Source: an uncultured delta proteobacterium (lineage in GTDB: Bacteria > Desulfobacterota > RBG-13-43-22). Taken from it: a stretch of 64,000 nt of DNA. Both the position numbers and the translations under genes were made by a program. The stretch is from the NCBI GenBank assembly GCA_963790475.1, contig CAWBOS010000015.1, positions 224,001-288,000 of the forward strand, read 5' to 3'. Within the stretch, counting starts at the first letter, position 1. Every line of letters starts with the position of its first letter. This document shows positions 1 to 64,000 of this stretch, piece by piece. The notes beneath the pieces are model-generated. The model saw nothing but the letters and a program-made list of their open reading frames with translations, was not told where the DNA came from and searched no databases.

Positions 1-258
1 CAGGCTATAAATGAGAACAAATTCTTGAAGGTTTTTATAGCCAGCGGTTATTATGATTTGGATACACCCTATTTTGCCACAAGATATACCGTCAGTCATT
101 TAGGACTTCCAGCGAATTTACGAGATAACATTATCGTCGAGTATTATGAAGCAGGACACCAGATGTATACTCATTTGCCATCTCTCAAAAAACTTTCCGC
201 CGATGTGGCTGGATTCTTCGATAAGGTAATTCCGGATGAATCCAAACCCTCAAGGTGA
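1..258 (+). CDS. S10 family serine carboxypeptidase, 3' end (runs off window)
   Basis: SGYYDLDTPY and YYEAGHQMY motifs (catalytic Asp/His region of S10 peptidases). Confidence 0.8.
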   Translation, partial: QAINENKFLKVFIASGYYDLDTPYFATRYTVSHLGLPANLRDNIIVEYYEAGHQMYTHLPSLKKLSADVAGFFDKVIPDESKPSR

Positions 259-307
259 AGGGCCGAAAAAGTCCTTTATTGGAAATTTGTTAAGGAGGTA
301 AATAGTT

Positions 308-871
308 ATGAAAGATCTCAAATCCTGTCGGATAGGTTCCGCTTTCATGATCTTTCTTCTCTTTACGCTTTTGTCGGCCTGTGGCCCGGTCATTTCCAAA
401 AATTTAAGGACCCGGGCTGATTTGGATCTTACTTTTCAAGAAGTTTTTCAGAAACCTGAAGCCTACAAGGGGGAAATCGTCATCTGGGGTGGAGAGATCA
501 TTCAGACGATAAATCAGAAGGAAGGAACTACTCTCATTGAAATCTCTCAAAGGTCATTGGATTGGCAGGAAGAGCCTAAGGAAGAGAGTTCTTCCGGGGA
601 CAGATTCTTAGTTCTCGTTGAAAAATACTTGGACCCTTTTATTTATCGGAGGGGCAAGGAAATTACGGTAGCCGGGAAGATTATCGGAGAAAAAACCAAA
701 CTTCGGGGTGAGGTGGAGTACCACTATCCTTATCTTCTGGCTAAGCGAGTTTTCCTGTGGAGAGAAAATTACCCCTATTATTATTATCCATATATGCCAG
801 GCTGGTTATATAATCCCTTGTTGGGGGATTGGGATGATGACTGGTCGGAGGATTGGGATTATCCCTGGTAG
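308..871 (+). CDS. Slp family outer-membrane lipoprotein
   Basis: Lipobox LSAC, IWGGEII, RFL...YLDP..Y..GKEITVAG, aromatic C-tail; AGGAGG RBS. Confidence 0.85.
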   Translation: MKDLKSCRIGSAFMIFLLFTLLSACGPVISKNLRTRADLDLTFQEVFQKPEAYKGEIVIWGGEIIQTINQKEGTTLIEISQRSLDWQEEPKEESSSGDRFLVLVEKYLDPFIYRRGKEITVAGKIIGEKTKLRGEVEYHYPYLLAKRVFLWRENYPYYYYPYMPGWLYNPLLGDWDDDWSEDWDYPW

Positions 872-1012
872 AATTCAGACTGATCATTCATGGTTGCAAA
901 GAAATCCTTTAAAAGCCTTATGAAAAATGGGCTGCCCTTAAGGTAAAGATATGATCAAAGTAACTTCCATTAAGGAAGTAACAATCAAATAGTAAAATCC
1001 TAACCTCAAATC

Positions 1013-1045
1013 AAAAAGGCAGGGTCCATTGGCTCTGCCTTTTTT
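1013..1045 (+). terminator. Intrinsic terminator (possibly bidirectional)
   Basis: AAAAAGGCAG...CTGCCTTTTTT hairpin. Confidence 0.7.
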
Positions 1046-1126
1046 GTGCAAATTTCAATTCATACTTGCTAATGCGAACACATGCTAATGGCCAACATTT
1101 GTAGATATTCATGGAATGAGGATTGC

Positions 1127-1318
1127 AGGGCGCTCATCCTGACTGTGGGCACCGATTTGGTGCTGGTATCTTTCAATGCGACATTCGGTCTTCCCGGGGT
1201 CTCCCGGCTCCCCCTGAAAGTGGCCGTCTCCATCCCCATACTCTCCCTGTGTGCCGTTTTTCTGGTGAAGGACCTTGTCAAGGCAGCCTTGCTTAGAAAG
1301 TTTTGGCGGCAGCCCTGA
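1127..1318 (+). pseudogene. C-terminal remnant of a P-type H+-ATPase
   Basis: TDLVLVSFNATFGLPGVSRLP...FLVKDLVKAALLRKF resembles the last two helices of P3A ATPases, including the intact one at 7883-10330. Confidence 0.5.
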
Positions 1319-1459
1319 GTGAGTGTCTTTTCGATGGGGAAGCAAGGTTGAGTCGATATTTTTCAAGTTTGGCGAGGGGAGATGGAGACCAGTAGATTCA
1401 GGCTGGAATTTTGTTTTAGGGAAACCGTCTCACGGTAAGGTAATTTTTTTGGAGATGAA

Positions 1460-2717
1460 ATGACTTTCGATCGCCCAGCATGGTTTATAGGCAGTGTACC
1501 CTGGCTTTTTGCCACTCGAATTGTACGAAGCTTTTCACAGGCCATGCTGGTCATTGCTTTTCCGCTGTATATTTCCGCTGCCGGTTATTCCACTTTACAG
1601 GTAGGATATCTGCTTTCCTTTGCCTTGGCGGGTTCAGCCGGAATGACCCTCCTTGTTGGTATTTTTTCCGACAAGTATGGGCGCAAGCCTCTCCTCACTA
1701 TAATCGCCTTAATGGCGGCAATAGGGTCGGCGGTCTGCGCACTGACTACCCGGTTCTGGGTCTTAGCCCTTATGGCGGCCATGGCCTCTGTGCGCGGTGG
1801 CGGAGCAGGGAGCGGCGGGGGATTTGGACCGTTCTACCCCGCCGAGCAAGCTTTAATCGCCAGCAGCGGCTCGGACGAAAACCGTAATACCATCTTTTCC
1901 TCTTTATCGCTGGTCAGCGTGCTGGCGGGTGCTGCAGGCTCCGCGGTGGCGGTACTGCCCGGCATTCTTCAGGGGCACTTTGAAACAAGTATCATCAACT
2001 CCTATCACCCAGTCTTTTGGATTGCTGCCTTGGCGAGTCTGACGGTATTTTTTCTAACCCTCCCTATTCGGGAAAGGCCTCAACTTCCTTCTACCAAGCC
2101 TAAAATCGAAGAAAACAAAATCTCAACCGGTAATTTAATCGCCCGCTTGTGGCTCACCAACGGCATAAATGGTTTTGTTATCGGCATTGTCGGGCCTTTC
2201 CTGACCTACTGGTTTGCCGTGCGTTACGGGGTGCGGTCCATGGAAATAGCTACGCTCTACACCGTGGCCAATCTGCTGACCGCCATATCTTATTTATCGG
2301 CTCCGGGTATTGCTAAACGGCTTGGATCGGTTAATGCCATTGTTTGGACGCGTCTAGGGACGGTGGTACTCATGGCGGGAATGGCCCTGGCCCTCAACCT
2401 TTTTCCTGGCCTCTCTGGCCTATACCATCCGGGTCATGGTGAACTCAATTAGCATGCCGATCCGGCAATCGTTTGTCATGGGCGTTGCCGCAGAACGAGG
2501 CCGCTCTAAGGTAGCGGCTATTGGCAGTCTGCCAGCCCAGGCCATCGGTATGGTCGTACCGACTATTGCCTCCCACCTGATGCACAGCATATCGGAGGTG
2601 GCCCCTATATGGTTGGTAACCGCTGCCCTGGCGGTTAATGCCAGTTTTATTCAGTCTTTTTTTCAAAAACATCAAACCGCCCGAAGAACAATAATGCCAA
2701 CCACCAGACCAAGATGA
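1460..2717 (+). CDS. MFS transporter, frameshifted near 2400
   Basis: GIFSDKYGRKP motif A, many TM helices; C-terminal helices continue in ORF 2436-2717. Confidence 0.8.
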
Positions 2718-3099
2718 TCCCTTATTTATGATACGAAAATGGAAGTTTACAATGAGGGTTGTAATTTTTTGTACATTTAAATCACCAATTGGAGTGTATA
2801 ATGAAAATAATTGTTTAAATGTTATTCTGGTTCTATAAGGAAACTCTGGGAAGACCGTATTATCTATAAAAGAACTTAAATTATCAGTGCACTAGCGGAC
2901 CTTGAAGATGAAGAGAAGGTTGCTGAATGAGTTCTTGGGAATCCTAAAAATTTCTTTTCCGGATGAACAGGAATCAAATCTTCGGACCGGCGCCTTGGCC
3001 GGGGGGATGAGGGGGAGACCTTCAGCTTTTATCTGCGATCAAAAGGGGAGTGAACCTATGTTATTTCATTACCGTCCGATTAGAGGATTGAGAAGAGAA

Positions 3100-5793
3100 A
3101 TGAAGGGGAGCGAAAAAAGACGGGGCCCGTTTTTTCTAAGACCTCCTTTGATCAGACTGGTGGCCTTCCTGTTTTTAGGGACCATTTCCCCCCTCGGTAA
3201 TGTTCAGGCTGAGGAAAATGTCCTGCGGGCGACCCTGGCCAACGGGCTCAAGATCGTCATTGTGCGGAATGCCTTGACCCCGGTGATCACCACCGTGGTC
3301 AATTATCAGGTCGGTTCCAATGAAGTTCTCGAAGGGTTTCCGGGAATGGCCCATGCCCAGGAGCATATGATGTTCAGAGGAAGTCCGGGTCTTTCGGCCG
3401 ATCAACTGGCCAACATTATCGCCGCCACGGGCGGTAGGTTCGATGCAGACACCCAGCAGACCGTGACTCAATATTACCTTACGGTTCCGGCCGAAGACCT
3501 GGATGTCGCCCTGCACATAGAAGCTATTCGGATGCGGGGCGTTCTGGACAGCGAGAGACTCTGGGCCCGGGAAAGAGGGGCCATTGAACAGGAAGTAACC
3601 CAAGACCTGTCCGACCCCGAGTATGTGTTTTATACCAAAGTGCTCTCTCGTTTATTCAAAGGGACTCCCTATGCCCATACCCCGCTGGGAACTGTTTCCT
3701 CTTTCAACAAAACCAGCGGGGTAATGCTTAAGAAATTTTACGATACCTGGTATGCCCCGAACCATGCCATCCTGGTGATTGTCGGAGATCTGGATCCCCA
3801 AAAGGCCTTGGCTCAGGTTAAAAATATCTTCGGCTCCATTCCGGCCAAAAAAACTCCCCGGCGCCCCGTAATTCGTCTCACACCCGTAAGGCCTGAGACA
3901 CTTCATTTCAAGACTGACCAATCCTATGGGTTGGTTATGATCTCTTTCCGTCTGCCCGGTTACGGTAACCGGGACTATCCTGCTACTCAGGTGCTGGCCG
4001 ATATCCTGAGCAATCAACGCGGTAATCTCTTCGCCTTGGTTCCTGAAGGCAAAGCCCTTTTCACCAATTTCAGTCTGGACACGCTTCCCGGGGCCGGGTT
4101 GGGATATGCGGTGGGGGCTTTTCCAAAGGGAGCGAAGGCCTCGGTCCTGGTCGGAGAGATGCGGAACATCTTGACCGTCTATGCCAAAAAAGGGTTTCCC
4201 GTCGATTTGTTGGAGGCCGCCAAACGAACCAGATTGACCGCATCCGAATTGCAGAAGAATTCGATTTCCGGGTTAGCCATGGCTTGGTCCAAGGCACTGG
4301 CCGTACAGGGGCTCCAATCTCCACAAGATAGGATAAAGGCCATCCAGGATGTTTCCCTGGCCGATGTAAACCGTGTAGCCAAAAAATATCTGAGGTTGGA
4401 CCGGGCTATCGTGGCCGTCCTTACTCCTGAGGTCTCCGGAAAGCCTGCTTTTTCTAAATCCCGGAACCACCTGGAATCCTTCGCCCCCAAAAAAGTCAGA
4501 CCGGTCAAGCTGCCCGATTGGGCCGAAAAAGGCCTCAAAAGGCTTGCCATACCGCCTTCCACAGTTCATCCGGTGGTTACCTTCCTGCCCAATGGCTTGC
4601 AATTAATCGTTCAGCCCGAATCAGTAAGTAACACCATAAGTGTCTACGGACATATCAGGAACAAGGCCGATCTGGAAACTCCCCCGGACAAGGAAGGCGT
4701 CAATCAGGTCTTGAGCCAACTTTTTCCCTACGGATCGACTTCTCTTGACCGCATCTCCTTTCAGAAAGCCCTGGATGAAATCGGAGCCAGCGAGTCAGCA
4801 GGGACGGATTTCGGCCTCCAGGTATTGGCCGACCATTTTGAACGGGGCGTCGAGCTTCTGGCCGACAATCAGCTCCACCCCGCTTTGCCTGAAAAGGCCT
4901 TCAAAGTCGTTCGCCAACAGGTGGGTGCCATTGTGGCCGGCCTGCTTCAAAGTCCCGATTACCTGACCACTCGGGCCCTGGCCTCCGCCCTCTTTCCCAA
5001 GACCGATCCGACCTTGAGACAGGCCACGCCGGCTTCTGTTTCCGCACTCACCCTTTCTGATGTATCGGAATACTATCAAAAAGTTTTTCGTCCTGATTTA
5101 ACCGCCATAGTGGTCATCGGCCGGGTAACCCCTGAAAGAGCCGGGGCGGTTATGGAAAAATACTTCGGCTCCTGGAAGGCGACCGGGCCCAAGCCTGAAA
5201 TACTCCTGCCCTCAGTGCCTCCCAACAAACCTTCGGTGGCCGGGGTACCCGATGCCAGTCGAATTCAGGATTCTGTTACCTTGGCCGAGACCATCGGCCT
5301 AACCCTGTCCAATACCGACCGCTATGCCTTGGAATTGGGTAATCATGTCCTTGGCGGTGCTTTTTACGCCACCCGTCTATACCGGGACCTCCGTGAAGAG
5401 ACGGGCCTGGTCTATTATGTCTCTTCCTCTTTCGATGTGGGACAAACCCGCTCTTTGTACCAGGTCAACTACGGTTGCGATCCGAAAAACGTACCCAGGG
5501 CCAGGGCAATTGTGGAGCGTAATCTCAAGGCAATGCAGGCCTTGCCTGTCTCTCCGCAGGAATTGCACCAGGCCAAAGCGCTCCTGCTCAGGGAAATCCC
5601 TCTCTCTGAAGCCAGCACAGACAGCATCGCCGCCGGACTCATTTACCGGGCCACTCACGATCTCCCCCTCGATGAACCCACGGTGGCCGCCCATCATTAC
5701 GTGCAGATCACCGCTGAGCAGGTCCAGACGGCTTTTTCCACGTGGCTCCGCCCGGAGGATCTGGTCGAAATAACCGAAGGACCTCCCCGATGA
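3100..5793 (+). CDS. M16 (pitrilysin/PqqL-like) zinc protease, probably exported; start uncertain (2902-3100)
   Basis: GMAHAQEHMMFRG inverted HxxEH motif, two LxNGL repeats, RLYRDLREETGLVY. Confidence 0.9.
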   Translation: MKGSEKRRGPFFLRPPLIRLVAFLFLGTISPLGNVQAEENVLRATLANGLKIVIVRNALTPVITTVVNYQVGSNEVLEGFPGMAHAQEHMMFRGSPGLSADQLANIIAATGGRFDADTQQTVTQYYLTVPAEDLDVALHIEAIRMRGVLDSERLWARERGAIEQEVTQDLSDPEYVFYTKVLSRLFKGTPYAHTPLGTVSSFNKTSGVMLKKFYDTWYAPNHAILVIVGDLDPQKALAQVKNIFGSIPAKKTPRRPVIRLTPVRPETLHFKTDQSYGLVMISFRLPGYGNRDYPATQVLADILSNQRGNLFALVPEGKALFTNFSLDTLPGAGLGYAVGAFPKGAKASVLVGEMRNILTVYAKKGFPVDLLEAAKRTRLTASELQKNSISGLAMAWSKALAVQGLQSPQDRIKAIQDVSLADVNRVAKKYLRLDRAIVAVLTPEVSGKPAFSKSRNHLESFAPKKVRPVKLPDWAEKGLKRLAIPPSTVHPVVTFLPNGLQLIVQPESVSNTISVYGHIRNKADLETPPDKEGVNQVLSQLFPYGSTSLDRISFQKALDEIGASESAGTDFGLQVLADHFERGVELLADNQLHPALPEKAFKVVRQQVGAIVAGLLQSPDYLTTRALASALFPKTDPTLRQATPASVSALTLSDVSEYYQKVFRPDLTAIVVIGRVTPERAGAVMEKYFGSWKATGPKPEILLPSVPPNKPSVAGVPDASRIQDSVTLAETIGLTLSNTDRYALELGNHVLGGAFYATRLYRDLREETGLVYYVSSSFDVGQTRSLYQVNYGCDPKNVPRARAIVERNLKAMQALPVSPQELHQAKALLLREIPLSEASTDSIAAGLIYRATHDLPLDEPTVAAHHYVQITAEQVQTAFSTWLRPEDLVEITEGPPR

Positions 5794-6548
5794 GCAGAAA
5801 AAATCCCTGCCCCCTTAGGAAACCTGGATTCTGGTTTTCTCGGAAATAAAGGGAAAGGGCGAATTTTGACTATTATTGAATGATTCAAAACGAATGATCT
5901 GCTCGGCCATTAATTTGGACAACTGACCAATTTCCAAGGATTTTTAACGTTTATCTGCCAAAAGGGTGCCTCCCCTATGGAGAGCCAGTTAAAACCAGTC
6001 CCTTTGGGTTCTGTTGATTATTGACCTGGTTTACCTGAAAAATTCAAAAAAATACCAGCTATTATATCTCATTATACAACATTGACCTTATTTATTCTCT
6101 CAAAAGGATCATTAAAATTGTCCAAGTAATAACAAAATCAAAAATAATAGATCACTTAAACGGTCCGAGGTTAAACCCTATTTCTCAATACTCGGTCGAG
6201 GAGGGAAATAAAATAATGAGACAAGCTATTAATGCTGCGGATAACTGGTTATATTCGAAGATGGAATTAATTGACTGTCCCCATCAGCCTGGAAATCTTA
6301 AAATATCAAAGAGTCCCTGTCCGAAAAGGTATCAGTTCTGAAAAGACGACTCTGGAAACGCTCAGCCAGGCCGATCTTTTTTTTCTTTATACTGTAGGAC
6401 AAGGCCTTTTACGATGCAAGACCTGCCTCAATGATGGGAAAATACCGCAAAAGAACTTCTGAAAAAGTTTTAGGCAGAGATAAAAAACCAATTACTGGTT
6501 GGGTTGTGGGTAGAATTCTCCGAGATTATTTTTAGAAGATCCGGAACA

Positions 6549-6602
6549 AGAACGACTCGGGCAATATTTATCTTGAAGGAGGTCCTCGGACTCAATTACC
6601 AA
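6549..6602 (+). pseudogene. Possible ECF sigma factor region 4 remnant
   Basis: TRAIFILKEVLGLNYQ resembles region 4; no intact ORF. Confidence 0.25.
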
Positions 6603-6810
6603 CCATATAAATCCTCTTCAATAAGCCACGGGGGCCGGATGAACAATTATTGATATCGGTGCTTTTATGATCATTTTTTCGGTATTAACAAATGGTGCAG
6701 GTCTTCAGGCTCCAGACAGGTTAAGCATTTCTACAACACGTTAAGAATTGAGTTACTTATTAGACATATCCAGAGCTGTAGTCTTACCTTATGGATAGGA
6801 AAAGGAATTT

Positions 6811-7671
6811 ATGTTGGACCGCCGGAAACATTTCCTCTTTATTGTGATCATGGTCATACTTTTTAATGCGGCAGCAATTGCATCGGTCTGGGCGACACAA
6901 AACCCCATTGATTTAAGAACCGCCATCATCCAGGCAGCCAAAGAAAACCTCTCCAAAGTAGTCTATGTTGAAGTTATTGAAAGCCGGGAAGTGGCGAATC
7001 CTATGCTGCCTTTCCAGAACGATCCATTTTTTCAGCATTTCTTTGGCGTTCCACAAGTGCCCAGGAAGTTTAAACAAGAAATCAAAGGACTGGGCTCTGG
7101 GATTATCATCGATGCCCGAGGTTACATTTTAACTAACTATCATGTGGCCGGAGGAGCTACAAAAATGGAAGTTACCTTGGCTGATGGCAATAAATACCCT
7201 GCCCTTCTGGTGGGAGGTGATTCCAAAACCGATTTGGCAGTAATCCATATCTCCGCCAGGGAAAGTCTTCCATACGTCACCTTTGGGGATTCCGACCAGG
7301 TAGAGGTTGGGGAGTGGGTAGTGGCCATTGGGGCCCCCAGGGCCTTGTCCCAATCGGTGACCCATGGAATAATTAGCGCCAAACATCGGCGCGGCATAAT
7401 GGATCCGACAGGTTACGAGGACTTCCTTCAAATAGATGCTGCCATTAATCCTGGAAATAGCGGGGGGCCTCTTCTTAACCTCTACGGACAGGTCATTGGG
7501 GTAAACGCGGCCATCGCCACCGAATCGGGCGGTTTTGAAGGGATTGGCTTCACTATCCCAAGCAATATGGCCCGATATGTGGCCAGATCCCTTATTGCCC
7601 ACGGCAAGGTGGAACGGGGTTGGTTAGGGATAATCCAGCGGATTCTTGATTACCTGAAATCGGGGCTATAA
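6811..7671 (+). CDS. DegP/HtrA family serine protease lacking PDZ domains (truncated)
   Basis: TNYHV, DLAV, AINPGNSGGPL triad; ends shortly after RGWLGI. Confidence 0.85.
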   Translation: MLDRRKHFLFIVIMVILFNAAAIASVWATQNPIDLRTAIIQAAKENLSKVVYVEVIESREVANPMLPFQNDPFFQHFFGVPQVPRKFKQEIKGLGSGIIIDARGYILTNYHVAGGATKMEVTLADGNKYPALLVGGDSKTDLAVIHISARESLPYVTFGDSDQVEVGEWVVAIGAPRALSQSVTHGIISAKHRRGIMDPTGYEDFLQIDAAINPGNSGGPLLNLYGQVIGVNAAIATESGGFEGIGFTIPSNMARYVARSLIAHGKVERGWLGIIQRILDYLKSGL

Positions 7672-7882
7672 CAGTCATTCGGAGACCCTCCCCTAAAAGA
7701 CATTTTTTAATAGATACAAGGAAGAAGAGTGAATTGACCCGGATACGTTCGGGAGCAGCCAACCACGGATTATGAGGAGCCACGGCCTACGTTTCCGGCA
7801 AAGCCGGTCAATATATTTCCGAAGATTTAAGAAACAAGTCTCTGAAAGAGAACGGTTGACCATGAAGGTGATAGGTTGAAAA

Positions 7883-10330
7883 ATGGATAAGAGGGCAATA
7901 AAGGTCCGTATGGATTATCCTATTAAGAACACCAAAGAATATAGAGACCTTCCTCTGGGGACGATTCTTAACTCTTTGAAGACCTCCATGGTTGGGCTGG
8001 CGGAATCCGAAGTCGAAAGCCGTCTGGAGCAATTCGGTTATAACGAAATCGTTGAGAAAAAGAAAAATCCTTTTCTGGATTTTCTGTTGCGTTACTGGGG
8101 ACCAATGCCCTGGCTGTTGGAACTGGCCATGGTGCTTTCCTTTGTCTTGAAACATGACCTTGAAGGAATAATTATTTTTGTACTTCTCACGGTCAATGCT
8201 GTCATAGGCCATCTGCACTCCCAGGGTTCACAAAGGGCCGTCGAGCTTCTCAAAAAAAAGCTGGCCATTCAGGCAAAAGTCATGAGGGACGGGAAATGGG
8301 TGGTAAAGGAGGCCAGAGAGATCGCACCGGGAGATGTTATCGAGGTCGGACTGGGTGATATCGTTCCGGCGGATGCGGTGATGCTCAGCGGAGAACTTTC
8401 CGTTGATCAATCGGCCCTGACCGGAGAATCCCTGCCGGTGAAGACCCACCCCTCAGATATCCTCTATTCCGGCTCTGTCGTGGGACGAGGCGAGGCCAGC
8501 GCTCTGGTGGTCAATATCGGCGCCAATACCTATTTCGGAAAAACAACGGAATTGGTCAAGATAGCAAGGCCCAAATCCCATCAGGACGAAGTGATGATGG
8601 CCATAGTCAAAAATATGATGGTTCTGGGCATAGCCGCCTCCCTCTTAGTTTCCGCCTTTGCCCTGGTGATCCATACTGGTTTTCTGTTAATACTAACCTT
8701 CGTTGCGATCTTCCTGATGGGGGCGGTCCCTGTGGCCCTTCCGGCCGTTCTGACCATAGTCCAGTCCGTTGGGGCCATGGAGTTGGCTAAAAGGGGGGCG
8801 CTGGTGACCAGACTGGCTTCGATCGAGGATGCGGCCTCCATTGATGTTCTTTGTCTCGACAAGACTGGTACTATAACCCAGAACCGATTATCGGTCACCG
8901 ACAGCCTTCCTTTTCCCGGATATAAATCGGATGATGTTATCGCCCTGGCCGCATTGGCCTCTCGGGAGGAAGGCATGGACATCATAGATCTTGCGGTTAT
9001 GGAATATGCACAAAAAAATAAAATTGATTTTAGCAATTACCGGCAGACCGAATACACCCCTTTCAACCCAACCGTTAAAAGAACAGAGGCGATAATCGAA
9101 GCAGCAGGCCGGCGCTTTCGGGTGGTTAAAGGCGCAGTCCAGATAGTCCTTCCCTTATGCCGGGGAATAGACCAGGAGGTGCGGAAGAAGGCAGACCGGA
9201 TGACGGAAGCTTTGTCCCGGAAAGGATTCAGAACCTTAGCCGTGGCCCGATCGGAAGGGGATGACCTGAATGATCTCAAGCTGGTGGGCTTGCTGCCTTT
9301 GGCAGATCCGCCCAGACCCGAATCGAAGCGTGTCATCGAGGAAGCAAGAAGACTGGGGATAAAGCCGATGATGCTTACCGGTGATAATATCGCCATTGCC
9401 AGAGAGATCGCCCTTCAGGCTGGCATCGGCAGTAATATTATCCGGATGGTGGATATCGAGGGTTTGAGCGAAGATAAGCGGATCAAGTTGGTCGGAGATA
9501 GCGATGGTTTTGCCGAGATATACCCTGAGGATAAGTACAAAATCGTCAAACTTCTCCAATCCCGGGGCCACATGGTCGGGATGACCGGTGACGGGGTCAA
9601 CGATGCACCGGCCTTGAAACAGGCCGAGATGGGAGTAGCCGTGAGCAATTCAACCGATGTGGCCAAGGCCTCAGCCAGCGTGGTTTTGACCGAACCGGGA
9701 ATCGGCGTCATTATTGATACCATAACCATAAGCAGGCAGACTTATCAACGCATGCTCACCTGGGTTTTAAACAAGGTCACTAAGGTTATTGAATTTGTCG
9801 GTTTACTGACCTTGGGTTTCTTCTGGCTCCATGAAATTGTACTCTCTCTTCTTGGCATGGCGCTGCTGGTATTTGCCAATGATTTTGTAACCATGTCCCT
9901 GGCAACCGATCATGTAAAGTATACGCCCAGTCCTAACCGGTGGAATGTCAGGAATATTACTCTGGCTTCGGTCGTTCCGGGTATGCTCCTGGTCCTGGAA
10001 GGCCTGCTGGTAATCCTGATGGGTTCGAACTATTTTCATCTGGAAGGGGAAAAGTTGCGCACCCTGGTCATGCTGAATCTGGTGTTCAATAGCCAGTTCC
10101 GGGTACTTATTGTCAGAGAGCGGAGACACTTCTGGTCCTCACTTCCGGGCCGGGAATTGCTGCTCCTGAGTTCAGCAACCCTAATCGGCTTTGCCCTGTT
10201 GGGCCTCTATGGTATCCTTGTTCCATCCGTCAGCCTGCCACAGGTCTTTGCTGTTCTGGGGTTCTCCGTCCTCTTCACGCTCGGGATTGATTTTCCCAAA
10301 TACTATCTGTTCAGAAAATTCGGCTTGTAA
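7883..10330 (+). CDS. Plasma-membrane proton-efflux P-type ATPase (P3A)
   Basis: WGPMPWLLE, TGES, PVALP, DKTGT, TGDGVNDAPALK, FANDFVT. Confidence 0.92.
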   Translation: MDKRAIKVRMDYPIKNTKEYRDLPLGTILNSLKTSMVGLAESEVESRLEQFGYNEIVEKKKNPFLDFLLRYWGPMPWLLELAMVLSFVLKHDLEGIIIFVLLTVNAVIGHLHSQGSQRAVELLKKKLAIQAKVMRDGKWVVKEAREIAPGDVIEVGLGDIVPADAVMLSGELSVDQSALTGESLPVKTHPSDILYSGSVVGRGEASALVVNIGANTYFGKTTELVKIARPKSHQDEVMMAIVKNMMVLGIAASLLVSAFALVIHTGFLLILTFVAIFLMGAVPVALPAVLTIVQSVGAMELAKRGALVTRLASIEDAASIDVLCLDKTGTITQNRLSVTDSLPFPGYKSDDVIALAALASREEGMDIIDLAVMEYAQKNKIDFSNYRQTEYTPFNPTVKRTEAIIEAAGRRFRVVKGAVQIVLPLCRGIDQEVRKKADRMTEALSRKGFRTLAVARSEGDDLNDLKLVGLLPLADPPRPESKRVIEEARRLGIKPMMLTGDNIAIAREIALQAGIGSNIIRMVDIEGLSEDKRIKLVGDSDGFAEIYPEDKYKIVKLLQSRGHMVGMTGDGVNDAPALKQAEMGVAVSNSTDVAKASASVVLTEPGIGVIIDTITISRQTYQRMLTWVLNKVTKVIEFVGLLTLGFFWLHEIVLSLLGMALLVFANDFVTMSLATDHVKYTPSPNRWNVRNITLASVVPGMLLVLEGLLVILMGSNYFHLEGEKLRTLVMLNLVFNSQFRVLIVRERRHFWSSLPGRELLLLSSATLIGFALLGLYGILVPSVSLPQVFAVLGFSVLFTLGIDFPKYYLFRKFGL

Positions 10331-10605
10331 ATCCAATCGTCATCGCTGGGGCCGGTCTTTATGATCATCGGACTTAAAACTCCAACCAACAGATCAAAAT
10401 TTCTTCCTCTTCTTTACGGAATTCGGAAAAATTCTCGTTGTGGCAGCTAAAATGGCTTCGGTGGCTTTCACTTAATATATTAATTCTTAATGATATTTCG
10501 ACTCTAATCGAATATCTACTACTACGCAGAATCAGGGTCTTGAAAATTAAACGATTACAAAAGGAAATATGGCAAAAAGGGAGAGCCGACCCCCTCGATG
10601 ACCTA

Positions 10606-12590
10606 GCCCATCTTCCGCAGTTTGGAGAAAAAATCAAGAAAAACGTGATGAATTTTCAGGAATTGTTAAATGATTTCAAGTCCTGATCTTTGAAAATTGG
10701 ATGTAGTGAAGACCACCCCCTTGCCAGGTGCTGTGGGAACGGAGATAATGGGGTTATGTATCTCCGGCGTGCGACCAAAAAGAAAGGTGGAGCGGAGTAC
10801 GAGAGCTGGCTTTTAGTTGAGTCGGTCCGTACTGCCCGAGGGCCCCGTCAGCGAGTAGTGGCGACGATAGGGAAACTTCCTGGCCTTGATCGGGAAGAGC
10901 GGATAGGTTGGGAGGAGATCGGACGGATTCTTTCCGGAAAGCCTCTACCTGGACCTGAACTGTTTGAGCAGGGGGAAGACCCCCCATCTTGGGCCACGGT
11001 CAATATCCATGGCGTAAGCGTCGAGCGACTCAGAGGCTTCGGCGATGTCTATTTGGGGTTGCTTTTGTGGAACAAACTGGGGCTTGCCAGGTTCTGCCGA
11101 GATCATATTCCTTCCAACCGGGAAGAGATTCCTTGGTCGATCATGGCGTCTATTTTAGTTCTTGGACGCTTTTGCGCCCCATCGTCGGAATTACAGATGG
11201 CCGAGTTTTGGTATGGCCAGACGGCCTTAGACGATCTGCTGGGAGTGGCCGACTATAAGATCAATGAGGATCGGCTTTATCGTGCCCTGGATGCCTTGCT
11301 TCCCCACAAGGATGCCTTAAGCCGTCACCTTCAGGAGCGTTATGGGGAACTGTTCGGCAGTAGCTTTGATTTTTTGTTTTATGACATAACCTCCACCTAT
11401 TTTGAGGGGACCGCCAAGGGCAATGCCCAGGCCAAGAGGGGTTACAGCCGGGACAGTCGTCCAGATTGTCCCCAGGTCTGCATCGGCCTGGTGGCCACCC
11501 GAGAGGGCTTTCCCATAGCCTTTGAGGTTTTTGACGGCAATCGACCGGATGTTACGACGACCCAAGAGATGGTTCAGATGATGGAGGCCAAATACGGCCA
11601 AGCCAACCGGATCTGGGTTATGGATCGCGGCATGGTGAGTGAGGAGAATCTGGAGTTTATGCGCAAAGTCGGTGCCCGCTATTTGGTCGGCACCCCAAAA
11701 GTGATGCTGAAGAAGTTTGAGCAGCAGCTTTTCGAACAGAACTGGGAAGCGGTCCAACCTGGTGTTGAGGTCAAGCTCTGTTGCTCGCCGGAAGGAACGG
11801 ATGAAATCTTTGTCCTGTGCCGGTCTCAAGGCCGGAAGGAGAAAGAAAACGCCATTCTAAACCACTTTTTGACCCGACTGGAAAGCCAACTGGATCACCT
11901 GGCCCGCCAGGCCGAAACCGGCAAGCTCCGAGACAAGCAGAAAGTCGAGCGGAGAATAGGGCGACTGCTGGAACAAAATAAACGTGCGGCCTCGTTGTTC
12001 AATATTACAGTCATAGAGACCGGTACCGGAAAAGACGCACCGCTTTCCCTAGAAGTCAAGAAGAACGAACAACGGCAACAGTGGGCCTTGGAGACCGGCG
12101 GTAGCTACATCCTGCGCACCAACTGGACCGAAAGTGACCCGAAAGTCCTATGGAATACCTACATCCAACTGACGGAAGTGGAAGATTCATTCCGTACCGA
12201 GAAACATGATCTGGGAATGCGACCGATCTTCCATCAAAAACAGGAACGGACCCAGGCTCATATCCTGGTCTGCTTCTTGGCGCTGACTATGTGGCGAACG
12301 CTCCAGCAATGGATGAAAGCCTCGGGACTCGGTACCGCCCCAAGAAAGCTGTTGGAGGAGTTGCGGGAATTGAAATCTTTGGATGTGCTACTACCGGCGC
12401 GGGAGAGAACCCTCCGGCTCAGAATGGTGGCTACTCCCTCAAAGGAACTCAAAGTGCTGCTTCAGAGATTGAAAATTCTGCTCCCCAACAAACCAAAAAT
12501 TATTGAAAATGTAGTGAAGAAAATGCCCTAATTCTTGTCGTAACTATTTGATATCGCGTCTTCCATGCTTTCTAACTGCGGAAGATGGGC
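10606..12590 (+). mobile_element. IS1634 family insertion sequence, copy 1 (1985 bp)
   Basis: Perfect 17-bp terminal IR GCCCATCTTCCGCAGTT, flanked by TA on both sides; near-identical copy at 42125-44109. Confidence 0.93.
10756..12531 (+). CDS. IS1634 family DDE transposase
   Basis: YDITSTYFEG, GYSRDSRPD, VMDRGM, VEDSFR..K..LGMRPIFHQ..R..AHI. Confidence 0.93.
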   Translation: MYLRRATKKKGGAEYESWLLVESVRTARGPRQRVVATIGKLPGLDREERIGWEEIGRILSGKPLPGPELFEQGEDPPSWATVNIHGVSVERLRGFGDVYLGLLLWNKLGLARFCRDHIPSNREEIPWSIMASILVLGRFCAPSSELQMAEFWYGQTALDDLLGVADYKINEDRLYRALDALLPHKDALSRHLQERYGELFGSSFDFLFYDITSTYFEGTAKGNAQAKRGYSRDSRPDCPQVCIGLVATREGFPIAFEVFDGNRPDVTTTQEMVQMMEAKYGQANRIWVMDRGMVSEENLEFMRKVGARYLVGTPKVMLKKFEQQLFEQNWEAVQPGVEVKLCCSPEGTDEIFVLCRSQGRKEKENAILNHFLTRLESQLDHLARQAETGKLRDKQKVERRIGRLLEQNKRAASLFNITVIETGTGKDAPLSLEVKKNEQRQQWALETGGSYILRTNWTESDPKVLWNTYIQLTEVEDSFRTEKHDLGMRPIFHQKQERTQAHILVCFLALTMWRTLQQWMKASGLGTAPRKLLEELRELKSLDVLLPARERTLRLRMVATPSKELKVLLQRLKILLPNKPKIIENVVKKMP

Positions 12591-12729
12591 TAAAAGGGAA
12601 AGGTTGAGTTGGGATGTTTTCTCGAAGTCTTATTTTGGATGAAAATTAATACCATTCCTCAGAGAAATTTCCATAGAATTTTGAGGATGAAACCTGGCCT
12701 CGGACTTCGGCCGCGGCCCGCCTGGACGG

Positions 12730-13275
12730 TTATTTTGAAACGATATATCTGAAGAAGCAGGCGTCGTCGCCCCCGGAGAGGAACTTGGTGATCTCGATGG
12801 TAAGATCGGGATTATAGCCAAAAAGAATCGCCCGGTCGATCCATTTGCAATAGTAGTGGAAATAAGGTTCCAGGCCCAGGTCACAGGCCCCGTCCCGGAT
12901 GAAGCATCGATTGATTGTCAGGGTGAGGTCCTTCCCCTCGATGTTCGGGACGGACGTGTTCGCCGCCGAGGTATCCAGGTCCATATGAACCAGGAAGTTC
13001 TTGAAGGAGAGGGCCAGCCCCCGGGCCTTCACTTTTTCGGCGATCCGTTTGCCCCTCCTCCACCCGAAATCCTCCACGGCTTTTTTGATGATCGCCTCCC
13101 CCTTCCCGATGCCCACCTCGTCGATCACGGTCTTGGCCAAGACCGCAAACATCTGACCCATCAAGGCCGGCATCGGGGTAATAGTCCGGCCGGAGAGCTC
13201 TGCCCTTTCCTTCATCGCCTCTGCCAGGTAGTCCCAGGAAAGGCCCTCACTCTTTTCTTTTTGAATCTCGTCCAT
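12730..13275 (-). CDS. L-2-amino-thiazoline-4-carboxylate hydrolase-like (V4R-type) protein
   Basis: AVEDFGWRRG, RC...YCKWID..GYNPD...GDDAC.F cysteine pattern. Confidence 0.7.
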   Translation of the reverse strand: MDEIQKEKSEGLSWDYLAEAMKERAELSGRTITPMPALMGQMFAVLAKTVIDEVGIGKGEAIIKKAVEDFGWRRGKRIAEKVKARGLALSFKNFLVHMDLDTSAANTSVPNIEGKDLTLTINRCFIRDGACDLGLEPYFHYYCKWIDRAILFGYNPDLTIEITKFLSGGDDACFFRYIVSK

Positions 13276-13287
13276 GGAAGTCCTCCT

Positions 13288-13626
13288 TTATGGTTTTCTC
13301 ACGACCAGATCTTTGACGACCCGGTCAGGGCTGATGGGCTCGATAGTCACATCCCCCTTCAGCTCCGTTTGGCATAGGAGTCCCGCCTTTCCATTGATCC
13401 TGCCTGTGCACCGGCCGCAGACCCCGAGGGTGCAGGCTGCATGGTCGAAATAAGCGATAGTCGGATCGAGGTGATGGTAGATGTAGTCCAGTGCGTTCAT
13501 GACGCTCATCCCCGTATCGAGGGGAACGGCATAGTCCCGATACGAAGGGGTCTTGTCCGTATGCGGATCAAACCGAAAGAGGTGTACCGTGATCAAGCTC
13601 TGTTTCATAATGGCCTTCCCCATCAT
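13288..13626 (-). CDS. Stand-alone 2Fe-2S domain of SdhB/FrdB type
   Basis: FRFDP, CxxGxCGxC...NG...C, VVKDLVV; no 4Fe-4S domain. Confidence 0.8.
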   Translation of the reverse strand: MMGKAIMKQSLITVHLFRFDPHTDKTPSYRDYAVPLDTGMSVMNALDYIYHHLDPTIAYFDHAACTLGVCGRCTGRINGKAGLLCQTELKGDVTIEPISPDRVVKDLVVRKP

Positions 13627-13631
13627 ATCGA

Positions 13632-15425
13632 TTAGTGCTTCCCGCCCGTGTCCGAGTGGGAGAGCATGAGGCGTTTCATCATTTCCAGATAATCGGCGCT
13701 TCCGGCCGGCGGGGTGTCGGCACCGGCGGTAACCGGACGCGTTGTGACGGCAAATAAACCGTCCCGAAAGGTCACGATTGATTCTTTAAGCCAAGTGTCA
13801 TTGTCGGTTTTCGGGTAATCCTGACGGAAGTGGACACCCCGGCTCTCGGTGCGCTCCAGTGCACTCCTGGCTGCCGCCAAGAGCAGGTGGACAATGTTTG
13901 GTAACTCCAAGGCGTCAAGCCATTCCTTATTGTAGGCGCGCGTCTTCCCGGTCACGGCCAAAAAGGGAAGCTCGTCATTCTTTACTCCCTCAAGGAGGGC
14001 AATGAAGTCCCTGAGCTCTTTTTCGGTGCGGATGGGGCCGAGGTGCCTGTGGGCGGCCTCCTGTACTCTGCGCCGGAGGGCGCCGGGTCTCCGTCCCGTT
14101 TTTCTCTTCAGGGGGGCTGAAATCCCGGACTCATGACGGGCAAAGGTATCGGTAGAATGCTTTGAGGTTGCGATTTTCGCGGCGTAGTCGGCAGCGTTCC
14201 TACCGGCATCCCTCCCCTGAACAAGCATCTCGGTGATCGCTGAAAAGACCCGGTTTGCCCCGAAGGCGCCCAAGCAGCACTCTCCTGCGGCAAAAAGCCC
14301 CTGGATGGTTGTCTCGAAGCGTTCGTTGACCACGATCCCACCGTCAAAATATTCCACCGCGGGACCTACCTCGACCGGCTCGTTTTGTTCGAGCATCAGC
14401 GTCCATCGGGTGAGGTCAAGGGCCTTGTACTTCCAGTTGGGGAAGATAAAACCGCCGATCGCCTTCATGGTATCCCAGGGAACATCACCCCTGCTGTAGT
14501 GGACGCCGCCGTTCTTAAAGCCCCGCCCGGCCGCGGCCTCTTTGGCCGAGACGTGGGACAGGAAGCTCTTGTTCCATTCGGTGGTAGTGCCGATCCTGAC
14601 GACATCGGGGTCGTATCCGGCGAGGATGTCTTCTCCCCGGTTGTTAGTGAGGCGTCCCCCGGCAATCAGAGATAGCATATAGGGGGCGATGCTGCCCCGC
14701 CACATTGGCGGATCGTAGAAGACATTGCAGCAGAAAGTGATGAACTCCATATTGCCGATGTCCGCACCCGCCTTGTGGGCGATAGCGATCCCCTCACCGG
14801 AGAGATCCCTCATGCCGGTGGTAGGCTCAAACGCCTTGTGCCAACCCCCGGTGGCCATCACCACGGACCTGGCCCGAATTCGTAAAAAATCGCCCGTCAT
14901 GATGTCCAGCGCAACCCCCCCGACAACCCGGCCGTCCTCCACTACCAGGTCAAGGAGGGCCACGTTTTCGATGAGCGTGACGCCCAACCTTCGCGCCCGT
15001 TTCAGGAGGACATCCATAATCTTGGTACCGGAGGTAAAAATCATCCTCTGGTCGGAGGTCTTGATATCGATACCCCATTCGATGAGCTCTTTCAAGCAGC
15101 CGGGGGCGGCGGCGATGTACTGATCGACAAGACGTCGGTTGTTGAGGTGCCACCCTTGGGTGACGATGTCGTTGTATACCTTTTCGCGGCTGTCGTTGGG
15201 ATCTCCGGTCAAACCTTCAATTTCGCTCATGCTCCTCCCGTCCAGCGTAAAATCGGCCCCCGCCATCGGGGAGGCCCCGGAACGGGCGAGTGGCCCCTTG
15301 GAGAGGAGGATCACCCCCGCGCCACGCTCGACGGCGCAAATGGCGGCCCTAAATCCCGCCCCCCCGCCTCCGACGACGAGAACGTCGATCGAGAGATCAA
15401 GAGCCTTATGGTTACCGGTTCCCAT
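13632..15425 (-). CDS. SdhA/FrdA/NadB-family FAD-binding oxidoreductase
   Basis: GGGGAG, ATGG, GLFAAGE, GANR, RTESRGVHFRQDYP. Confidence 0.85.
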   Translation of the reverse strand: MGTGNHKALDLSIDVLVVGGGGAGFRAAICAVERGAGVILLSKGPLARSGASPMAGADFTLDGRSMSEIEGLTGDPNDSREKVYNDIVTQGWHLNNRRLVDQYIAAAPGCLKELIEWGIDIKTSDQRMIFTSGTKIMDVLLKRARRLGVTLIENVALLDLVVEDGRVVGGVALDIMTGDFLRIRARSVVMATGGWHKAFEPTTGMRDLSGEGIAIAHKAGADIGNMEFITFCCNVFYDPPMWRGSIAPYMLSLIAGGRLTNNRGEDILAGYDPDVVRIGTTTEWNKSFLSHVSAKEAAAGRGFKNGGVHYSRGDVPWDTMKAIGGFIFPNWKYKALDLTRWTLMLEQNEPVEVGPAVEYFDGGIVVNERFETTIQGLFAAGECCLGAFGANRVFSAITEMLVQGRDAGRNAADYAAKIATSKHSTDTFARHESGISAPLKRKTGRRPGALRRRVQEAAHRHLGPIRTEKELRDFIALLEGVKNDELPFLAVTGKTRAYNKEWLDALELPNIVHLLLAAARSALERTESRGVHFRQDYPKTDNDTWLKESIVTFRDGLFAVTTRPVTAGADTPPAGSADYLEMMKRLMLSHSDTGGKH

Positions 15426-15647
15426 GATACCTCCGATTAAGGATGGTTATAGATAAGAACTTATTTTTGATGGGAACAGTATAAAATGAGACAAATACAG
15501 GATCAAGAAGAAAAATTGGGAAAACGGGATAAGTGACTGAAGGGGTCTTCTCAAGAAAATGGGACTTGTGAATAGTTTTCTATGTTGTAATGACGGAGAC
15601 ATATCAGTCGCCTTCATTACCCACCCGTTCGAACAATTTCAAAGAGA

Positions 15648-15680
15648 CCAAAGCCCCAAGCCATTCTTGGGGCTTTTGGT
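15648..15680. terminator. Hairpin, probable terminator
   Basis: ACCAAAGCCCCAAG-ccatt-CTTGGGGCTTTTGGT. Confidence 0.6.
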
Positions 15681-15709
15681 CGATTCCAAGTTGAAAAACC
15701 TGATTGGTC

Positions 15710-15922
15710 CTACTGAATGAGGGTTGAGCCCCAATTGAATTTGTAGTTCACACCAACCACTATTCCGTTCGATTGTGCGTTTATGTCGGATGACCTCTGT
15801 GCAATAGGGAAAGTGACAGTGTAGTCAGGTGTGTTGTTGTACCGATATTCGACGAAAGCACTCCAGTTAGGAGCGAAGCCGTACTCGATACCCCCACCAA
15901 TTGTCCACCCGGTCCTGTCCGT
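15710..15922 (-). pseudogene. C-terminal remnant of an Omp25/Omp31-like beta-barrel outer-membrane protein
   Basis: Hand translation: TDRTGWTIGGGIEYGFAPNWSAFVEYRY...GIVVGVNYKF...stop; no start codon; absent from ORF track. Confidence 0.75.
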
Positions 15923-15957
15923 CTATGGGGGATGCAACCTCCAAACCACTATTTAAA

Positions 15958-18120
15958 TCAAACCAAAAGAATTGAAAATACGGCGAGCGCCAACATCGCT
16001 TTTGTCGTTATATCGATGCCTGCCACGGGGATTAATATCAATCCGGCGAGGAGTGAACCTGCACACCCGCCGAGGAGGTCCGCCGAATACAAGGATGAAA
16101 TCACGCTCTTTTGATCTTGAATTTCATAAATGCTGACATAGGCGAAGATACCCGCCACTAAAATTCCTACTACGGCCAGGAGCAATGCAGTCAGGGCTAA
16201 ACCGGATGAAGCGCTCAGCGTTATTTTCATGGTTATGATAAGGGAAAGTAGCACGAATCCAACCAGCAGGCCAACCCCATACCATCTTGCCCGTTTTCGC
16301 CGATTCCTTAAACGGACTATGGATTGATTGATGGCCATTGACCCCAGGGCGAGCCCGGCCATGAAACTCATCAGCAGAATCCCTAGGTCCTGGTAGAGCA
16401 CGCCATGTTTCGCCTGATAGTATAGAATGAGAATCGTTTCCAGCACCATTCCTATGAAGCCGGCAACAGCCACCAGCAAAACACGACGCAAAGACGGCCG
16501 GAGTCGGCTGAGCAGAAAAGCGATGGGAAAACAAATAGTCACCACATATCGAAATGAAGACCTTACCGTCCCTTTGTCAATGAAGGAAGAAAAATCCGAC
16601 CAAGAGATGCGGGGGAAGAACTTAGAAAGCCAGATCATGAAAGCATACCGGTAGCATGCCGGTCTCAAGTCTGTATTCGGCTGCGCCGTTTCTCTCCGCA
16701 ACAAATTCCCGATTTCAAAGAACCGATCGTTATTAAAGAGATATTTAATATAGTTGGCAGAAATTAATCTGGTCCTGAGCCTCCTTTCCTGGAGGCGGCG
16801 GGACATTGCCTCCGGCAGGCCTGACAGAGGATTGCGGGAAGCAGTCACGACATTCGTCGTTCCCGGCAGAAAAAGCACATTGGTAAAAACCGATGTGAGA
16901 GCGCGGTAAATACTTGCCGTACGCCACAGTAACTGAGGACTCCACAGATTCTCGGCCGAGCGGAGCCTGAAGGCCTGGATACCCCCGGAATTCAGTTTTG
17001 CCGCGCACTGTTCAAAAAATTCCCTGGTGTAGAATCGGTTTGTTTGTCCCGATTGCGGTTCCGGCATACCGACCAATATAAGATCGTATGTTCCGCTTTC
17101 TTTAAGAAACAATCGGGGGTCGGCAAAGATGATGCGGACCCGTGGATCCTCGAGCGATTTTTGAATGTCGTCGGGGAGATGCCTGGAAATGAGCTCCAGC
17201 ATCGCCGGATTCAGTTCGACGTAGTCGATTTTTTCCGGACCATGCTGAAGCATTTCTCTTACGGTTCCTTCAATCCCCCCGCCGAGGATCAGGACCTGCC
17301 GCGGATTCTGATGCTGGAGGGCGGCGAGATGGACAAAATATTCGGCCTCTGTTCCTTCCGTCTCAAAGGCCAGGGCATCATTTTCAAAAACAGATATCTG
17401 ATCATAGAGCCTGCTGACGGAAACTCTGCCGTAGGGAGTATCCCTGCTTTCCACCAGGTTGGGGTGGTTCCAGAGGGTCATCTGCCGGTCGAGGAAAGGT
17501 GCGATCCATAGAAGCATCAAGAAAATACCGGCCAATAGGCCCCCTGTCCATCGCCGGGGGGATATTCCGGCCCCTCTCAAAAAGAATAGGGGAACGATAG
17601 CCAGGGCCAGGCCACACACTAAGGCAATCGTGAAATTCTGTACCCCCCATTTGAGGAATAGAGTGGCAAACAAACCGCCGATCAGTCCCCCGGCGCTTTC
17701 AATGGCGTAAGCCACGGCCAGCGTTTTGTCGCTTGATACGTATCTTTTAGCCGACCACTGGAATAAAAGGCCGGACAACAGTCCCGTAGGGAGGAGAGAT
17801 AGGACTACAATCATCAATTGTTGAAGAAGTGAAAGATAAGCGCCGGGCACACCGCCGACCAGGATTCGGCTGGCACGGATGAATATCACCTCCAGAGGAA
17901 GGGTGACAGCGAAGATCATAAAAAGAAAAGCAAGGTGATGAAGGGATGGAAAATAATTCCGGCGGCCGATCAGGGCACCCGAGGCAGTCCAGAACAACCA
18001 CAGGCCAAGGGAAAAAAGGTAAATCAGCTCAACCCCATAGAAGGCAACGTTCAATTCCCGCATCAGAACAACCTGACCGAGAATGGAAATCAGCCCTACG
18101 GAGAGGAGTGGGATGATCAT
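15958..18120 (-). CDS. Membrane-embedded spermidine-synthase-like SAM-binding protein
   Basis: N- and C-terminal TM bundles around VLILGGG, YVELNP, NRFYTREFF. Confidence 0.8.
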   Translation of the reverse strand: MIIPLLSVGLISILGQVVLMRELNVAFYGVELIYLFSLGLWLFWTASGALIGRRNYFPSLHHLAFLFMIFAVTLPLEVIFIRASRILVGGVPGAYLSLLQQLMIVVLSLLPTGLLSGLLFQWSAKRYVSSDKTLAVAYAIESAGGLIGGLFATLFLKWGVQNFTIALVCGLALAIVPLFFLRGAGISPRRWTGGLLAGIFLMLLWIAPFLDRQMTLWNHPNLVESRDTPYGRVSVSRLYDQISVFENDALAFETEGTEAEYFVHLAALQHQNPRQVLILGGGIEGTVREMLQHGPEKIDYVELNPAMLELISRHLPDDIQKSLEDPRVRIIFADPRLFLKESGTYDLILVGMPEPQSGQTNRFYTREFFEQCAAKLNSGGIQAFRLRSAENLWSPQLLWRTASIYRALTSVFTNVLFLPGTTNVVTASRNPLSGLPEAMSRRLQERRLRTRLISANYIKYLFNNDRFFEIGNLLRRETAQPNTDLRPACYRYAFMIWLSKFFPRISWSDFSSFIDKGTVRSSFRYVVTICFPIAFLLSRLRPSLRRVLLVAVAGFIGMVLETILILYYQAKHGVLYQDLGILLMSFMAGLALGSMAINQSIVRLRNRRKRARWYGVGLLVGFVLLSLIITMKITLSASSGLALTALLLAVVGILVAGIFAYVSIYEIQDQKSVISSLYSADLLGGCAGSLLAGLILIPVAGIDITTKAMLALAVFSILLV

Positions 18121-18125
18121 AGACG

Positions 18126-19691
18126 CTATTTGAATTCAGATTCACTAAATACTACGGCCTGAAATGTTGACAGTTGGGCGTGTTGTTTCCAGCATCCCGT
18201 AATCAGGCCGGCCTTGAGGCAGAGATTATCGAGCAATTCTTCACGCTTCCAGCCCTGTTCTGAGGCCACCTGGGGAAGGAAGACGGTGGAATGCTCGTCT
18301 TTGCTCAGGAGAACACCATCCCGCCCGACAACGATATCTCCGGCGCCGGATACTGGCCTCAAGGGGGTCAGAACCGATATTTCAATATCAATTTCATTGA
18401 GTTCATCGGCGGATAGAGGGCTGAAACGTCTATCGTTCAGTGCTGACTGGACGGCCATGGTCCCGACCAGTTTACAGAGGGGCTCATCACCGATGATTCT
18501 GCCGATACACCCGCGCAGTTCGCCCTTTTTCCTGAGTGTGACGAAAACCCCTTGCGGATTCTGCAGATGGGGAGGAAAACCTCTGGCCAAAGGAACCGTA
18601 TCCGTTAAAAGGAGTCGGGATAGGGTTTCCCTGGCCAAGTGAAGCAGGGCCTTCTTATCGGCAGGCCGAAGCTCGCCCGTTGCGGGAGCCGTAGATAATC
18701 GACTTTGGGTGTCACCCCTTATTTTACCCTCTTCCCTGGTCAAGACAACAGCGCCATATCCGACCACACGCGATCGATCGGACATGACGGATGAATCTCC
18801 TGAGTTCGCATAGCTAACGACAACCCCACGTACGGCGCCGAGCCATTTAGCGGCCGCCATGGCGGCCATGATGGGCGCCTCTCCGCAGGCGCAGGTAACG
18901 AGTTGGGCAATACGCCGATCCATTTGGGCCTGGATAGTCGCCTGCAATAAAGCCGGGTCCAACTTGGTCATGATCTCGAGGGTTTTCTTATCAACGGCAG
19001 AGGCATCTTTTGCATTCGGGTAGTGCGAAAGATCGGAACTGGCAACGATCAGGGCCCGTTTGTTCTTTATGGTTTTGGCCAGGGCCTGACCGAAACGGGT
19101 GCACAGAGGTATTGAAGGTGAGCCAACCACCGCGGGAACAATGCGGGCCTTCGGAAAGAGAACCTGGATAAAAGGCACGATAACTTCAACGGAATGCTCC
19201 TGTTCGTGAAGCGATTTATCCAAGGTGCAATCGGCAGGATCCGCCTCCATAAGCGCAGAGACGACCTCTCGATCGATCGCTGCGGTTCCCAGAGGCGTAC
19301 GGAAGCCTTTTCCCGGGTAGAGAGACACTTTTTGGAACGAAGGGCTGGTGTGGTTTGTTCCTAAGATAATGACCACGTCATATTTTTGATTGCTAACCTG
19401 CTGGAATCCGTCAGCACAAATTTGACCGGAAAAGATATATCCGGCGTGGGGAACAATAATGGCCACAGGGCTTTTAACTTTGACAGGAATCGCATCCTGA
19501 AGGAATTTTTCGATAGCGAGTTTCAACCTGGAGGGGGAATCGGAATAGAACTTTCCGGCAACGACCGGGGCGCGAACTTCGGCATCAGAAGCCTTCTCTG
19601 CCTGACAGGCCGACGCAAAGCCGAGACCAATGACGATCAGTATCAGACACCAGGGCATGATTCTCATTTCCAGCCACCTCCTCACCTTCAC
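18126..19691 (-). CDS. AmmeMemoRadiSam protein B + protein A fusion (Memo + AMMECR1) with N-terminal signal peptide
   Basis: VAGKFY, PHAGY, EHSVE, SSDLSHY, ACG; GVFVTL, LRGCIG, DRRF, FLPQV, LCLKAG. Confidence 0.9.
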   Translation of the reverse strand: MKVRRWLEMRIMPWCLILIVIGLGFASACQAEKASDAEVRAPVVAGKFYSDSPSRLKLAIEKFLQDAIPVKVKSPVAIIVPHAGYIFSGQICADGFQQVSNQKYDVVIILGTNHTSPSFQKVSLYPGKGFRTPLGTAAIDREVVSALMEADPADCTLDKSLHEQEHSVEVIVPFIQVLFPKARIVPAVVGSPSIPLCTRFGQALAKTIKNKRALIVASSDLSHYPNAKDASAVDKKTLEIMTKLDPALLQATIQAQMDRRIAQLVTCACGEAPIMAAMAAAKWLGAVRGVVVSYANSGDSSVMSDRSRVVGYGAVVLTREEGKIRGDTQSRLSTAPATGELRPADKKALLHLARETLSRLLLTDTVPLARGFPPHLQNPQGVFVTLRKKGELRGCIGRIIGDEPLCKLVGTMAVQSALNDRRFSPLSADELNEIDIEISVLTPLRPVSGAGDIVVGRDGVLLSKDEHSTVFLPQVASEQGWKREELLDNLCLKAGLITGCWKQHAQLSTFQAVVFSESEFK

Positions 19692-20929
19692 ATCCAGACA
19701 CCGGCAATCTTATGGTTGCAGAACTTACAGTGACCGCCCTTCACATTCATCTCCAGAATGAAGAAATTCTGTCTTTCCACGACGATTTTTTTGCAATTCG
19801 GACAGTAGGTGTGATTACCCGGATGACCCGGTACATTTCCGACATAAGGATAATGAAGGCCTCTGTTAAGGGCCGTGTCACGGGCACGTTCCAGGGTGGC
19901 AACGGGTGTGGGCGGGAGACTGAGCAGTTGATAGTCGGGATGAAAACGGGTGAAGTGGATCGGGACGTCTGGACCGACTTCCCCCAATATCCAGTTGATC
20001 AACTCCAGGAGCATTTTATCGGAATCATTTAATGTCGGAACGACCAGATTAACGATTTCCAGATGGATGCGGCTTTTGGCTATCTTTTTGATGCTTTTCA
20101 GCACCGGCCTCAGTTCCGCTCCACAGACAGAACGATAAAATTGATCGCTGTAACCCTTAAGGTCAATCTTAATGGCGTCAAGCACTTCGCACATTTCAGC
20201 CAGAGGCGCCTCATTCATGAAACCGCAACTGATCAAAACAGACCGCAGCTTCTGCTTTTTCGCCTCTCGGGCGATGTCCGTCAGGTATTCCGTAAAGACG
20301 GTCGGTTCATTGTAGGTAAAGGCAATGACGGTTGCCTTACTGTCGGAAGCAGCCCTGCTGATCTGCGCCGGCGCCGTATAGGGAACCTTATAATCTTCCG
20401 GCGAGGCCTGGGAGATTTCCCAGTTCTGGCAGAACTTACACTGAAGCGGGCAACCGGAGGTCGCCAGAGAGTAGGCTGCGGCCCCCGGCAGGAAATGATA
20501 GAAAGGCTTTTTTTCTATTGGATCGATATGGATGGATATGGGACGGCCATAGACGAGGCTGCGCAGCTCTCCTTTTATGTTTATTCGAGCGCGGCATTTA
20601 CCCCTCTGTCCGCTTTCGATAACGCATCCGTGAGCGCACAAGAGACATTTAACGATGTTGGCCTGATGGCGATAGGACTTTCCCTTAAGACTTTCCGGAT
20701 TATTGTGGCAGGCTGAACAATCGGCTTTCGCCGAGGCTACCGAAACCCAGTAACGTGCTACGGGAGCGGAGGCGATGATTTCATCTATCTGATTACGCGC
20801 CAGGGCCGCGCCTGAGCCATCGCCAAACAAAAACGCCTTCCAAAGCGGATCGGACAGAACCATACCGGCCCCGCCGGTTATCGAGGCCAGCTTGGCTGCC
20901 AGAGTTAGAAACTTACGTCTTGAGATCAT
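19688..20929 (-). CDS. AmmeMemoRadiSam radical SAM enzyme with twin-arginine leader
   Basis: DPIEKKPFYHF, CPLQCKFCQN, FTYNEP, HFTRFHP; N-terminal SRRKFL. Confidence 0.9.
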   Translation of the reverse strand: MISRRKFLTLAAKLASITGGAGMVLSDPLWKAFLFGDGSGAALARNQIDEIIASAPVARYWVSVASAKADCSACHNNPESLKGKSYRHQANIVKCLLCAHGCVIESGQRGKCRARINIKGELRSLVYGRPISIHIDPIEKKPFYHFLPGAAAYSLATSGCPLQCKFCQNWEISQASPEDYKVPYTAPAQISRAASDSKATVIAFTYNEPTVFTEYLTDIAREAKKQKLRSVLISCGFMNEAPLAEMCEVLDAIKIDLKGYSDQFYRSVCGAELRPVLKSIKKIAKSRIHLEIVNLVVPTLNDSDKMLLELINWILGEVGPDVPIHFTRFHPDYQLLSLPPTPVATLERARDTALNRGLHYPYVGNVPGHPGNHTYCPNCKKIVVERQNFFILEMNVKGGHCKFCNHKIAGVWM

Positions 20930-21374
20930 GATACCCTTGAAGGATTTCCTCGCCAGCGTTCGTTTTGTTTTATGGATAGTATAAGGGAAATATCAACTGC
21001 AAGTCAATGAGAAGAAATGGGAAGGCAAGGAGGCGGGGGTCTTAGGAGGAAAATGTAGTTCTGGAATTTGCTAACAAAAGGGGATTAAGGTAAAGGAAGA
21101 AGCCTCCAAGAAAATTTGTCTGCTATAACCGATTGAATTTTATACATTAACCACTACTCTTGTATTCATATTTGCTTGACATATAAGAGCCCTATCCCTA
21201 TACTCGGCTCAGAAATACTATCAGGTTCATAAGAAGAAACGAATGACTGTTAAGGTTCATTATCATTACCTGGTCGTCATTGAAAGCCGGAGTCCGGGAA
21301 TTAAACATTTCTCAGATAAGGCGGAATATCATTTCAATTATGAGAACGGCAGATAATTAAGGAGAGAGAGTTTC

Positions 21375-23207
21375 ATGGAATTTAAATATGATGTAAGAGA
21401 TTTAAAGTTTATTCTAAAAGAATGGCTGCCCACGGATGAAGTGACCGCCTGTGATCGATTCAAAGAGACCTTCAGTGTCGACGATGTGGATATGCTTTTA
21501 ACCGAAGGTTATAAGGTGGCCCGGGAAATCATTAATCCGATCAACGCCCCGGGGGATAAGATCGGGGTCAAATTCGAAAACGGCCAATCCATCCCTCCGC
21601 CGGGATTCAAAGAGGCCTACCAATTCTTACAACAGAACGGTTGGGGCACCAGCAGTGAGTGCATCATGGTGGAAACGGGAATGCCCTTGATCATATACAA
21701 AGCCATCTTCGAAATGAACACCGCCGCCTGCACATCCCTCATGTCGGCGATCAAGCTGACCAGCGGGGTATCCAACCTTCTGCTCCGCTTCGGGAGAGCA
21801 AAAGGACAAGTACCTCTTCCTTCCCAAGTTGTTCTCCGGCGAATGGCAGGGAACCATGTGCATCACCGAGCCGAACTACGGCTCCGACGCCGGAGACATG
21901 ATTTCCAGATCCTTTCCTACGGATGATCCGCACCTGTTTAAGATCAAAGGCACCAAGATGTTTATTACCTGCGGCGACCAGGGCCAGTGTGAAAACACGA
22001 TTCATATGGTCCTGGCCAGGACCCAGGGAGGGGCTCCGGGTTCGGCCGGTATCGGGCTTTACATCGTTCCCAAGATATGGGTTAACGAGGACGGTTCTTT
22101 GGGAGAACCCAATGATGTGACCACCATCGGCCTGGAACATAAAATGGGTCTCAAAGGTCAGGCCACGGCCCTGCTCAATTTCGGTGAAAACGACCGGTGT
22201 TACGGTATCCTGGTCGGCGACTCCTCCGGACGAGAAGGGTGTGTCCAAGGGATTGTCCATGATGTTTCACATGATGAATGAATCCAGGATCGGTACAGGC
22301 CACAACTCGAATTCCCAGGCGGCCGCATCTTACTATTACGCTTCCCAGTACGCCACGGAGCGGATTCAAGGCCGGCCCTTTCGGCATCCGGGACGCCGAA
22401 CGGGTTCCTATCATCCAACACGAGGACATCCGCAGGATGCTCCTGGACATGAAGGCCCATGTGGAAGGAATCCGGGCCATGACCTTCAAGGGTTTTTATT
22501 ATCTCGATATCCAGGCCAACAGCAGCGATCAAGCCAAAGCCAAACAGTGCGGCCAGTTTGCTGAAATATTAACCCCTCTGGTTAAGGGGTACGGCAGCGA
22601 AGCCTCCCTGGGGGTTATTGCCCAGGCCATGCAGGTTTTCGGCGGCGTGGGCTACACCCAGGAATATCCCGTGGAACAATACCTGCGGGACTCGAAGATT
22701 CTGACCATCTGGGAAGGGACCACCTACATTCATGCTCAGGACCTCATCAACCGCAAAATGCGAATGGACGGCGGGAAACCCTTCAAGGACTGGATGGCCG
22801 GCATCAAGGCCTTTATTGATTCCAATGCCAAGGCCGAGGGGTTCGAGAAAGAAATGGACAAGCTCGCCCGGGGTTACCAGTGTCTGGCTGAGGTGGTGGC
22901 CATCTACGATTCCTGGTACAACAACCTGGAAGTTAAACGTCCTCTCATACCGCTTTATGCCGTACGGGCCTTATTCGTCTGCGCCCAGGTGAAAGTAGCC
23001 AAATGCCTTATGGAGCATGCTCTGATCGCCAAAGAAAAGCTGGTTCGAGCTGAAGGCGTTGAGGCTACCTTCTACCAGGGAAAAATCGCCTCGGCCCGTT
23101 ATTTTCTGAACAACATCCTGCCCAATGTGTATTTAACAACGGAAATAATCAGAGATGCGGATACGACTGTCCTGGATTGTCCCGGGGAAGCATTGATCGT
23201 CAGATAG
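21375..23207 (+). CDS. Acyl-CoA dehydrogenase (~600-aa type), three apparent frameshifts
   Basis: GTMCITEP..GSD, GTKMFIT, EHKMG, MFHMMNESR, QVFGGVGY, IWEGT spread over four ORFs. Confidence 0.85.
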
Positions 23208-23236
23208 GCTTAGGTGAATTCTTCGGATTTGATTCG

Positions 23237-24187
23237 ATGAAAGATTTGGCCCCTACAGATAACTCCTCATTCTCCGATGAAACAGGACAATATGAATACC
23301 TGTTTCGATTGAATCGGGCCATCGATTATATCCAAAAGCACTATGACGAAAATTTGAACCTGACAAAACTGGCCGAGATCGCCTGTTTTTCAAAATATCA
23401 TTTCCATCGCCTATTCAGAGCAATAGTGGGTGAAACACTCAGCGGCTTTGTGCGACGTTTCCGTCTGGAAAAAGCGGTCCACAAACTCATATTGGAAAAA
23501 CACAAGTCCATAACTGACATCGCTCTCGATTGCGGATTTTCGAGTTCGCAGAATTTTGCCAAGGCCTTCAAGTCCTATTTTGGCGTCAATTCCACTTTTA
23601 TTCGGAAAAAATTTTGCTGGAAAATTATCGAAAATAAGGAGGAAAACAGGGAAGCTCTCCAGAGATCCATGATTCAATCCCGATGGGTGATAAAAAACAG
23701 GGTGGAATCAGAGACCATTTCGGTAAGAATCTCGGATATCCCCTCTTACCAGGTAGCCTATATCCGGAGGATCGGCCCTTATCAGCCGGAAAGGATGACC
23801 CCGGTTTTTTCCCGACTGTTGCAATGGGCGGCCTCCAGAGGGTTATGGAATGGAAATTCCATTCTGATAGGGACGGTGTGGAATAATCCTCGGATAACTC
23901 CCGAAGATAAATGCATCTGTGATGCCTGCATCATGGTCCCTGAATCCCTGAGATTCACAGAAGGGATTAATATTCAATCTTTACCGGGAGGGAAGTTTGC
24001 GGTCTATCGTTGTCAGATCGGACCCCAGGATTTTCCTGAGGCCTGGATGCGCTTGATTTCTCTTTGGCTGCTGTCCAGTGATTATCAACCGGATGACCGT
24101 CCTTCTTATGTTTTATATCATGATGGTGGACCTCCTCCTTTAAAACCCTGGATTGTCGATCTCTGCCTGCCGATAAAGCCCTTGTGA
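23237..24187 (+). CDS. AraC family regulator with GyrI-like effector domain
   Basis: ACFSKYHFHRLF, ITDIALDCGFSSSQNF, C-terminal GyrI-like domain. Confidence 0.9.
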   Translation: MKDLAPTDNSSFSDETGQYEYLFRLNRAIDYIQKHYDENLNLTKLAEIACFSKYHFHRLFRAIVGETLSGFVRRFRLEKAVHKLILEKHKSITDIALDCGFSSSQNFAKAFKSYFGVNSTFIRKKFCWKIIENKEENREALQRSMIQSRWVIKNRVESETISVRISDIPSYQVAYIRRIGPYQPERMTPVFSRLLQWAASRGLWNGNSILIGTVWNNPRITPEDKCICDACIMVPESLRFTEGINIQSLPGGKFAVYRCQIGPQDFPEAWMRLISLWLLSSDYQPDDRPSYVLYHDGGPPPLKPWIVDLCLPIKPL

Positions 24188-24418
24188 GCTGATAACTCAA
24201 GTAATTTTCTCATAGATATTTCCTTGAAACGATCTGTACTCCGAATACAAATCGCAAGATTTTTAACCAAGACTACCCGCCTGGCGTCCTAAAAACAAGA
24301 ACGGGAAACAAAAAAAGCAACAATCGACAAGAATTACTTTTAGAAATCGTCTATATTACAAAATACGTTCCTTATACCCCCCGATGCCGCAAAAGCCAGG
24401 GATGCCGCAGATACAAGC

Positions 24419-25084
24419 ATGTTCATGAAAAGATTCCTAAAACCCATAGCTGGTCTCTTGGTCCTGGTGGTATTAACCTGGACGATCAAGTATTATATCC
24501 TTGCCCATTACTTCAATCTTGAGACCATCCGCTCTATAGTGCAATCCCTGGGTCCTTATGGCCCCCTGGTTTTTATCGGCCTGTGCATAGCTGCGGTACT
24601 CTTCCATTTACCGGAGGTTGTCTTTATTGCCATCGGCGGTGTCTTGTTCGGCGGGACGGGAGGGTTTGCCCTGGGCTGGATAGGCTCGACCGCCGGTTCG
24701 ACCTGCTCCTTTCTGCTGGCCCGCTATTTCCTGCGGGAGGCCTTGCAGCGGGCCGTGTCCTCCCGGTTTAAGCGCATCCAGGCCCTGGACGAGCGTCTGG
24801 AACGCCGGGGCTTCCAGACCGTGCTGGCCCTTCGTCTTATGCTTTTCATGGCCCCGCCGCTTAACTGGGCCATCGGGGTGACACGGGTGCGCTTTCGGCA
24901 TTATATCTTGGGCTCGGCCCTGGGTGTTATACCCTGTATCGCCGTTACCTCCTACGCCGCCGATTCCATTGTCCGGGCCGGTTCCTTTTCCGCCGCCTTC
25001 ACCTCCGGGACCCTCTTGCTCCTTTCCCTCGTCCTCCTCCTGGTAATCCTGAGCTCAATCGCCGCCTCCCGGTTCTTTCGCTGA
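24419..25084 (+). CDS. TVP38/TMEM64 (DedA/VTT) membrane protein
   Basis: GGVLFG, FLLARYF, LRL...P..NWAIG.T.V. Confidence 0.85.
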   Translation: MFMKRFLKPIAGLLVLVVLTWTIKYYILAHYFNLETIRSIVQSLGPYGPLVFIGLCIAAVLFHLPEVVFIAIGGVLFGGTGGFALGWIGSTAGSTCSFLLARYFLREALQRAVSSRFKRIQALDERLERRGFQTVLALRLMLFMAPPLNWAIGVTRVRFRHYILGSALGVIPCIAVTSYAADSIVRAGSFSAAFTSGTLLLLSLVLLLVILSSIAASRFFR

Positions 25085-25242
25085 TTCTCATTTGGGAAAT
25101 CCACCGGCAAGGCCAATTTGAAATGAAGGAAGTAAATTAAAAAAGAAATTATGGACAAGAAATAATTTTAAGAATGGTCTAAGTTGAACCAACTTTATTC
25201 GAAATGAGTTCCAGGAACGTCTAAGGTTAAGAAGGGAATCCT

Positions 25243-25911
25243 ATGAAATTCGTGAAGTCATTGGAAGAGATACAAGCTTTTAGAAGTAAAACAGCCGAGT
25301 TTTATGATGCCGAAATGCTGCTGGTTCTTTGGGAAACAAAACCCGAGATCATTGCCGGACTTCTTCCCTGGCCCTTGACACCGGCCGAGTATCCCTTGGT
25401 CTCAGCCTTTGTGGCCAATTATCCCCGTACCAATTTTGATGTAGTCTAGAAAATGGCGGATATCCATTTCTCCAAAGACGGAGAATTAATTAAAGGGTGG
25501 ACCGAACGACGCGGGATTAGATTCATGGAAATTCAAGCTAAACTGACCGGAAAGTTCAATGATCCCCAGTCTCAGGATTTTCTGATGGGGAATATCAACA
25601 GCGACGGTTCCATCAAAAGGACTTCTTTTCTATTTAAACACTTTCCGGCCCCCGAGGGGGATGGGTTCGATTTCAATCCGAGACTTATCAGGCAGGAAAC
25701 GGTTTTCAGACCTAAAGTGATCCAGATGGGTGAAGGGAAAATAATTCTCAGACCATCCGACTATGACCCCTGGGCCGAGGCGGAGGTTGTGAAAATGCTT
25801 GGAGCCGTTTACCTGGTGGGAGACAATTCCATGCTGGAGGGAAAGATCCTGACTGAAGTCGATCCCTTGAAATTCGCGCCCCATGCTTTTTTGAAATGGG
25901 ATATGAAATAA
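25243..25911 (+). pseudogene. Acetoacetate decarboxylase family protein with internal deletion and stop
   Basis: WETKPE..AGLLP.PL.P N-terminus; TAG at 25447; segment expected before KMADI is missing. Confidence 0.7.
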
Positions 25912-25927
25912 TGAAAGAGAAAAGATT

Positions 25928-27332
25928 ATGAAAACAAGCAACACCATTCTTATCGCTGTCATTGCCGGTATACTTTTTTTAAGCGGCGGATCCTGGTCAG
26001 TCGGGGCATCTGCCCTTACGCCGACAGAAATCCGCGCCATCACAGAAGAGGCCACCATCTGGGGCTTCCCGATCGTGGCCAATTACAAGTTACTTTCCAT
26101 GGTCTTCGACCCAAGATCACCCCTGTACGGGCGTTTCAATATCCTCCGTCACCGCAGGTCTCTGAACACGGCCAAAGACAGAACGGTCGTGGGCCCTAAC
26201 AACGATACGGTCTATAGTATTGCCATCCTGGATCTGGGATCCGAACCGATGGTCTTCCATGTGCCGGACATGGGCGGGCGCTACTATGCTTTTCAATTTA
26301 TTGACCTGGAGGCCACCAACATCGGCTACATCGGCACCAGGGCTACCGGGAACCAGGAAGGGTGGTATGGCGGCCACCGGACCCAATTGGCACGGACAGC
26401 TCCCCTCAAAAATCCTCAAGGCGATCCCTTGCCCTAGCCGCTTTGTCCTGGTCCTCGGGCGCACCCTGGTGAACGGAGAGAGCGACCTGCCGAATGTGGT
26501 AAAGATCCAGGACCAATATGAGCTTATGCCCTTAAGCAGGCTGACCGGGACTCCGGCCCCGAAGCTTCCGACGCCGGATATTATTCCCTATGATGCGCAG
26601 AAAGTCAGGACCCTCGACTTCTTCAATTACCTGAATCTCCTTATCCAGTTTCAAAATTTTGGCCCCGATGAGCAGGCCCTGCTTAGGAAATTCACCGTTA
26701 TCGGCATCGCCCCCGGCAAGCCCTTCGACCCGGCTTTACTCGACGAGCCTACACGCCGGGCGATGGAGGAAGGCCTGCGGGCGGGCCTGGCCAAGATCAA
26801 CGGTCCCAAGATCGGCGATCTGAAGACACCCAGGCGACTGGTCAACGGTTGGTTACAACCTCCCAACGCAGGAAATTCTTTTGGGGGCGACTATCTTATG
26901 CGGGCGGTCGTTTTTGCCAAGGGGCCTTATGGAAACGACAAAGAAGAAGCCCGATATACCCGAGCTTATGTTGACGGCGGTGGACAGCCCTTGGACGCCG
27001 CCAAACATCGTTACGTCTTGCGCCTGTCCAAAGAAGACATGTCCATGCCCAAATACTTCTGGTCCGTGACCATGTATGATCCCAAGGAAGGACAGTTGGT
27101 GGAGAATCCTATTAACCGTTATTCGATCAGCAACCGGACCCCCGGCCTGAAGTATGGGGCGGATGGCTCCCTGACCATCGTCCTTCGGCACGATTCACCC
27201 GGGGAGGACCAGGCCGGCAACTGGCTGCCGGCCCCCAAGGGACCTTTCTATTTGTCCATGCGGATCTACGGACCGAAAGGGGATGTACTCAGCGGAAAAT
27301 GGGCACCACCACCTGTGATGCGCGTGGAGTGA
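25928..27332 (+). CDS. DUF1254/DUF1214 exported protein, frameshift near 26370
   Basis: PNNDTVYS..LDL..EP, FWSVTMYD, NPINRYSI, DGSLTI, NWLPAP, RIYGP. Confidence 0.85.
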
Positions 27333-27353
27333 TGAGCACGAAAAATATATACA

Positions 27354-28895
27354 CTACCGCCTGAAAACGATTTTCCCGCCGATAATGGTCATCTCCACTT
27401 TGATATCCTTGATCGCTTCTTCAGGAACCGTAAAGGGATTATCGCGCAGGACCACCAGGTCGGCCAGTTTCCCCGGTGCGATCATACCTTTTTGCTGTTC
27501 GTCAAAAGAACTTCGGGCAGCCATACCAGTAACCATGGCCAGGGCCTCATAGACACTTATCTTTTCTTTTTCCAAAACAATCCCGCCGCTTTTCGACTTC
27601 CGGGTAATCGCCCCATAGATCCCGGCCAGAGGGTTGACCGGGGCAATCGGGGCGTCCGAACCAGCGGCCAGGGAGACGCCGTTTTTCATCAGGGTGCCGA
27701 AGGGATACAAATTTTTTAGCTGAGAAGGATTAACAGATTTAAGATACCTCTCGCCGCTGAAATAGATAAAAGCGGGATTGGAAACAACCATGATCCCGGA
27801 TGAAGCGATTCGTTCAGCCAAGTCAGGCGGACACACCGAACAATGCTCGATCCGATGCCGGAGATCCTTGCGGGGATAAATTCTCTGAGCTTGTTCAATA
27901 GCGTTGCAGGCAGCTTCAATAGCTGTTTCTTCAAGGGCATGGATGGCCGCCTGCTGACCTGCCTTGTGTATGGAGAGTACGACTTCGTTCAGCTCCTCTT
28001 GAGTTGGAAAAAGTTTGCCGGTGGTTTCATCGAGGACGATTTTTACCCCTCCGGGCTTAAGCTGGTTTTTGTCTTTTGTCATTGGGAACTGACTGGACTG
28101 ATATTCCTCAAAACCTTTCCAGCCGAGCATAATCACCACCCGACTGTCCAAAAAACCATCGGCCTTCCATCCTTCAAAAGACCGCCAACGCTCCACATCG
28201 TTTCTGGAAGAGGCGTCTTGAAAACTGGTGATGCCTGCCTTAATCAATACCTGATTGGCCAGCTTCACCCCCTGATCGAGTTGCCCTTTAGCCAAAGGCG
28301 GGATTAAAGATGAGAGGAAATCACCCTGTCCGAAAAAAACACCGGTTGGTTCTCCTGTTTCCAAGTCCCGTTCCATTAACCCACCTGAGGGATCCGGGGT
28401 CTCTATAGTGATGTTCAGCAATGTTAAGGCCCGGGTATTTATAACCTGGGCATGTCCGGAACGATGGGTGAGTTTCACCGGGTGATCGGGGGCAGCCGCA
28501 TCAAGGTCCCTACGGTTGGGATCTCGTTGTTCCTCGAGAAAGGTCTCGTCATAACCGCCGGCCCGGATCCACGTCCCCGGCGGGTGCCTGAAAGATTCCC
28601 GATGAATTCTTTCCTGAATATGGGCAATAGAAGAGACGCCGTTTCCCGGGCTGATGTTCAAAGTGACCAGGCTTTCGGCCAAAGCACGAAGATGAAGGTG
28701 GGCGTCGATGAACCCAGGCAGAACGGTTTTTCCGTTTAGATCGACAACTCCAGTGCGGATATTTAAAAGCCCTTCAAGTTTGTCCCTGGCTCCCACAGCC
28801 AAGATACGTCCGTCTTTTATAGCCAGCGTATCGGCCCTGGGAAAATCAGGGTCCATGGTGACAATTGAGGCATTGGTTATATACAGATCGCTCAT
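27354..28895 (-). CDS. Amidohydrolase_3 (YtcJ-like) metal-dependent hydrolase
   Basis: PGFIDAHLH, IHA, RHRIEH, GSDAP, PGKLADLVVL. Confidence 0.9.
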   Translation of the reverse strand: MSDLYITNASIVTMDPDFPRADTLAIKDGRILAVGARDKLEGLLNIRTGVVDLNGKTVLPGFIDAHLHLRALAESLVTLNISPGNGVSSIAHIQERIHRESFRHPPGTWIRAGGYDETFLEEQRDPNRRDLDAAAPDHPVKLTHRSGHAQVINTRALTLLNITIETPDPSGGLMERDLETGEPTGVFFGQGDFLSSLIPPLAKGQLDQGVKLANQVLIKAGITSFQDASSRNDVERWRSFEGWKADGFLDSRVVIMLGWKGFEEYQSSQFPMTKDKNQLKPGGVKIVLDETTGKLFPTQEELNEVVLSIHKAGQQAAIHALEETAIEAACNAIEQAQRIYPRKDLRHRIEHCSVCPPDLAERIASSGIMVVSNPAFIYFSGERYLKSVNPSQLKNLYPFGTLMKNGVSLAAGSDAPIAPVNPLAGIYGAITRKSKSGGIVLEKEKISVYEALAMVTGMAARSSFDEQQKGMIAPGKLADLVVLRDNPFTVPEEAIKDIKVEMTIIGGKIVFRR

Positions 28896-28986
28896 GGAGT
28901 AATAGGGGTAGCCAAGCTCATGAATTTTCCTGCAGGGTTCTTAGCTTCCTTTATTCAAAGACAGGCGAAGGCCTCAAGAAAGAAAA

Positions 28987-29550
28987 CTATTTCTTTAAAC
29001 CCTTACCAATGCTCCAGGCCCGGCCAAGATTTTCGCCAATAGACCAATACTGATTGTCCGGCATGGTTAAGGTAAACGGCTTTATTTTTTTTATATCCAG
29101 CTTACTGTCGGTCATGAATTTTTCTTCTGTGAAAACTTCTTTCGGCTCCCCAATGTAAATCGTATTAGTCGGCAACTTAACAGCCTGATACAAAATGCAA
29201 GACATCCCAATCGGGCATTCTTTTATCAATGGGGCATTTTTATTTTCACCATAAAAAACATCAAAGACCACCGATTTGTCGGTTTTGCTACCCGAAACCA
29301 ACCCGCAATAATCGGTCTTTTCAATTAACGAAACATCGGGAATATTGATGCTGAATTCTTTGTTTTCATCGATCCCTTTATTGGTATGATGCGCTCCTAT
29401 GGCTATGGCCATTAAAGGGGGCCTATTATTAACCCTTGAAATCCAACCCACAGCCATAAAATTGACTTTCCCCTTAAAAACAGTACCCACCAAAACCATT
29501 GGCATGGGATATAAAAACGCCGCACCAGTATCTAATTTAATTTTTCCCAT
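28987..29550 (-). CDS. Flavin reductase-like (flavoredoxin) protein
   Basis: YPMPMVLV, EFSINIP, DYCGLVSG..DK, APLIKECP. Confidence 0.85.
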   Translation of the reverse strand: MGKIKLDTGAAFLYPMPMVLVGTVFKGKVNFMAVGWISRVNNRPPLMAIAIGAHHTNKGIDENKEFSINIPDVSLIEKTDYCGLVSGSKTDKSVVFDVFYGENKNAPLIKECPIGMSCILYQAVKLPTNTIYIGEPKEVFTEEKFMTDSKLDIKKIKPFTLTMPDNQYWSIGENLGRAWSIGKGLKK

Positions 29551-29838
29551 AGTTTTTCACTCCTTTTTTTGATGACCATCTGTCTGGATTAGAAACAAAC
29601 AAAAGGAATCAATACTCACGATTTAGTCTATGGTAGGGAAAGTACCTTTTGGTGTCAATCAGAATTACTGCTGTATACCTTTCTCTTTTTAAAAGCTGGC
29701 AGAGTCATCCCTTGTCCTTAGTATTTCGGGGTTAGCCCTTGTCATCAGATAATACTTCTGTTAAAATGTTTTAAAATTTGATAGTAAAAAATAAATTAAC
29801 AGGTTCAACCGATTTAACCTCAGGTAATTACATCAAAA

Positions 29839-30249
29839 ATGAAGACCATCCACAAAATAATTCACGGCGATTGCAGGCAGATGAACCTTGTGGCCGATGA
29901 ATCGGTTCATCTGATTATCACTTCTCCTCCATATTGGCAACTTAAAGATTATGGAACAAACGATCAAATCGGCTACCATGAAACTTATGAGAGCTACATA
30001 AATAATCTGAGCCTTGTCTGGAACGAATGTCATAGAGTTTTACAACCTGGTTGTCGTCTCTGCATAAACATTGGCGATCAATTTGCTCGTTCAGTTTACT
30101 ATGGACGATACAAAGTGATCCCCATCAGAACCGAAATTATCAAGTTCTGTGAGACGATCGGTTTTGACTACATGGGAGCGATAATCTGGCAAAAAATTAC
30201 AACAACTAACACGACCGGCGGCGCGACCATCATGGGAAGTTTTCCCTAA
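29839..30249 (+). pseudogene. N4C/N6A DNA methyltransferase (beta class), truncated
   Basis: GDCR, TSPPY catalytic motif, RVLQPGCRLCINIGD; stops at GSFP before the SAM-binding motif. Confidence 0.85.
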
Positions 30250-30308
30250 TCTTGAAATGAAATCCTGATATGCGATTAATTTGAATATAAAAAAAGGAAA
30301 TTTAATAT

Positions 30309-30452
30309 ATGGAAGAATATAAATGCGAACATTGTAAAGGAATAGTTCAAATAACTATATTAGAAGATACTGAAAAGGAGACAGATCCAATTATAGAATT
30401 CTGTCCCTTCTGCGGGATGTCAAAATATTATCCGAAAGAAATAGAAGTTTGA
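30309..30452 (+). CDS. 47-aa zinc-ribbon protein
   Basis: Hand translation MEEYKCEHCKG...EFCPFCGMSKYYPKEIEV; AAGGA upstream; below ORF-track cutoff. Confidence 0.6.
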   Translation: MEEYKCEHCKGIVQITILEDTEKETDPIIEFCPFCGMSKYYPKEIEV

Positions 30453-30463
30453 ATTGGTTAAAG

Positions 30464-31477
30464 TTAAACTTCTTCTAAATACAAAATGCTATCTCTTACA
30501 TAATACTCTACAAAAATAATATTATTTTCCCTCAAGGCGTCAAGTTGTTTACATAGATTATTGTAATTTTCAAAAATTATTTGTCTAAATTTGCTATTAT
30601 CTTTATCCCTTAAAAAGATTAAATAAAAATTAAATCTCTCTATGTTCTTTGATTCGATTCGATCTGAAAACAAGGAATAGCATAAATGCTTTCTAATTTC
30701 CTTTTCAATCTGGAGGATAATGCTATTTGACAATTTATCCTTTTTTAATTCAAGAACATTTATATTGTTTTTATTTAGAATTGCAATATCTGAAGGGTAA
30801 GCATTCCCAAAAATAAATTGATTGTGGACATTCGATGATCGTATCTGATTATTTCTGTATTTTCCTAACAATTTGTCGATGTTTTTATATGCTTCGCTAT
30901 CGATTCTTTTGAGACTTAAAATTATATAGGATTCTAGGTCACTTTCTGAAGAAAAAAAGTGTTTTTTATCCAATTTATTTTTATCCCATAAGTATTTACA
31001 ATTAACATCGATTATACTACCGGGTAATTCCGAGTATGCCCAATGGTTATGATCTAGACCAAAATGTTTAAAAGTTTCAAATATTGCCTCACCTTCTTCT
31101 TGGGTTAAACATATACAATGCAAATGCTTATTTTGTTGGATCAGATTTATTAATCCAAAATAAAATCTTTCATTTTTTGATTCGATTCCGTTTATATATA
31201 AATCTGTTTCTTCAATTTGTTTTATTTTTTCGATTGGCTTCAGTCGAATACGGTAGAAATAACTCTGTTGTGGATAAATGATAGTTTTATTATGAAAAAG
31301 TTCTTTTAATACTGTAAATGGGCCGAAAAGGGTTTGCGATTTATAGTTGAATTGAGAAAGATAAATTATATCACCTGCGTTTACATTGGCTAACCAATTG
31401 GATTGGGTTGACCCATATGTTAAAAACTTAATACAGTCTTCTGCGAACTTAGTTGTTGTGACAATATAATGCCTCAT
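30464..31477 (-). CDS. Putative PUA-like (EVE/DCD) domain fused to PD-(D/E)XK nuclease
   Basis: N-terminal WL..VNAGD.IYL...LFGPF...YRIRL; C-terminal ESDLE...SDIAIL...VLELKK; very AT-rich. Confidence 0.55.
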   Translation of the reverse strand: MRHYIVTTTKFAEDCIKFLTYGSTQSNWLANVNAGDIIYLSQFNYKSQTLFGPFTVLKELFHNKTIIYPQQSYFYRIRLKPIEKIKQIEETDLYINGIESKNERFYFGLINLIQQNKHLHCICLTQEEGEAIFETFKHFGLDHNHWAYSELPGSIIDVNCKYLWDKNKLDKKHFFSSESDLESYIILSLKRIDSEAYKNIDKLLGKYRNNQIRSSNVHNQFIFGNAYPSDIAILNKNNINVLELKKDKLSNSIILQIEKEIRKHLCYSLFSDRIESKNIERFNFYLIFLRDKDNSKFRQIIFENYNNLCKQLDALRENNIIFVEYYVRDSILYLEEV

Positions 31478-31969
31478 ATTATATGAACTAGCAAAAGGCG
31501 GAGAATTTGTCTAGAAGTAAATTCTTGGACCTTATAATGTGAAACCAACTGACAGAAGGATGGTGGGAGTATTAATTCCTGAATGTCCGACCCAAAGAAC
31601 TTCTGGAAGAGTTAGGTAGGGAACTCTATATCAAAATAACCGAAATAATCCGGGCCGAATGGAGCAAATCACGGAGCAAGACTTAATAGACTATAATTGG
31701 GTTAGTTGGTCATTGACCGCACATTTGATGGGTACATAACCCAAATCGAGACCATCTAGGGACAGTTAGAAAAGTAATTCCAGGTTAAGATTGAACCTGC
31801 CCCCCCACCAATGGGACAGGCTTTTTAAAGTGGACTTTTTTATAAAAATCAAAGACAGCTATATCGGGATACAAATAAAACCTATCCATCAAGGGATATA
31901 GTTATCACAAATCTTCAAAGAACCGGAGGCTGGCCCTAGTTTTCTAAATACTTAAGAAGGAGGATTGCC

Positions 31970-32743
31970 ATGAGTGAATCACGAGGGGTTGCCATCGTAA
32001 CCGGATCATCAAGGGGTGTTGGTGCGGCAACGGCAAAATTGCTGGCCAGGGAAGGCTTTAATGTCGTCGTAAATTTCTCGAAGAGCCAAGAAGAAGCGAA
32101 AAAAATAGCTGCTGCCTGCGAAGCCCTGGGGGCCGAGACCCTGCTCTACCAGGCCGATGTCGCGCAGGACGCTGATTGTCGCCGGATGGTCGCGGAAGCG
32201 GTCAAAAAGTGGGGACGCGTCGATGCCCTGGTGAACAACGCCGGGACTACGAAATTCTGCGCCGCGGATAATCTCGAAGGCCTCAGCAAAGAGGATTTTC
32301 TCGATATTTACGGAGTCAATCTGGTGGGCCCGTATCAGATGATAAGGGCAGTAGCCCCGCACATGAAAGAGCAGGGGAAAGGAGTCGTCGTCAATGTTGC
32401 CTCCATTGCTGGGGTAATGGCCATCGGAAGCTCGGTGGCCTATATCGCCTCGAAGGCAGCGCTGATTGGCATCACGAAAGCCCTGGCCCGGGCCCTCGGC
32501 CCGGAAATCCGCATCAACGCCGTCTGTCCGGGTTTCATTCAGGGCGAATGGCTGAGGGACGGCATGGGCCAGGAGCTTTATGACGCGGTGAAGAATCACC
32601 TGGAGACCACCTTACCGTTACGCGCCACCTGTACGCCTGAGAAGGTGGCCGAAGCCATCTTCCTATTTATACGCGGGGCCGATCTGGTCACCGGGGAAAC
32701 ACTGCTTTTCGACGGCGGTCAACATCTGGGAAAGCTTATGTGA
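31970..32743 (+). CDS. SDR family oxidoreductase
   Basis: TGSSRGVG, NNAG, YIASK. Confidence 0.92.
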   Translation: MSESRGVAIVTGSSRGVGAATAKLLAREGFNVVVNFSKSQEEAKKIAAACEALGAETLLYQADVAQDADCRRMVAEAVKKWGRVDALVNNAGTTKFCAADNLEGLSKEDFLDIYGVNLVGPYQMIRAVAPHMKEQGKGVVVNVASIAGVMAIGSSVAYIASKAALIGITKALARALGPEIRINAVCPGFIQGEWLRDGMGQELYDAVKNHLETTLPLRATCTPEKVAEAIFLFIRGADLVTGETLLFDGGQHLGKLM

Positions 32744-32757
32744 TAACTCGCGGACAT

Positions 32758-32900
32758 TTTATTCAAAACATCGTTAGCCAACAACCCATCACTTCTGACG
32801 AAAATGACGTTATTAAATATCGTTGCGGTTCGAAGATTAGGAACATCACCAAGGAAACGGAAGCTATTACCAACGGTAACGGTGCAGTCTGATCTGCCCT
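32758..32900 (+). repeat. Dispersed intergenic repeat, copy A
   Basis: Core TCGAAGATTAGGAACATCACCAAGG shared with copies near 36070, 37940 and 40090. Confidence 0.85.
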
Positions 32901-32993
32901 TTACCCAATAGGTTATTTAAGCTTTATGAAATATTTGGTATAATGACTCGGAAATTCGCAGTTTAAATTCGAAGAATATTAAAGGGAGGACTT

Positions 32994-33443
32994 ATGATTT
33001 CAAAGATTCTTCTACCGACAGACGGTTCCAAGGCAGCTCAAAAGGCAGCCCGGTATGCAGTTAACCTTGCAACACAGTTAAAGGCCTCCGTAATTATCCT
33101 GAGCGTTATCGATAACCGTTCATTGGTAAGCCAGACCGTTGTTGCCGCGGAGACAGCAATGCAGGTTATACAGCCTATCGAGGATTATCTGCGGGAGGCG
33201 GCTAAAGGTTATGCCGGAGAGATAAAGAAGTTGTGCGACAAAAACGGTGTCCAATCAAAGACCGTCATAACTATAGGGCATCCTGTCGAAGAGATTGTCA
33301 AAGAGGCCAAGAAGTCAAAGGCAGATCTCATTATCATAGGTTCTCATGGAAGAAGCGCTTTAGCCGCTGCGGTCCTCGGCAGTGTTGCCTATGGTGTAAT
33401 CCACAACGACACAAAAATCCCTGCCCTGGTGGTAAAGCAGTGA
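32994..33443 (+). CDS. Universal stress protein
   Basis: KILLPTDGS, DLIIIGSHG...LGSVA. Confidence 0.92.
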   Translation: MISKILLPTDGSKAAQKAARYAVNLATQLKASVIILSVIDNRSLVSQTVVAAETAMQVIQPIEDYLREAAKGYAGEIKKLCDKNGVQSKTVITIGHPVEEIVKEAKKSKADLIIIGSHGRSALAAAVLGSVAYGVIHNDTKIPALVVKQ

Positions 33444-33449
33444 TCTATT

Positions 33450-33476
33450 ATGAAAAGGTCGTTATTAACTATCTCT
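33450..33476 (+). repeat. Dispersed repeat, short copy F
   Basis: ATGAAAAGGTCGTTATTAACTATCTCT matches the repeat's middle part. Confidence 0.6.
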
Positions 33477-33490
33477 AGGGTCACCTGAAC

Positions 33491-34144
33491 TTGCTAAAGA
33501 CCACAAAAGCAGGAGGTTCGATTTTGCGACAGATATGGGCTGCGATTTGTCTTACGACCTTCCTTCTGGTGGCCTTGGCGAACGCGGCTGACCAAGCTCA
33601 GAAGGAGGATGCCGCCAAGGGCAAAGCGAAAGTATTAGAGGAGAAGGCCACGCCCGAGGGAAGCAAGAAGCTACCTACTCCGGCCCAGATCATCACTAAG
33701 CCCCAAGCGCAGTCGGTCGATCCGATCGGCGAAGAACCATTGGATGATGCGATCACCTGTCTTGCCCGCACCATCTACTGGGAGGCCAATCGCAAGGATG
33801 ATGCCGAAATGGAAGCCATCGCCAATGTCGTTATGAACCGGCTCGGTCATAAGGGCTTCCCAATCACCATCTGCGGAATTGTCAAGCAAGGCCACGAACA
33901 GGGTACCTGCCAGTTCTCGTGGTGGTGCGATGGCCGTTCGGATGATGCAAAGGAGGATGAAGCCTACTCGCACGCCAAGGAAATCGCCCGCAAGGCCCTC
34001 AACCGGCAACTCAAGGACCGAAGCGGTGGAGCTTTGTATTTCCACAATCGCAAAGTAACCCCAGATTGGTCAAACGAATATGTCAAAACGGCTGAGGTCG
34101 GCGAGCACGTCTTCTACCGGCCTGGTGGCGGCAAGGCCAAATAG
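33491..34144 (+). CDS. SleB-family cell wall hydrolase
   Basis: CLARTIYWEA, VVMNR, CQFSWWCDG, GALYFH, HVFY. Confidence 0.9.
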   Translation: MLKTTKAGGSILRQIWAAICLTTFLLVALANAADQAQKEDAAKGKAKVLEEKATPEGSKKLPTPAQIITKPQAQSVDPIGEEPLDDAITCLARTIYWEANRKDDAEMEAIANVVMNRLGHKGFPITICGIVKQGHEQGTCQFSWWCDGRSDDAKEDEAYSHAKEIARKALNRQLKDRSGGALYFHNRKVTPDWSNEYVKTAEVGEHVFYRPGGGKAK

Positions 34145-34189
34145 GCCCTGTCGGTCGGTTTCGGCAAAGCTTCCGGCAAATTTCAAAAT

Positions 34190-34228
34190 ATAGCAGCCTG
34201 ATTACCTTTGAACCTTTATAGAAACAGG
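34190..34228 (+). repeat. Dispersed repeat, 3' part only (copy E)
   Basis: ATAGCAGCCTGATTACCTTTGAACCTTTATAGAAAC vs ATAGCGGCCTGATCGCCTCTGAACCTTTATAAAAAC at 40131. Confidence 0.75.
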
Positions 34229-34283
34229 CATCGTCCCTTTTTTTTATACTTTGAACTGAAATCCATCAGACCAAGGACTAAAA

Positions 34284-34634
34284 ATGAAAATTACACGCAT
34301 CTACACGGGGAAAGACAATCAATCACATTTTGAAAATATTGATATCTACCTGAAAAACGGTGGAAAAGGCGGCTTTATGTCCGAATTAATGAAGGCCACC
34401 GGGGTTATCTTTCGGGAAACCGACGGCTCGTATAATTATGATTTTCACAATGCACCCCGGCGTCAGTATGTAGTAAATCTGGAGGGCGAAGTAGAGATCG
34501 AAATCGGCGACGGGACGAAACGGATCCTCCATTCCGGTGACATCCTTCTGGCCGAAGACACCACCGGTCAAGGGCACAAAAGCCGTGCTGTCGGCGGCAA
34601 GCCGAGGAAATCTCTGTTTGTTACCTTGGACTAA
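34284..34634 (+). CDS. Cupin-domain protein
   Basis: G.SHFE, HNAPRRQ, GDILLAEDTTGQGH. Confidence 0.8.
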   Translation: MKITRIYTGKDNQSHFENIDIYLKNGGKGGFMSELMKATGVIFRETDGSYNYDFHNAPRRQYVVNLEGEVEIEIGDGTKRILHSGDILLAEDTTGQGHKSRAVGGKPRKSLFVTLD

Positions 34635-34670
34635 AAACGGGCCTTGCCCTTAGTTTTGGGAGTTTTCATT

Positions 34671-35973
34671 ATGATAAATGAAACGGTTGAAATCCTTTCC
34701 GAATACCTGCAGATCAATACCACAAATCCCCCCGGCAATGAGGCTAAAGCCGTACGGTTCTTTGCGGAAATATTCGACCAGGAAAAAATACCCTACCAGA
34801 CCTATGAGTCTAAACCGGGAAGGGTTTCCATAAAAGCCAACCTGACCGGCTCCGGCAAAAAAGGGCCGATTATTCTCCTTAACCATATGGATGTGGTCTT
34901 GGCAAACTCTCAACGAATATACTTTCGATCCTTTCGGCGGGAAAATAATAGACGGATATATATGCGGGCGCGGGGCGCTGGACATGAAGAGCATTGGTGT
35001 CATGCAGCTTATGGCCATTTTGGCCATGAGACGGGAGGAGGTGTCCCTTAATCGTGACCTGGTATTTCTTGCGGCTGCCGATGAAGAGACCGGAGGGTCG
35101 TTAGGGGTCAAGTACCTGATGGAGAATTACCCGGATGATTTTAATGCCGCCCTGGTTTTAAATGAAGGGGCGCACGGACTTTCCAATATGGTTCCGGATA
35201 AAACGGTCATACTTCTTGCCACTGGAGAAAAGGGACCCTGCTGGCTTAAGCTAAGCTGTAAAGGACCTTCCGGTCATGGCTCTACGCCGCATGCCCGGAA
35301 TGCCTTGGTGAAAATGACTCAGGCCCTGGCCAGACTTCTTTCAGCAGAATTGCCGGTCATTATTACCCCGATAGTGCACGAATATTTCAAAAGGCTTTCA
35401 TCGGAATGGTCATTCCTGGGTCCATTTAAAAAGGATGGCCAGCATAAAACGTTAGCCCGGGTGCTGAAGAAAAGCGGAATGCTCAAAGTGCCCCAGATAA
35501 ATGCCATGGTAAGAAACACGATTAGCCTTAATATCTTAAATGCAGGAAATAAGATCAATGTCATTCCCGATTACGCCGAAGCACAACTGGATATCAGATT
35601 GTTGCCGGGTCAGGACATTAATGAGTTCGTTGCCTTTGTAAAAGAAAAACTTGCCGATGATGACCTGAAAATAGAAATACTATTAGCCTCCGGAGGAAAT
35701 GAGTCTGATACCAACAATGATGATTTTATAATTATTCAGAATGCGGTTAATGAACATTTTAAAAATTCCATAATGCTCTTCTATCTCATGTCGGGAATAA
35801 CCGATTCTCGATTTTTCAGGGAAAAAGGAATCACGGCTTATGGCTTTTGTCCTATTTCTATTCCTGTAGAGCATTTAAATATGATTCATGGAGTGGATGA
35901 AAAGATATCTGTCGATAATATGATTAAGGGAACTGAAGTTTATATGGATATAGTGAAGAGACTTTGCACATAA
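34671..35973 (+). CDS. M20/M25/M40 metallohydrolase, frameshift near 34905
   Basis: TTNPPGNE, LLNHMDVV, GRGALDMK, DEE, GHGS, TDSRFF, HGVDE. Confidence 0.88.
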
Positions 35974-35982
35974 TATAGCGAG

Positions 35983-36101
35983 CCGTTCGTGCAGAACGTG
36001 CTTCGCAGACAACCCGTCGATCCTGGCGAAAATTACGTTTTAATCATCTCCGCAGTTTAAAGATCAAGAGCATCACCAAGGGGGCGGAAGCTTTCACCAA
36101 C
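35983..36101 (+). repeat. Dispersed repeat, copy B
   Basis: CAACCC...GAAAAT...AAGATCAAGAGCATCACCAAGGGGGCGGAAGC..ACCAAC. Confidence 0.8.
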
Positions 36102-36159
36102 GCCTCAAAACCTTCACAAACGCGAATATCTCCTGAGGAAAGTCCAAACCTGTTCGGAA

Positions 36160-37392
36160 TCAAATCTTTCTGTTAGGTATCATCATCAGGAATAGAATAG
36201 AAAGTCCCGCCAATATGGCATAGAGTTGAAAGGCCATCGTGTAACTGTGATACATATCAAATATCCAGCCCGCGAAAACCGGAGCAATAATGCCTGGAAT
36301 AGAAAAAGCTATGGCCATCATACCCCGAATAGAGGCGAAGGATCGGACCCCGAAATAGTCGGCCTGAATCCCAGGGAGAAGGGGAACCGTAGCGCCGAAG
36401 CCGGGTCCGTAGAGGAGGACAAAGGGGATAATCATCCAGGGGCTGCTTATATTGGCATAAATGAAAAAACCGACCGCCTGCATGGCTGCCGAGATCATCA
36501 GAAGACGTTTCTTACTGTAAGTATCCCCCAGCCACGAAATAAAGAGTCTGCCAACGAGGCTCACCAAAGCATAGCCGGCCATGGCGAGGGCCGCCAGTTT
36601 TTCCGATATGCCGGCATTGATCAGGTGAGGCATTTCCTGCACGGGAATTGTACTGAAGGCGAATTGAACGCAGAAGGCAAAAAGAAAAAACATCCAGAAA
36701 GCCCTTGTTTTCAGGGCTTCCTTCAGTGTAAATCCCGGTTCCCCTTCTTGAAAGTTAGCGGAATCCGTAGGATTCCCTTCCAGTATGATCCCATCCGGCT
36801 GCATTCCATAAGATTGAGGCCGGTCTCTTATGAAAAAAGACAAGGGAATGCCAATCACCAAGATAAAGGGGCACAGCAGAAACATGGTCTCACGCCATCC
36901 GACAGATCTTATCATCATGGCTATGATAGGCGTCATCAGGCCGGAGACGCCCCATCCGGTAGTCAGTAAGCCAAGGGCTAAGGACCGCCGTTTCTTGAAC
37001 CAATTGGCTACGGCCGTATATTGAGCGATACCCGCAGCCATCGTGAATCCTAACGATAAAAGCACAAAACCAACATAAAAAGTCGTAAGCGTAGTCATTC
37101 GACTGAGAAGGAACAGGGAAAGCCCCATAAGGATTAGGCCGACGAAGATACATTTCCTGACGCCGGTGCGATCGACGAAAATACCTATGAGGGGCTGAAA
37201 AACTCCACCCTCGATACTCCTCAGAGAGAAGGCGAAAGATATGGCCGCGCTACCCCATTTCATTTCTGAAGATATAGGATTAAAAAAAGCCGTAAAGCCA
37301 TAGAGGGCCGTTCCCCCGGTTATGACCAGCAATACGAAAGAGGCCAGGACTATCCACCAGCCGTAAAAGAGACTTTGCATTTTTTTGAGCAT
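36160..37392 (-). CDS. MFS transporter (MCT/OFA-like)
   Basis: FYGWWIV, DRTG, ANWF.KRR.LALG, EALKTRAFW, ADYFG. Confidence 0.9.
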   Translation of the reverse strand: MLKKMQSLFYGWWIVLASFVLLVITGGTALYGFTAFFNPISSEMKWGSAAISFAFSLRSIEGGVFQPLIGIFVDRTGVRKCIFVGLILMGLSLFLLSRMTTLTTFYVGFVLLSLGFTMAAGIAQYTAVANWFKKRRSLALGLLTTGWGVSGLMTPIIAMMIRSVGWRETMFLLCPFILVIGIPLSFFIRDRPQSYGMQPDGIILEGNPTDSANFQEGEPGFTLKEALKTRAFWMFFLFAFCVQFAFSTIPVQEMPHLINAGISEKLAALAMAGYALVSLVGRLFISWLGDTYSKKRLLMISAAMQAVGFFIYANISSPWMIIPFVLLYGPGFGATVPLLPGIQADYFGVRSFASIRGMMAIAFSIPGIIAPVFAGWIFDMYHSYTMAFQLYAILAGLSILFLMMIPNRKI

Positions 37393-37884
37393 TTAATTCA
37401 TTAACTCCAAATAATAAGAATGGCTGAAAGGCATCTTCGATTCAATGGCCGTTCAATGTTCATCCAGATTTCATAAGATGATCATTCAACCATGTATTTA
37501 AATTTCTTGTCCCCCGACGTTGCGATGGAACCGGCTGGCATCTTCCTGATACGACTGCGCGATCCCACAACAATCGGGGAAATGTCTTTTTTCTTTGCTG
37601 TTGAAATTTAGACCTTCGCAGAAATATTTTTTGAATTATTAAGGAAGGATCTAAAATCCTCAGAGGGAGTTCTTTATAGACTCCTCGAGGCCGATTAAAG
37701 TTATTATAATTTTCCCATGGAGTCAATCGCTTGTTTAGATCTTTATCATCCTATAGTCAAAGGCTCAGAAATCTCCCGCCCATAAGCGCTCGTGGATCGC
37801 GCCACTTTTCCTTTGAACAAGGAAGGCAGAGGAAAGCAATTGATCGTTCTCACTTTTTTCCCGCTCTTTTTATGTGTCGAATGG

Positions 37885-37959
37885 CTCACTTCTGATGAAA
37901 AGGTCGTTCTGAACAATCTCTGCGATTTGAAGATTGGGAACATCACCAAGGGGGCAGAA
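37885..37959 (+). repeat. Dispersed repeat, copy C
   Basis: CACTTCTGATGAAAAGGTCGTT...GAAGATTGGGAACATCACCAAGGGGGCAGAAG. Confidence 0.85.
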
Positions 37960-38004
37960 GATGGGGCGGACAGAGTTGCGATAGAAGGTTTGGAAGATGC
38001 GAAT

Positions 38005-38733
38005 CTAAAATCGTAATGTTTCCAATCCACTGAGGACATCCACAAAGCGATAAGCGAAGTAGTCGGGGGTCACATTTTCATGGGATTTGGCTCCCTGGTT
38101 GGAGTTGATGTAGATGGCCTTGATGCCGAGCCGGCTAGCCCCGTAAATATCCCGGTACATGTCGTTGCCCACGCAAATCACCTCGGTCGGCCCGAGCTTC
38201 AATCCGTCGAGGGCTTTCCCCATAAGCCTGGTATCCGGTTTCCTGAATCCGAAGTGCGAGGAGATGATAATAGGGTCGAAATAGCCGTCCAGTCCTACGG
38301 CCTTTATCTCCGGCAGGGCGTAACAGGACTGGGCATCGGAAACGAGGGCCAGGCGGTAGGCAGGGCTTAGCTCGTCAAGCACCTTCTTCACGTCGGGATA
38401 AAGCTGGAGACGATTCCGGGATATGCCCCGGTAGATTTGGGCAAGAATCAAGGCTAGTTTACGACGTTCATGGGCTACTTTTATGCCTTCCTGCTCGAGG
38501 AAAGTATTCCAAATGGCCTCTACGTCTATTTCCGGGTATTCCTCACCGCGTATTTCTTTTTGTTGCTTCATGATCTGGTAGTATCGCTCCCGCACCTCCC
38601 ACCGATGCCGATATACCCCATGGTAGGTCAGATAATGGGAGATTCCGCGGTATATGTCATCCCTGGACTCGTCGGTCTCGATATCGATTAAGGTCCCATA
38701 AAGATCAAACAGAATTCCCTTGATGGCCTTCAT
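38005..38733 (-). CDS. HAD family hydrolase
   Basis: FDLYGTL, RKPD, VGNDMYRD. Confidence 0.88.
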   Translation of the reverse strand: MKAIKGILFDLYGTLIDIETDESRDDIYRGISHYLTYHGVYRHRWEVRERYYQIMKQQKEIRGEEYPEIDVEAIWNTFLEQEGIKVAHERRKLALILAQIYRGISRNRLQLYPDVKKVLDELSPAYRLALVSDAQSCYALPEIKAVGLDGYFDPIIISSHFGFRKPDTRLMGKALDGLKLGPTEVICVGNDMYRDIYGASRLGIKAIYINSNQGAKSHENVTPDYFAYRFVDVLSGLETLRF

Positions 38734-38737
38734 ATAT

Positions 38738-39736
38738 TTACCTCAATGTTGTCCTTGCTTCATCCAACAACTGTCGTCGGTAATGATTGGTAATCCATGA
38801 ATTACGCGCGATGCGAAGCAGGGTTATCCCCATGTGAAACGGAACGCGGCGGGTGATGGATCGGAAGGCGCTCTCCCGGTCGGGAAAGTGACCGGCATAC
38901 TCCCAGAGAAAGTGACCGATATAGGGTTCCGCCGGCCATTTGTCGCCAGTATATTGCATAAAAAAATGCTTGATCTCGGCGGCTACCCGTCCCAGGTCGA
39001 AGGCCCGGTCAGCCATTTTCATGCGCTCCAGGTCTATGGCGATCACCCATGGGCTATCGCCGAAGAGGATATTGGAGGGAGTCACGTCGCCGTGGACAAG
39101 GACCTGGTTGTCCTCCCACATAAATCCCTTTGCCCGCCACCGTTCCTTCAGACGGTGGAAATCCTCAGCCTCATCCCAGCCGATGTGACCCCAGTATTTT
39201 AATTGATCCATAATCCGGTCGAAGTAGAAGCAGTCCCGGTTGACGTCCACCCGGTCCCCGGTAGCAGTCCTGTTGTGCAGAGTGGCGAGAAAGTAGGCCA
39301 GGCTGGTGAGCTTCTCAAAGAGGGCCTTCCTCGCGCCTTGCCGGATCGCCTTAACGATAAAGGTGTCAAGCGGCGTCCCGTAGCAGAACTCCTCAATCAG
39401 GACACAGTCGAGCTCAGCATTGCGACCGAGAGGACGGGTTATGTAATGGGGGTATCCGGTAAAGCCGATACTTCGCAGATAATGGAGATTCTTGAATTCC
39501 CGCTCCATGTGATGGCAGGCTGTTTCCGGCGAGCGGCCTGTGATACCGGCAAAAAACTTACCGACAATGCGCGTCCGGGTTCTTATATCTTCGTAGAGGT
39601 AAACATGGTTGGATGCCTGAATCCCATACACCCGGAAGTCGGGGGAGAACCCGTCGACACCGAGCTGCGCCAGGATGTCATAGCGAAGATACCCATAAAG
39701 GGGATCTTGCTTGGGAAGATGTCCGAGATATTTCAT
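38738..39736 (-). CDS. Aminoglycoside phosphotransferase/kinase-like protein
   Basis: LATLH, HGDVTPSN, IDLE, DLG. Confidence 0.85.
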   Translation of the reverse strand: MKYLGHLPKQDPLYGYLRYDILAQLGVDGFSPDFRVYGIQASNHVYLYEDIRTRTRIVGKFFAGITGRSPETACHHMEREFKNLHYLRSIGFTGYPHYITRPLGRNAELDCVLIEEFCYGTPLDTFIVKAIRQGARKALFEKLTSLAYFLATLHNRTATGDRVDVNRDCFYFDRIMDQLKYWGHIGWDEAEDFHRLKERWRAKGFMWEDNQVLVHGDVTPSNILFGDSPWVIAIDLERMKMADRAFDLGRVAAEIKHFFMQYTGDKWPAEPYIGHFLWEYAGHFPDRESAFRSITRRVPFHMGITLLRIARNSWITNHYRRQLLDEARTTLR

Positions 39737-40005
39737 GAAAGCTCTATTCGACCACAGGACATTGCATGGATAACCAATTAATTTTTATAGCAAATAATAT
39801 AAAGAAAAAAATCCGGCCTGTCAATACGAATGACAACACTTTTCCTGAACTCATTCTGACAACAGGAAATGCAATCGTGTTGATGTTCTCTGCCAATAAA
39901 CAAACCAAGGGACACTCCCCATATTTTAATGACTACTAACTATTCGACGTGAAGCGGGACGTTCCTGCACAGGAATCGGAGAACATATTACCGATATGAG
40001 GCAGG

Positions 40006-40169
40006 CCGGACGTAGGGAACGGGCTTAGATGATAACCCATTCCTTCTGATGAAAATGGCATTTATTCCTATCTCTGCACTTCGAAGATTGGGAACATCAC
40101 CAAGGAGCGGAAGCCACCACCAACGGGAAGATAGCGGCCTGATCGCCTCTGAACCTTTATAAAAACGGG
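40006..40169 (+). repeat. Dispersed repeat, copy D (longest)
   Basis: Aligns with A/B/C at its 5' side and with E/G at its 3' side. Confidence 0.85.
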
Positions 40170-40205
40170 GGCTAATATAAGATTACAAGACATGCTTATC
40201 GAATT

Positions 40206-40450
40206 CTATTCCCGGCCGTCCGGAGTTATTCCTGACGTCTCAACCCTTGGAGGAGGCTCCAGACGAACGTGTTTCACGGCTATGAGAATGAGTCCGACTC
40301 CCGCCCAGAAAAGCGACAGCGCGCGGCGGATGATGGTCAGTGACAGAGCAAGTCCGGCACTCCAGCCAAGCCCGGCGAAAACCACCAGATTCGTCGCTTC
40401 ATATGTTCCGAACGAGGCTGCGGCTATGGTGATGTGAAGCGGGACTTTTG
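40206..40450 (-). pseudogene. C-terminal remnant of a lysylphosphatidylglycerol-synthase TM (flippase-like) protein
   Basis: FGTYEA....F..LG....ALSLTIIRR...FW..VG pattern. Confidence 0.55.
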
Positions 40451-40769
40451 TGAGAAACGCGCTTATCCAAGAACCCTCCACTTTGAGTAAAATCTCGTTA
40501 TTAACAATTCCAATGGCTGGAAGATGATAAACCGTGAAAGTCTAAACTTTTTCTTGCTGACAACCTTTAACCAAAGGAGTGTCCATGGAAGAACGAGAGC
40601 CCATTTCTTTAAAAAAAGAAATGGGTTTTTTTTGAGCAAAAATAAAATAGGAAACATGGAAAAGATAGATTGGTTTACCCCAGCGCTCACTTTTTAACTA
40701 ATCGTTGAGAAATAAAAACTTCTTTTCGGATATCATAGTGTTAACACTTAGCCTGCGGGGGATGAAATT

Positions 40770-42125
40770 ATGAATGGTCTGGATGAAAACAAGAGCGGAA
40801 TAGGCGAGCAACCTAAAGATTTCTGGTCTTATTTAAAGCAAAAGGAACTGGATTTTTTCCCTTCAGGGTCTTTGAGATGGTGGTTAGTGGCCATTATTAC
40901 CATTGCCTGGGCCACGGAACAATTTGAGAGATCCCGGCTTTCACCGGTTCTAGTCTATTTTCTAAAAGATTTCAACATAACCTTAAAATTCTTCGGTCTG
41001 ATGAATCTGCTGGCCATCATTGCTTCGTCCGTAGGAGCCTATACCCTTGGCACCATCGCCGACCGATACGGAAGGCGGCATGCCATTGTCTGGCCCATGC
41101 TAATTTATCTCGTCATTCTGGCCGGTCTGGCCTCGGCCCCCAATATTTGGTTATATGTCAGTCTATCTACTATTGGGGCTTTTTTGATTATGGGCACGTC
41201 TGCCTCAGTTAATGCGGCCATTCGGGATATCATCCCCCGGACAGGAAGAGGTGTGGCCTTTGCCTTCATCAGTCTGGCCTGGACTTTGGGGGCTTTTATG
41301 ACTCAAGGTGTAGCGGCGGTCACAACCCCCATCTGGCCCGGATGGAGGCCACAACACTGGATCGGGCTGGTCATTTCACTATTATTGACTGCATTGGTCT
41401 ATATATATTATCGAGATATATCCATGAGGATAAGGGGTCAGATTGTCGACGATCAACTGGGGGCCATAAAAGCCGGACTGGAGGCCCACGGCATCAAAGA
41501 TATTGAGGCCCTCAGAAACTCTGGATCGATCATTTACAAAAAATTTCATATCTGGATGATCGCCGCAATCCTTATGACCTGGGGGACTACCTACACCACT
41601 TTTACGGCCTTTTTACCAACTTATCTTACTCAATGGCATGGTGTTCATCCGGCCAAGGCAGCGGCCTTGGCCACTTGGTTTTGGTTGCTGGCCGGATTCA
41701 GTATTTTCCTGTCCGGTTATATCTCGGACAAAACTGGCCTTCGCAAACTCACTCTGTCGGTGGGTTCATTGATTACTGGCTTACTGGTCATAGTCGGAGC
41801 TACGCTTCCCAGGAATACCAGTTATCCAACTTTAGTTATCATGTGGCTTTGTGTGGCCGCTATCGCCGGATTCATCTATCCCTCCTGGTGTGCCATTCTT
41901 TCGGAAAACACAGAAGACATCAATCCCTTCAGTGTTGGCCGGGCCTTTGGTCTGGCCGGTGCCCTGACTTTTCTCACCGGTCTGATTCTGGCCTTGATTT
42001 TGCCGCAGGTAGTAGCCCGGGCCGGCTGGGGAACTTGGATGATCTATGCCGGCGGCTTTGCCATCAGTAATATCTTTTTCATTTCATTTGCTAAGGAACC
42101 TTGGCTCAAGGTACGGCGGCTCTAG
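40770..42125 (+). CDS. MFS transporter
   Basis: GTIADRYGRR, GYISDKTGLRK, about 12 TM; stop codon overlaps the IS end. Confidence 0.9.
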   Translation: MNGLDENKSGIGEQPKDFWSYLKQKELDFFPSGSLRWWLVAIITIAWATEQFERSRLSPVLVYFLKDFNITLKFFGLMNLLAIIASSVGAYTLGTIADRYGRRHAIVWPMLIYLVILAGLASAPNIWLYVSLSTIGAFLIMGTSASVNAAIRDIIPRTGRGVAFAFISLAWTLGAFMTQGVAAVTTPIWPGWRPQHWIGLVISLLLTALVYIYYRDISMRIRGQIVDDQLGAIKAGLEAHGIKDIEALRNSGSIIYKKFHIWMIAAILMTWGTTYTTFTAFLPTYLTQWHGVHPAKAAALATWFWLLAGFSIFLSGYISDKTGLRKLTLSVGSLITGLLVIVGATLPRNTSYPTLVIMWLCVAAIAGFIYPSWCAILSENTEDINPFSVGRAFGLAGALTFLTGLILALILPQVVARAGWGTWMIYAGGFAISNIFFISFAKEPWLKVRRL

Positions 42126-44109
42126 CCCATCTTCCGCAGTTAGAAAGCATGGAAGACGCGATATCAAATAGTTACGACAAGAATTAGGGCATTTTCTTCA
42201 CTACATTTTCAATAATTTTTGGTTTGTTGGGGAGCAGAATTTTCAATCTCTGAAGCAGCACTTTGAGTTCCTTTGAGGGAGTAGCCACCATTCTGAGCCG
42301 GAGGGTTCTCTCCCGCGCCGGTAGTAGCACATCCAAAGATTTCAATTCCCGCAACTCCTCCAACAGCTTTCTTGGGGCGGTACCGAGTCCCGAGGCTTTC
42401 ATCCATTGCTGGAGCGTTCGCCACATAGTCAGCGCCAAGAAGCAGACCAGGATATGAGCCTGGGTCCGTTCCTGTTTTTGATGGAAGATCGGTCGCATTC
42501 CCAGATCATGTTTCTCGGTACGGAATGAATCTTCCACTTCCGTCAGTTGGATGTAGGTATTCCATAGGACTTTCGGGTCACTTTCGGTCCAGTTGGTGCG
42601 CAGGATGTAGCTACCGCCGGTCTCCAAGGCCCACTGTTGCCGTTGTTCGTTCTTCTTGACTTCTAGGGAAAGCGGTGCGTCTTTTCCGGTACCGGTCTCT
42701 ATGACTGTAATATTGAACAACGAGGCCGCACGTTTATTTTGTTCCAGCAGTCGCCCTATTCTCCGCTCGACTTTCTGCTTGTCTCGGAGCTTGCCGGTTT
42801 CGGCCTGGCGGGCCAGGTGATCCAGTTGGCTTTCCAGTCGGGTCAAAAAGTGGTTTAGAATGGCGTTTTCTTTCTCCTTCCGGCCTTGAGACCGGCACAG
42901 GACAAAGATTTCATCCGTTCCTTCCGGCGAGCAACAGAGCTTGACCTCAACACCAGGTTGGACCGCTTCCCAGTTCTGTTCGAAAAGCTGCTGCTCAAAC
43001 TTCTTCAGCATCACTTTTGGGGTGCCGACCAAATAGCGGGCACCGACTTTGCGCATAAACTCCAGATTCTCCTCACTCACCATGCCGCGATCCATAACCC
43101 AGATCCGGTTGGCTTGGCCGTATTTGGCCTCCATCATCTGAACCATCTCTTGGGTCGTCGTGACATCCGGTCGATTGCCGTCAAAAACCTCAAAGGCTAT
43201 GGGAAAGCCCTCTCGGGTGGCCACCAGGCCGATGCAGACCTGGGGACAATCTGGACGACTGTCCCGGCTGTAACCCCTCTTGGCCTGGGCATTGCCCTTG
43301 GCGGTCCCCTCAAAATAGGTGGAGGTTATGTCATAAAACAAAAAATCAAAGCTACTGCCGAACAGTTCCCCATAACGCTCCTGAAGGTGACGGCTTAAGG
43401 CATCCTTGTGGGGAAGCAAGGCATCCAGGGCACGATAAAGCCGATCCTCATTGATCTTATAGTCGGCCACTCCCAGCAGATCGTCTAAGGCCGTCTGGCC
43501 ATACCAAAACTCGGCCATCTGTAATTCCGACGATGGGGCGCAAAAGCGTCCAAGAACTAAAATAGACGCCATGATCGACCAAGGAATCTCTTCCCGGTTG
43601 GAAGGAATATGATCTCGGCAGAACCTGGCAAGCCCCAGTTTGTTCCACAAAAACAACCCCAAATAGACATCGCCGAAGCCTCTGAGTCGCTCGACGCTTA
43701 CGCCATGGATATTGACCGTGGCCCAAGATGGGGGGTCTTCCCCCTGCTCAAACAGTTCAGGTCCAGGTAGAGGCTTTCCGGAAAGAATCCGTCCGATCTC
43801 CTCCCAACCTATCCGCTCTTCCCGATCAAGGCCAGGAAGTTTCCCTATCGTCGCCACTACTCGCTGACGGGGCCCTCGGGCAGTACGGACCGACTCAACT
43901 AAAAGCCAGCTCTCGTACTCCGCTCCACCTTTCTTTTTGGTCGCACGCCGGAGATACATAACCCCATTATCTCCGTTCCCACAGCACCTGGCAAGGGGGT
44001 GGTCTTCACTACATCCAATTTTCAAAGATCAGGACTTGAAATCATTTAACAATTCCTAACAATTCATCACGTTTTTCTTGATTTTTTCTCCAAACTGCGG
44101 AAGATGGGC
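42125..44109 (-). mobile_element. IS1634 family insertion sequence, copy 2 (1985 bp)
   Basis: Same IRs, TA on both flanks, only a few substitutions versus copy 1. Confidence 0.93.
42184..43959 (-). CDS. IS1634 family DDE transposase
   Basis: Same protein as copy 1 except one L>F change. Confidence 0.93.
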   Translation of the reverse strand: MYLRRATKKKGGAEYESWLLVESVRTARGPRQRVVATIGKLPGLDREERIGWEEIGRILSGKPLPGPELFEQGEDPPSWATVNIHGVSVERLRGFGDVYLGLFLWNKLGLARFCRDHIPSNREEIPWSIMASILVLGRFCAPSSELQMAEFWYGQTALDDLLGVADYKINEDRLYRALDALLPHKDALSRHLQERYGELFGSSFDFLFYDITSTYFEGTAKGNAQAKRGYSRDSRPDCPQVCIGLVATREGFPIAFEVFDGNRPDVTTTQEMVQMMEAKYGQANRIWVMDRGMVSEENLEFMRKVGARYLVGTPKVMLKKFEQQLFEQNWEAVQPGVEVKLCCSPEGTDEIFVLCRSQGRKEKENAILNHFLTRLESQLDHLARQAETGKLRDKQKVERRIGRLLEQNKRAASLFNITVIETGTGKDAPLSLEVKKNEQRQQWALETGGSYILRTNWTESDPKVLWNTYIQLTEVEDSFRTEKHDLGMRPIFHQKQERTQAHILVCFLALTMWRTLQQWMKASGLGTAPRKLLEELRELKSLDVLLPARERTLRLRMVATPSKELKVLLQRLKILLPNKPKIIENVVKKMP

Positions 44110-44629
44110 TAATTCTACCCGTATTAATTATTTTGATCGGCCTGGTCAAGGAAACATTGGCAATTTAATCGGCTGTAACAGGAATTGGTTTATTTTCCTG
44201 TTAAAGGTTTAATATATGAACAGACTCTATAGTCGAATCTTCGGGATGGCTACTTCGTTCGTTGATAGGGTTCATACCAATAATTGTGGCTTGAAGTTAT
44301 TTAGGTCAATGAATAATTGGTTTACGGGACCGGAAGGTTAAATGAAAAAATAGCTTCCTGAAATCCCTAAATTATGTTTTTAAAAAAATAAAATATCTTA
44401 AATGCTAATCGTTTACCAACGTTTCCTATTTACTGGTCCCGTTCCAAAAAAAATCTACTATTACTATTCCCAAATCATTTATAATGTGGTTCATTCAATA
44501 ACCAAGTTAGTAAGTTAACATGTCTCCAGTTTTGCCACTTTACACTGGTGAGAGGCGGGAACGTTGAGGAATTTGATGAGCCCGGTTTCTGAAGGAGGAA
44601 CATCCCGCCGACACGTTAATCGGAGTCGA

Positions 44630-44900
44630 ACCATAACGAATGATGTGATAACACCGGGTTTGCGCTCGACCGCGGTAGGCCTTTACAACTTTATTGCTCA
44701 AATAATTGGTTCAACCGGAGGAACCATTTTTGTAGGTACCGTTTCTGATAAACTTGGGGGGTGGAGTGTATGGACTACAATGGGGCCTGATTTCTACCTT
44801 GCCTATAGCCGCTCTATCCATAGTTGCCAGCCTGATTATGACAAGATTCTATTCGGCCGAAAGTGCCAGGATCAGCGATGAGCTAATGGCAGAAAAATAA
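44630..44900 (+). pseudogene. MFS transporter C-terminal remnant, frameshifted
   Basis: DVITPGLRSTAVG...G.TGG..FVG.VSDKLG. Confidence 0.65.
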
Positions 44901-44929
44901 ATCCGCAGGTTTTTTCTTAGGGCAAACCT

Positions 44930-44984
44930 CAAGGGACGGAAGTTATCATCAACCGTTATGGCGGCACCTGATCCTCTCTGTAAC
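44930..44984 (+). repeat. Dispersed repeat, diverged copy G
   Basis: CAAGGGACGGAAGTTATCATCAAC...CCTGATC with the same spacing to TGA as in A and D. Confidence 0.6.
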
Positions 44985-45037
44985 TTTAGTAAAAACACAC
45001 GCTGTCTCAGTCTCGGCAGGACAGCAATAGATAATCC

Positions 45038-45460
45038 TCAGGGATCGATCCGGGCTGAAGCACTGCCGCTCAACACGACAACGCCGTTTTGATTGATCGT
45101 CTCCACTTTAAGATCAACAAAATATTTCCCCTTTTCTTCCCGGATGGCCTCTATGGTGGCTTTGGCCTCCAAGTCATCCCCCGGCCAGACCTGATTGGTG
45201 AAACGGACTCCATACTTAGTCAGCCGGCCGTCTCCCACATAATTGGTGAGCATCTTGCCCGTCATGCCCATGGTCAGCATCCCATGAGCGAACACCGATG
45301 GATACCCGGCCACCTTTACCGCAAAAACCTCATCCGTATGAATCGGATTATAATCCCCGGAAGCGCCTGCATACTGGACGATCTGGGTGCGTTTCAAGTC
45401 TTCGACAATGCGTTCGGTATGGACATCCCCAACTTTTAGCTTGCTTGCTTTTAGTGCCAT
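45038..45460 (-). CDS. MaoC family dehydratase (catalytic subunit)
   Basis: YAGASGDYNPIH, AHGM, VRF..QVWPGD. Confidence 0.9.
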   Translation of the reverse strand: MALKASKLKVGDVHTERIVEDLKRTQIVQYAGASGDYNPIHTDEVFAVKVAGYPSVFAHGMLTMGMTGKMLTNYVGDGRLTKYGVRFTNQVWPGDDLEAKATIEAIREEKGKYFVDLKVETINQNGVVVLSGSASARIDP

Positions 45461-45634
45461 AACTTAGGTCCTCATTATTATTGATGGACATGTAAAGCGT
45501 CCATCAACAGGCCGAGGACGATTAAGTCCCGGCCTGGGGTGAAGGTGGAACCGCTTGAATTTACTTCAAGTGGCGGGAGAGGGAAGCCCTTGCCCGCCTC
45601 GTGAAAAGTTGCCTTTCGACTTTTCACGAGGTAA

Positions 45635-46132
45635 TTATTGTTGTTCAACTGCTCGTTCGGTTTGGACACCTACCCCGCGTGCCGTAACAACCAATTCCCC
45701 TTTTTGATCCCGGAATTCGATAATGGTTTCGGAGAAGACCAGTTTTCCGGATCGACGTCCCTCTTTCTCCCACTTTTTACCCGGTTTAATGGTTGCCGTG
45801 AGTACATCACCCGGCCGCAAATGGCGGTGGTACTCGTAATGTTGCTCCGCATGAAGGCCACGTCCCCCGCCTCCGGTATCACCGCTTGATCCCGCTTTTA
45901 TCCCGGTCGGCTCTTTTCCGGATCCGAACCAGGGCTGACCGATCTTGGGACGCAGGAAATAATCAGGGTCAAATTGGGCACTCGCCTGAATAAAGGTTGG
46001 TGGGGCTATGATACCGCCCGGTTCCGCGGTCTTGGCAAATTTCTCATCGTAATAAATCGGGTTGCCATCACCAATGGCCCTGGCGAACATCATAATGTGG
46101 CTTGCTTCGACTGGAAATTTCTCAATAGCCAT
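45635..46132 (-). CDS. MaoC/FAS1-like dehydratase partner subunit
   Basis: FARAIGD.NPIY, APPTF, LHAEQ.YEYHR.L.PGD. Confidence 0.88.
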   Translation of the reverse strand: MAIEKFPVEASHIMMFARAIGDGNPIYYDEKFAKTAEPGGIIAPPTFIQASAQFDPDYFLRPKIGQPWFGSGKEPTGIKAGSSGDTGGGGRGLHAEQHYEYHRHLRPGDVLTATIKPGKKWEKEGRRSGKLVFSETIIEFRDQKGELVVTARGVGVQTERAVEQQ

Positions 46133-46438
46133 ATTCCTTCTCCCTGTGAATGGTTTGATGCTTTAGAATATACTCCAAAAATTCTTTTTTTCAATAAATT
46201 TGATAATTCTCCATACCGGGACGAAGTCTTATATAGAAAAGTTTAAATCGAACCGGGAAATTTCTACAATTCGGGAAAATAGCCACGGCCGCGGCCGTCG
46301 GGGTCAATTCCAGAGACCATAGAAAATATCCGCATTTTTTTCTTTTTGTTTTCTCATTCCCAACCCTTTTATTTCAAGATTCATTTATCTTATTAATCGA
46401 GATTAAGACATTTTCACGCAGGAAGCCTATAAAAACTG

Positions 46439-46464
46439 GGGCCATCCCTGGTTTTGGATGGCCC
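46439..46464. terminator. Hairpin, possible terminator
   Basis: GGGCCATCC-ctggtttt-GGATGGCCC. Confidence 0.45.
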
Positions 46465-46488
46465 CTTGCTACGTGGATCGTAGATAAA

Positions 46489-46734
46489 TCAGGCTCCCGG
46501 TGACTCACCTCGTAAAATTGCCCACTGTTTAACAATGCCAATCGGATGAATACCCCCTCGAGTGAATCTTTTTTCGGCGGCTATTTTCTTCGCAGCTCGC
46601 GGCGGGCATGACGGAGCCTTTAGTTGCCAAACTCCGTCCTCAAACTCGGCGACTTCATCGATGTAGGCTTTCCCCCAGTCTGCGATTTCGATAGTATCAT
46701 CTCCAGCTAAGGGGTGCCAATAAGAAAGCTTCAT
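46489..46734 (-). CDS. Hypothetical protein
   Basis: 81-aa non-overlapping ORF; no recognised motif. Confidence 0.4.
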   Translation of the reverse strand: MKLSYWHPLAGDDTIEIADWGKAYIDEVAEFEDGVWQLKAPSCPPRAAKKIAAEKRFTRGGIHPIGIVKQWAILRGESPGA

Positions 46735-46797
46735 TGTTTTATTGTTAATATTTTACCCGTGGGCGGAAGAAAAATCAATCAATAGTGAGAGGAGGGA

Positions 46798-46880
46798 TCA
46801 GGGTCGGTCTTTGACTTTTGGTATTTATCGGGCTTTGGCCTAGCAGACCAAGACCATTATACATCAAGGACCGACCCTGA
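46798..46880. repeat. REP-like inverted repeat
   Basis: TCAGGGTCGGTCTTTGA ... TCAAGGACCGACCCTGA. Confidence 0.65.
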
Positions 46881-46888
46881 AGATTTAT

Positions 46889-48670
46889 TCAACGGGCAAA
46901 ATGGGTGGCCTGACCGGCCACGATGATCCAGGTGACCAAAAACGCATTTATAAATGAACCCACAAACACATGTCCGGTTTGACGAAAGAAATAGGTCGAA
47001 ACCAGGGCTACAATAGTAAAGATCGGAAGAAACTGGAACATCACAATGGAGGCCAGATGCAAATCCGGAATGGCCAGAGTTCCCCCATTAAAGAGGGGCA
47101 TATACATGATGAAAAGAAATAGGAAGTAACCGCCGATCATGAGTACGATGTTGATCAGCATCTCCCTCCAACCGGTCAAATCGCTTCCGTCTCTCCGACC
47201 GCGCCGCAATTCACCGTGGAGCACCAGACCGGAAATCAGAAAATAAAAAGCAAAGGGGATAAGGTAAGTTAAAAACATCTTAAAATGAAGGACCGACATC
47301 GGTTTCACGGCAAAGACCCAGATGCGGAAATCCGTTTTGAAGGCCCAATCAGAAAAAGCCAGGGACAGATAAGCCCAAAAAACAACCACGATCGCCAACA
47401 GAATAGATTTCCAGAGCTTGCGTCCGGCATGTTCTTTCCAAGCGAAGCCGTAATTGACCAAGCCTCCTCCCTTTTTCTTGTTCGCGATGAAATGCCAGAG
47501 GAGAAACAAAACCAGTGAGATCGCGCCGACCGCCACGGCCCAGAACATTATAGTAGTGGTTATCTCCTGCCTCCAGAGCCAACTTTTCTTGGCAATGCCC
47601 TTCCCGTTAAAAGCCCAGGCCAGGACATACAGGGGTAGGGGAAGAAGAATAGTGATCACTGCTCCCACCCACCAGCCCCAGCCGGAGGTTGGTTTTCGTT
47701 CGGCAGGGGTTTCGTTTAATTCATCGAAAAATGGGGTTCGCATTAGACACCGGCCCACAGGGAAGAGGAGGAGGACCATTCCGATCAAAGCAATCAAGGT
47801 CCCAAATTCTTTCCAATACCAGATCTGGTTGGATGGCGGCAAGTTATTCCCACCTTTTAAGGTGGTTTGCATCCATTCAATGGCATTCCCGATGGCCTGC
47901 CTTGAAAAATGAACCCGGGGATGGATCGTGCTCGGCTGATAAAGTTTTCTGGCCGTACCGTTCTCGATCGAACCGTAGAGCTTACCGACCACCACCGGCT
48001 CGGTAGTTCCAAAAACCTTTTTGAGTTTGTCGGTATTGACGATATTAACCGGAACCGGCGAGCCCCACATAAGACCGGAAAACTCATCATATTTGGAGAA
48101 GATAAGGGCCATGTTGCGCGGAAAATCCGCGGTTCCATCCGGAGCCCCTAAAGTCCCGGTTGATGAACTGGCCAGGATCAGGGATTTATATCCGTCTTTA
48201 TTGGCAGCGGCGGCTATCACCGATGCCCAGCCACCCATGGAATGACCTTCCAGACCGATATTATTGAGATCAACGATGTCCAGGGTCCGCAAATACTTCA
48301 GGCTATCCAGACCGCCGAAACCGTTGGCAAAGGCCGGGGGATCGGAAAAACCGTGTCCCGGTTGATCAGGGGCCAGAACGACATAACCGCGTCTGGCAAA
48401 TTCTATGGCAAAACCGTCTTGGGTTTCTCGGGAGTTGATATATCCATGGGTAGCGACGATTCCGGGAGCCGGATTCTTTTTGCTCACCCCTTTTGGCACA
48501 TAAAGCAAGGCACTGACTAACTTACCGTCACCCCCCATAAACCGTAGATCCCTGACCTGAATCCCACCACTGGTCTGGATGAAATAAGCGAGCAAACCTC
48601 CACCCAGGATAAATACTAAGGCTAAAATCAATAAACTGGTCAACGGCTTCTTCTTAGCTGTTTCGTTCAT
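46889..48670 (-). CDS. Alpha/beta hydrolase with N-terminal anchor and C-terminal multi-TM domain
   Basis: HGY, GHSMGG nucleophile elbow, YDEF, about 8 C-terminal TM helices; AGGAGG RBS. Confidence 0.85.
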   Translation of the reverse strand: MNETAKKKPLTSLLILALVFILGGGLLAYFIQTSGGIQVRDLRFMGGDGKLVSALLYVPKGVSKKNPAPGIVATHGYINSRETQDGFAIEFARRGYVVLAPDQPGHGFSDPPAFANGFGGLDSLKYLRTLDIVDLNNIGLEGHSMGGWASVIAAAANKDGYKSLILASSSTGTLGAPDGTADFPRNMALIFSKYDEFSGLMWGSPVPVNIVNTDKLKKVFGTTEPVVVGKLYGSIENGTARKLYQPSTIHPRVHFSRQAIGNAIEWMQTTLKGGNNLPPSNQIWYWKEFGTLIALIGMVLLLFPVGRCLMRTPFFDELNETPAERKPTSGWGWWVGAVITILLPLPLYVLAWAFNGKGIAKKSWLWRQEITTTIMFWAVAVGAISLVLFLLWHFIANKKKGGGLVNYGFAWKEHAGRKLWKSILLAIVVVFWAYLSLAFSDWAFKTDFRIWVFAVKPMSVLHFKMFLTYLIPFAFYFLISGLVLHGELRRGRRDGSDLTGWREMLINIVLMIGGYFLFLFIMYMPLFNGGTLAIPDLHLASIVMFQFLPIFTIVALVSTYFFRQTGHVFVGSFINAFLVTWIIVAGQATHFAR

Positions 48671-48747
48671 GATGCCTCCTTAATATTAAATTGTAATAAG
48701 TGGTTGTGTTTTAACCTCCTTTCTCTTGGGACTCGATTTTATTATCC

Positions 48748-48822
48748 AAAAGAAAAAGCCCGGATAGAAACGACCACTGCCTTTAAGTGTTCATTTACTA
48801 TCAGGGCTTTCTCTTTATTCTC
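48748..48822 (-). promoter_or_regulatory. GlpP-type leader terminator/antiterminator site
   Basis: GAGAATAAAGAGAAAGCCCTGATAG...CTATCCGGGCTTTTT; paralogue at 61185-61256. Confidence 0.75.
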
Positions 48823-48978
48823 TCACCCCGAAAGTTCGAATAATGAAATTTTCTTTTAAAGAGAACTGTTATATAGAATAGCCGTACAAGTCAAGGCTTT
48901 TTTTTGAAGAAAACTTTTTCGAATTGACAGCTTTTTCTCTTTACCGTATCGGCGTCAAGCCAGATTTTACTCCTTTTC

Positions 48979-49548
48979 CTAAAGATCAAAGAGATGGGAT
49001 GCGGTAGTGGAAACCCCGACTGCCCCGGAAGTCAGGATCTCCCGGATCTCTTCCTTCTCGGTGATCAACCCTCCGGCGATGATCGGGATTGAAGTGAGCA
49101 TCCTTATTTTTTTCATAATCTTGGGGAGGATCAAACCGGGAAGGATCTCTACAGCGTCAGGTTTTGACTTCTCCACAGTGCCAAGCCCGCCCACCAGAGA
49201 TTCCGAATCTAAAACAAATACCCTTTGAATAGCAAAAAGCCCTTCTTTTTGGGCACTTTTGATGAGATTGCCGCGGGTGGTGATGATTCCGTTTATTTGA
49301 CTTTCTTTAGCCAGAAATCGGATCCCCGGAGCATCTTTCCCGATTCCCTTTATGAGATCAATATCGACCAAAACCAGCTTCTGATGGAGTTTTGCCTGTC
49401 GCACGATTTTTGGGAGATCGAAAATGGTTCCACCCAGGATAAAAAGAACATTGGTGTGTTCCAAACTTTGAAATCGAAGATTTTCAATGTCCCTGATGGC
49501 TGCTATCACCGGTCTGCTTTTCAGAGCCGACAAAAAATCCATAGGCAA
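48979..49548 (-). CDS. glpP: Glycerol-3-phosphate-responsive antiterminator
   Basis: DLIKG, GIITT, IQRVF.LDS, EILPG, PIIAGGLI, GAVGVST. Confidence 0.92.
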   Translation of the reverse strand: MPMDFLSALKSRPVIAAIRDIENLRFQSLEHTNVLFILGGTIFDLPKIVRQAKLHQKLVLVDIDLIKGIGKDAPGIRFLAKESQINGIITTRGNLIKSAQKEGLFAIQRVFVLDSESLVGGLGTVEKSKPDAVEILPGLILPKIMKKIRMLTSIPIIAGGLITEKEEIREILTSGAVGVSTTASHLFDL

Positions 49549-49681
49549 TCTCCCTTCCAGTATTTTTGATGCTCCATATCAGATCGTTAGGAGGTGTCCT
49601 TACTTTCACCGCTAAAGCGGCTTCCGTATTAAAGCTTAACAACTATTGTTGCTCTTTGTTGTCCTTTACTGGCGGTATCCT

Positions 49682-51163
49682 TCATTCTATCCAGTCGAAA
49701 GTCCGCGAGACGGCCTTTTTCCATCCGCCATAGAGTCCTTCCCGTTTCGAGGCCTCCATTTGGGGGTTCCATTCTTTGTCTCTGCCCCAGTTGAGACGCA
49801 ATTCATCCAAATTTTTCCAAAAGCCAACGGCCAGCCCGGCGGCATAAGCGGCGCCCAAGGCCGTGGTTTCCGCCACCTGGGGACGGATAACCGGCACGTT
49901 CAGCATATCCGCCTGAAATTGCATCAACAGTTCGTTGAAGACCATACCACCGTCCACCTTGAGGGCCTTCAGCCGGACGCCGGAATCCTTTTCCATGGCG
50001 TCAAGTACTTCTCGGGTCTGGTAGGCGGTGGCTTCCAGCACGGCCCGCGCAATGTGCCCCTTGTTGATATAGCGGGTCAGGCCTACGATAACCCCCCGGG
50101 CGTCCGATCTCCAGTAAGGAGCGAACAGTCCGGAAAAGGCCGGGACGAAATAAATTCCGCCGTTGTCTTCCACCGTACCGGCCAACGCTTCAACGTCGGC
50201 GGATTTGGCAACCAGGCCCAGGTTGTCGCGCAACCACTGGACCAGGGCCCCGGCAATCGCGATTGATCCTTCCAGGGCATAGACGGCCTTCTGAGGACCG
50301 ATCTTGTAACCGACAGTGGTCAGCAGTCCGCTGTTGCTGGGCACCGGGAGTTCGCCCATGTTTAACAGCATGAAACAGCCGGTCCCATAAGTGTTCTTGG
50401 CCTCGCCGGGATTAAAACAGGTCTGCCCGAATAGGGCCGCTTGCTGGTCGCCCAGATCACCCCCCACCGGCACGCCCCGAAGAATATCCTTCGCCTCCCC
50501 ATAGACTTCCGACGATGAACGAATCTTCGGAAGCATGGCCCGGGGAATATTCAGCAACTGCAGGATTTCTTCATCCCAGTCAAGACTGTTCAAGTTCATC
50601 AGCAGAGTGCGCGAGGCATTAGTTACATCGGTGATGTGAACGCCGGTCAGATTCCAGATAAACCAGGTATCAATATTTCCGAAAAGCAATTCGCCGTTCT
50701 CGGCCTTTTTTTGGGCACCCGGGACATGGTCCAGGATCCATTTTATTTTAGGCCCGGAGAAATAGGTGGCCAACGGCAGGCCGGTTTTGCCACGCAGACG
50801 GTCCTGGCCGCCATGCCTGGCCAGCTCCTGGCAGATGAGGTCGGTGCGGGTGTCCTGCCAGACAATGGCATTATAAACCGGAACGCCGGTAGACTTCTCC
50901 CAGACCACCGTTGTTTCACGCTGGTTGGTCACCCCGACGGCCGCAATATCGCTGAGGGAGACACCGATTTTTGTCAAGGCTTCGCGGATCACTTCCCGGG
51001 TGTTGTTCCATATCTCCAGGGGATCGTGTTCCACCCAGCCCGGTTGAGGAAATATCTGCCGGTGCTCTTTCTGCGCCAACCCGGCGACCCGGCCGCTGTG
51101 ATCAAAGAGGATGAACCGGTTGCTGGTCGTTCCCAGATCCACTGCACCGATGTATTTGGCCAT
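49682..51163 (-). CDS. glpK: Glycerol kinase
   Basis: [41 protein letters not shown]. Confidence 0.96.
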
Positions 51164-51194
51164 GGTTTGCTCTCCTAAAAAAAAAATATAGTCT

Positions 51195-51263
51195 GGAGTT
51201 ATGAGTTCGGAGTAAATAGTTCGGAGCAAAACCTAATGACTCTGAACTCCGAACACCGAACTC
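51195..51263. repeat. Inverted arrays of degenerate heptamers
   Basis: GAGTTCG-like units followed by CCGAACT-like units. Confidence 0.55.
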
Positions 51264-51267
51264 GCAT

Positions 51268-52875
51268 TTACTGATTTTGAAGATGCTCCGCCAGATAGGT
51301 ATAGATATCCTTTACGCTCATATCAATATCTTCTCCCAGTTTAGCACAACTCAGATGAATCCGGCATTTGGGACAGGCGGTAATCAGTTCTTTGGCGCCG
51401 GTTTGCTGCGCTTCTAATAGACGTTCGGTCTGGATGGCCTTGGAACAACTGGAGCATTCCGTCCAGGCGCTTGTCCCGCAGCAAAGGGCATTTTCCCGGT
51501 TCCGCTCCATCTCTATGAGTTCTGTTCCGGGAACAAGTTTTAATAATTGCCTTGGCGGTTCATAAATCCCGGCCCCCCGTCCCAGTCGGCAGGAGTCCTG
51601 ATAGGTGATTACCCCCCCGGAAGACGGTCGCAGCTCCAATCCGGCTTTCGGTATTTCTCGAGCGAAAAATTCGGTCAGATGAACCACTTCAAAGGGCAGT
51701 TTCCCAAAGTATTTAGGGTAAGAATACTTAAAAGTCGCGTACCCCTCCGGGCAACTGAACAAAACGGTTTTGGCTCCGGAGGCTTTAATGACCTCCAGAT
51801 TCCATAAGGCCAACTCGCGGAAGGTATCCTCTTCCCCGCACCAGAGGGCATCGTGTCCGCAGCACCTTTCGTCATTGCTGATGACCGGCTCTATTCCAAT
51901 TCGGTTCAGCAAGGTCAGTGCACTCCGGGCGCTGTCTAAAGGTAAAATATTCAAATAGCGAAAGGTGATATCGAAATACGGCAGGCAGCCGACAAAAAAG
52001 AAATAGTCCCCCTTTGATTTGAAATGACCTGCCTTTTCCGCCCAGGTTGTTCTTTTCTGCGAAAGGGGATGTCTATGCAGACGGGCAATGACCTGTTGAA
52101 TCCCATGATGGCTTTCCATGGGGACATTCCCGGTTTTCCGAGCCCGGTTTCGAAAAGTACGGTTGAATTCCGCGATATCGATCCGGGCCGGACAGCGCGT
52201 ATTGCATTGGCCACACCCCAGACAGGACCAGACCTCGCGGCTCTGCAGAATCTCGTCATCGAGCCCCATAGCGGTTTGATTAATGATCCGCTTGGGGGAG
52301 AAGCGGGGATTTTCACGGTTCACCGGACAAGTCGCGTTACAACTGCTGCATTCCATACAAGCGGCAATCTGCTCTTTGCTCAGTTGGGGCGGCCCGTTTT
52401 CAAACACCTGGTAATCCGGAGGCACTACCCCGGAGAGATCCCATTTTCTATAATCTTGAAGGGGTTTTTCTTTCAGCCCTTGGAGAAATTGAGTAAAATC
52501 CTGGATCTCCCTGGCGAACTCGGCCCCTTCCGAGGCGGAAATCCATTTGACCCTGAGCCGACGTTCTTCAATTCCCAAAAGCCGCAGATACCCCTGGGTT
52601 TCTTCGATCACCCGTTGGCATTTCACATTACCTTCCAGGTAATGGCAATCGCCGATGTGTCAGCCGGCGACCAGGACGCCCTGGGCACCTTCGGCAAAGG
52701 CCTTCAGAAGGAAGCCGGAATGAATCCTTCCCGTGCACATCAATCGAATCAAGCGCACATTCGGTGGATACTGGATTCGTGAAATCCCCGCCAGATCGGC
52801 CCCGGCATAGGCGCACCAGTGACAGACAAAGGCGAGAATTTCAGGCGGATCGGTTAAAGGCATGCATGGCTCCAA
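51268..52875 (-). CDS. Selenocysteine-containing MvhD/FlpD fused to HdrD/GlpC-type (2x4Fe-4S + 2xCCG) protein
   Basis: C.WC.YAGAD, MCTGR, GVLVAG-TGA-HIGDCHY..GN reads in frame into CxxCxxCxxxCP x2 and two CCG motifs. Confidence 0.9.
52626..52644 (-). promoter_or_regulatory. Candidate bacterial SECIS hairpin
   Basis: CATTACC-TGGAA-GGTAATG, separated from the in-frame TGA (52660-52662) by 15 nt. Confidence 0.65.
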
Positions 52876-52934
52876 AATTCATTCTTAATTTTTCTTTTCC
52901 GAACGAATCGAAATTGAAAACTTTAACAACCTTA

Positions 52935-53136
52935 TTCACCGCAAAGGCGCGAAGGACGCAAAGAAGGATTATTATTGATTGCCGGTAAGGGGCCGGCAAT
53001 CAATAAGCTTCGCCTGCACCTTCCGGTAATTATTTGGCCGGGGGCCGATGTCCCGCCTTGGCGGGATTCAATGCCGCCTCTCACGGGATTGAACAATATA
53101 GATGGTTTTCTCTGCGTTCTTTGCGTCTGCGGTGAA
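52935..53136. repeat. Nested palindromic element 1
   Basis: Outer imperfect IR, 14-bp hairpin (loop TAAGGGG), short central hairpin, 10-bp hairpin (loop CCTCTCA). Confidence 0.8.
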
Positions 53137-53149
53137 AAACTCTTCTCAA

Positions 53150-56100
53150 TCACGAACGAAAGGCCCTGATCATGCCCTCAATCTGATCGTCCTGAAAATG
53201 AGCCGGGGAGACCGCGCCCGTGGGGCAGACCACATTACAGGCCCCGCACCCCGTGCACAAACTTTCATTGACCACAGCCCTTTTCCGTCCCTCCTCATCT
53301 GTCTTGGACTTTTATGGCCTCAAACAAACAGGTCTTCTCGCATTCTCCGCAGGCCCGGCAGAGATCCATATCCACCTGGGCAATCATCCCCTCGGCAGTC
53401 ATCATTTTTTTGGACAGAACCGTCATGGCCCTGGAGACGGCCCCTCGGGCCTGGGTGATCGATTCAGAGGCGAATTTGGGACCTTGAGCCAGACCACACA
53501 AATAAAAACCCGGTTTGATGAAATCAAGGGGCCTGAGTTTCGGATGGGCCTCCATGAAAAAACCATCCTGATCCAGGGGGAGCCGCATAGTTTCCGCCAG
53601 CTTCTGACCTTCAGGGTTTGGACGAATAGCTGAGTTCAAAACCAAAAGGTCCGCTTCCAACCGGACAGGCATCCGAAGTTGTTGGTCAAAAACGGTCAAG
53701 CTTAGCCTTTCCTCTTCGATGCTCACTTCCGGTTTTTGATCTCTCACATACTGGAAAAAGCGGACCCCCTTGATCCGGGCCTGTCGATAATAGGACTCGC
53801 GAAGGCCGAAGGTGCGCAGGTCACGATATAAAATAGAAACCTGCACCCCCGGATTCAATGATTTCAGTTTCAAGCTGTTCTTCACTGCCCCGGTGCAGCA
53901 CACACGGCTGCAATAAAGATGATCCGGTTCCCGGGAGCCCACACACTGAATCATCACCACCCGCGAATATTTTTTAATTTCCTCCGGTCTCAAGGCCAGA
54001 AGGGATTCAAAAGTCTTGCGGGTGATGACCCGCGGGTGACTTCCGTAATGATATTCATCCGGTTCATATTCCCGGCCGCCGACGGCGACTATGGTCACCC
54101 CATGAACGATTTCCCTGGATTCATCCCCGGCCAATATCGTCGTTGTAAAATGACCGCAGGCGCCCTTGGTCTCGACCACCTGGGCATTGGTGAAAACAGT
54201 AATCAAAGGTTCCTTGTCAACTTTACTGATCAGGAGTTCCACATACTCGGCCGGATTGGCCCCATCTTCGGTGAAATAAAGGTCACGTGCATTCCCCCCT
54301 AACTCATCGGTCCTCTCCACTAACACCGCCTCGTATCCCTGTTCGGCGATGGTTAAGGCGGCGGTCAGCCCGGCCAGACCCCCACCGACTATCAAAGCCC
54401 TTTGAACGACCGGATAGGTCGTTTCCGGCAAGGGGTTCAACAGTCGGGACCGGGCGATGGACATCCGCACCAGATCTTTGGCCTTTTGAGTGGCAGCCTT
54501 CGGATCCAAACGATGTACCCAGGAATCATGTTCGCGAATATTGGCCAGGTCGAAAAGATAGGGATTGAGTCCCGCCTGCCTCAAGGTGCTCTGAAAAAGC
54601 GGTTCATGGGTCCGCGGCGTGCAGGCCGCGGCCACGATACGATTAAGCCCGTGTTCGGCGATGGCTTTCCTGATTTCGTTCTGTTGATCGGTGGAACAGG
54701 CGAACATGCAATCCGCGGCATAGACGACATCAGGAAGACCTCGGGCATACTCAGCCACCGCTTTGACATCCACCACACCGGCAATGTTGATTCCGCAGTG
54801 GCAGATAAAGACACCAATTCGCGGTTTTTCATGGGACACATCTCTTTCCTTCGGTAGAGGGCCGGCTTCAATCATCATTTTGCCTCTGACCTCGGAAAGC
54901 AGGGTCATCGCCTTGGCCGCCGCAGCGCTCCCCTGCTGCACCGAATCGGGAATGTCTTTAGGACCCTGTAAACTCCCGCAAACATAAATCCCTTCCCGGG
55001 AGGTATTGACCATATCCAGGGGATCGGAAACACAAAAGCCGTGGTCATCGAGTTCCAGGCCCATCTTAAGCGCCAGGCTTTTTGCCGAGGGATGGGCACA
55101 GAGGCCGACCGAAAGGACAACCATATCATAAGTCTCTTCCTGAATAAGACGGCTGGAATCTACGTAAGTCAGGTTCAAGGTGTCCTCTTCCGGATTAGGG
55201 ACAATACGAGAGATCATCGACCGGACAAATCGCACTTTATGTTCGGTCTCCGATCTCTCATAGAAACGATCAAATCCTTTTCCGTAGGCCCGAAGGTCGT
55301 TATAGAAAATAGTGGTTTCGGTCCCGGACTCCTGTTCCTTGGTGATCAAGGCCTGTTTTACCGCCGACATGCAGCATACCGAAGAACAATAGTCTTGTCC
55401 GATATGGCTGTCTCTGGAGCCCACGCATTGAATCCAGGCCATTCGCCGGGGTTTCTTTCCATCGGAAATCCGTTGAATACGACCGCCGTAGGGACCGGCG
55501 GCGGATAGTATTCTTTCATATTCGAGACTGGTAATCACATTGGGCCAGCGGCCATAACCGTATTCCGCTTTGCGCCGGGCATCAAAGGGTTCTACGCCCC
55601 CGGCCAGAATAATGGCCCCGGTTTTCAAAAGGATGGTTTCATCCTCCTGTTCAAAATCAACAGCTTTGGTTGGACATATTTTTTCACAGATACGGCATTG
55701 ACCTTCGGTGAAGTAGCGGCAAAACCGCTTATCAATGGTATAAACCAGGGGGACCGCCTGGGGATAGGGAATGGAAATGGCCCGGCGATGATTCAAGCCC
55801 AGATTGAAAGAATCGGGGACTTTCATCGGGCACTTTTCCGCACAAAGGCCGCAGCCGATACATTTTTCAGGATCGACGGCCCGGGCCTTTTTTTTAAGGG
55901 ATAACTGAAATCGCCCGGCATGGCCTTCCAACCCAAGCACCTCGGTAAAGGCCAGAATTTCAATATTGGGATTTTGGGTCAGCTCAACCAGTTTAGGACC
56001 CATCATGCAGGCCGCACAATCATCGGTAGGAAAGGTCTTGTCCAGTTGGGCCATGATGCCGCCCACATTGGGCTTCTCCTCCACCAGATGGACTTTAAAA

Positions 56101-56192
56101 CCCGAGTTGGCGGCATCCAGGGTCGCTTGAATACCGGCGATGCCCCCGCCGATGACAGTGATGGAGCCGATTTTTTTGGAATCCTTATTCAA
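53150..56192 (-). CDS. hdrA: Heterodisulfide reductase subunit A-like flavoprotein (long form); frameshift near 53290
   Basis: Two GxGxxG, LDKTFPT.DC, IQCVGSR..YCS.VCC twice, CHCG.NI, CTPRTHE; last CTGCGAC..VCP in another frame to 53150. Confidence 0.92.
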
Positions 56193-56265
56193 ACCAGTCC
56201 TCTTTTAAATACCTTTTTACCTGATCCGAAAAAGTCGAAGCTAATGAAAGCTGAATCAAACCGTC

Positions 56266-56507
56266 CTCTCGCCCGCTCCCCTCGGTCACTTGAGCACACA
56301 GAGATCGCAAAGAAAACCTTCCTATCTGGTCTGATTTCCTGAGAGGGGAAATCAGACCACCATTCTCGGCCTATGGCACCTGAAATTCCGGCCAGTCTTC
56401 TTTGGAGAAAACATCTTTTCGGCTATAGCCGAATGAGACGTCTTGAACAGAAGCGGCCTCTCCCCGCTTCCGTTCTAACTCTGTGTACTCTGGGCGCTCT
56501 GTGAGAG
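56266..56507. repeat. Nested palindromic element 2
   Basis: Outer IR (CACAGAG/CTCTGTG type), 13-bp hairpin (loop TGAGAGG), central palindrome, 12-bp hairpin (loop CCTCTCC). Confidence 0.8.
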
Positions 56508-56519
56508 ATAAAATTTTTT

Positions 56520-57386
56520 TCATGAAGGACCTAACAGCCCCAATTCACGCAAGAGGGGCAATGGATCGGTAATATGCTTGGAAAGCCCTTTTTTCACGCC
56601 CTCCACCCCTAAGGCCAATCCGATCAACTCGGTAAAATAATAAATAGGAAGGGGTGATTCTTCTCTCGAAGCACTTCCCGCCCTTTCAAGGTGCATATCC
56701 AGATTGGCCTGACACATCTGGCAGGAAACCATAACTCCCTGGGCGCCGACCCGCCGAGCCATATCCAAAATTTTTTCCACTAGACTCAGCTCAACACGCC
56801 TCAAAGAAAGGGCCTGTGAGGCACCGCAGCAATCCGTTTTATAGGGCCAGGGGATTGGCGTCGCCCCCAGATTGGCGACAATGCGGTCCAGGGCTTGGGG
56901 ATCTTCGTAATCTGTAGCCCCGGTGATCTCCGGCGGCCGGTTGGCCATGCAACCGTAATAACAGACTACCTTTAACCCCTCGAGGGGCTTCCGGATTTTT
57001 TTGGCCACGGCTTCCAACATCTTTTCCGTGGCAAAAAAATTGGCCAGATCCCAGATGGCAGGAACCGAATGCGGCAACGTTATTCCCAAGCGATTATTTT
57101 GATCCTGCTGTAAGGTGTAAGAGGCCCTCTTCAAACGATTGAAACACATGGGACAGGGAACCAGCATTTCTGAATGGGGCATTTCCGCTGCCAAGGTCAA
57201 GGTCCTGGCGGCCAGGGCAACGCTGACCCGGCGATCAAGGCTGTGGGCTGCAGTGGCCCCGCAGCAGTTCCAATCCGGAATTTCATCCAGTTCAATGTCC
57301 AGAAAATCGCAAAGACCGGCGACGGATTCGGCATAATCTTTGGCCGTTCCTTTGAGAGAACATCCCGGATAATAAGTAAATTTCAT
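56520..57386 (-). CDS. hdrB: Heterodisulfide reductase subunit B
   Basis: YYPGCS, DWNCCGA, YYGC, CCGA, CQMCQANLD. Confidence 0.93.
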   Translation of the reverse strand: MKFTYYPGCSLKGTAKDYAESVAGLCDFLDIELDEIPDWNCCGATAAHSLDRRVSVALAARTLTLAAEMPHSEMLVPCPMCFNRLKRASYTLQQDQNNRLGITLPHSVPAIWDLANFFATEKMLEAVAKKIRKPLEGLKVVCYYGCMANRPPEITGATDYEDPQALDRIVANLGATPIPWPYKTDCCGASQALSLRRVELSLVEKILDMARRVGAQGVMVSCQMCQANLDMHLERAGSASREESPLPIYYFTELIGLALGVEGVKKGLSKHITDPLPLLRELGLLGPS

Positions 57387-57391
57387 CAGAT

Positions 57392-57970
57392 TTATTTCCC
57401 CGGACTGCTTTTACTAAAAATTCGGTTTATCTCTTTTTTGTTTTTGTTCTTTGAAGGCCGAAAGGGCATTCGGCCTTTGGAAAACAACTTCCATCCCAAT
57501 CCAAGTTCCGCCACCAGGGTGCGGTCTTTCCACTTACCGAGGAGCTGACCGCTTTTCAGCAGATAGGTCGGCAGGAGGGTAGTTTCAAACACCCGGCCCT
57601 GTTTCTTGATTTGTTTTAAAAAGCTTTGATGCCATTGTAAAACCTGAGGCTCCGGGCAGGGAATATTTTCCCGAACGGCTATTTCCTTGAGTTGATCCAT
57701 GAGTTCGGCGATCCGAACCTCATTAGGACAGCGGGTGGTACAGGTTTCACAAGCCGCGCACACCCAGATGGTTTTGCAGTTCAGCACTCTTTCCCGCTGA
57801 CCCAGGATCACCAGGCGGATAACTTCATCGGGAAATAAGTCCATGGCAAAAGCCACCGGACAGCCGTTGGTACACTTACGGCATTGGAAGCAGGCCCCGG
57901 CTTGAAACGGCCCTTCTTTTTCCAAGGTTTCTAATAATCGATAATCTGGCGATAAGGTTTCCTGCACCAT
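57392..57970 (-). CDS. hdrC: Heterodisulfide reductase subunit C
   Basis: CFQCRKCTNGCP, IWVCAACETCTTRCP. Confidence 0.93.
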   Translation of the reverse strand: MVQETLSPDYRLLETLEKEGPFQAGACFQCRKCTNGCPVAFAMDLFPDEVIRLVILGQRERVLNCKTIWVCAACETCTTRCPNEVRIAELMDQLKEIAVRENIPCPEPQVLQWHQSFLKQIKKQGRVFETTLLPTYLLKSGQLLGKWKDRTLVAELGLGWKLFSKGRMPFRPSKNKNKKEINRIFSKSSPGK

Positions 57971-58127
57971 ACTGATTCCATGTTATTTAATTAATAAATC
58001 ATAAACATAATTTTTGCCGCGACGAGACCGGCGAATGCAGACCAAACGACCGATTTTTGCCGGACAATTGTCGTCCAGCAAAATTATGTGTGGGTCCGTG
58101 TCAAAAAAATACTTCTTAAAAAATATA

Positions 58128-59426
58128 TTAATGGTTCTCTCTTTTCACAATTTCGATAAAAGCCTTGACCGCCCCCAAGGCCGTGGCCACAGCCAGCCCG
58201 GTGCCGCATTTCTCCCTTTTCCAATCCTGATGAGCCAGAATGGAACCGGCTGCAAACAGGGCAGAAAAGGCCGGTGTTCCATGACGATTCAGCGGACGGA
58301 AATGTTCGTCGATCTCCACTCCGGCCTGGTTTATCGGATGTCCCTGTCGGTCAAAAAAATCATCCCGGTGCCACATTTTTCTGCTCTCGGGTTGGTAAAC
58401 ATGGAGATTGAATATCGTTTCCCGAATAAATTTTCGATCAGCGGCCAACCCTCCGCCGAAAAATCGGCCCGTGGCCAGGATGACCCCAGAGGAAATAATC
58501 GTCTGCTTTCCGGTGGTCCTGTCGATTCCGAGCTCAAATGCTCCACCCGATCCCTGTCGGGCTTCAACCACTTTTTCTTGGGAAAAATAGCAGGGCCTTA
58601 TTTCACGCAGCCCCCGTTCAAAGGCCTCTTTCAGACGAAGCCCGGGAATAGAAGGGGGCATGGTCGGAATTTCAAAGACCGGAACGCCGAGCAACTCCGT
58701 TAAATCAGAAATCACCTTTGAGGATTGATACAATCCTAAAACGGCAGGAAGTCCGACGCATTTTGCTCCTTTAATCTCCGGCCGTATCACTCGGGCCAGC
58801 TTCTCCCGATTGCCCCCCAGAACCAGGGCATTGGCCATATGTTCCGGCAATACTTCCTCCCGGTGTCCTTTTCCAGGAAACATAACCCGGGCAGTTCGCA
58901 ACCCCGGCCATCGGTCCTTCAAATTTTCAGCAATCAAACCGGCACTGAACCCTTTGAGTCCTTTGAATTCGACGATCAGGCAGGGGCGCTTCTGCGCCAA
59001 GGCCTCCACCCCTGCCCACATAGTCCGAGGCAGGCAATAGGTTGTCTTGACCGTTCCCAAAGGGGTAACGATTCGGACATTGCCAGCGGGATTCCTGGAA
59101 TAGGGAAGCCCTACCCCGTCCAAAAAATCCAATAATTCGTCAAGGGCTTCTTGAATTTCTTTTTTTGGTGTCCGGGCATAGGGGTGTCCGGGTACATCCC
59201 TGGCCAAGGTTTCAATTCCGGCCCAGGGATCATCCCCTTGCTTCCCTTCTCTTATCGGATGAACGCTGAATAAATCAAAAAAACCGCTGGCTAATCCGAT
59301 TTCACTGGTGTGGCCCACCTGGGCCACTGAAAGACCCCTGTTAGCGGCGAAGAGAGTAGCCGCCATACCGGCCATACCGGCTCCGATGATGGTTAAATCG
59401 ACTTTTATATGTTCTGCTTCGGACAT
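58128..59426 (-). CDS. glpB: Anaerobic glycerol-3-phosphate dehydrogenase subunit B
   Basis: GAGMAG, HPY, PAVLG, EIPTMPPSIPGLRL, LATGRFFGGGL, G.G.A..T. Confidence 0.92.
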   Translation of the reverse strand: MSEAEHIKVDLTIIGAGMAGMAATLFAANRGLSVAQVGHTSEIGLASGFFDLFSVHPIREGKQGDDPWAGIETLARDVPGHPYARTPKKEIQEALDELLDFLDGVGLPYSRNPAGNVRIVTPLGTVKTTYCLPRTMWAGVEALAQKRPCLIVEFKGLKGFSAGLIAENLKDRWPGLRTARVMFPGKGHREEVLPEHMANALVLGGNREKLARVIRPEIKGAKCVGLPAVLGLYQSSKVISDLTELLGVPVFEIPTMPPSIPGLRLKEAFERGLREIRPCYFSQEKVVEARQGSGGAFELGIDRTTGKQTIISSGVILATGRFFGGGLAADRKFIRETIFNLHVYQPESRKMWHRDDFFDRQGHPINQAGVEIDEHFRPLNRHGTPAFSALFAAGSILAHQDWKREKCGTGLAVATALGAVKAFIEIVKRENH

Positions 59427-59528
59427 CTTATGAAAATTTCTAGCATTTATCTTCAGTTTGAAAATAGAGCATTCAAGGCTATGGCCTCTAATCTGAATTC
59501 TGACTCCTGGATTCTGTATTCTATAATT

Positions 59529-61109
59529 TCACTCCTCCAATTCTAATCCGAACAACCCGCAGTGCATGGCCTCCAACAGTTCGGCCTGTTGAAGCTGTTG
59601 GCCCCAGAGGATTGGACGCAGCCCTTTCCACCGGCTGCGGACAAATTCCCTGAGGCTGTCCAAGGACTGTCCGACATCAGACTCCCCCCGATCAAACAGG
59701 TAGGCGGTCAGACGGGGCCCGCAAAAAGCACCCTGGCAAGGGCCCTTGCCGATTCGGCTGCGCAATCCGATTCCCTGAAGGTCTGCTTTTTCCCCCTGGT
59801 TACGGATGGAACCGGCAATCGAATCAACGGCACTCCTGGGAACCATCTCACACTCACAGAGAATAATATCCTCCGGATCATGCCCTTTCATCCATATCTT
59901 GGGAGCCGAGGCGGGTTCAGTCCACCGGCCGGGCTGGGATGCCGGTAACGGTTCGGTTCGGGTAAGACAGGGTTTTGAGATTCCCAGGTGTTGACAAACC
60001 AGGTCGGCTGTCTTTTCGGCCATTAGTCGATAAGTGGTCAGCTTTCCCCCGCTGATGGTGATAAAGTTCTCGACACCCTGTGGGCCGTGATCCATGAGGG
60101 TAAAACCACGGCTGACTTTGCGATCATCCCCCTCTCCCGGTAAACCAATTAACGGCCGCACACCGCAATAAGCCCGAATATAACGGGTTGTCTCCAAGGC
60201 CGGGATCATGGCCCCGGCATCTTCCACCATCAAATCGATTTCTTCAACAGTCGGATAGGCCTTTTCCGGACTTTTTATTCGAATAGAGGTGGTGCCCAAA
60301 ATGGAAACCGTCCCCCCCGGAACCAATATGTCGGCATTAGAAGGAGGTCGTAAACGGTTTATAACCTTTCGGGCCAATCGATCATGGGTAATTAACAGAC
60401 TCCCTTTGGAAAAGAGAACCGGAATGGGAATTCCTGCCAGACCGGCCACCAGACCGGCCCAGGCACCGGCGGCATTAATGACCACGTCGGCCTCGACCAG
60501 AATCTTCTCCTCCGTTCGGGTGTTTTGTAATTGAACAGACTTTATTTTGGATGCGCCGATATCAAAAGCTCGAACCTCGGTGTGACTTAACAGGCGGGAG
60601 CCAAGCTGCTGAGCCTGGGCCATATTGTCCAGAGATAATCTAAAGGGATCGATGGCGGCATCCTGGACCTTATAAGCGGCGACGATCAGTTCTGAAAGGA
60701 CCGGCTCCAATTGACGGGCTTCTTTCAAATCAAGCGCTTGAACGGGAACACCGGAACGGTCGCACATTCCCGGAAAATCGGCGACAAAATGCTCGTCATC
60801 TCCCTGAACGGCCACGAACAAACCACCGGTATCTTCGACACATTGGGCGGTAAGGTTTTTCAACAACTTTCCTTCTTCCCGGCACTCCCTGGCCGCCTCA
60901 GGATCGGAGAAGGCATAGCGGGCTCCGCTATGCAAAAGTCCATGGTTTCCCCCTGAAGCACCGGCATTGATGTCTTTTTTTTCAACCACAAGGCACTGAA
61001 CACCGCGCAGGGCCAGGTCCCTCGCCAGACCGGTACCGGTAGCCCCTCCCCCGATGATGAGCGCCTGGGTCTTTATCAGACGATTCTTTGAACTAAGACG
61101 ATCTTCCAC
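59529..61109 (-). CDS. glpA: Anaerobic glycerol-3-phosphate dehydrogenase subunit A (likely GTG start near 61109)
   Basis: GGGATG, NHGLLHSGARY, GGKLTTYRLMAE, C-terminal CECE...G.CQG.FC. Confidence 0.93.
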   Translation of the reverse strand: MEDRLSSKNRLIKTQALIIGGGATGTGLARDLALRGVQCLVVEKKDINAGASGGNHGLLHSGARYAFSDPEAARECREEGKLLKNLTAQCVEDTGGLFVAVQGDDEHFVADFPGMCDRSGVPVQALDLKEARQLEPVLSELIVAAYKVQDAAIDPFRLSLDNMAQAQQLGSRLLSHTEVRAFDIGASKIKSVQLQNTRTEEKILVEADVVINAAGAWAGLVAGLAGIPIPVLFSKGSLLITHDRLARKVINRLRPPSNADILVPGGTVSILGTTSIRIKSPEKAYPTVEEIDLMVEDAGAMIPALETTRYIRAYCGVRPLIGLPGEGDDRKVSRGFTLMDHGPQGVENFITISGGKLTTYRLMAEKTADLVCQHLGISKPCLTRTEPLPASQPGRWTEPASAPKIWMKGHDPEDIILCECEMVPRSAVDSIAGSIRNQGEKADLQGIGLRSRIGKGPCQGAFCGPRLTAYLFDRGESDVGQSLDSLREFVRSRWKGLRPILWGQQLQQAELLEAMHCGLFGLELEE

Positions 61110-61184
61110 TACCACCCCAAAAAATAGAAAAATATTTCTCGAAAAATTTCCCGCATCGAGTATTCTTGAAGATCTTGGATCAAC

Positions 61185-61256
61185 AAAAAAGCCCTGATGG
61201 ATGACGAGCATACCCTCGGAACGCTTATCACCTATCAGGGCTTACTCTTTATTCTC
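61185..61256 (-). promoter_or_regulatory. GlpP-type leader terminator upstream of glpA
   Basis: GAGAATAAAGAGTAAGCCCTGATAG...CCATCAGGGCTTTTTT. Confidence 0.78.
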
Positions 61257-61300
61257 GTGCCCCAATACATCGTTAAATAAAATTTCCTTTTACTGCATGA

Positions 61301-61329
61301 AATGTAAGTAAAATTGACTTTCATGTCAA
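61301..61329 (-). promoter_or_regulatory. Sigma70 promoter of the glp-hdr operon
   Basis: TTGACA-17 bp-TACATT upstream of the leader. Confidence 0.6.
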
Positions 61330-61386
61330 GAATTATTTTTATTGAGAAAGGACCGGCTTCCTTCAACCCCTTTTGCCGGACGAGAT

Positions 61387-61417
61387 AAAAAAAGGGTTAG
61401 AGGAAACCTCTAACCCT
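61387..61417 (-). terminator. Intrinsic terminator after the tRNA
   Basis: AGGGTTAGAGG-ttt-CCTCTAACCCT followed by a T-run. Confidence 0.8.
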
Positions 61418-61428
61418 GTGTGTGTTTT

Positions 61429-61505
<77 letters not shown>

Positions 61506-61570
61506 ACAGCCTTAAATTTTATTTATAACATAAATTTATTAGAAGTGTCAATCCTTTTCTGAATTGCCAA

Positions 61571-62035
61571 TTATTTTTCGCTGGCCTCTTCCTTTTTCCC
61601 CTGCCCCGGCATCATGCCTTTCACTTTGTCCAGGGCTTCTCCGGCCCTGCTCTTTTTCTTTTTGGTTTTTTTGGCCTCTGGACGTCCTACCAATTCAATC
61701 ACCGACACCGGAGCGCCGTCTCCTTTTCGATAACGGAGTTTGGTGATCTTGGTATAACCTCCGTTTCGTTCTAAAAAGCGGTCCTTGATTTCGGCAAACA
61801 GTTTATGGACCATCTGCGTGTCCTGTATATATGCCAGGGCCTGCCGGCGGGCATGAAGATCCCCCTTCTTGGCCAGGGTAACCATCCGGTCGGCTTCGAT
61901 CCGGAGCTCTTTGGCCTTGGCCAGAGTGGTTTCAATGCGTTCATGCTCAATAAGGGAAGTGACCATGTTACGCATTAAAGCGTTGCGGTGACTGGCAGTA
62001 CGACTCAATTTTCTTCCAGCGCAATTATGTCTCAT
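61571..62035 (-). CDS. rplQ: 50S ribosomal protein L17
   Basis: MRH...[22 protein letters not shown]. Confidence 0.97.
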
Positions 62036-63044
62036 TATCGTTTTCCTTATTTTCTTCTAACGGGGGAGGAGCATCAAAACCCTCCAGCTTCATCCCCAAA
62101 TGCAACCCCATTTCTTCCAATATGGCTTTGATCTCATTCAGCGATTTTCGACCAAAGTTTTTTGTTTTCAACATTTCCGGTTCTGTTCTCTGGACCAGTT
62201 CCCAAATATGCCGGATATTGGCATTTTTGAGACAATTGGCCGATCGGACGGAAAGCTCAAGTTCCTCTACACTCTTATATAAATTCTGATTAATTTGTTC
62301 TTCCGGATGAATGACCTCCATCCGCTCCGGCTCTTCGACCACCTCTTCAAAATTAATGAATGGGGTTAACTGCTCCTTCAAAATTTTGGCCGCTATGGCT
62401 ATCGAATCTTCCGGAGTAATGCTGCCGTCAGTCCAGATTTCCAAGGTCAGTTTGTCATAATCCGTGATTTGACCGACCCTGGCGGTCCCCACAATGTAGG
62501 TAACCTTTTTTATCGGAGAAAAGGCACTGTCTAAAAAGATCGTCCCTATGGGGACGTTTTCCATTTTATTCCTCTCCGAGGGAACATACCCCTTCCCCAT
62601 TTTAACCATCATTTCCGCTTTTAATCGACCGTCTGCGGAAAGTGTAGCGATAGGAAGATCGGGGTTAAGAATCTCCACCTGGGGGTCACAAATAAGATCC
62701 TTGCCCCGGACCAGCCCTTCCTTAGCGGCATTGAGCTTAATGGTCCGCGGCTCATCCCCATGCATTTTTAAACGAACCGCCTTAAGATTCAAAATGATAT
62801 CGGTGACATCTTCCACCACACCGGGGAGCGTGGAAAATTCATGGAGGGCCCCGTCGAATTTAACGGAGACAATCGCCGCCCCTTGAAGTGAAGAAATAAG
62901 GACCCTTCGCAGGGCATTTCCCAAGGTAATCCCAAAGCCTCGTTCCAAGGGTTCGCAGATGAATTTCCCGTAGAAACGACTGTGGTCTTCCGGATCCACT
63001 TCCAGCCTTTTGGGCTTTATCAGTTCTCGCCAGTTCCGATACAT
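62025..63044 (-). CDS. rpoA: RNA polymerase subunit alpha
   Basis: [33 protein letters not shown]. Confidence 0.98.
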
Positions 63045-63081
63045 AATCTCTCCTTAATCTTTTCCAAAAAGAGGTGTAAAT

Positions 63082-63708
63082 TTACTTGGAATAGAGTTCG
63101 ACAATAAGCTGTTCTTGAATAGGCATGGTTAAATCTTCCCGAACCGGTATAGATTTAATGACTCCTGAACAGTATGTTTTTTCGAGTTCTAACCATTGTG
63201 GAATTCCTCTTCGGGCAACCGCCTCCATGGATTCGATAATTGACGCAATTTTCTGGCTCTTCTCTTTGACGGACACCGTATCCCCCTTTTTTAAAAGGAA
63301 GGAAGGGATATTGACCCGTCGCCCGTTCACCAGAAAATGATTATGTCGAACTAACTGTCGAGCCTGATTTCTGGAATTTGAAAAACCCAACCGATAAACC
63401 ACGTTGTCCAACCTTCTCTCTAAAAGGGTTAAAAGATTGGTTCCGGTAATCCCCTTTAGACGGTCAGCCCGGGCAAAGGTTCCCCGGAATTGAGATTCGA
63501 GCAACCCGTACATCCATTTAACTTTTTGTTTTTCCCGAAGCTGAATTCCGTATTCTGAACGCTTGCCGCGGCCCTGACCATGTTGCCCCGGCGCATAACT
63601 TCGACGTTCGAAGGCACACTTGTCGGAATAACACCGATCCCCTTTAAGAAACATCTTCAAATTTTCCCGCCGGCACAATCGGCAGACCGAATCTCTATAT
63701 CTAGCCAA
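63082..63708 (-). CDS. rpsD: 30S ribosomal protein S4
   Basis: PGQHG, LREKQK, LERRLDN, IVELYSK. Confidence 0.98.
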
Positions 63709-63740
63709 CCTTTTCCTCCTATGAATGGATGATTAAGGGA

Positions 63741-64000
63741 TTAAACCCGTCGCTTTTTGGGAGGACGACACCCATTATGAGGGATGGGGGTGACATCCCG
63801 GATCAATTTGACCTGAAAACCTGTCGCCTGCAGGGCCCTCAGAGCCGCTTCCCGGCCTGCTCCCGGGCCTTTTATGAAAACGTCCACCGAACGCATCCCG
63901 TTTTCCATGGCCTTTTTGGCAGCCTCTTCAGCGGCCAATTGGGCGGCAAACGGGGTGCTCTTTCGAGACCCCTTAAAACCTTGAGTGCCCGCACTGGCCC
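63741..64000 (-). CDS. rpsK: 30S ribosomal protein S11 (5' end outside window)
   Basis: [38 protein letters not shown]. Confidence 0.97.

Follow-up and report, generated by a model that had tools for sequence, protein, structure and literature searches.

The window, by which we mean the whole 64-kb stretch of DNA that was analysed, harbours an island of functionally unrelated genes punctuated by eight copies or fragments of a single ~215-bp repeat, all lying on the + strand (Table 1). The repeats were located with an nhmmer profile derived from 10 long copies; the labels c1 to c7 denote the seven sites reported in the original prediction, each of which was recovered by the profile, and c6b denotes the eighth, added here. 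Matches to the 23-mer core with at most one mismatch occur at 32832, 37929 and 40083, against an expectation of 0.00 from 100 shuffles. The predicted short distances between five of the copies and the stop codons upstream of them (32743, 33443, 34144, 35973 and 44881) also hold.

Table 1. Genes and repeat copies of the variable island, in window coordinates. E-values and profile positions of unit copies refer to the nhmmer search.
Feature	Position	Strand	Evidence and remarks
Short-chain dehydrogenase (SDR)	31970..32743	+	Pfam adh_short_C2, 5.6e-56
Unit copy c1	32728..32916	+	E 3e-48; profile positions 4-195
USP gene	32994-33443	+	Pfam
Remnant c2	33450..33476	+	E 0.009; profile 77-103; internal deletions
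SleB-like cell-wall hydrolase gene	33491-34144	+	Pfam
Remnant c3	34191..34239	+	E 0.003; profile 161-210; 3' part of unit plus tail
Cupin-like ORF and M20 peptidase	34284..35973	+	Pfam; common to all arrays
Unit copy c4	35953..36161	+	E 1e-43; profile 4-213
MFS transporter gene, MFS(-)	36160..37392	-	Pfam
Fragment c5	37886..37962	+	E 6e-21; profile 68-144
HAD hydrolase gene	38005-38733	-	Pfam; absent from G004
APH-type kinase gene	38738-39736	-	Pfam; absent from G004; different neighbour in run X5
Unit copy c6	39978..40192	+	E 1e-51; profile 3-221; longest copy; REP part degenerate
Fragment c6b	40429..40525	+	E 4e-10; profile 19-116; absent from the original prediction
MFS gene	40770-42125	+	Pfam/NCBIfam; absent from G004
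IS1634-family element	42126-44110	transposase on -	Pfam/NCBIfam; absent from G004
MFS remnant	44564-44881	+	Pfam/NCBIfam; absent from G004
Fragment c7	44932..45011	+	E 9e-11; profile 132-211

The state of preservation differs from copy to copy. The first, c1, lies directly 3' of the SDR stop and has a degenerate REP part (see below); junction alignment with G004 and L145 places the cut of its 3' end at CTGATC, after which the USP upstream region begins. In G004 (where it is truncated) and in L145, too, the SDR gene immediately precedes the first unit. Taken alone, the short remnants c2, between the USP and SleB-like genes, and c3, ahead of the cupin/M20 genes, fall short of significance in a whole-genome search (E 0.43 at 33450 and 0.12 at 34191), and were accepted because relatives carry long copies at these places: c2 aligns inside the full copy that follows the USP gene in G004, and longer or full copies occupy the pre-M20 place of c3 in G004, G005, G008, G011 and L145. 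Copy c4, between the M20 stop and the 3' end of MFS(-), has the best kept REP palindrome of the window (35980-36001, or C15:259980-260001, a pattern match with 2 mismatches), with 5/6 stem pairs retained. Pairwise likeness of units ranges from 56 to 88%, many copies are truncated at positions scattered along the unit in the profile search, and every copy in the arrays of relatives is co-oriented, as are all eight in the window. Outside the array, the 6.3-Mb genome contains just one further fragment, intergenic, at C6:544274-544373, so that the whole unit is not dispersed genome-wide in random orientation. The identification of the whole unit as a MITE or IS fragment was rejected on this single non-array fragment, the co-orientation of the copies and the lack of an inverted end.

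The unit is a composite of ~215 bp, consisting of a ~30-nt REP-type palindrome, a ~140-bp fossil of a YD-shell gene and a ~35-bp tail. The palindrome at its 5' end occurs elsewhere, on both strands, as singlets and inverted doublets that lack the YD part. A 22-mer pattern of it (at most 3 mismatches) is present in 15/21 genomes of the family, the reversed-pattern control giving 1 hit in total, and matches the own genome five times in forward and twice in reverse orientation. At locus L159 of G007 the motif (434-455, +) and an inverted copy (~1506-1527) enclose a 331-aa ORF matching Pfam Y1_Tnp (4.5e-10), an IS200-like (RAYT-type) transposase; a homologue with 62% identity lies in the own genome at C6:222996-224000, with the motif just upstream at 222939. 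We take the REP to be the repeat recognised by the IS200-like (RAYT-type) transposases of this lineage. The earlier suggestion that the copies are ends of a mobile element finds a partial parallel in these ~30 nt, which flank a Y1 transposase gene; the REP or REPIN does not make up the whole unit. Within the arrays, near-consensus copies retain 5-6/6 stem pairs and 9/19 units retain 2-4/6; compensatory changes are not evident in the stems of these 19 units, and the REP part is conserved no better than the remainder.

The homologue of the ~140-bp part is a YD-shell segment in the interior of a teneurin/Rhs-like gene of 2,400 residues found in the genus. The open frame of 2,427 codons in G007, with Pfam matches to TEN_YD-shell and RHS_repeat, includes NYLCSLKIGNITKGTEGITYTYDGSLITSE; the homologous segment lies ~480 residues before its C-terminus (residues ~499-556, with the motif at 523, of the 1,043 C-terminal residues read). 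Across 69 in-frame columns, the consensus of the unit shares 80-83% identity with the genes of G007 and G008, with differences at codon positions 1/2/3 numbering 2/4/8 and 2/3/7, respectively. The gene is uninterrupted at this segment in G000, G007 and G008; the own-genome orthologue, on contig C11, has diverged in the homologous segment. No further Rhs-like sequence was found in the window or in the fetched arrays. Among 27 copies of the unit, identity per column averages 0.818/0.841/0.847 for codon positions 1/2/3; since codon periodicity and an excess of third-position differences are both lacking, the copies are taken to have decayed as non-coding sequence.

These observations bear on the peptide-like reading of the copies and on its explanation as the 3' ends of one gene from different lineages. 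The reading is visible in the letters, and finds no counterpart in the pattern of differences among copies. The TGA described as a shared stop is CTG-ATC (Leu-Ile) read out of frame; CTGAT(C/T) is present in 4/7 of the reported copies (32758, 34190, 40006 and 44930), the others being diverged or truncated there, and the frame of the first unit differs from that of the SDR gene whose stop precedes it. The idea of gene 3' ends was abandoned for a segment that is internal to the YD-shell gene and bears no coding signature among its copies. The case shows how a repeat that merely looks coding may pass for 'displaced gene ends'. The copies have no fold in common apart from the 6-bp REP stem, which part of them keep: RNAalifold predicted 0 pairs on 12 copies, and fold-energy z-scores of 8 copies on both strands ranged from -1.6 to +2.0. 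No Rfam family matched the units, and no consistent promoter or terminator was found within them.

Arrays of the ~215-bp unit were found in 5/14 genomes of the genus and on 5 metagenome contigs, and gene content between the copies varies among relatives and strains. The original description of a same-strand array in which one degenerate repeat separates unrelated cargo is thereby supported, and neither of the two observations that it named as refuting was made for the whole unit. All arrays share the M20 gene and some share the MFS gene, the remaining cargo being different. The USP gene is common to G004, which has a methyltransferase in the place of the SleB-like gene; orthologues of MFS(-) with 84-88% identity occur only in G004, G005 and G008, which are the three genomes with arrays fetched at length, G011 having only relatives at 38-40%. 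Comparison with assembled contigs of related strains revealed a different cassette order or the lack of some units: on an X5 contig SleB lies 264 nt after the APH gene, and an X3 contig keeps the order USP-SleB-M20-MFS, with 47 and 24 other letters replacing c4 and c3, respectively. In at least five cases, a stretch present in one genome and absent from another is bounded by units on both sides, with its two ends lying within them. Because the intervening genes differ in presence and order among relatives, the repeats look like joints of gene exchange. Copies at the same position in different genomes have a likeness of 0.677 (20 pairs) vs 0.709 for other pairs (306), which fits turnover of units and also one ancient burst with subsequent decay.

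At places where genomes differ in the presence of a cassette, units occur that are split or are in-register hybrids. Fragments c5 and c7 correspond to a single full unit of G004, situated between MFS(-) and MaoC(-); c5 looks like the left half and c7 like the right half of one unit, with an overlap of ~13 nt (CAAGGGGRCRGAAG). Likewise, c1 and c3 correspond to one full unit of L145, overlapping by ~11 nt. The post-M20 copy of G005 joins the 5' part of the post-M20 copy of G008 to the 3' flank of the next copy in G008, and G005 lacks the DUF362 and hydrolase genes by which these two copies are separated in G008. The inferred crossovers vary in place, falling near the 5' end of the unit, in the middle or at the 3' end, with junctions at unit coordinates ~132-144, 156-161, 175 and 185; between the post-M20 copies of L145 and G005 the inferred crossover is at the REP, and a deletion common to G005 and G008 begins inside the REP right arm. 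The hybrid-unit readings come from a few short alignments, and other orders of events are possible.

No tyrosine, serine or integron recombinase was found at any of the ~10 arrays and contigs examined, and none among ~45 scanned cargo ORFs. The 64-kb window contains no integrase, as had been noted from the sequence; on its contig, the nearest PF00589 matches are ~243 kb and ~258 kb away from the array. There are none on the contigs that carry the arrays of G004 and G008, and PF00239 has 0 matches in the own genome. The cut-off of the integron integrase model TIGR02249 was exceeded in one of the five array-bearing genomes, G004, at two loci on non-array contigs; the best score in the own genome was 105 bits vs a cut-off of 265. 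No intact target gene adjoins any array. The proposal of displaced attachment-site gene ends finds neither of its expected partners, an intact target gene or an integrase, beside any array.

Recombination between units is the most likely mechanism, which we infer from sequence comparison, and it would make the island a recombinase-less, integron-like one. We tentatively favour, with somewhat less than even confidence, the explanation that the units are decaying composite direct repeats and that cassettes are swapped through recombination between them, probably general homologous recombination. Cassettes would be lost, gained and reordered by recombination between units, most likely carried out by the general homologous recombination of the cell. 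Two direct units would loop out a circle carrying one unit and its cargo; this circle, or incoming DNA with units at its ends, could re-enter at any resident unit in a Campbell-type event, which would duplicate the unit and preserve its orientation, and the units would later be eroded by deletions. In that case, it would be an accident of history that the founder unit arose from a REP and a YD-shell gene. Several points weigh on this explanation. A likeness of 56-88% makes the units a poor RecA-type substrate, except for the near-identical orthologous units of close strains, and the scattered truncations demand additional illegitimate deletions and are just as compatible with passive units. 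Since units occupy almost all the intergenic spacers of the island, any breakpoint that spares the genes would be close to a unit in any case. The homologous-recombination model also gives no account of how a new gene first arrives between two units.

The REP part raises the alternative of exchange driven by a RAYT-type enzyme, in which the IS200-like Y1 (HUH) transposase encoded at another place in the genome would, in trans, cut and rejoin single-stranded REP hairpins of the same strand; the stretch between two REPs would leave as a circle and re-enter at another REP, the hairpins taking the place of attC sites. The REPs in inverted orientation about the Y1_Tnp gene of G007, the own-genome homologue with its upstream motif, the stem pairs kept in near-consensus copies, the L145/G005 crossover and the G005/G008 deletion at the REP all agree with it, as does the confinement of units to one strand whatever the direction of the cargo, which is expected of a strand-specific single-strand enzyme. 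Against this, the duplicated unit is ~215 bp long, and an enzyme acting on REPs would need and copy neither the YD part nor the tail; other inferred crossovers lie mid-unit or at the 3' end, many units have lost the stem with no compensatory changes evident, the REP part has no conservation advantage, and an unsystematic look at REP singlets in the rest of the genome showed none at the borders of variable cargo. To our knowledge, the movement of long segments by RAYT-type enzymes is not established. We consider such exchange unlikely, and a slightly more doubtful claim is that the island is a working integron-free cassette platform, with a RAYT-type Y1 transposase acting in trans on REP hairpins and producing circles.

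It is rather unlikely, in our estimate, that the units are passive relics of an old local duplication burst, playing no part in cargo change or being ordinary REP-like intergenic elements, in an island whose variability has other causes. The neutral decay of copies and their scattered truncations, the lack of extra likeness between same-position copies and the close strain that lost c3 and c4 with gene order unchanged are all compatible with relics, and so is the start of units just after stop codons, which is common for REP elements; what speaks against them is that in-register hybrid units sit exactly at the sites of cassette presence or absence, that the presence/absence differences mentioned above end inside units on both sides, and that the units offer neither a consistent promoter or terminator nor an Rfam match. 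We regard as highly doubtful the remaining explanation, that the units are scars of serial site-specific integration at unit-bearing attachment sites, the integrases being lost or acting from elsewhere. Same-strand order, variable cargo and unit halves flanking inserted blocks with short overlaps (c5/c7 and c1/c3) would suit it, and for tycheposons similar islands have been described, through which partial tRNA repeats are scattered together with degenerate elements (bioRxiv 10.1101/2020.12.28.424599). The lack of a tyrosine or serine recombinase in or beside the arrays argues against it, together with the missing target gene (the homologous segment is internal, on another contig and uninterrupted in the three genomes named above), junction positions that differ between events, and copy differences devoid of a coding signature.

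Variable gene islands are usually ascribed to integrons, tRNA-targeting integrases or insertion sequences. In this uncultured lineage, small metabolic and transport cassettes vary from species to species and from strain to strain with none of those usual agents at hand, and the only common feature of the island is a 215-bp direct repeat that joins a REP palindrome to a dead fragment of a polymorphic-toxin gene. If plain recombination between repeats suffices, it would provide a simple route to an integron-like gene store that could be searched for elsewhere. The function of REP/RAYT systems is still debated, and if the REP part is active it would link them to gene capture and constitute a second, independent hairpin-based cassette system.

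The arrays resemble chromosomal integron cassette arrays, and attC clusters that lack an integrase, in having repeats on one strand after cargo of unrelated function, cassettes that vary among relatives and in order among strains, and many cassettes with one or two genes. Unlike integrons, the own genome has no integron integrase above the model cut-off, the units lack the long imperfect palindrome of attC according to RNAalifold and fold energies, the ~215-bp unit encloses the fossil of a coding gene, and three cargo genes lie on the opposite strand. Tycheposons are described as additive islands of tandem integrative elements with scattered partial tRNA repeats; they share with the present arrays the repeated gene fragments that punctuate an island of variable cargo and the degenerate remnants of older events, but their repeat belongs to an intact tRNA gene at the island edge and many of the elements carry integrases (bioRxiv 10.1101/2020.12.28.424599), whereas the repeat described here matches the interior of a protein gene at another location and is joined to a REP, and neither an integrase nor the remains of one were found. 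The 5' ~30 nt behave as in REP/RAYT systems, being an extragenic palindrome present as singlets and inverted doublets and flanking a Y1_Tnp gene; the whole unit differs in being 7 times longer, restricted to one locus and one strand, and placed between variable genes. REPINs have been described as inverted REP pairs that exploit RAYTs (PMC3337134), and no account of REPs or REPINs as cassette boundaries was found among the titles and abstract beginnings searched.

Orphan Rhs/CdiA toxin-tip modules sit downstream of polymorphic toxin genes. With these the arrays share direct Rhs/YD fragments that may serve as homology for recombination (PMC3967940). The fragment differs in lying ahead of the C-terminus by the distance given above and in not being the core end before the toxin tip, the cargo comprises SDR, USP, SleB-like, M20, MFS, HAD and APH genes and no toxin tips or immunity genes, and the array does not adjoin the parent gene.

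Two minor features of the cargo complete the picture of the locus. The IS1634-family element is present in two copies in the window and in 14 copies at least 99% alike in the genome. The M20 gene of the window is split by a frame break near 34910, where the X3 and X5 contigs have one base fewer; the orthologues of relatives are 438-442 aa long.

The same-strand repeat family described by the original prediction was borne out: a 23-mer core matches at three sites, none differing from it by more than one base (0 expected from 100 shuffles), and repeat finding together with reading of the seven sites placed them in a single family, all on the + strand; the five predicted distances from upstream stop codons also hold. 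Ten long copies of the composite repeat (the unit, about 215 bp), taken from the window's own genome and related genomes, were made into a profile, which detected eight members in the window, including one absent from the earlier list. The two shortest (33450 and 34191) were non-significant alone in the whole-genome search (E 0.43 and 0.12), and relatives hold long unit copies at exactly these places. The profile search of the window's own genome, which had been proposed as a check, returned a single fragment outside the array in the 6.34-Mb assembly, intergenic at C6:544274-544373. This lone 3' fragment (locus L152) lies upstream of a patatin-like gene, different from the patatin gene that is the array's left neighbour in the related genome G005 and at locus L141.

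Members of the unit family in the window, with strand and basis of assignment
Position	Strand	Basis	Remark
32728-32916	+	profile	
33450-33476	+	profile	position confirmed by relatives
34191-34239	+	profile	position confirmed by relatives
35953-36161	+	profile	
37886-37962	+	profile	unit positions 68-144
39978-40192	+	profile	
40429-40525	+	profile	absent from the earlier list
44932-45011	+	profile	unit positions 132-211

The origin of the middle part of the unit was traced through translated searches of relatives, which yielded short open frames in three congeners and one match within a 2,427-codon open frame of the related genome G007, reading ...GHLIRTETPEGNIAYNYLCSLKIGNITKGTEGITYTYDGSLITSETLSG... 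at the unit-like segment. The product of this frame is teneurin/Rhs-like (Pfam TEN_YD-shell and RHS_repeat, with a C-terminal PLA2-like match), and its orthologue on contig C11 of the window's own genome (2,430 aa; TTR, FN-plug, NHL and YD-shell domains) is 58% identical to it, with a diverged unit-like segment. The C11 gene (253848-261266, locus L151) also encodes a TIG domain and C-terminal phospholipase-A2-like matches, its protein being of the bacterial polymorphic-toxin type with an architecture resembling that of eukaryotic teneurins. Aligned as DNA over 69 in-frame columns, the unit consensus shows 80-83% identity to the G007 and G008 genes, and since third codon positions take the larger share of the differences (2/4/8 and 2/3/7 at positions 1/2/3, respectively), the founder YD fragment derives from a coding homologue. 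A near-consensus 68-residue reading of the unit, searched with HMMER against 1.84 billion protein representatives, gave 35 matches, the best ten being ORFs of 43-92 aa predicted across unit copies, and the long ones YD-shell proteins of 38-59% identity. No longer homologue emerged from a homologous-protein search of proteins of 120-2000 residues, a range outside which 2,400-residue genes fall.

The copies had been interpreted as 3' ends of one gene from different lineages, closed by a conserved TGA. In the frame of the gene, this triplet belongs to CTG ATC (Leu-Ile) of YDGSLITSE rather than to a stop, and an intact parent gene with the exact sequence of the unit was sought and not found. For codon positions 1, 2 and 3, column identity among 27 copies and fragments is 0.818, 0.841 and 0.847, so that the copies diverged as non-coding DNA and not as ends of a gene in separate lineages. 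Compared with the gene, all copies holding the YDGSLITSE part lack the same 12 nt in frame; a frameshift common to all as the source of the TGA was considered and withdrawn, because six copies keep the Rhs frame and only a subset falls 1 nt short of it. The proposal that the island was built within a second, broken Rhs gene was also rejected, as neither the window nor the arrays of relatives contain other Rhs-like remains.

The 5' part of the unit has a different affinity. When a near-consensus copy was searched as DNA, genomes lacking arrays matched as well, over the first ~30 nt only, and the 22-mer GGGACGTTCGTGCAGAACGTGC, which holds the palindrome ACGTTC-N5-GAACGT, occurs with up to three mismatches on both strands in 15 of the 21 family genomes (one match for the reversed control). 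Copies form inverted doublets 80-290 bp apart in several genomes and inverted pairs about 1.09 kb apart in G007, G006 and G010; the G007 pair, the only one read, encloses a 331-aa ORF assigned to Pfam Y1_Tnp (IS200-like transposases). In the window's own genome, a 62% identical homologue at C6:222996-224000 is closely preceded by the motif (222939). This layout is that of REP/REPIN elements and the RAYT transposases that go with them, as defined in PMC3337134. In G007 the gene stands between inverted copies of GGGACGTTCGTGCAGAA.GTGC (L159:434-1527); the system is present in this small candidate class (C6:222939-224000 and L159), and the motif is scarce, with 0-18 copies per genome when up to three mismatches are allowed.

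The unit ends in a tail of about 35 nt (…AAAAACGGGCGCTGTCCC…), similar to tails at two other places in the genome; its reading as an inverted REP was rejected by eye, agreement being limited to GTCCC. The alternative of a structured RNA, for which a covariation check had been suggested, did not hold: no consensus secondary structure spans the unit, and its fold energies do not differ from those of shuffles. Rfam (E <=1, 30000-48000) gave only a sub-threshold L31-leader match outside the units (42874-42907). A consensus scan for promoters and terminators yielded 23 and 20 sites, where 16.4 and 16.7 would be expected, and none of them recurs in units. A cis-regulatory role of the units retains just a small remainder of probability. 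The sole tRNA gene is at 61429.

Same-strand arrays of the unit were also found in G004, G005, G008 and G011, and thus, with the window's own genome, in 5 of the 14 genomes of the genus, as well as in five metagenome contigs; none was detected with the queries used here in seven genomes of three other genera. A degenerate-pattern scan of contigs returned at least 119 stretches, those listed being nearly all chance matches in unrelated phyla, with contig L020 the only relevant one. With a slash for each unit and (-) for the minus strand, the cargo order is SDR / USP / SleB / cupin-M20 / MFS(-) / HAD(-)-APH(-) / / MFS-IS1634-remnant / MaoC(-) in the window; SDR (truncated) / USP / methyltransferase / M20 / hydrolase-GT2-MFS(-) / MaoC(-) in G004; patatin / flavoprotein-cytochrome c3 / M20 / orf97-ECH(-) / MFS(-) in G005; / HpaB / M20 / DUF362-hydrolase / orf97-ECH-SDR-orf196 / MerR...M24-MFS in G008; and SDR / M20 / MFS(-) in L145. 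M20 and MFS(-) are therefore common and the other cargo differs; the L142 and L148 arrays hold still other genes. MFS orthologues 84-88% identical occur in G004, G005 and G008 only, the G011 relatives reaching merely 38-40%. Related strains were compared through contigs assembled from public runs (X1, X3, X4 and X5) and covering parts of the stretch. The X3 contig keeps the order USP-SleB-M20-MFS, but where the window has its copies at 34191 and 35953 this contig shows 24 and 47 other letters, respectively, while that of X5 has SleB 264 nt after the APH gene, a different cassette order. The variation of cargo between copies among relatives and strains, expected by the original prediction, is thus present. 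An X5 joint from 32850 to 38006 was not counted as a deletion, as it rests on 51 letters and is perhaps the strain's own copy of the unit at 37886.

Several junctions bear on how cassettes may change. A full unit between MFS(-) and MaoC(-) in G004 corresponds in the window to a left part (37886-37962) and a right part (44932-45011), 7 kb apart with about 13 nt in common, and one between SDR and M20 in L145 corresponds to 32728-32916 plus 34191-34239, with USP and SleB between them. The post-M20 units of G005 and G008 have in common an internal deletion between two CAGAA motifs, and the 3' flank of the G005 unit is that of the next G008 unit, the DUF362-hydrolase block missing; this G005 unit would be an in-register hybrid, with other orders of events possible. 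The post-M20 unit of L145 combines the 5' flank of the G005/G008 post-M20 copy with the 3' deletions of the G005 pre-MFS copy. From these short alignments, which admit other event orders, we infer crossovers at differing places along the unit; fragments are truncated at scattered points. Same-position copies from different genomes resemble one another no more closely than other pairs do (0.677 vs 0.709), which fits unit turnover and also one old burst followed by decay.

The favoured explanation, held at slightly less than even confidence, is that cassettes change by recombination between direct units through the cell's own homologous recombination. Direct units would loop out circles of unit plus cargo, which could re-enter by Campbell-type integration, or imported unit-flanked DNA could enter by double crossover; deletions would erode the units afterwards. 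Such recombination accounts for the copying of all 215 bp together, the shared orientation of the units, the hybrid units, the several crossover positions and the lack of a recombinase gene. However, identity between units is low (56-88%), and the model leaves the loading of new genes unexplained. Serial site-specific integration, put forward in the original prediction, is quite improbable: as it had stated, no integrase lies in the window, and no PF00589 recombinase occurs within about 243 kb on the window's contig. The array contigs of G004 and G008 likewise lack PF00589 recombinases, the window's own genome has no serine recombinase, and none of the cargo ORFs scanned is a recombinase. Integron integrases above cut-off were limited to two in G004, off its array contig (C14:282408-283340 and C29:177825-178760, passing the NCBIfam cut-off), so true integrons may coexist with unit arrays in the genus. 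The window's own genome also carries three near-identical pairs of adjacent tyrosine-recombinase genes (C10:824463-825813, C13:40171-41522 and C13:166503-167853; 384/344 aa and 316/314 aa), which make up a multi-copy element carrying its recombinases in tandem.

Cutting and rejoining at the REP hairpins by a RAYT enzyme ranks highest among the alternatives and is itself unlikely. Near-consensus copies retain the 6-bp stem whole or almost whole, and in others it is eroded, the copy at 35953 alone in the window keeping 5 of 6 pairs. As to strand relative to replication, GC skew of the contig's + strand is mostly negative. That the units are passive relics, a reading compatible with the old burst and decay, comes next in probability and is also doubtful beside the hybrid units and changing cargo. 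The bolder reading of a REP/RAYT cassette platform, in which the Y1_Tnp gene and the palindromes would have a part, is improbable likewise.

Compared with known systems, the island works like an integron array and like a tycheposon-type additive island, but fails the tests that define either; its 5' motif belongs to the REP/RAYT kind, whereas the whole unit does not, nor is the island an orphan Rhs toxin array. It is of the repeat-punctuated flexible kind, and a narrow literature search yielded no account of variable cassettes bounded by repeats that join a REP to a gene fossil.

The IS1634-family element in the array (1,985 bp, inverted ends of ~19 bp; window copies at 42126-44110 and 10605-12589) is a late arrival, with 14 genome copies at 99.2-100% identity and a contig depth in X1 about ten times that of its neighbours. 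Long target duplications by this element were rejected: it lacks a long flanking repeat at this site, and the MFS remnant does not duplicate the end of the MFS gene. A one-base indel seen in a single assembly may be an assembly error, as exemplified by the frame break near 34910 in the M20 gene (34644-35973), which is split into overlapping ORFs of 135 and 360 aa (438-442 aa in relatives); since the X3 and X5 contigs lack one base at 34910, either the gene is truly a pseudogene or the split comes from an indel of the assembly. Immediately to the left of the array, an AT-rich block (29000-32000; 32-37% GC vs ~49% for the genome), with a DNA methylase fragment (29839-30249, N6_N4_Mtase) and a minus-strand 337-aa ORF with no Pfam family (30464-31477), is likely foreign DNA and perhaps a decayed restriction-modification islet.

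Follow-up and report, generated by a model that had tools for sequence, protein, structure and literature searches.

Glycerol-3-phosphate dehydrogenase genes arranged with an HdrABC-MvhD module in an uncultured member of the Desulfobacterota

MvhD is the adaptor that connects a donor module to HdrA. The FlxABCD-HdrABC system of Desulfovibrio has an MvhD-like adaptor, FlxD, a donor that is not a hydrogenase, NADH (about -320 mV), and DsrC as its proposed acceptor. How donors at about -190 mV, such as lactate and glycerol-3-phosphate (G3P), reach sulfite reduction in sulfate reducers without loss to menaquinone is an open question. In Desulfobacterium autotrophicum HRM2, according to the accessible part of its genome report, glpAB is clustered with the gene of HdrF, a CCG protein of the Hdr type, and GlpAB was proposed to pass its electrons to Hdr (PMC2702500). 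The accessible text on FngABC of Pyrococcus furiosus describes a subunit of the GlpA family and the oxidation of G3P in a flavin-based reaction with three partners (PMC13689815). We found no description in the literature of glpAB linked to a soluble HdrA/MvhD module. The locus analyzed here suggests a route, not described so far, by which electrons from glycerol enter anaerobic energy metabolism.

The operon and its leader element

The window, that is, the whole stretch of 64,000 nucleotides that was analyzed, carries eight co-oriented genes on its minus strand, glpA-glpB-hdrC-hdrB-hdrA-mvhD::hdrD-glpK-glpP (48979..61211 in the ORF listing), in the order and on the single strand that an earlier note on this DNA had claimed. 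The product of glpA (59529..61211), the anaerobic G3P dehydrogenase subunit A, scored 570.5 bits against TIGR03377 (cut-off 552.8) and matched Pfam DAO at 3.3e-48. Since the first ATG of this ORF falls within a leader hairpin, translation probably begins near 61109-61115. GlpB, subunit B of the dehydrogenase (58128..59426), scored 584.7 bits against NF003725 (cut-off 345) and 220.9 bits against TIGR03378 (cut-off 174.15), with Pfam FAD_binding_2 at 1.2e-44. Glycerol kinase, GlpK (49682..51163), scored 743.2 bits against TIGR01311 (cut-off 590.35) and contains Pfam FGGY_N and FGGY_C; its ORF stays open to 51229. GlpP (48979..49548) belongs to the G3P-responsive antiterminator family (PF04309, G3P_antiterm, 1.5e-58, 197.5 bits, cut-off 27). 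GlpA, GlpB and GlpK lie above the NCBIfam equivalog cut-offs, while every Hdr-like protein of the operon lies below them.

The eight genes are bounded by a tRNA and a terminator on one side and by the next leader element on the other. Upstream of glpA, tRNA-Met (61429..61505) precedes a promoter-like site, TTGACA-17-TACATT (61301..61329, minus strand, 10 of 12 hexamer positions), and a terminator-like hairpin with a T-run lies between the two (61393..61417). Such promoter-like sites occur in the region at chance frequency (10 found, 10.1 expected), and the site is therefore suggestive by its position alone. It is followed by a conserved element, GGGGCAYGAGA..AGAGNAAGCCCTGATAG, and then a hairpin and a U6 run (61172..61278, minus strand, fold z = -3.18). 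The genome has just two true copies of this element, one before glpA and one after glpP. The second copy (48742..48844, minus strand) lies 5' of a gene for an alpha/beta-hydrolase with a long hydrophobic C-terminal part (46889..48670, minus strand, Pfam Abhydrolase_1 5.6e-11), which probably belongs to the same regulon. In the locus L104, an ORF whose N-terminus resembles that of this hydrolase, as judged by eye without alignment, adjoins glpAB.

The element was also found 5' of glpA in five loci of other species (L009, L010, L011, L012 and L057). An alignment of seven copies contains 22 predicted pairs, one of them compensatory, and a search of Rfam gave no family match. With its hairpin and U6 run before both glpA and the hydrolase gene, the element is a leader terminator and the putative target of antitermination by GlpP. 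The region is best explained as a glycerol-catabolic operon with a promoter, a leader terminator and the gene of its antiterminator.

The genome of the host (6.34 Mb) contains single copies of glpA, glpB, glpK and glpP, and it also contains dsrA, selB and dsrC, the last of which the earlier note had proposed to look for. The host is best explained as an uncultured sulfite- or sulfate-reducing member of the Thermodesulfobacteriota. Folding gave a strong hairpin in every larger spacer of the window, which weighs against the reading favoured below. The hairpin between hdrA and mvhD (52935..53013, minus strand) is a dispersed palindromic repeat with a 14-bp stem; as a blastn query this spacer gave 51 match rows in the host genome, one of which is the spacer itself.

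The Hdr-type subunits

The HdrC-like protein (57392..57970, minus strand) has two [4Fe-4S] clusters (Pfam Fer4_8 and Fer4_17) and scored 60 bits against TIGR03290 (cut-off 160) and 57.5 bits against qmoC, both under the NCBIfam cut-offs. The HdrB-like protein (56520..57386, minus strand) has two complete CCG domains (Pfam CCG, two stretches). Its C..CCG..CxxC set is visible twice and provides the ten cysteine ligands, although it reached no equivalog cut-off and its top NCBIfam match, MFR SdhE (152.8 bits), is also under the cut-off. HdrC and HdrB together form a second, split GlpC-like unit, an option for the partner of GlpAB that the earlier note overlooked.

That note also overlooked that the hdrA product (53150..56192, minus strand) is a tandem HdrA. 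In its N-terminal half, a ferredoxin domain is inserted into an FAD domain; the C-terminal half is a complete HdrA. The protein with the HdrA-like Pfam match has 965 residues; it scored 933.9 bits against the HdrA2 equivalog in three stretches, below the cut-off of 1100, as a tandem rather than a single HdrA, and matched PDB entry 5odc_A at 2.2e-193 in two stretches. The frame of hdrA appears broken at 53295-53302, where all 12 orthologs are uninterrupted. The contigs of all three runs with cover (X1, X3 and X4) have one base fewer at 53301/53302, and the break is due to a surplus base in the present assembly. In L010, the Glp-linked HdrA has an in-frame insert (Fer4_20 and Pyr_redox_2); an unread gap of ~1.4 kb lies at the same site in the hdrA of L019.

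In the window, as in six colinear loci of other species, MvhD and HdrD form one polypeptide (51268..52863, minus strand; Pfam MvhD/FlpD, Fer4 and two CCG domains), whereas they are separate neighbours in the convergent loci. The MvhD part scored 163.3 bits against PF02662 (cut-off 22.3; 3e-48), and its cysteine motifs are present with selenocysteine at one ligand position. The reading frame is open only if the TGA at 52660..52662 (minus strand), in the motif VAG-U-HIGDCHY, is decoded as selenocysteine. This codon is TGA in 11 of the 12 orthologs and TGC (Cys) in L010, and the host SelB scored 390.6 bits (cut-off 242.25). The alignment of TGA with the cysteine of one ortholog, together with selB in the genome, indicates that MvhD::HdrD is a selenoprotein. 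A hairpin, CAUUACC-loop-GGUAAUG, 15 nt 3' of the TGA (52626..52644, minus strand) is a SECIS candidate, with a fold z of just -1.44 and a conservation that is confounded with the coding sequence. It is worth noting that gene callers cut such proteins at the TGA: many of the PF02662 carriers among the 120 best database homologs have just 447-452 residues.

The first CCG domain of HdrD ends in CPEG instead of CxxC and is one cysteine ligand short, in contrast to HdrB with its full set. The glycine is invariant in 24 of 24 sequences, and the remaining cysteines of both CCG domains are invariant too. In SaEMO, the accessible part of a preprint describes a Cys-to-Gly change at the equivalent ligand and non-cubane clusters that serve electron transfer (10.64898/2026.08.18.745454).

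The earlier note had stated that the locus contains neither a separate glpC nor a membrane anchor. In the whole genome, none of the 23 matches to the GlpC profile TIGR03379 reached the cut-off, and a hydropathy scan (Kyte-Doolittle, 19-residue windows), a crude test, gave no convincing transmembrane segment. Both results agree with these statements.

Recurrence of the linkage and the predicted GlpB-HdrD contact

The synteny search suggested by the earlier note found the linkage again. Among 80 GlpB loci of other species, seven are colinear with the Hdr module (L009-L014 and L057, which ends at a contig edge) and nine are convergent with it (L019, L025, L028, L044, L046, L054, L027, L039 and L040, of which L027 and L039 are truncated and L040 is in fragments). 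Since the pairing recurs in other species and in two different gene orders, it is more than chance. A shared transcript is impossible in the nine convergent loci, and co-transcription of hdr with glpAB is therefore not universal. The Hdr-linked GlpBs, all except that of L057, lie within a single clade (44 rows, support 93, FastTree) when GlpB is placed in a tree, and hdrA is kept in 13 of the 13 full-length linked loci.

Within the genus (14 genomes), GlpB is present in seven; the identical seven carry the HdrD ortholog at an identity of at least 68%, and the remaining seven have neither. The two are on one contig in six of the seven genomes. The sister genome G009 keeps glpAB-hdrA-mvhD::hdrD-glpK but no longer has the linked hdrCB; the best HdrB match in this genome reaches 51% identity, compared with 74-82% in four sister genomes.

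The majority of glpAB loci in the Desulfobacterota are not linked to Hdr and have no adjacent Fe-S subunit. Among 79 GlpB rows, 30 show no Hdr although the sequence continues for at least 6 kb downstream, four have a membrane HdrC-like and HdrB-like pair in its place, and 28 do not extend far enough for judgement. In a phylum sample of 401 genomes, GlpB is present in 64 and an HdrD-like gene in 38; outside the genus, only G161 has both, on different contigs. Six genomes have an HdrD-like gene (57-61% identity) without GlpB, within the module proper in G004, G353, G376 and G399 and in another context in G156 and G347. Since hdrC-hdrB-hdrAA-mvhD-hdrD is also found without glpAB, it is a generic module of the Desulfobacterota rather than a Glp-specific one.

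A multimer prediction, as the earlier note had advised, placed GlpB on HdrD. Three runs gave an ipSAE of 0.79, 0.80 and 0.80 against 0.00 for the best of three controls; 58 of 80 solved complexes reach the mark of the tool, as do 2 of 110 mismatched pairs. With our own alignments these counts are only approximate, and the tool also accepts proteins closely related to a true partner. The runs contained 47-60 contacts with at least 96% agreement, and the pLDDT of the partner was 88 in all three. On the HdrD side, the predicted interface with GlpB takes in the two cubane motifs (residues 32-46 and 83-87), and GlpB is thus predicted to dock on the two-[4Fe-4S] domain of HdrD. A search for solved structures of GlpB relatives gave no match, and the result is therefore not the recall of a known complex. 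The earlier note had proposed a soluble Glp-Hdr unit, in which the GlpC-like CCG protein is joined to HdrA via MvhD. This proposal gains in silico support from the fusion, the predicted docking, the co-occurrence in the genus and the gene set of G009.

Proposed electron path, alternatives and known systems

We lean, with modest confidence, towards a soluble GlpAB-HdrD/MvhD-HdrA-HdrCB complex that replaces the quinone-linked GlpC. We infer the following path. GlpK would form G3P and GlpAB would oxidize it; with no quinone-linked GlpC, GlpB would dock on the two-[4Fe-4S] domain of HdrD in the selenocysteine-containing MvhD::HdrD. Electrons would pass from the HdrD clusters through the [2Fe-2S] domain of MvhD to the flavin of the tandem HdrA, and from HdrA, by way of HdrC, to HdrB with its canonical CCG site, which would reduce a cytoplasmic disulfide or trisulfide, most likely that of DsrC. 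The ferredoxin-type arm of HdrA would couple a third carrier, ferredoxin in this host and NAD(P) in relatives whose HdrA has a GltD/NfnB-like insert. If this is true, a G3P dehydrogenase on an HdrA module would be a new donor class for Hdr-type complexes and would open a cytoplasmic route from glycerol to DsrC.

The accessible text of the FngABC study gives potentials of -190 mV for G3P/DHAP and about -450 mV for ferredoxin (PMC13689815). With these values, G3P could drive the reduction of ferredoxin only if the other acceptor lies at about 0 mV or higher; for bifurcation under standard conditions, it would have to be near +70 mV. Provided that the complex exists, ferredoxin-assisted or uncoupled flow to a disulfide has a somewhat better than even chance, and G3P-driven bifurcation to a high-potential DsrC-type acceptor and to ferredoxin or NAD(P) a somewhat smaller one. 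Taken as a whole, it is rather doubtful that a soluble GlpAB-(MvhD::HdrD)-HdrAA-HdrCB complex bifurcates electrons from G3P (-190 mV) to a DsrC trisulfide-type acceptor at HdrB and to ferredoxin, or to NAD(P) in HdrL-type variants. Such a machine, if real, would give the Hdr complexes their first organic, high-potential donor and would in itself unite the recently proposed Glp/Fng bifurcating family with the Hdr family. A Glp-Hdr system would also test the 2026 proposal, as worded in the accessible text, of GlpA-family enzymes in electron bifurcation (PMC13689815).

The HdrD part may also act simply as GlpC. GlpAB and HdrD would then form a soluble GlpABC-like dehydrogenase, the CCG site of HdrD itself would reduce a thiol/disulfide carrier or menaquinone at the membrane surface, and HdrA and HdrCB would be generic, with no energetic coupling. 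The GlpC models fit HdrD better than HdrC (PRK11168, 81.9 against 35.6 bits), but HdrD stays far below their cut-offs (278 for PRK11168; 50.2 bits against 279.9 for TIGR03379). The docking prediction and the invariant cysteines of both CCG domains, except at the CPEG position, agree with this explanation, and electrons at -190 mV run downhill to a disulfide or quinone without coupling. We nevertheless consider it unlikely: HdrD is covalently joined to MvhD, the known adaptor domain of HdrA, hdrA is kept in every full-length linked locus and in G009, where hdrCB was lost, and the hydropathy scan found no membrane segment.

It is less probable still that HdrC and HdrB are a split GlpC, from which G3P electrons at the high-potential arm and reduced ferredoxin would be confurcated at the HdrA flavin, with MvhD::HdrD as the exit towards an acceptor near -320 mV. 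The order glpA-glpB-hdrC-hdrB, with hdrC and hdrB directly 3' of glpB, parallels glpABC; in L070, L071, L073 and L080, the genes after glpAB encode an HdrC-like membrane protein and, separately, an HdrB-like one; and -190 mV suits a high-potential branch. FngABC has the same logic in the accessible text, with G3P and reduced ferredoxin reducing NAD (PMC13689815). Against it, G009 lacks the linked hdrCB and keeps the rest, the predicted position of GlpB is on HdrD, and the full set of catalytic cysteines is in HdrB rather than HdrD.

A chance landing of a generic Hdr module by glpAB in a few lineages, with no direct functional link and with an HdrD-like or HdrF-like partner of GlpAB encoded elsewhere, would agree with the host genome (at least eight loci with tandem HdrA and MvhD, and many HdrD-like genes), the lack of an adjacent Fe-S subunit at most glpAB loci of the Desulfobacterota and the dispersed repeats in the spacers, but is highly improbable in view of an Hdr type that is orthologous every time in two gene orders, the exact match of presence and absence in the genus, the bracketing of hdr by glp genes inside one leader-delimited unit and the GlpB-HdrD prediction.

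The soluble complex that we favour shares features with each of the known systems. GlpA and GlpB match those of E. coli GlpABC at the equivalog level; unlike there, all proteins stay under the GlpC cut-offs, MvhD and the GlpC-like unit form one protein beside HdrA, and the hydropathy scan gave no sign of a membrane or quinone linkage. Homologs of all of HdrA, HdrB, HdrC and MvhD of the methanogen MvhADG-HdrABC complex (PDB 5odc and related entries) are present, all four under the equivalog cut-offs, but here there is no hydrogenase, HdrA is tandem, MvhD is fused to an HdrD-like protein, and the host is a sulfite reducer, taken to be without CoM/CoB chemistry. In the accessible text on D. autotrophicum, HdrF spans the membrane with as many as six helices and its cluster contains neither HdrA nor MvhD, whereas the module here appears soluble and has both; HdrL, an HdrA/glutamate-synthase fusion, resembles the insert of L010, which the HdrA of the window lacks (PMC2702500). 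The accessible text on FngABC states that neither FngB nor FngC is related to GlpB, GlpC or Hdr, and it does not mention an Hdr-linked GlpAB (PMC13689815). The FlxABCD-HdrABC system of Desulfovibrio is likewise bacterial and combines its Hdr module with an MvhD-like adaptor and a non-hydrogenase donor; here, the donor would be G3P (-190 mV), acting via GlpAB and a CCG protein.

Operon content and reading frames

Eight co-oriented genes were called between 48979 and 61211 on the minus strand. The first two products exceeded the NCBIfam cut-offs for GlpA (TIGR03377, 570.5 bits against 552.8) and GlpB (NF003725, 584.7 bits against 345). On the basis of Pfam and NCBIfam, they are followed by an HdrC-like protein of the two-[4Fe-4S] type, an HdrB-like one bearing two CCG domains and an HdrA-like protein (frame of 965 aa). 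The mvhD::hdrD product is a single protein, in which an MvhD/FlpD domain (3e-48) is joined to a ferredoxin-like and two CCG domains. GlpK (Pfam and NCBIfam) and a GlpP-family antiterminator (Pfam, 1.5e-58) complete the strand. Every Hdr-like protein of the operon scored under its NCBIfam equivalog cut-off. The open reading frames and family identities thus bear out the gene order on one strand proposed in the earlier note. That note had also described the operon as lacking a separate glpC and a membrane anchor. Both statements held, since none of the 23 GlpC-model matches in the whole 6.34-Mb genome reached the cut-off and a hydropathy scan found no membrane segment in the operon proteins. The glpA, glpB, glpK and glpP genes are single-copy in the genome, in which at least eight further loci with tandem HdrA and MvhD were found. 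The closest public loci belong to metagenome-assembled genomes labelled Thermodesulfobacteriota or Deltaproteobacteria.

The hdrA gene encodes a tandem protein. Its residues 10-440 correspond to the FAD portion of HdrA together with the inserted ferredoxin, and the sequence from about residue 450 on matches whole HdrA (NCBIfam); comparison with PDB 5odc_A likewise gave two matching stretches. The frame meets a stop at 53295 and resumes in the +1 frame to 53150. All of the 12 orthologs are continuous at this position, and the base at 53301/53302 is missing in the contigs of the three sequencing runs covering the site (X1, X3 and X4, from three studies). The break (53295-53302) is therefore a surplus base, that is, an assembly error, and the same facts rule out a pseudogene or a programmed frameshift.

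The Glp-linked HdrA of locus L010 carries an in-frame GltD/NfnB-like FAD/NAD(P) insert of about 1.4 kb (L010:13743-15178; Fer4_20 and Pyr_redox_2) in the N-terminal half of the tandem. In excerpts of PMC2702500, an HdrA of this kind is the 'HdrL' type. A gap of the same size, left untranslated, lies at the same HdrA site in L019, L094, L096, L098-L100 and L102, and in the window's own genome (C10:30578-32001). Since the L010 protein carries the insert and L019 shows an equal, unread gap, NAD(P) may be a third partner in the insert-bearing variants.

In the mvhD::hdrD frame, the TGA at 52660..52662 must be read as selenocysteine. The position is TGA in 11 of the 12 orthologs and TGC in L010, and selB is present in the genome. 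Selenocysteine in MvhD is already known from Desulfococcus multivorans, according to a portion of PMC5109826. Four MvhD paralogs of the same genome (C15:541402, C6:161475, C13:145535 and C10:34552) also have an in-frame TGA, which falls either within their first Cys motif (CxxU) or at the position seen in the window. Of the top 120 database homologs of MvhD::HdrD, many with PF02662 measure only 447-452 aa. In these short entries the gene callers begin after the selenocysteine TGA, and the fusion is therefore under-annotated.

The operon is preceded by a tRNA-Met gene, a terminator-like hairpin and a promoter-like site, in this order, and its 5' end forms a leader hairpin with a U6 run. The leader element, GGGGCAYGAGA..AGAGNAAGCCCTGATAG followed by the hairpin and U-run, has only two true genomic copies, one before glpA (61172-61278) and the other before an alpha/beta-hydrolase gene after glpP (48742-48844). 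These copies mark the edges of the unit. The element also precedes glpA in L009, L010, L011, L012 and L057. It corresponds to no Rfam family; in the Rfam scan the tRNA alone reached the threshold, the remaining three matches (E-values 0.057 to 0.93) being noise. It is a candidate for a GlpP-dependent attenuator. The hydrolase behind the second copy (46889-48670, minus strand, 593 aa) has a long hydrophobic C-terminal part and may release glycerol from lipids. In L104, the N-terminus of an ORF beside glpAB, read by eye, resembles that of this hydrolase. A DDE transposase gene of an IS element (42184-44025, minus strand) lies about 5 kb past the operon.

The hdrA-mvhD spacer contains a dispersed repeat (52935-53013) that is palindromic, its stem measuring 14 bp, and shorter repeats occur in the glpA-glpB and hdrD-glpK spacers. 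Since blastn against the genome gave 51, 10 and 9 rows, respectively, self included, the three spacer hairpins are dispersed repeats, and we rejected them as operon-specific regulators.

Linkage of glpAB to hdr genes in other genomes

The order is represented by 21 genomes, of which 14 belong to the window's genus. Seven of the 21 have GlpB, and all seven are in the genus. An HdrD ortholog (68-100% identity) was present in the same seven genomes, and the other seven of the genus had neither. Since these genomes are kin, the co-occurrence does not amount to a statistical test.

The linkage proposed in the earlier note recurs in other species. Among 80 GlpB loci, seven have colinear hdr genes (L009-L014 and L057, the last cut after the start of hdrC) and nine have an hdr operon convergent to glpAB (complete in L019, L025, L028, L044, L046 and L054, cut in L027 and L039, fragmentary in L040). 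Four others (L070, L071, L073 and L080) have a membrane HdrC-like and an HdrB-like protein. The colinear loci encode MvhD and HdrD as one fused protein, the convergent loci as two proteins from adjacent genes. The GlpB tree has 79 rows including the window, namely 8 colinear, 9 convergent, 4 with the membrane pair, 30 without Hdr in at least 6 kb downstream and 28 too short to judge. All linked rows except L057, a long branch of unsure placement, fall in one 44-row clade (support 93, by FastTree only).

L039 (12549-13637), L040 (11378-12454) and L047 (4205-5329) each contain a further, distant GlpA-like gene (36-37% identity) downstream of glpB; in the first two it lies between glpB and the convergent hdrD. 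Apparent fusions of GlpB to an Fe-S domain were rejected, the long open frames being high-GC read-through.

In a phylum sample of 401 genomes, GlpB was found in 64 and an HdrD-like gene in 38; G161 is the sole genome beyond the genus to contain the two, and there they lie on different contigs. Most of the HdrD-like genes with 46-61% identity belong to hdrC-hdrB-hdrAA-mvhD-hdrD-hdrAA'-mvhD' modules without glpAB, hdrAA denoting tandem HdrA. The HdrD-like genes of G156 and G347 have other surroundings, namely acetyl-CoA-synthase-like genes in the former and 2-oxoacid-oxidoreductase-like genes in the latter (ORF starts, by eye). In G001 the module is followed by formate-dehydrogenase-like genes (by eye). 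Large clusters of the module form were also seen at L093-L103 in other Desulfobacterota. The place beside hdrD is taken by glpAB or glpK in the Glp-linked forms and by the second hdrAA'-mvhD' in the generic form. The Hdr module is therefore a generic one, to which GlpAB has been added in a few lineages.

The CCG protein proposed to serve GlpAB

Either HdrD or HdrB could in principle be the CCG unit that serves GlpAB. Genome G009 (locus L009, 96% complete) keeps glpAB-hdrA-mvhD::hdrD-glpK and has lost the linked hdrCB. The best match to HdrB in this genome has 51% identity, against 74-82% in four sister genomes. Modelled as a complex, GlpB and HdrD residues 20-391 reached ipSAE values of 0.79, 0.80 and 0.80, against 0.00 for the best of three controls, with 47-60 contacts, agreement among runs in at least 96% of the contacts and a partner pLDDT of 88 in the three runs. 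Of 80 solved complexes 58 attain the mark for such predictions, as do 2 of 110 mismatched pairs; with self-made alignments, as used here, these counts apply only roughly. The models are thus consistent with the tethered GlpC-like protein of the earlier note, GlpB being predicted to dock on HdrD. Since no solved structure was found among GlpB relatives, the prediction is not recall of a known complex.

On the HdrD side, the predicted interface takes in the two cubane-cluster motifs (residues 32-46 and 83-87). On the GlpB side it comprises residues 186-205, 232-234 and 257-270, many of which are invariant in the GlpB alignment. The first CCG domain of HdrD ends in CPEG, the glycine being invariant in 24 of 24 sequences, and HdrB retains both CxxC motifs. 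In SaEMO, a Cys-to-Gly change occurs at the equivalent ligand and the clusters are read as electron-transfer centres, as stated in part of a preprint (10.64898/2026.08.18.745454). Taken together, the G009 deletion, the predicted complex with its interface and the Cys ligands favour a path in which electrons would pass from GlpAB through HdrD and MvhD to HdrA, and HdrB would provide the catalytic disulfide site.

Energetics and comparison with known systems

The abstract of PMC13689815 gives potentials of -190 mV for G3P/DHAP and about -450 mV for ferredoxin. For G3P-driven bifurcation, the second acceptor would therefore have to lie near +70 mV under standard conditions. At a high G3P/DHAP ratio and with partly reduced ferredoxin, the need would drop to roughly -50 to 0 mV. 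A menaquinol-reducible DsrC trisulfide might be a suitable second acceptor. The genome contains dsrA and two dsrC-family genes above their cut-offs, which answers the earlier note's call to check for dsrC. Alternatively, ferredoxin may donate electrons alongside G3P, or electrons may flow uncoupled to the disulfide.

A full-text literature search, outside subscription journals and supplements, found no paper joining GlpAB with HdrA or MvhD. In the available text of PMC13689815, Hdr is mentioned solely as a further family of bifurcating enzymes and as the source of the first CCG-type cluster to be identified; no word begins with 'Desulf'. As for known systems, glpAB adjoining a membrane hdrF is described in a section of PMC2702500, and bifurcation by GlpABC is proposed in the same text of PMC13689815.
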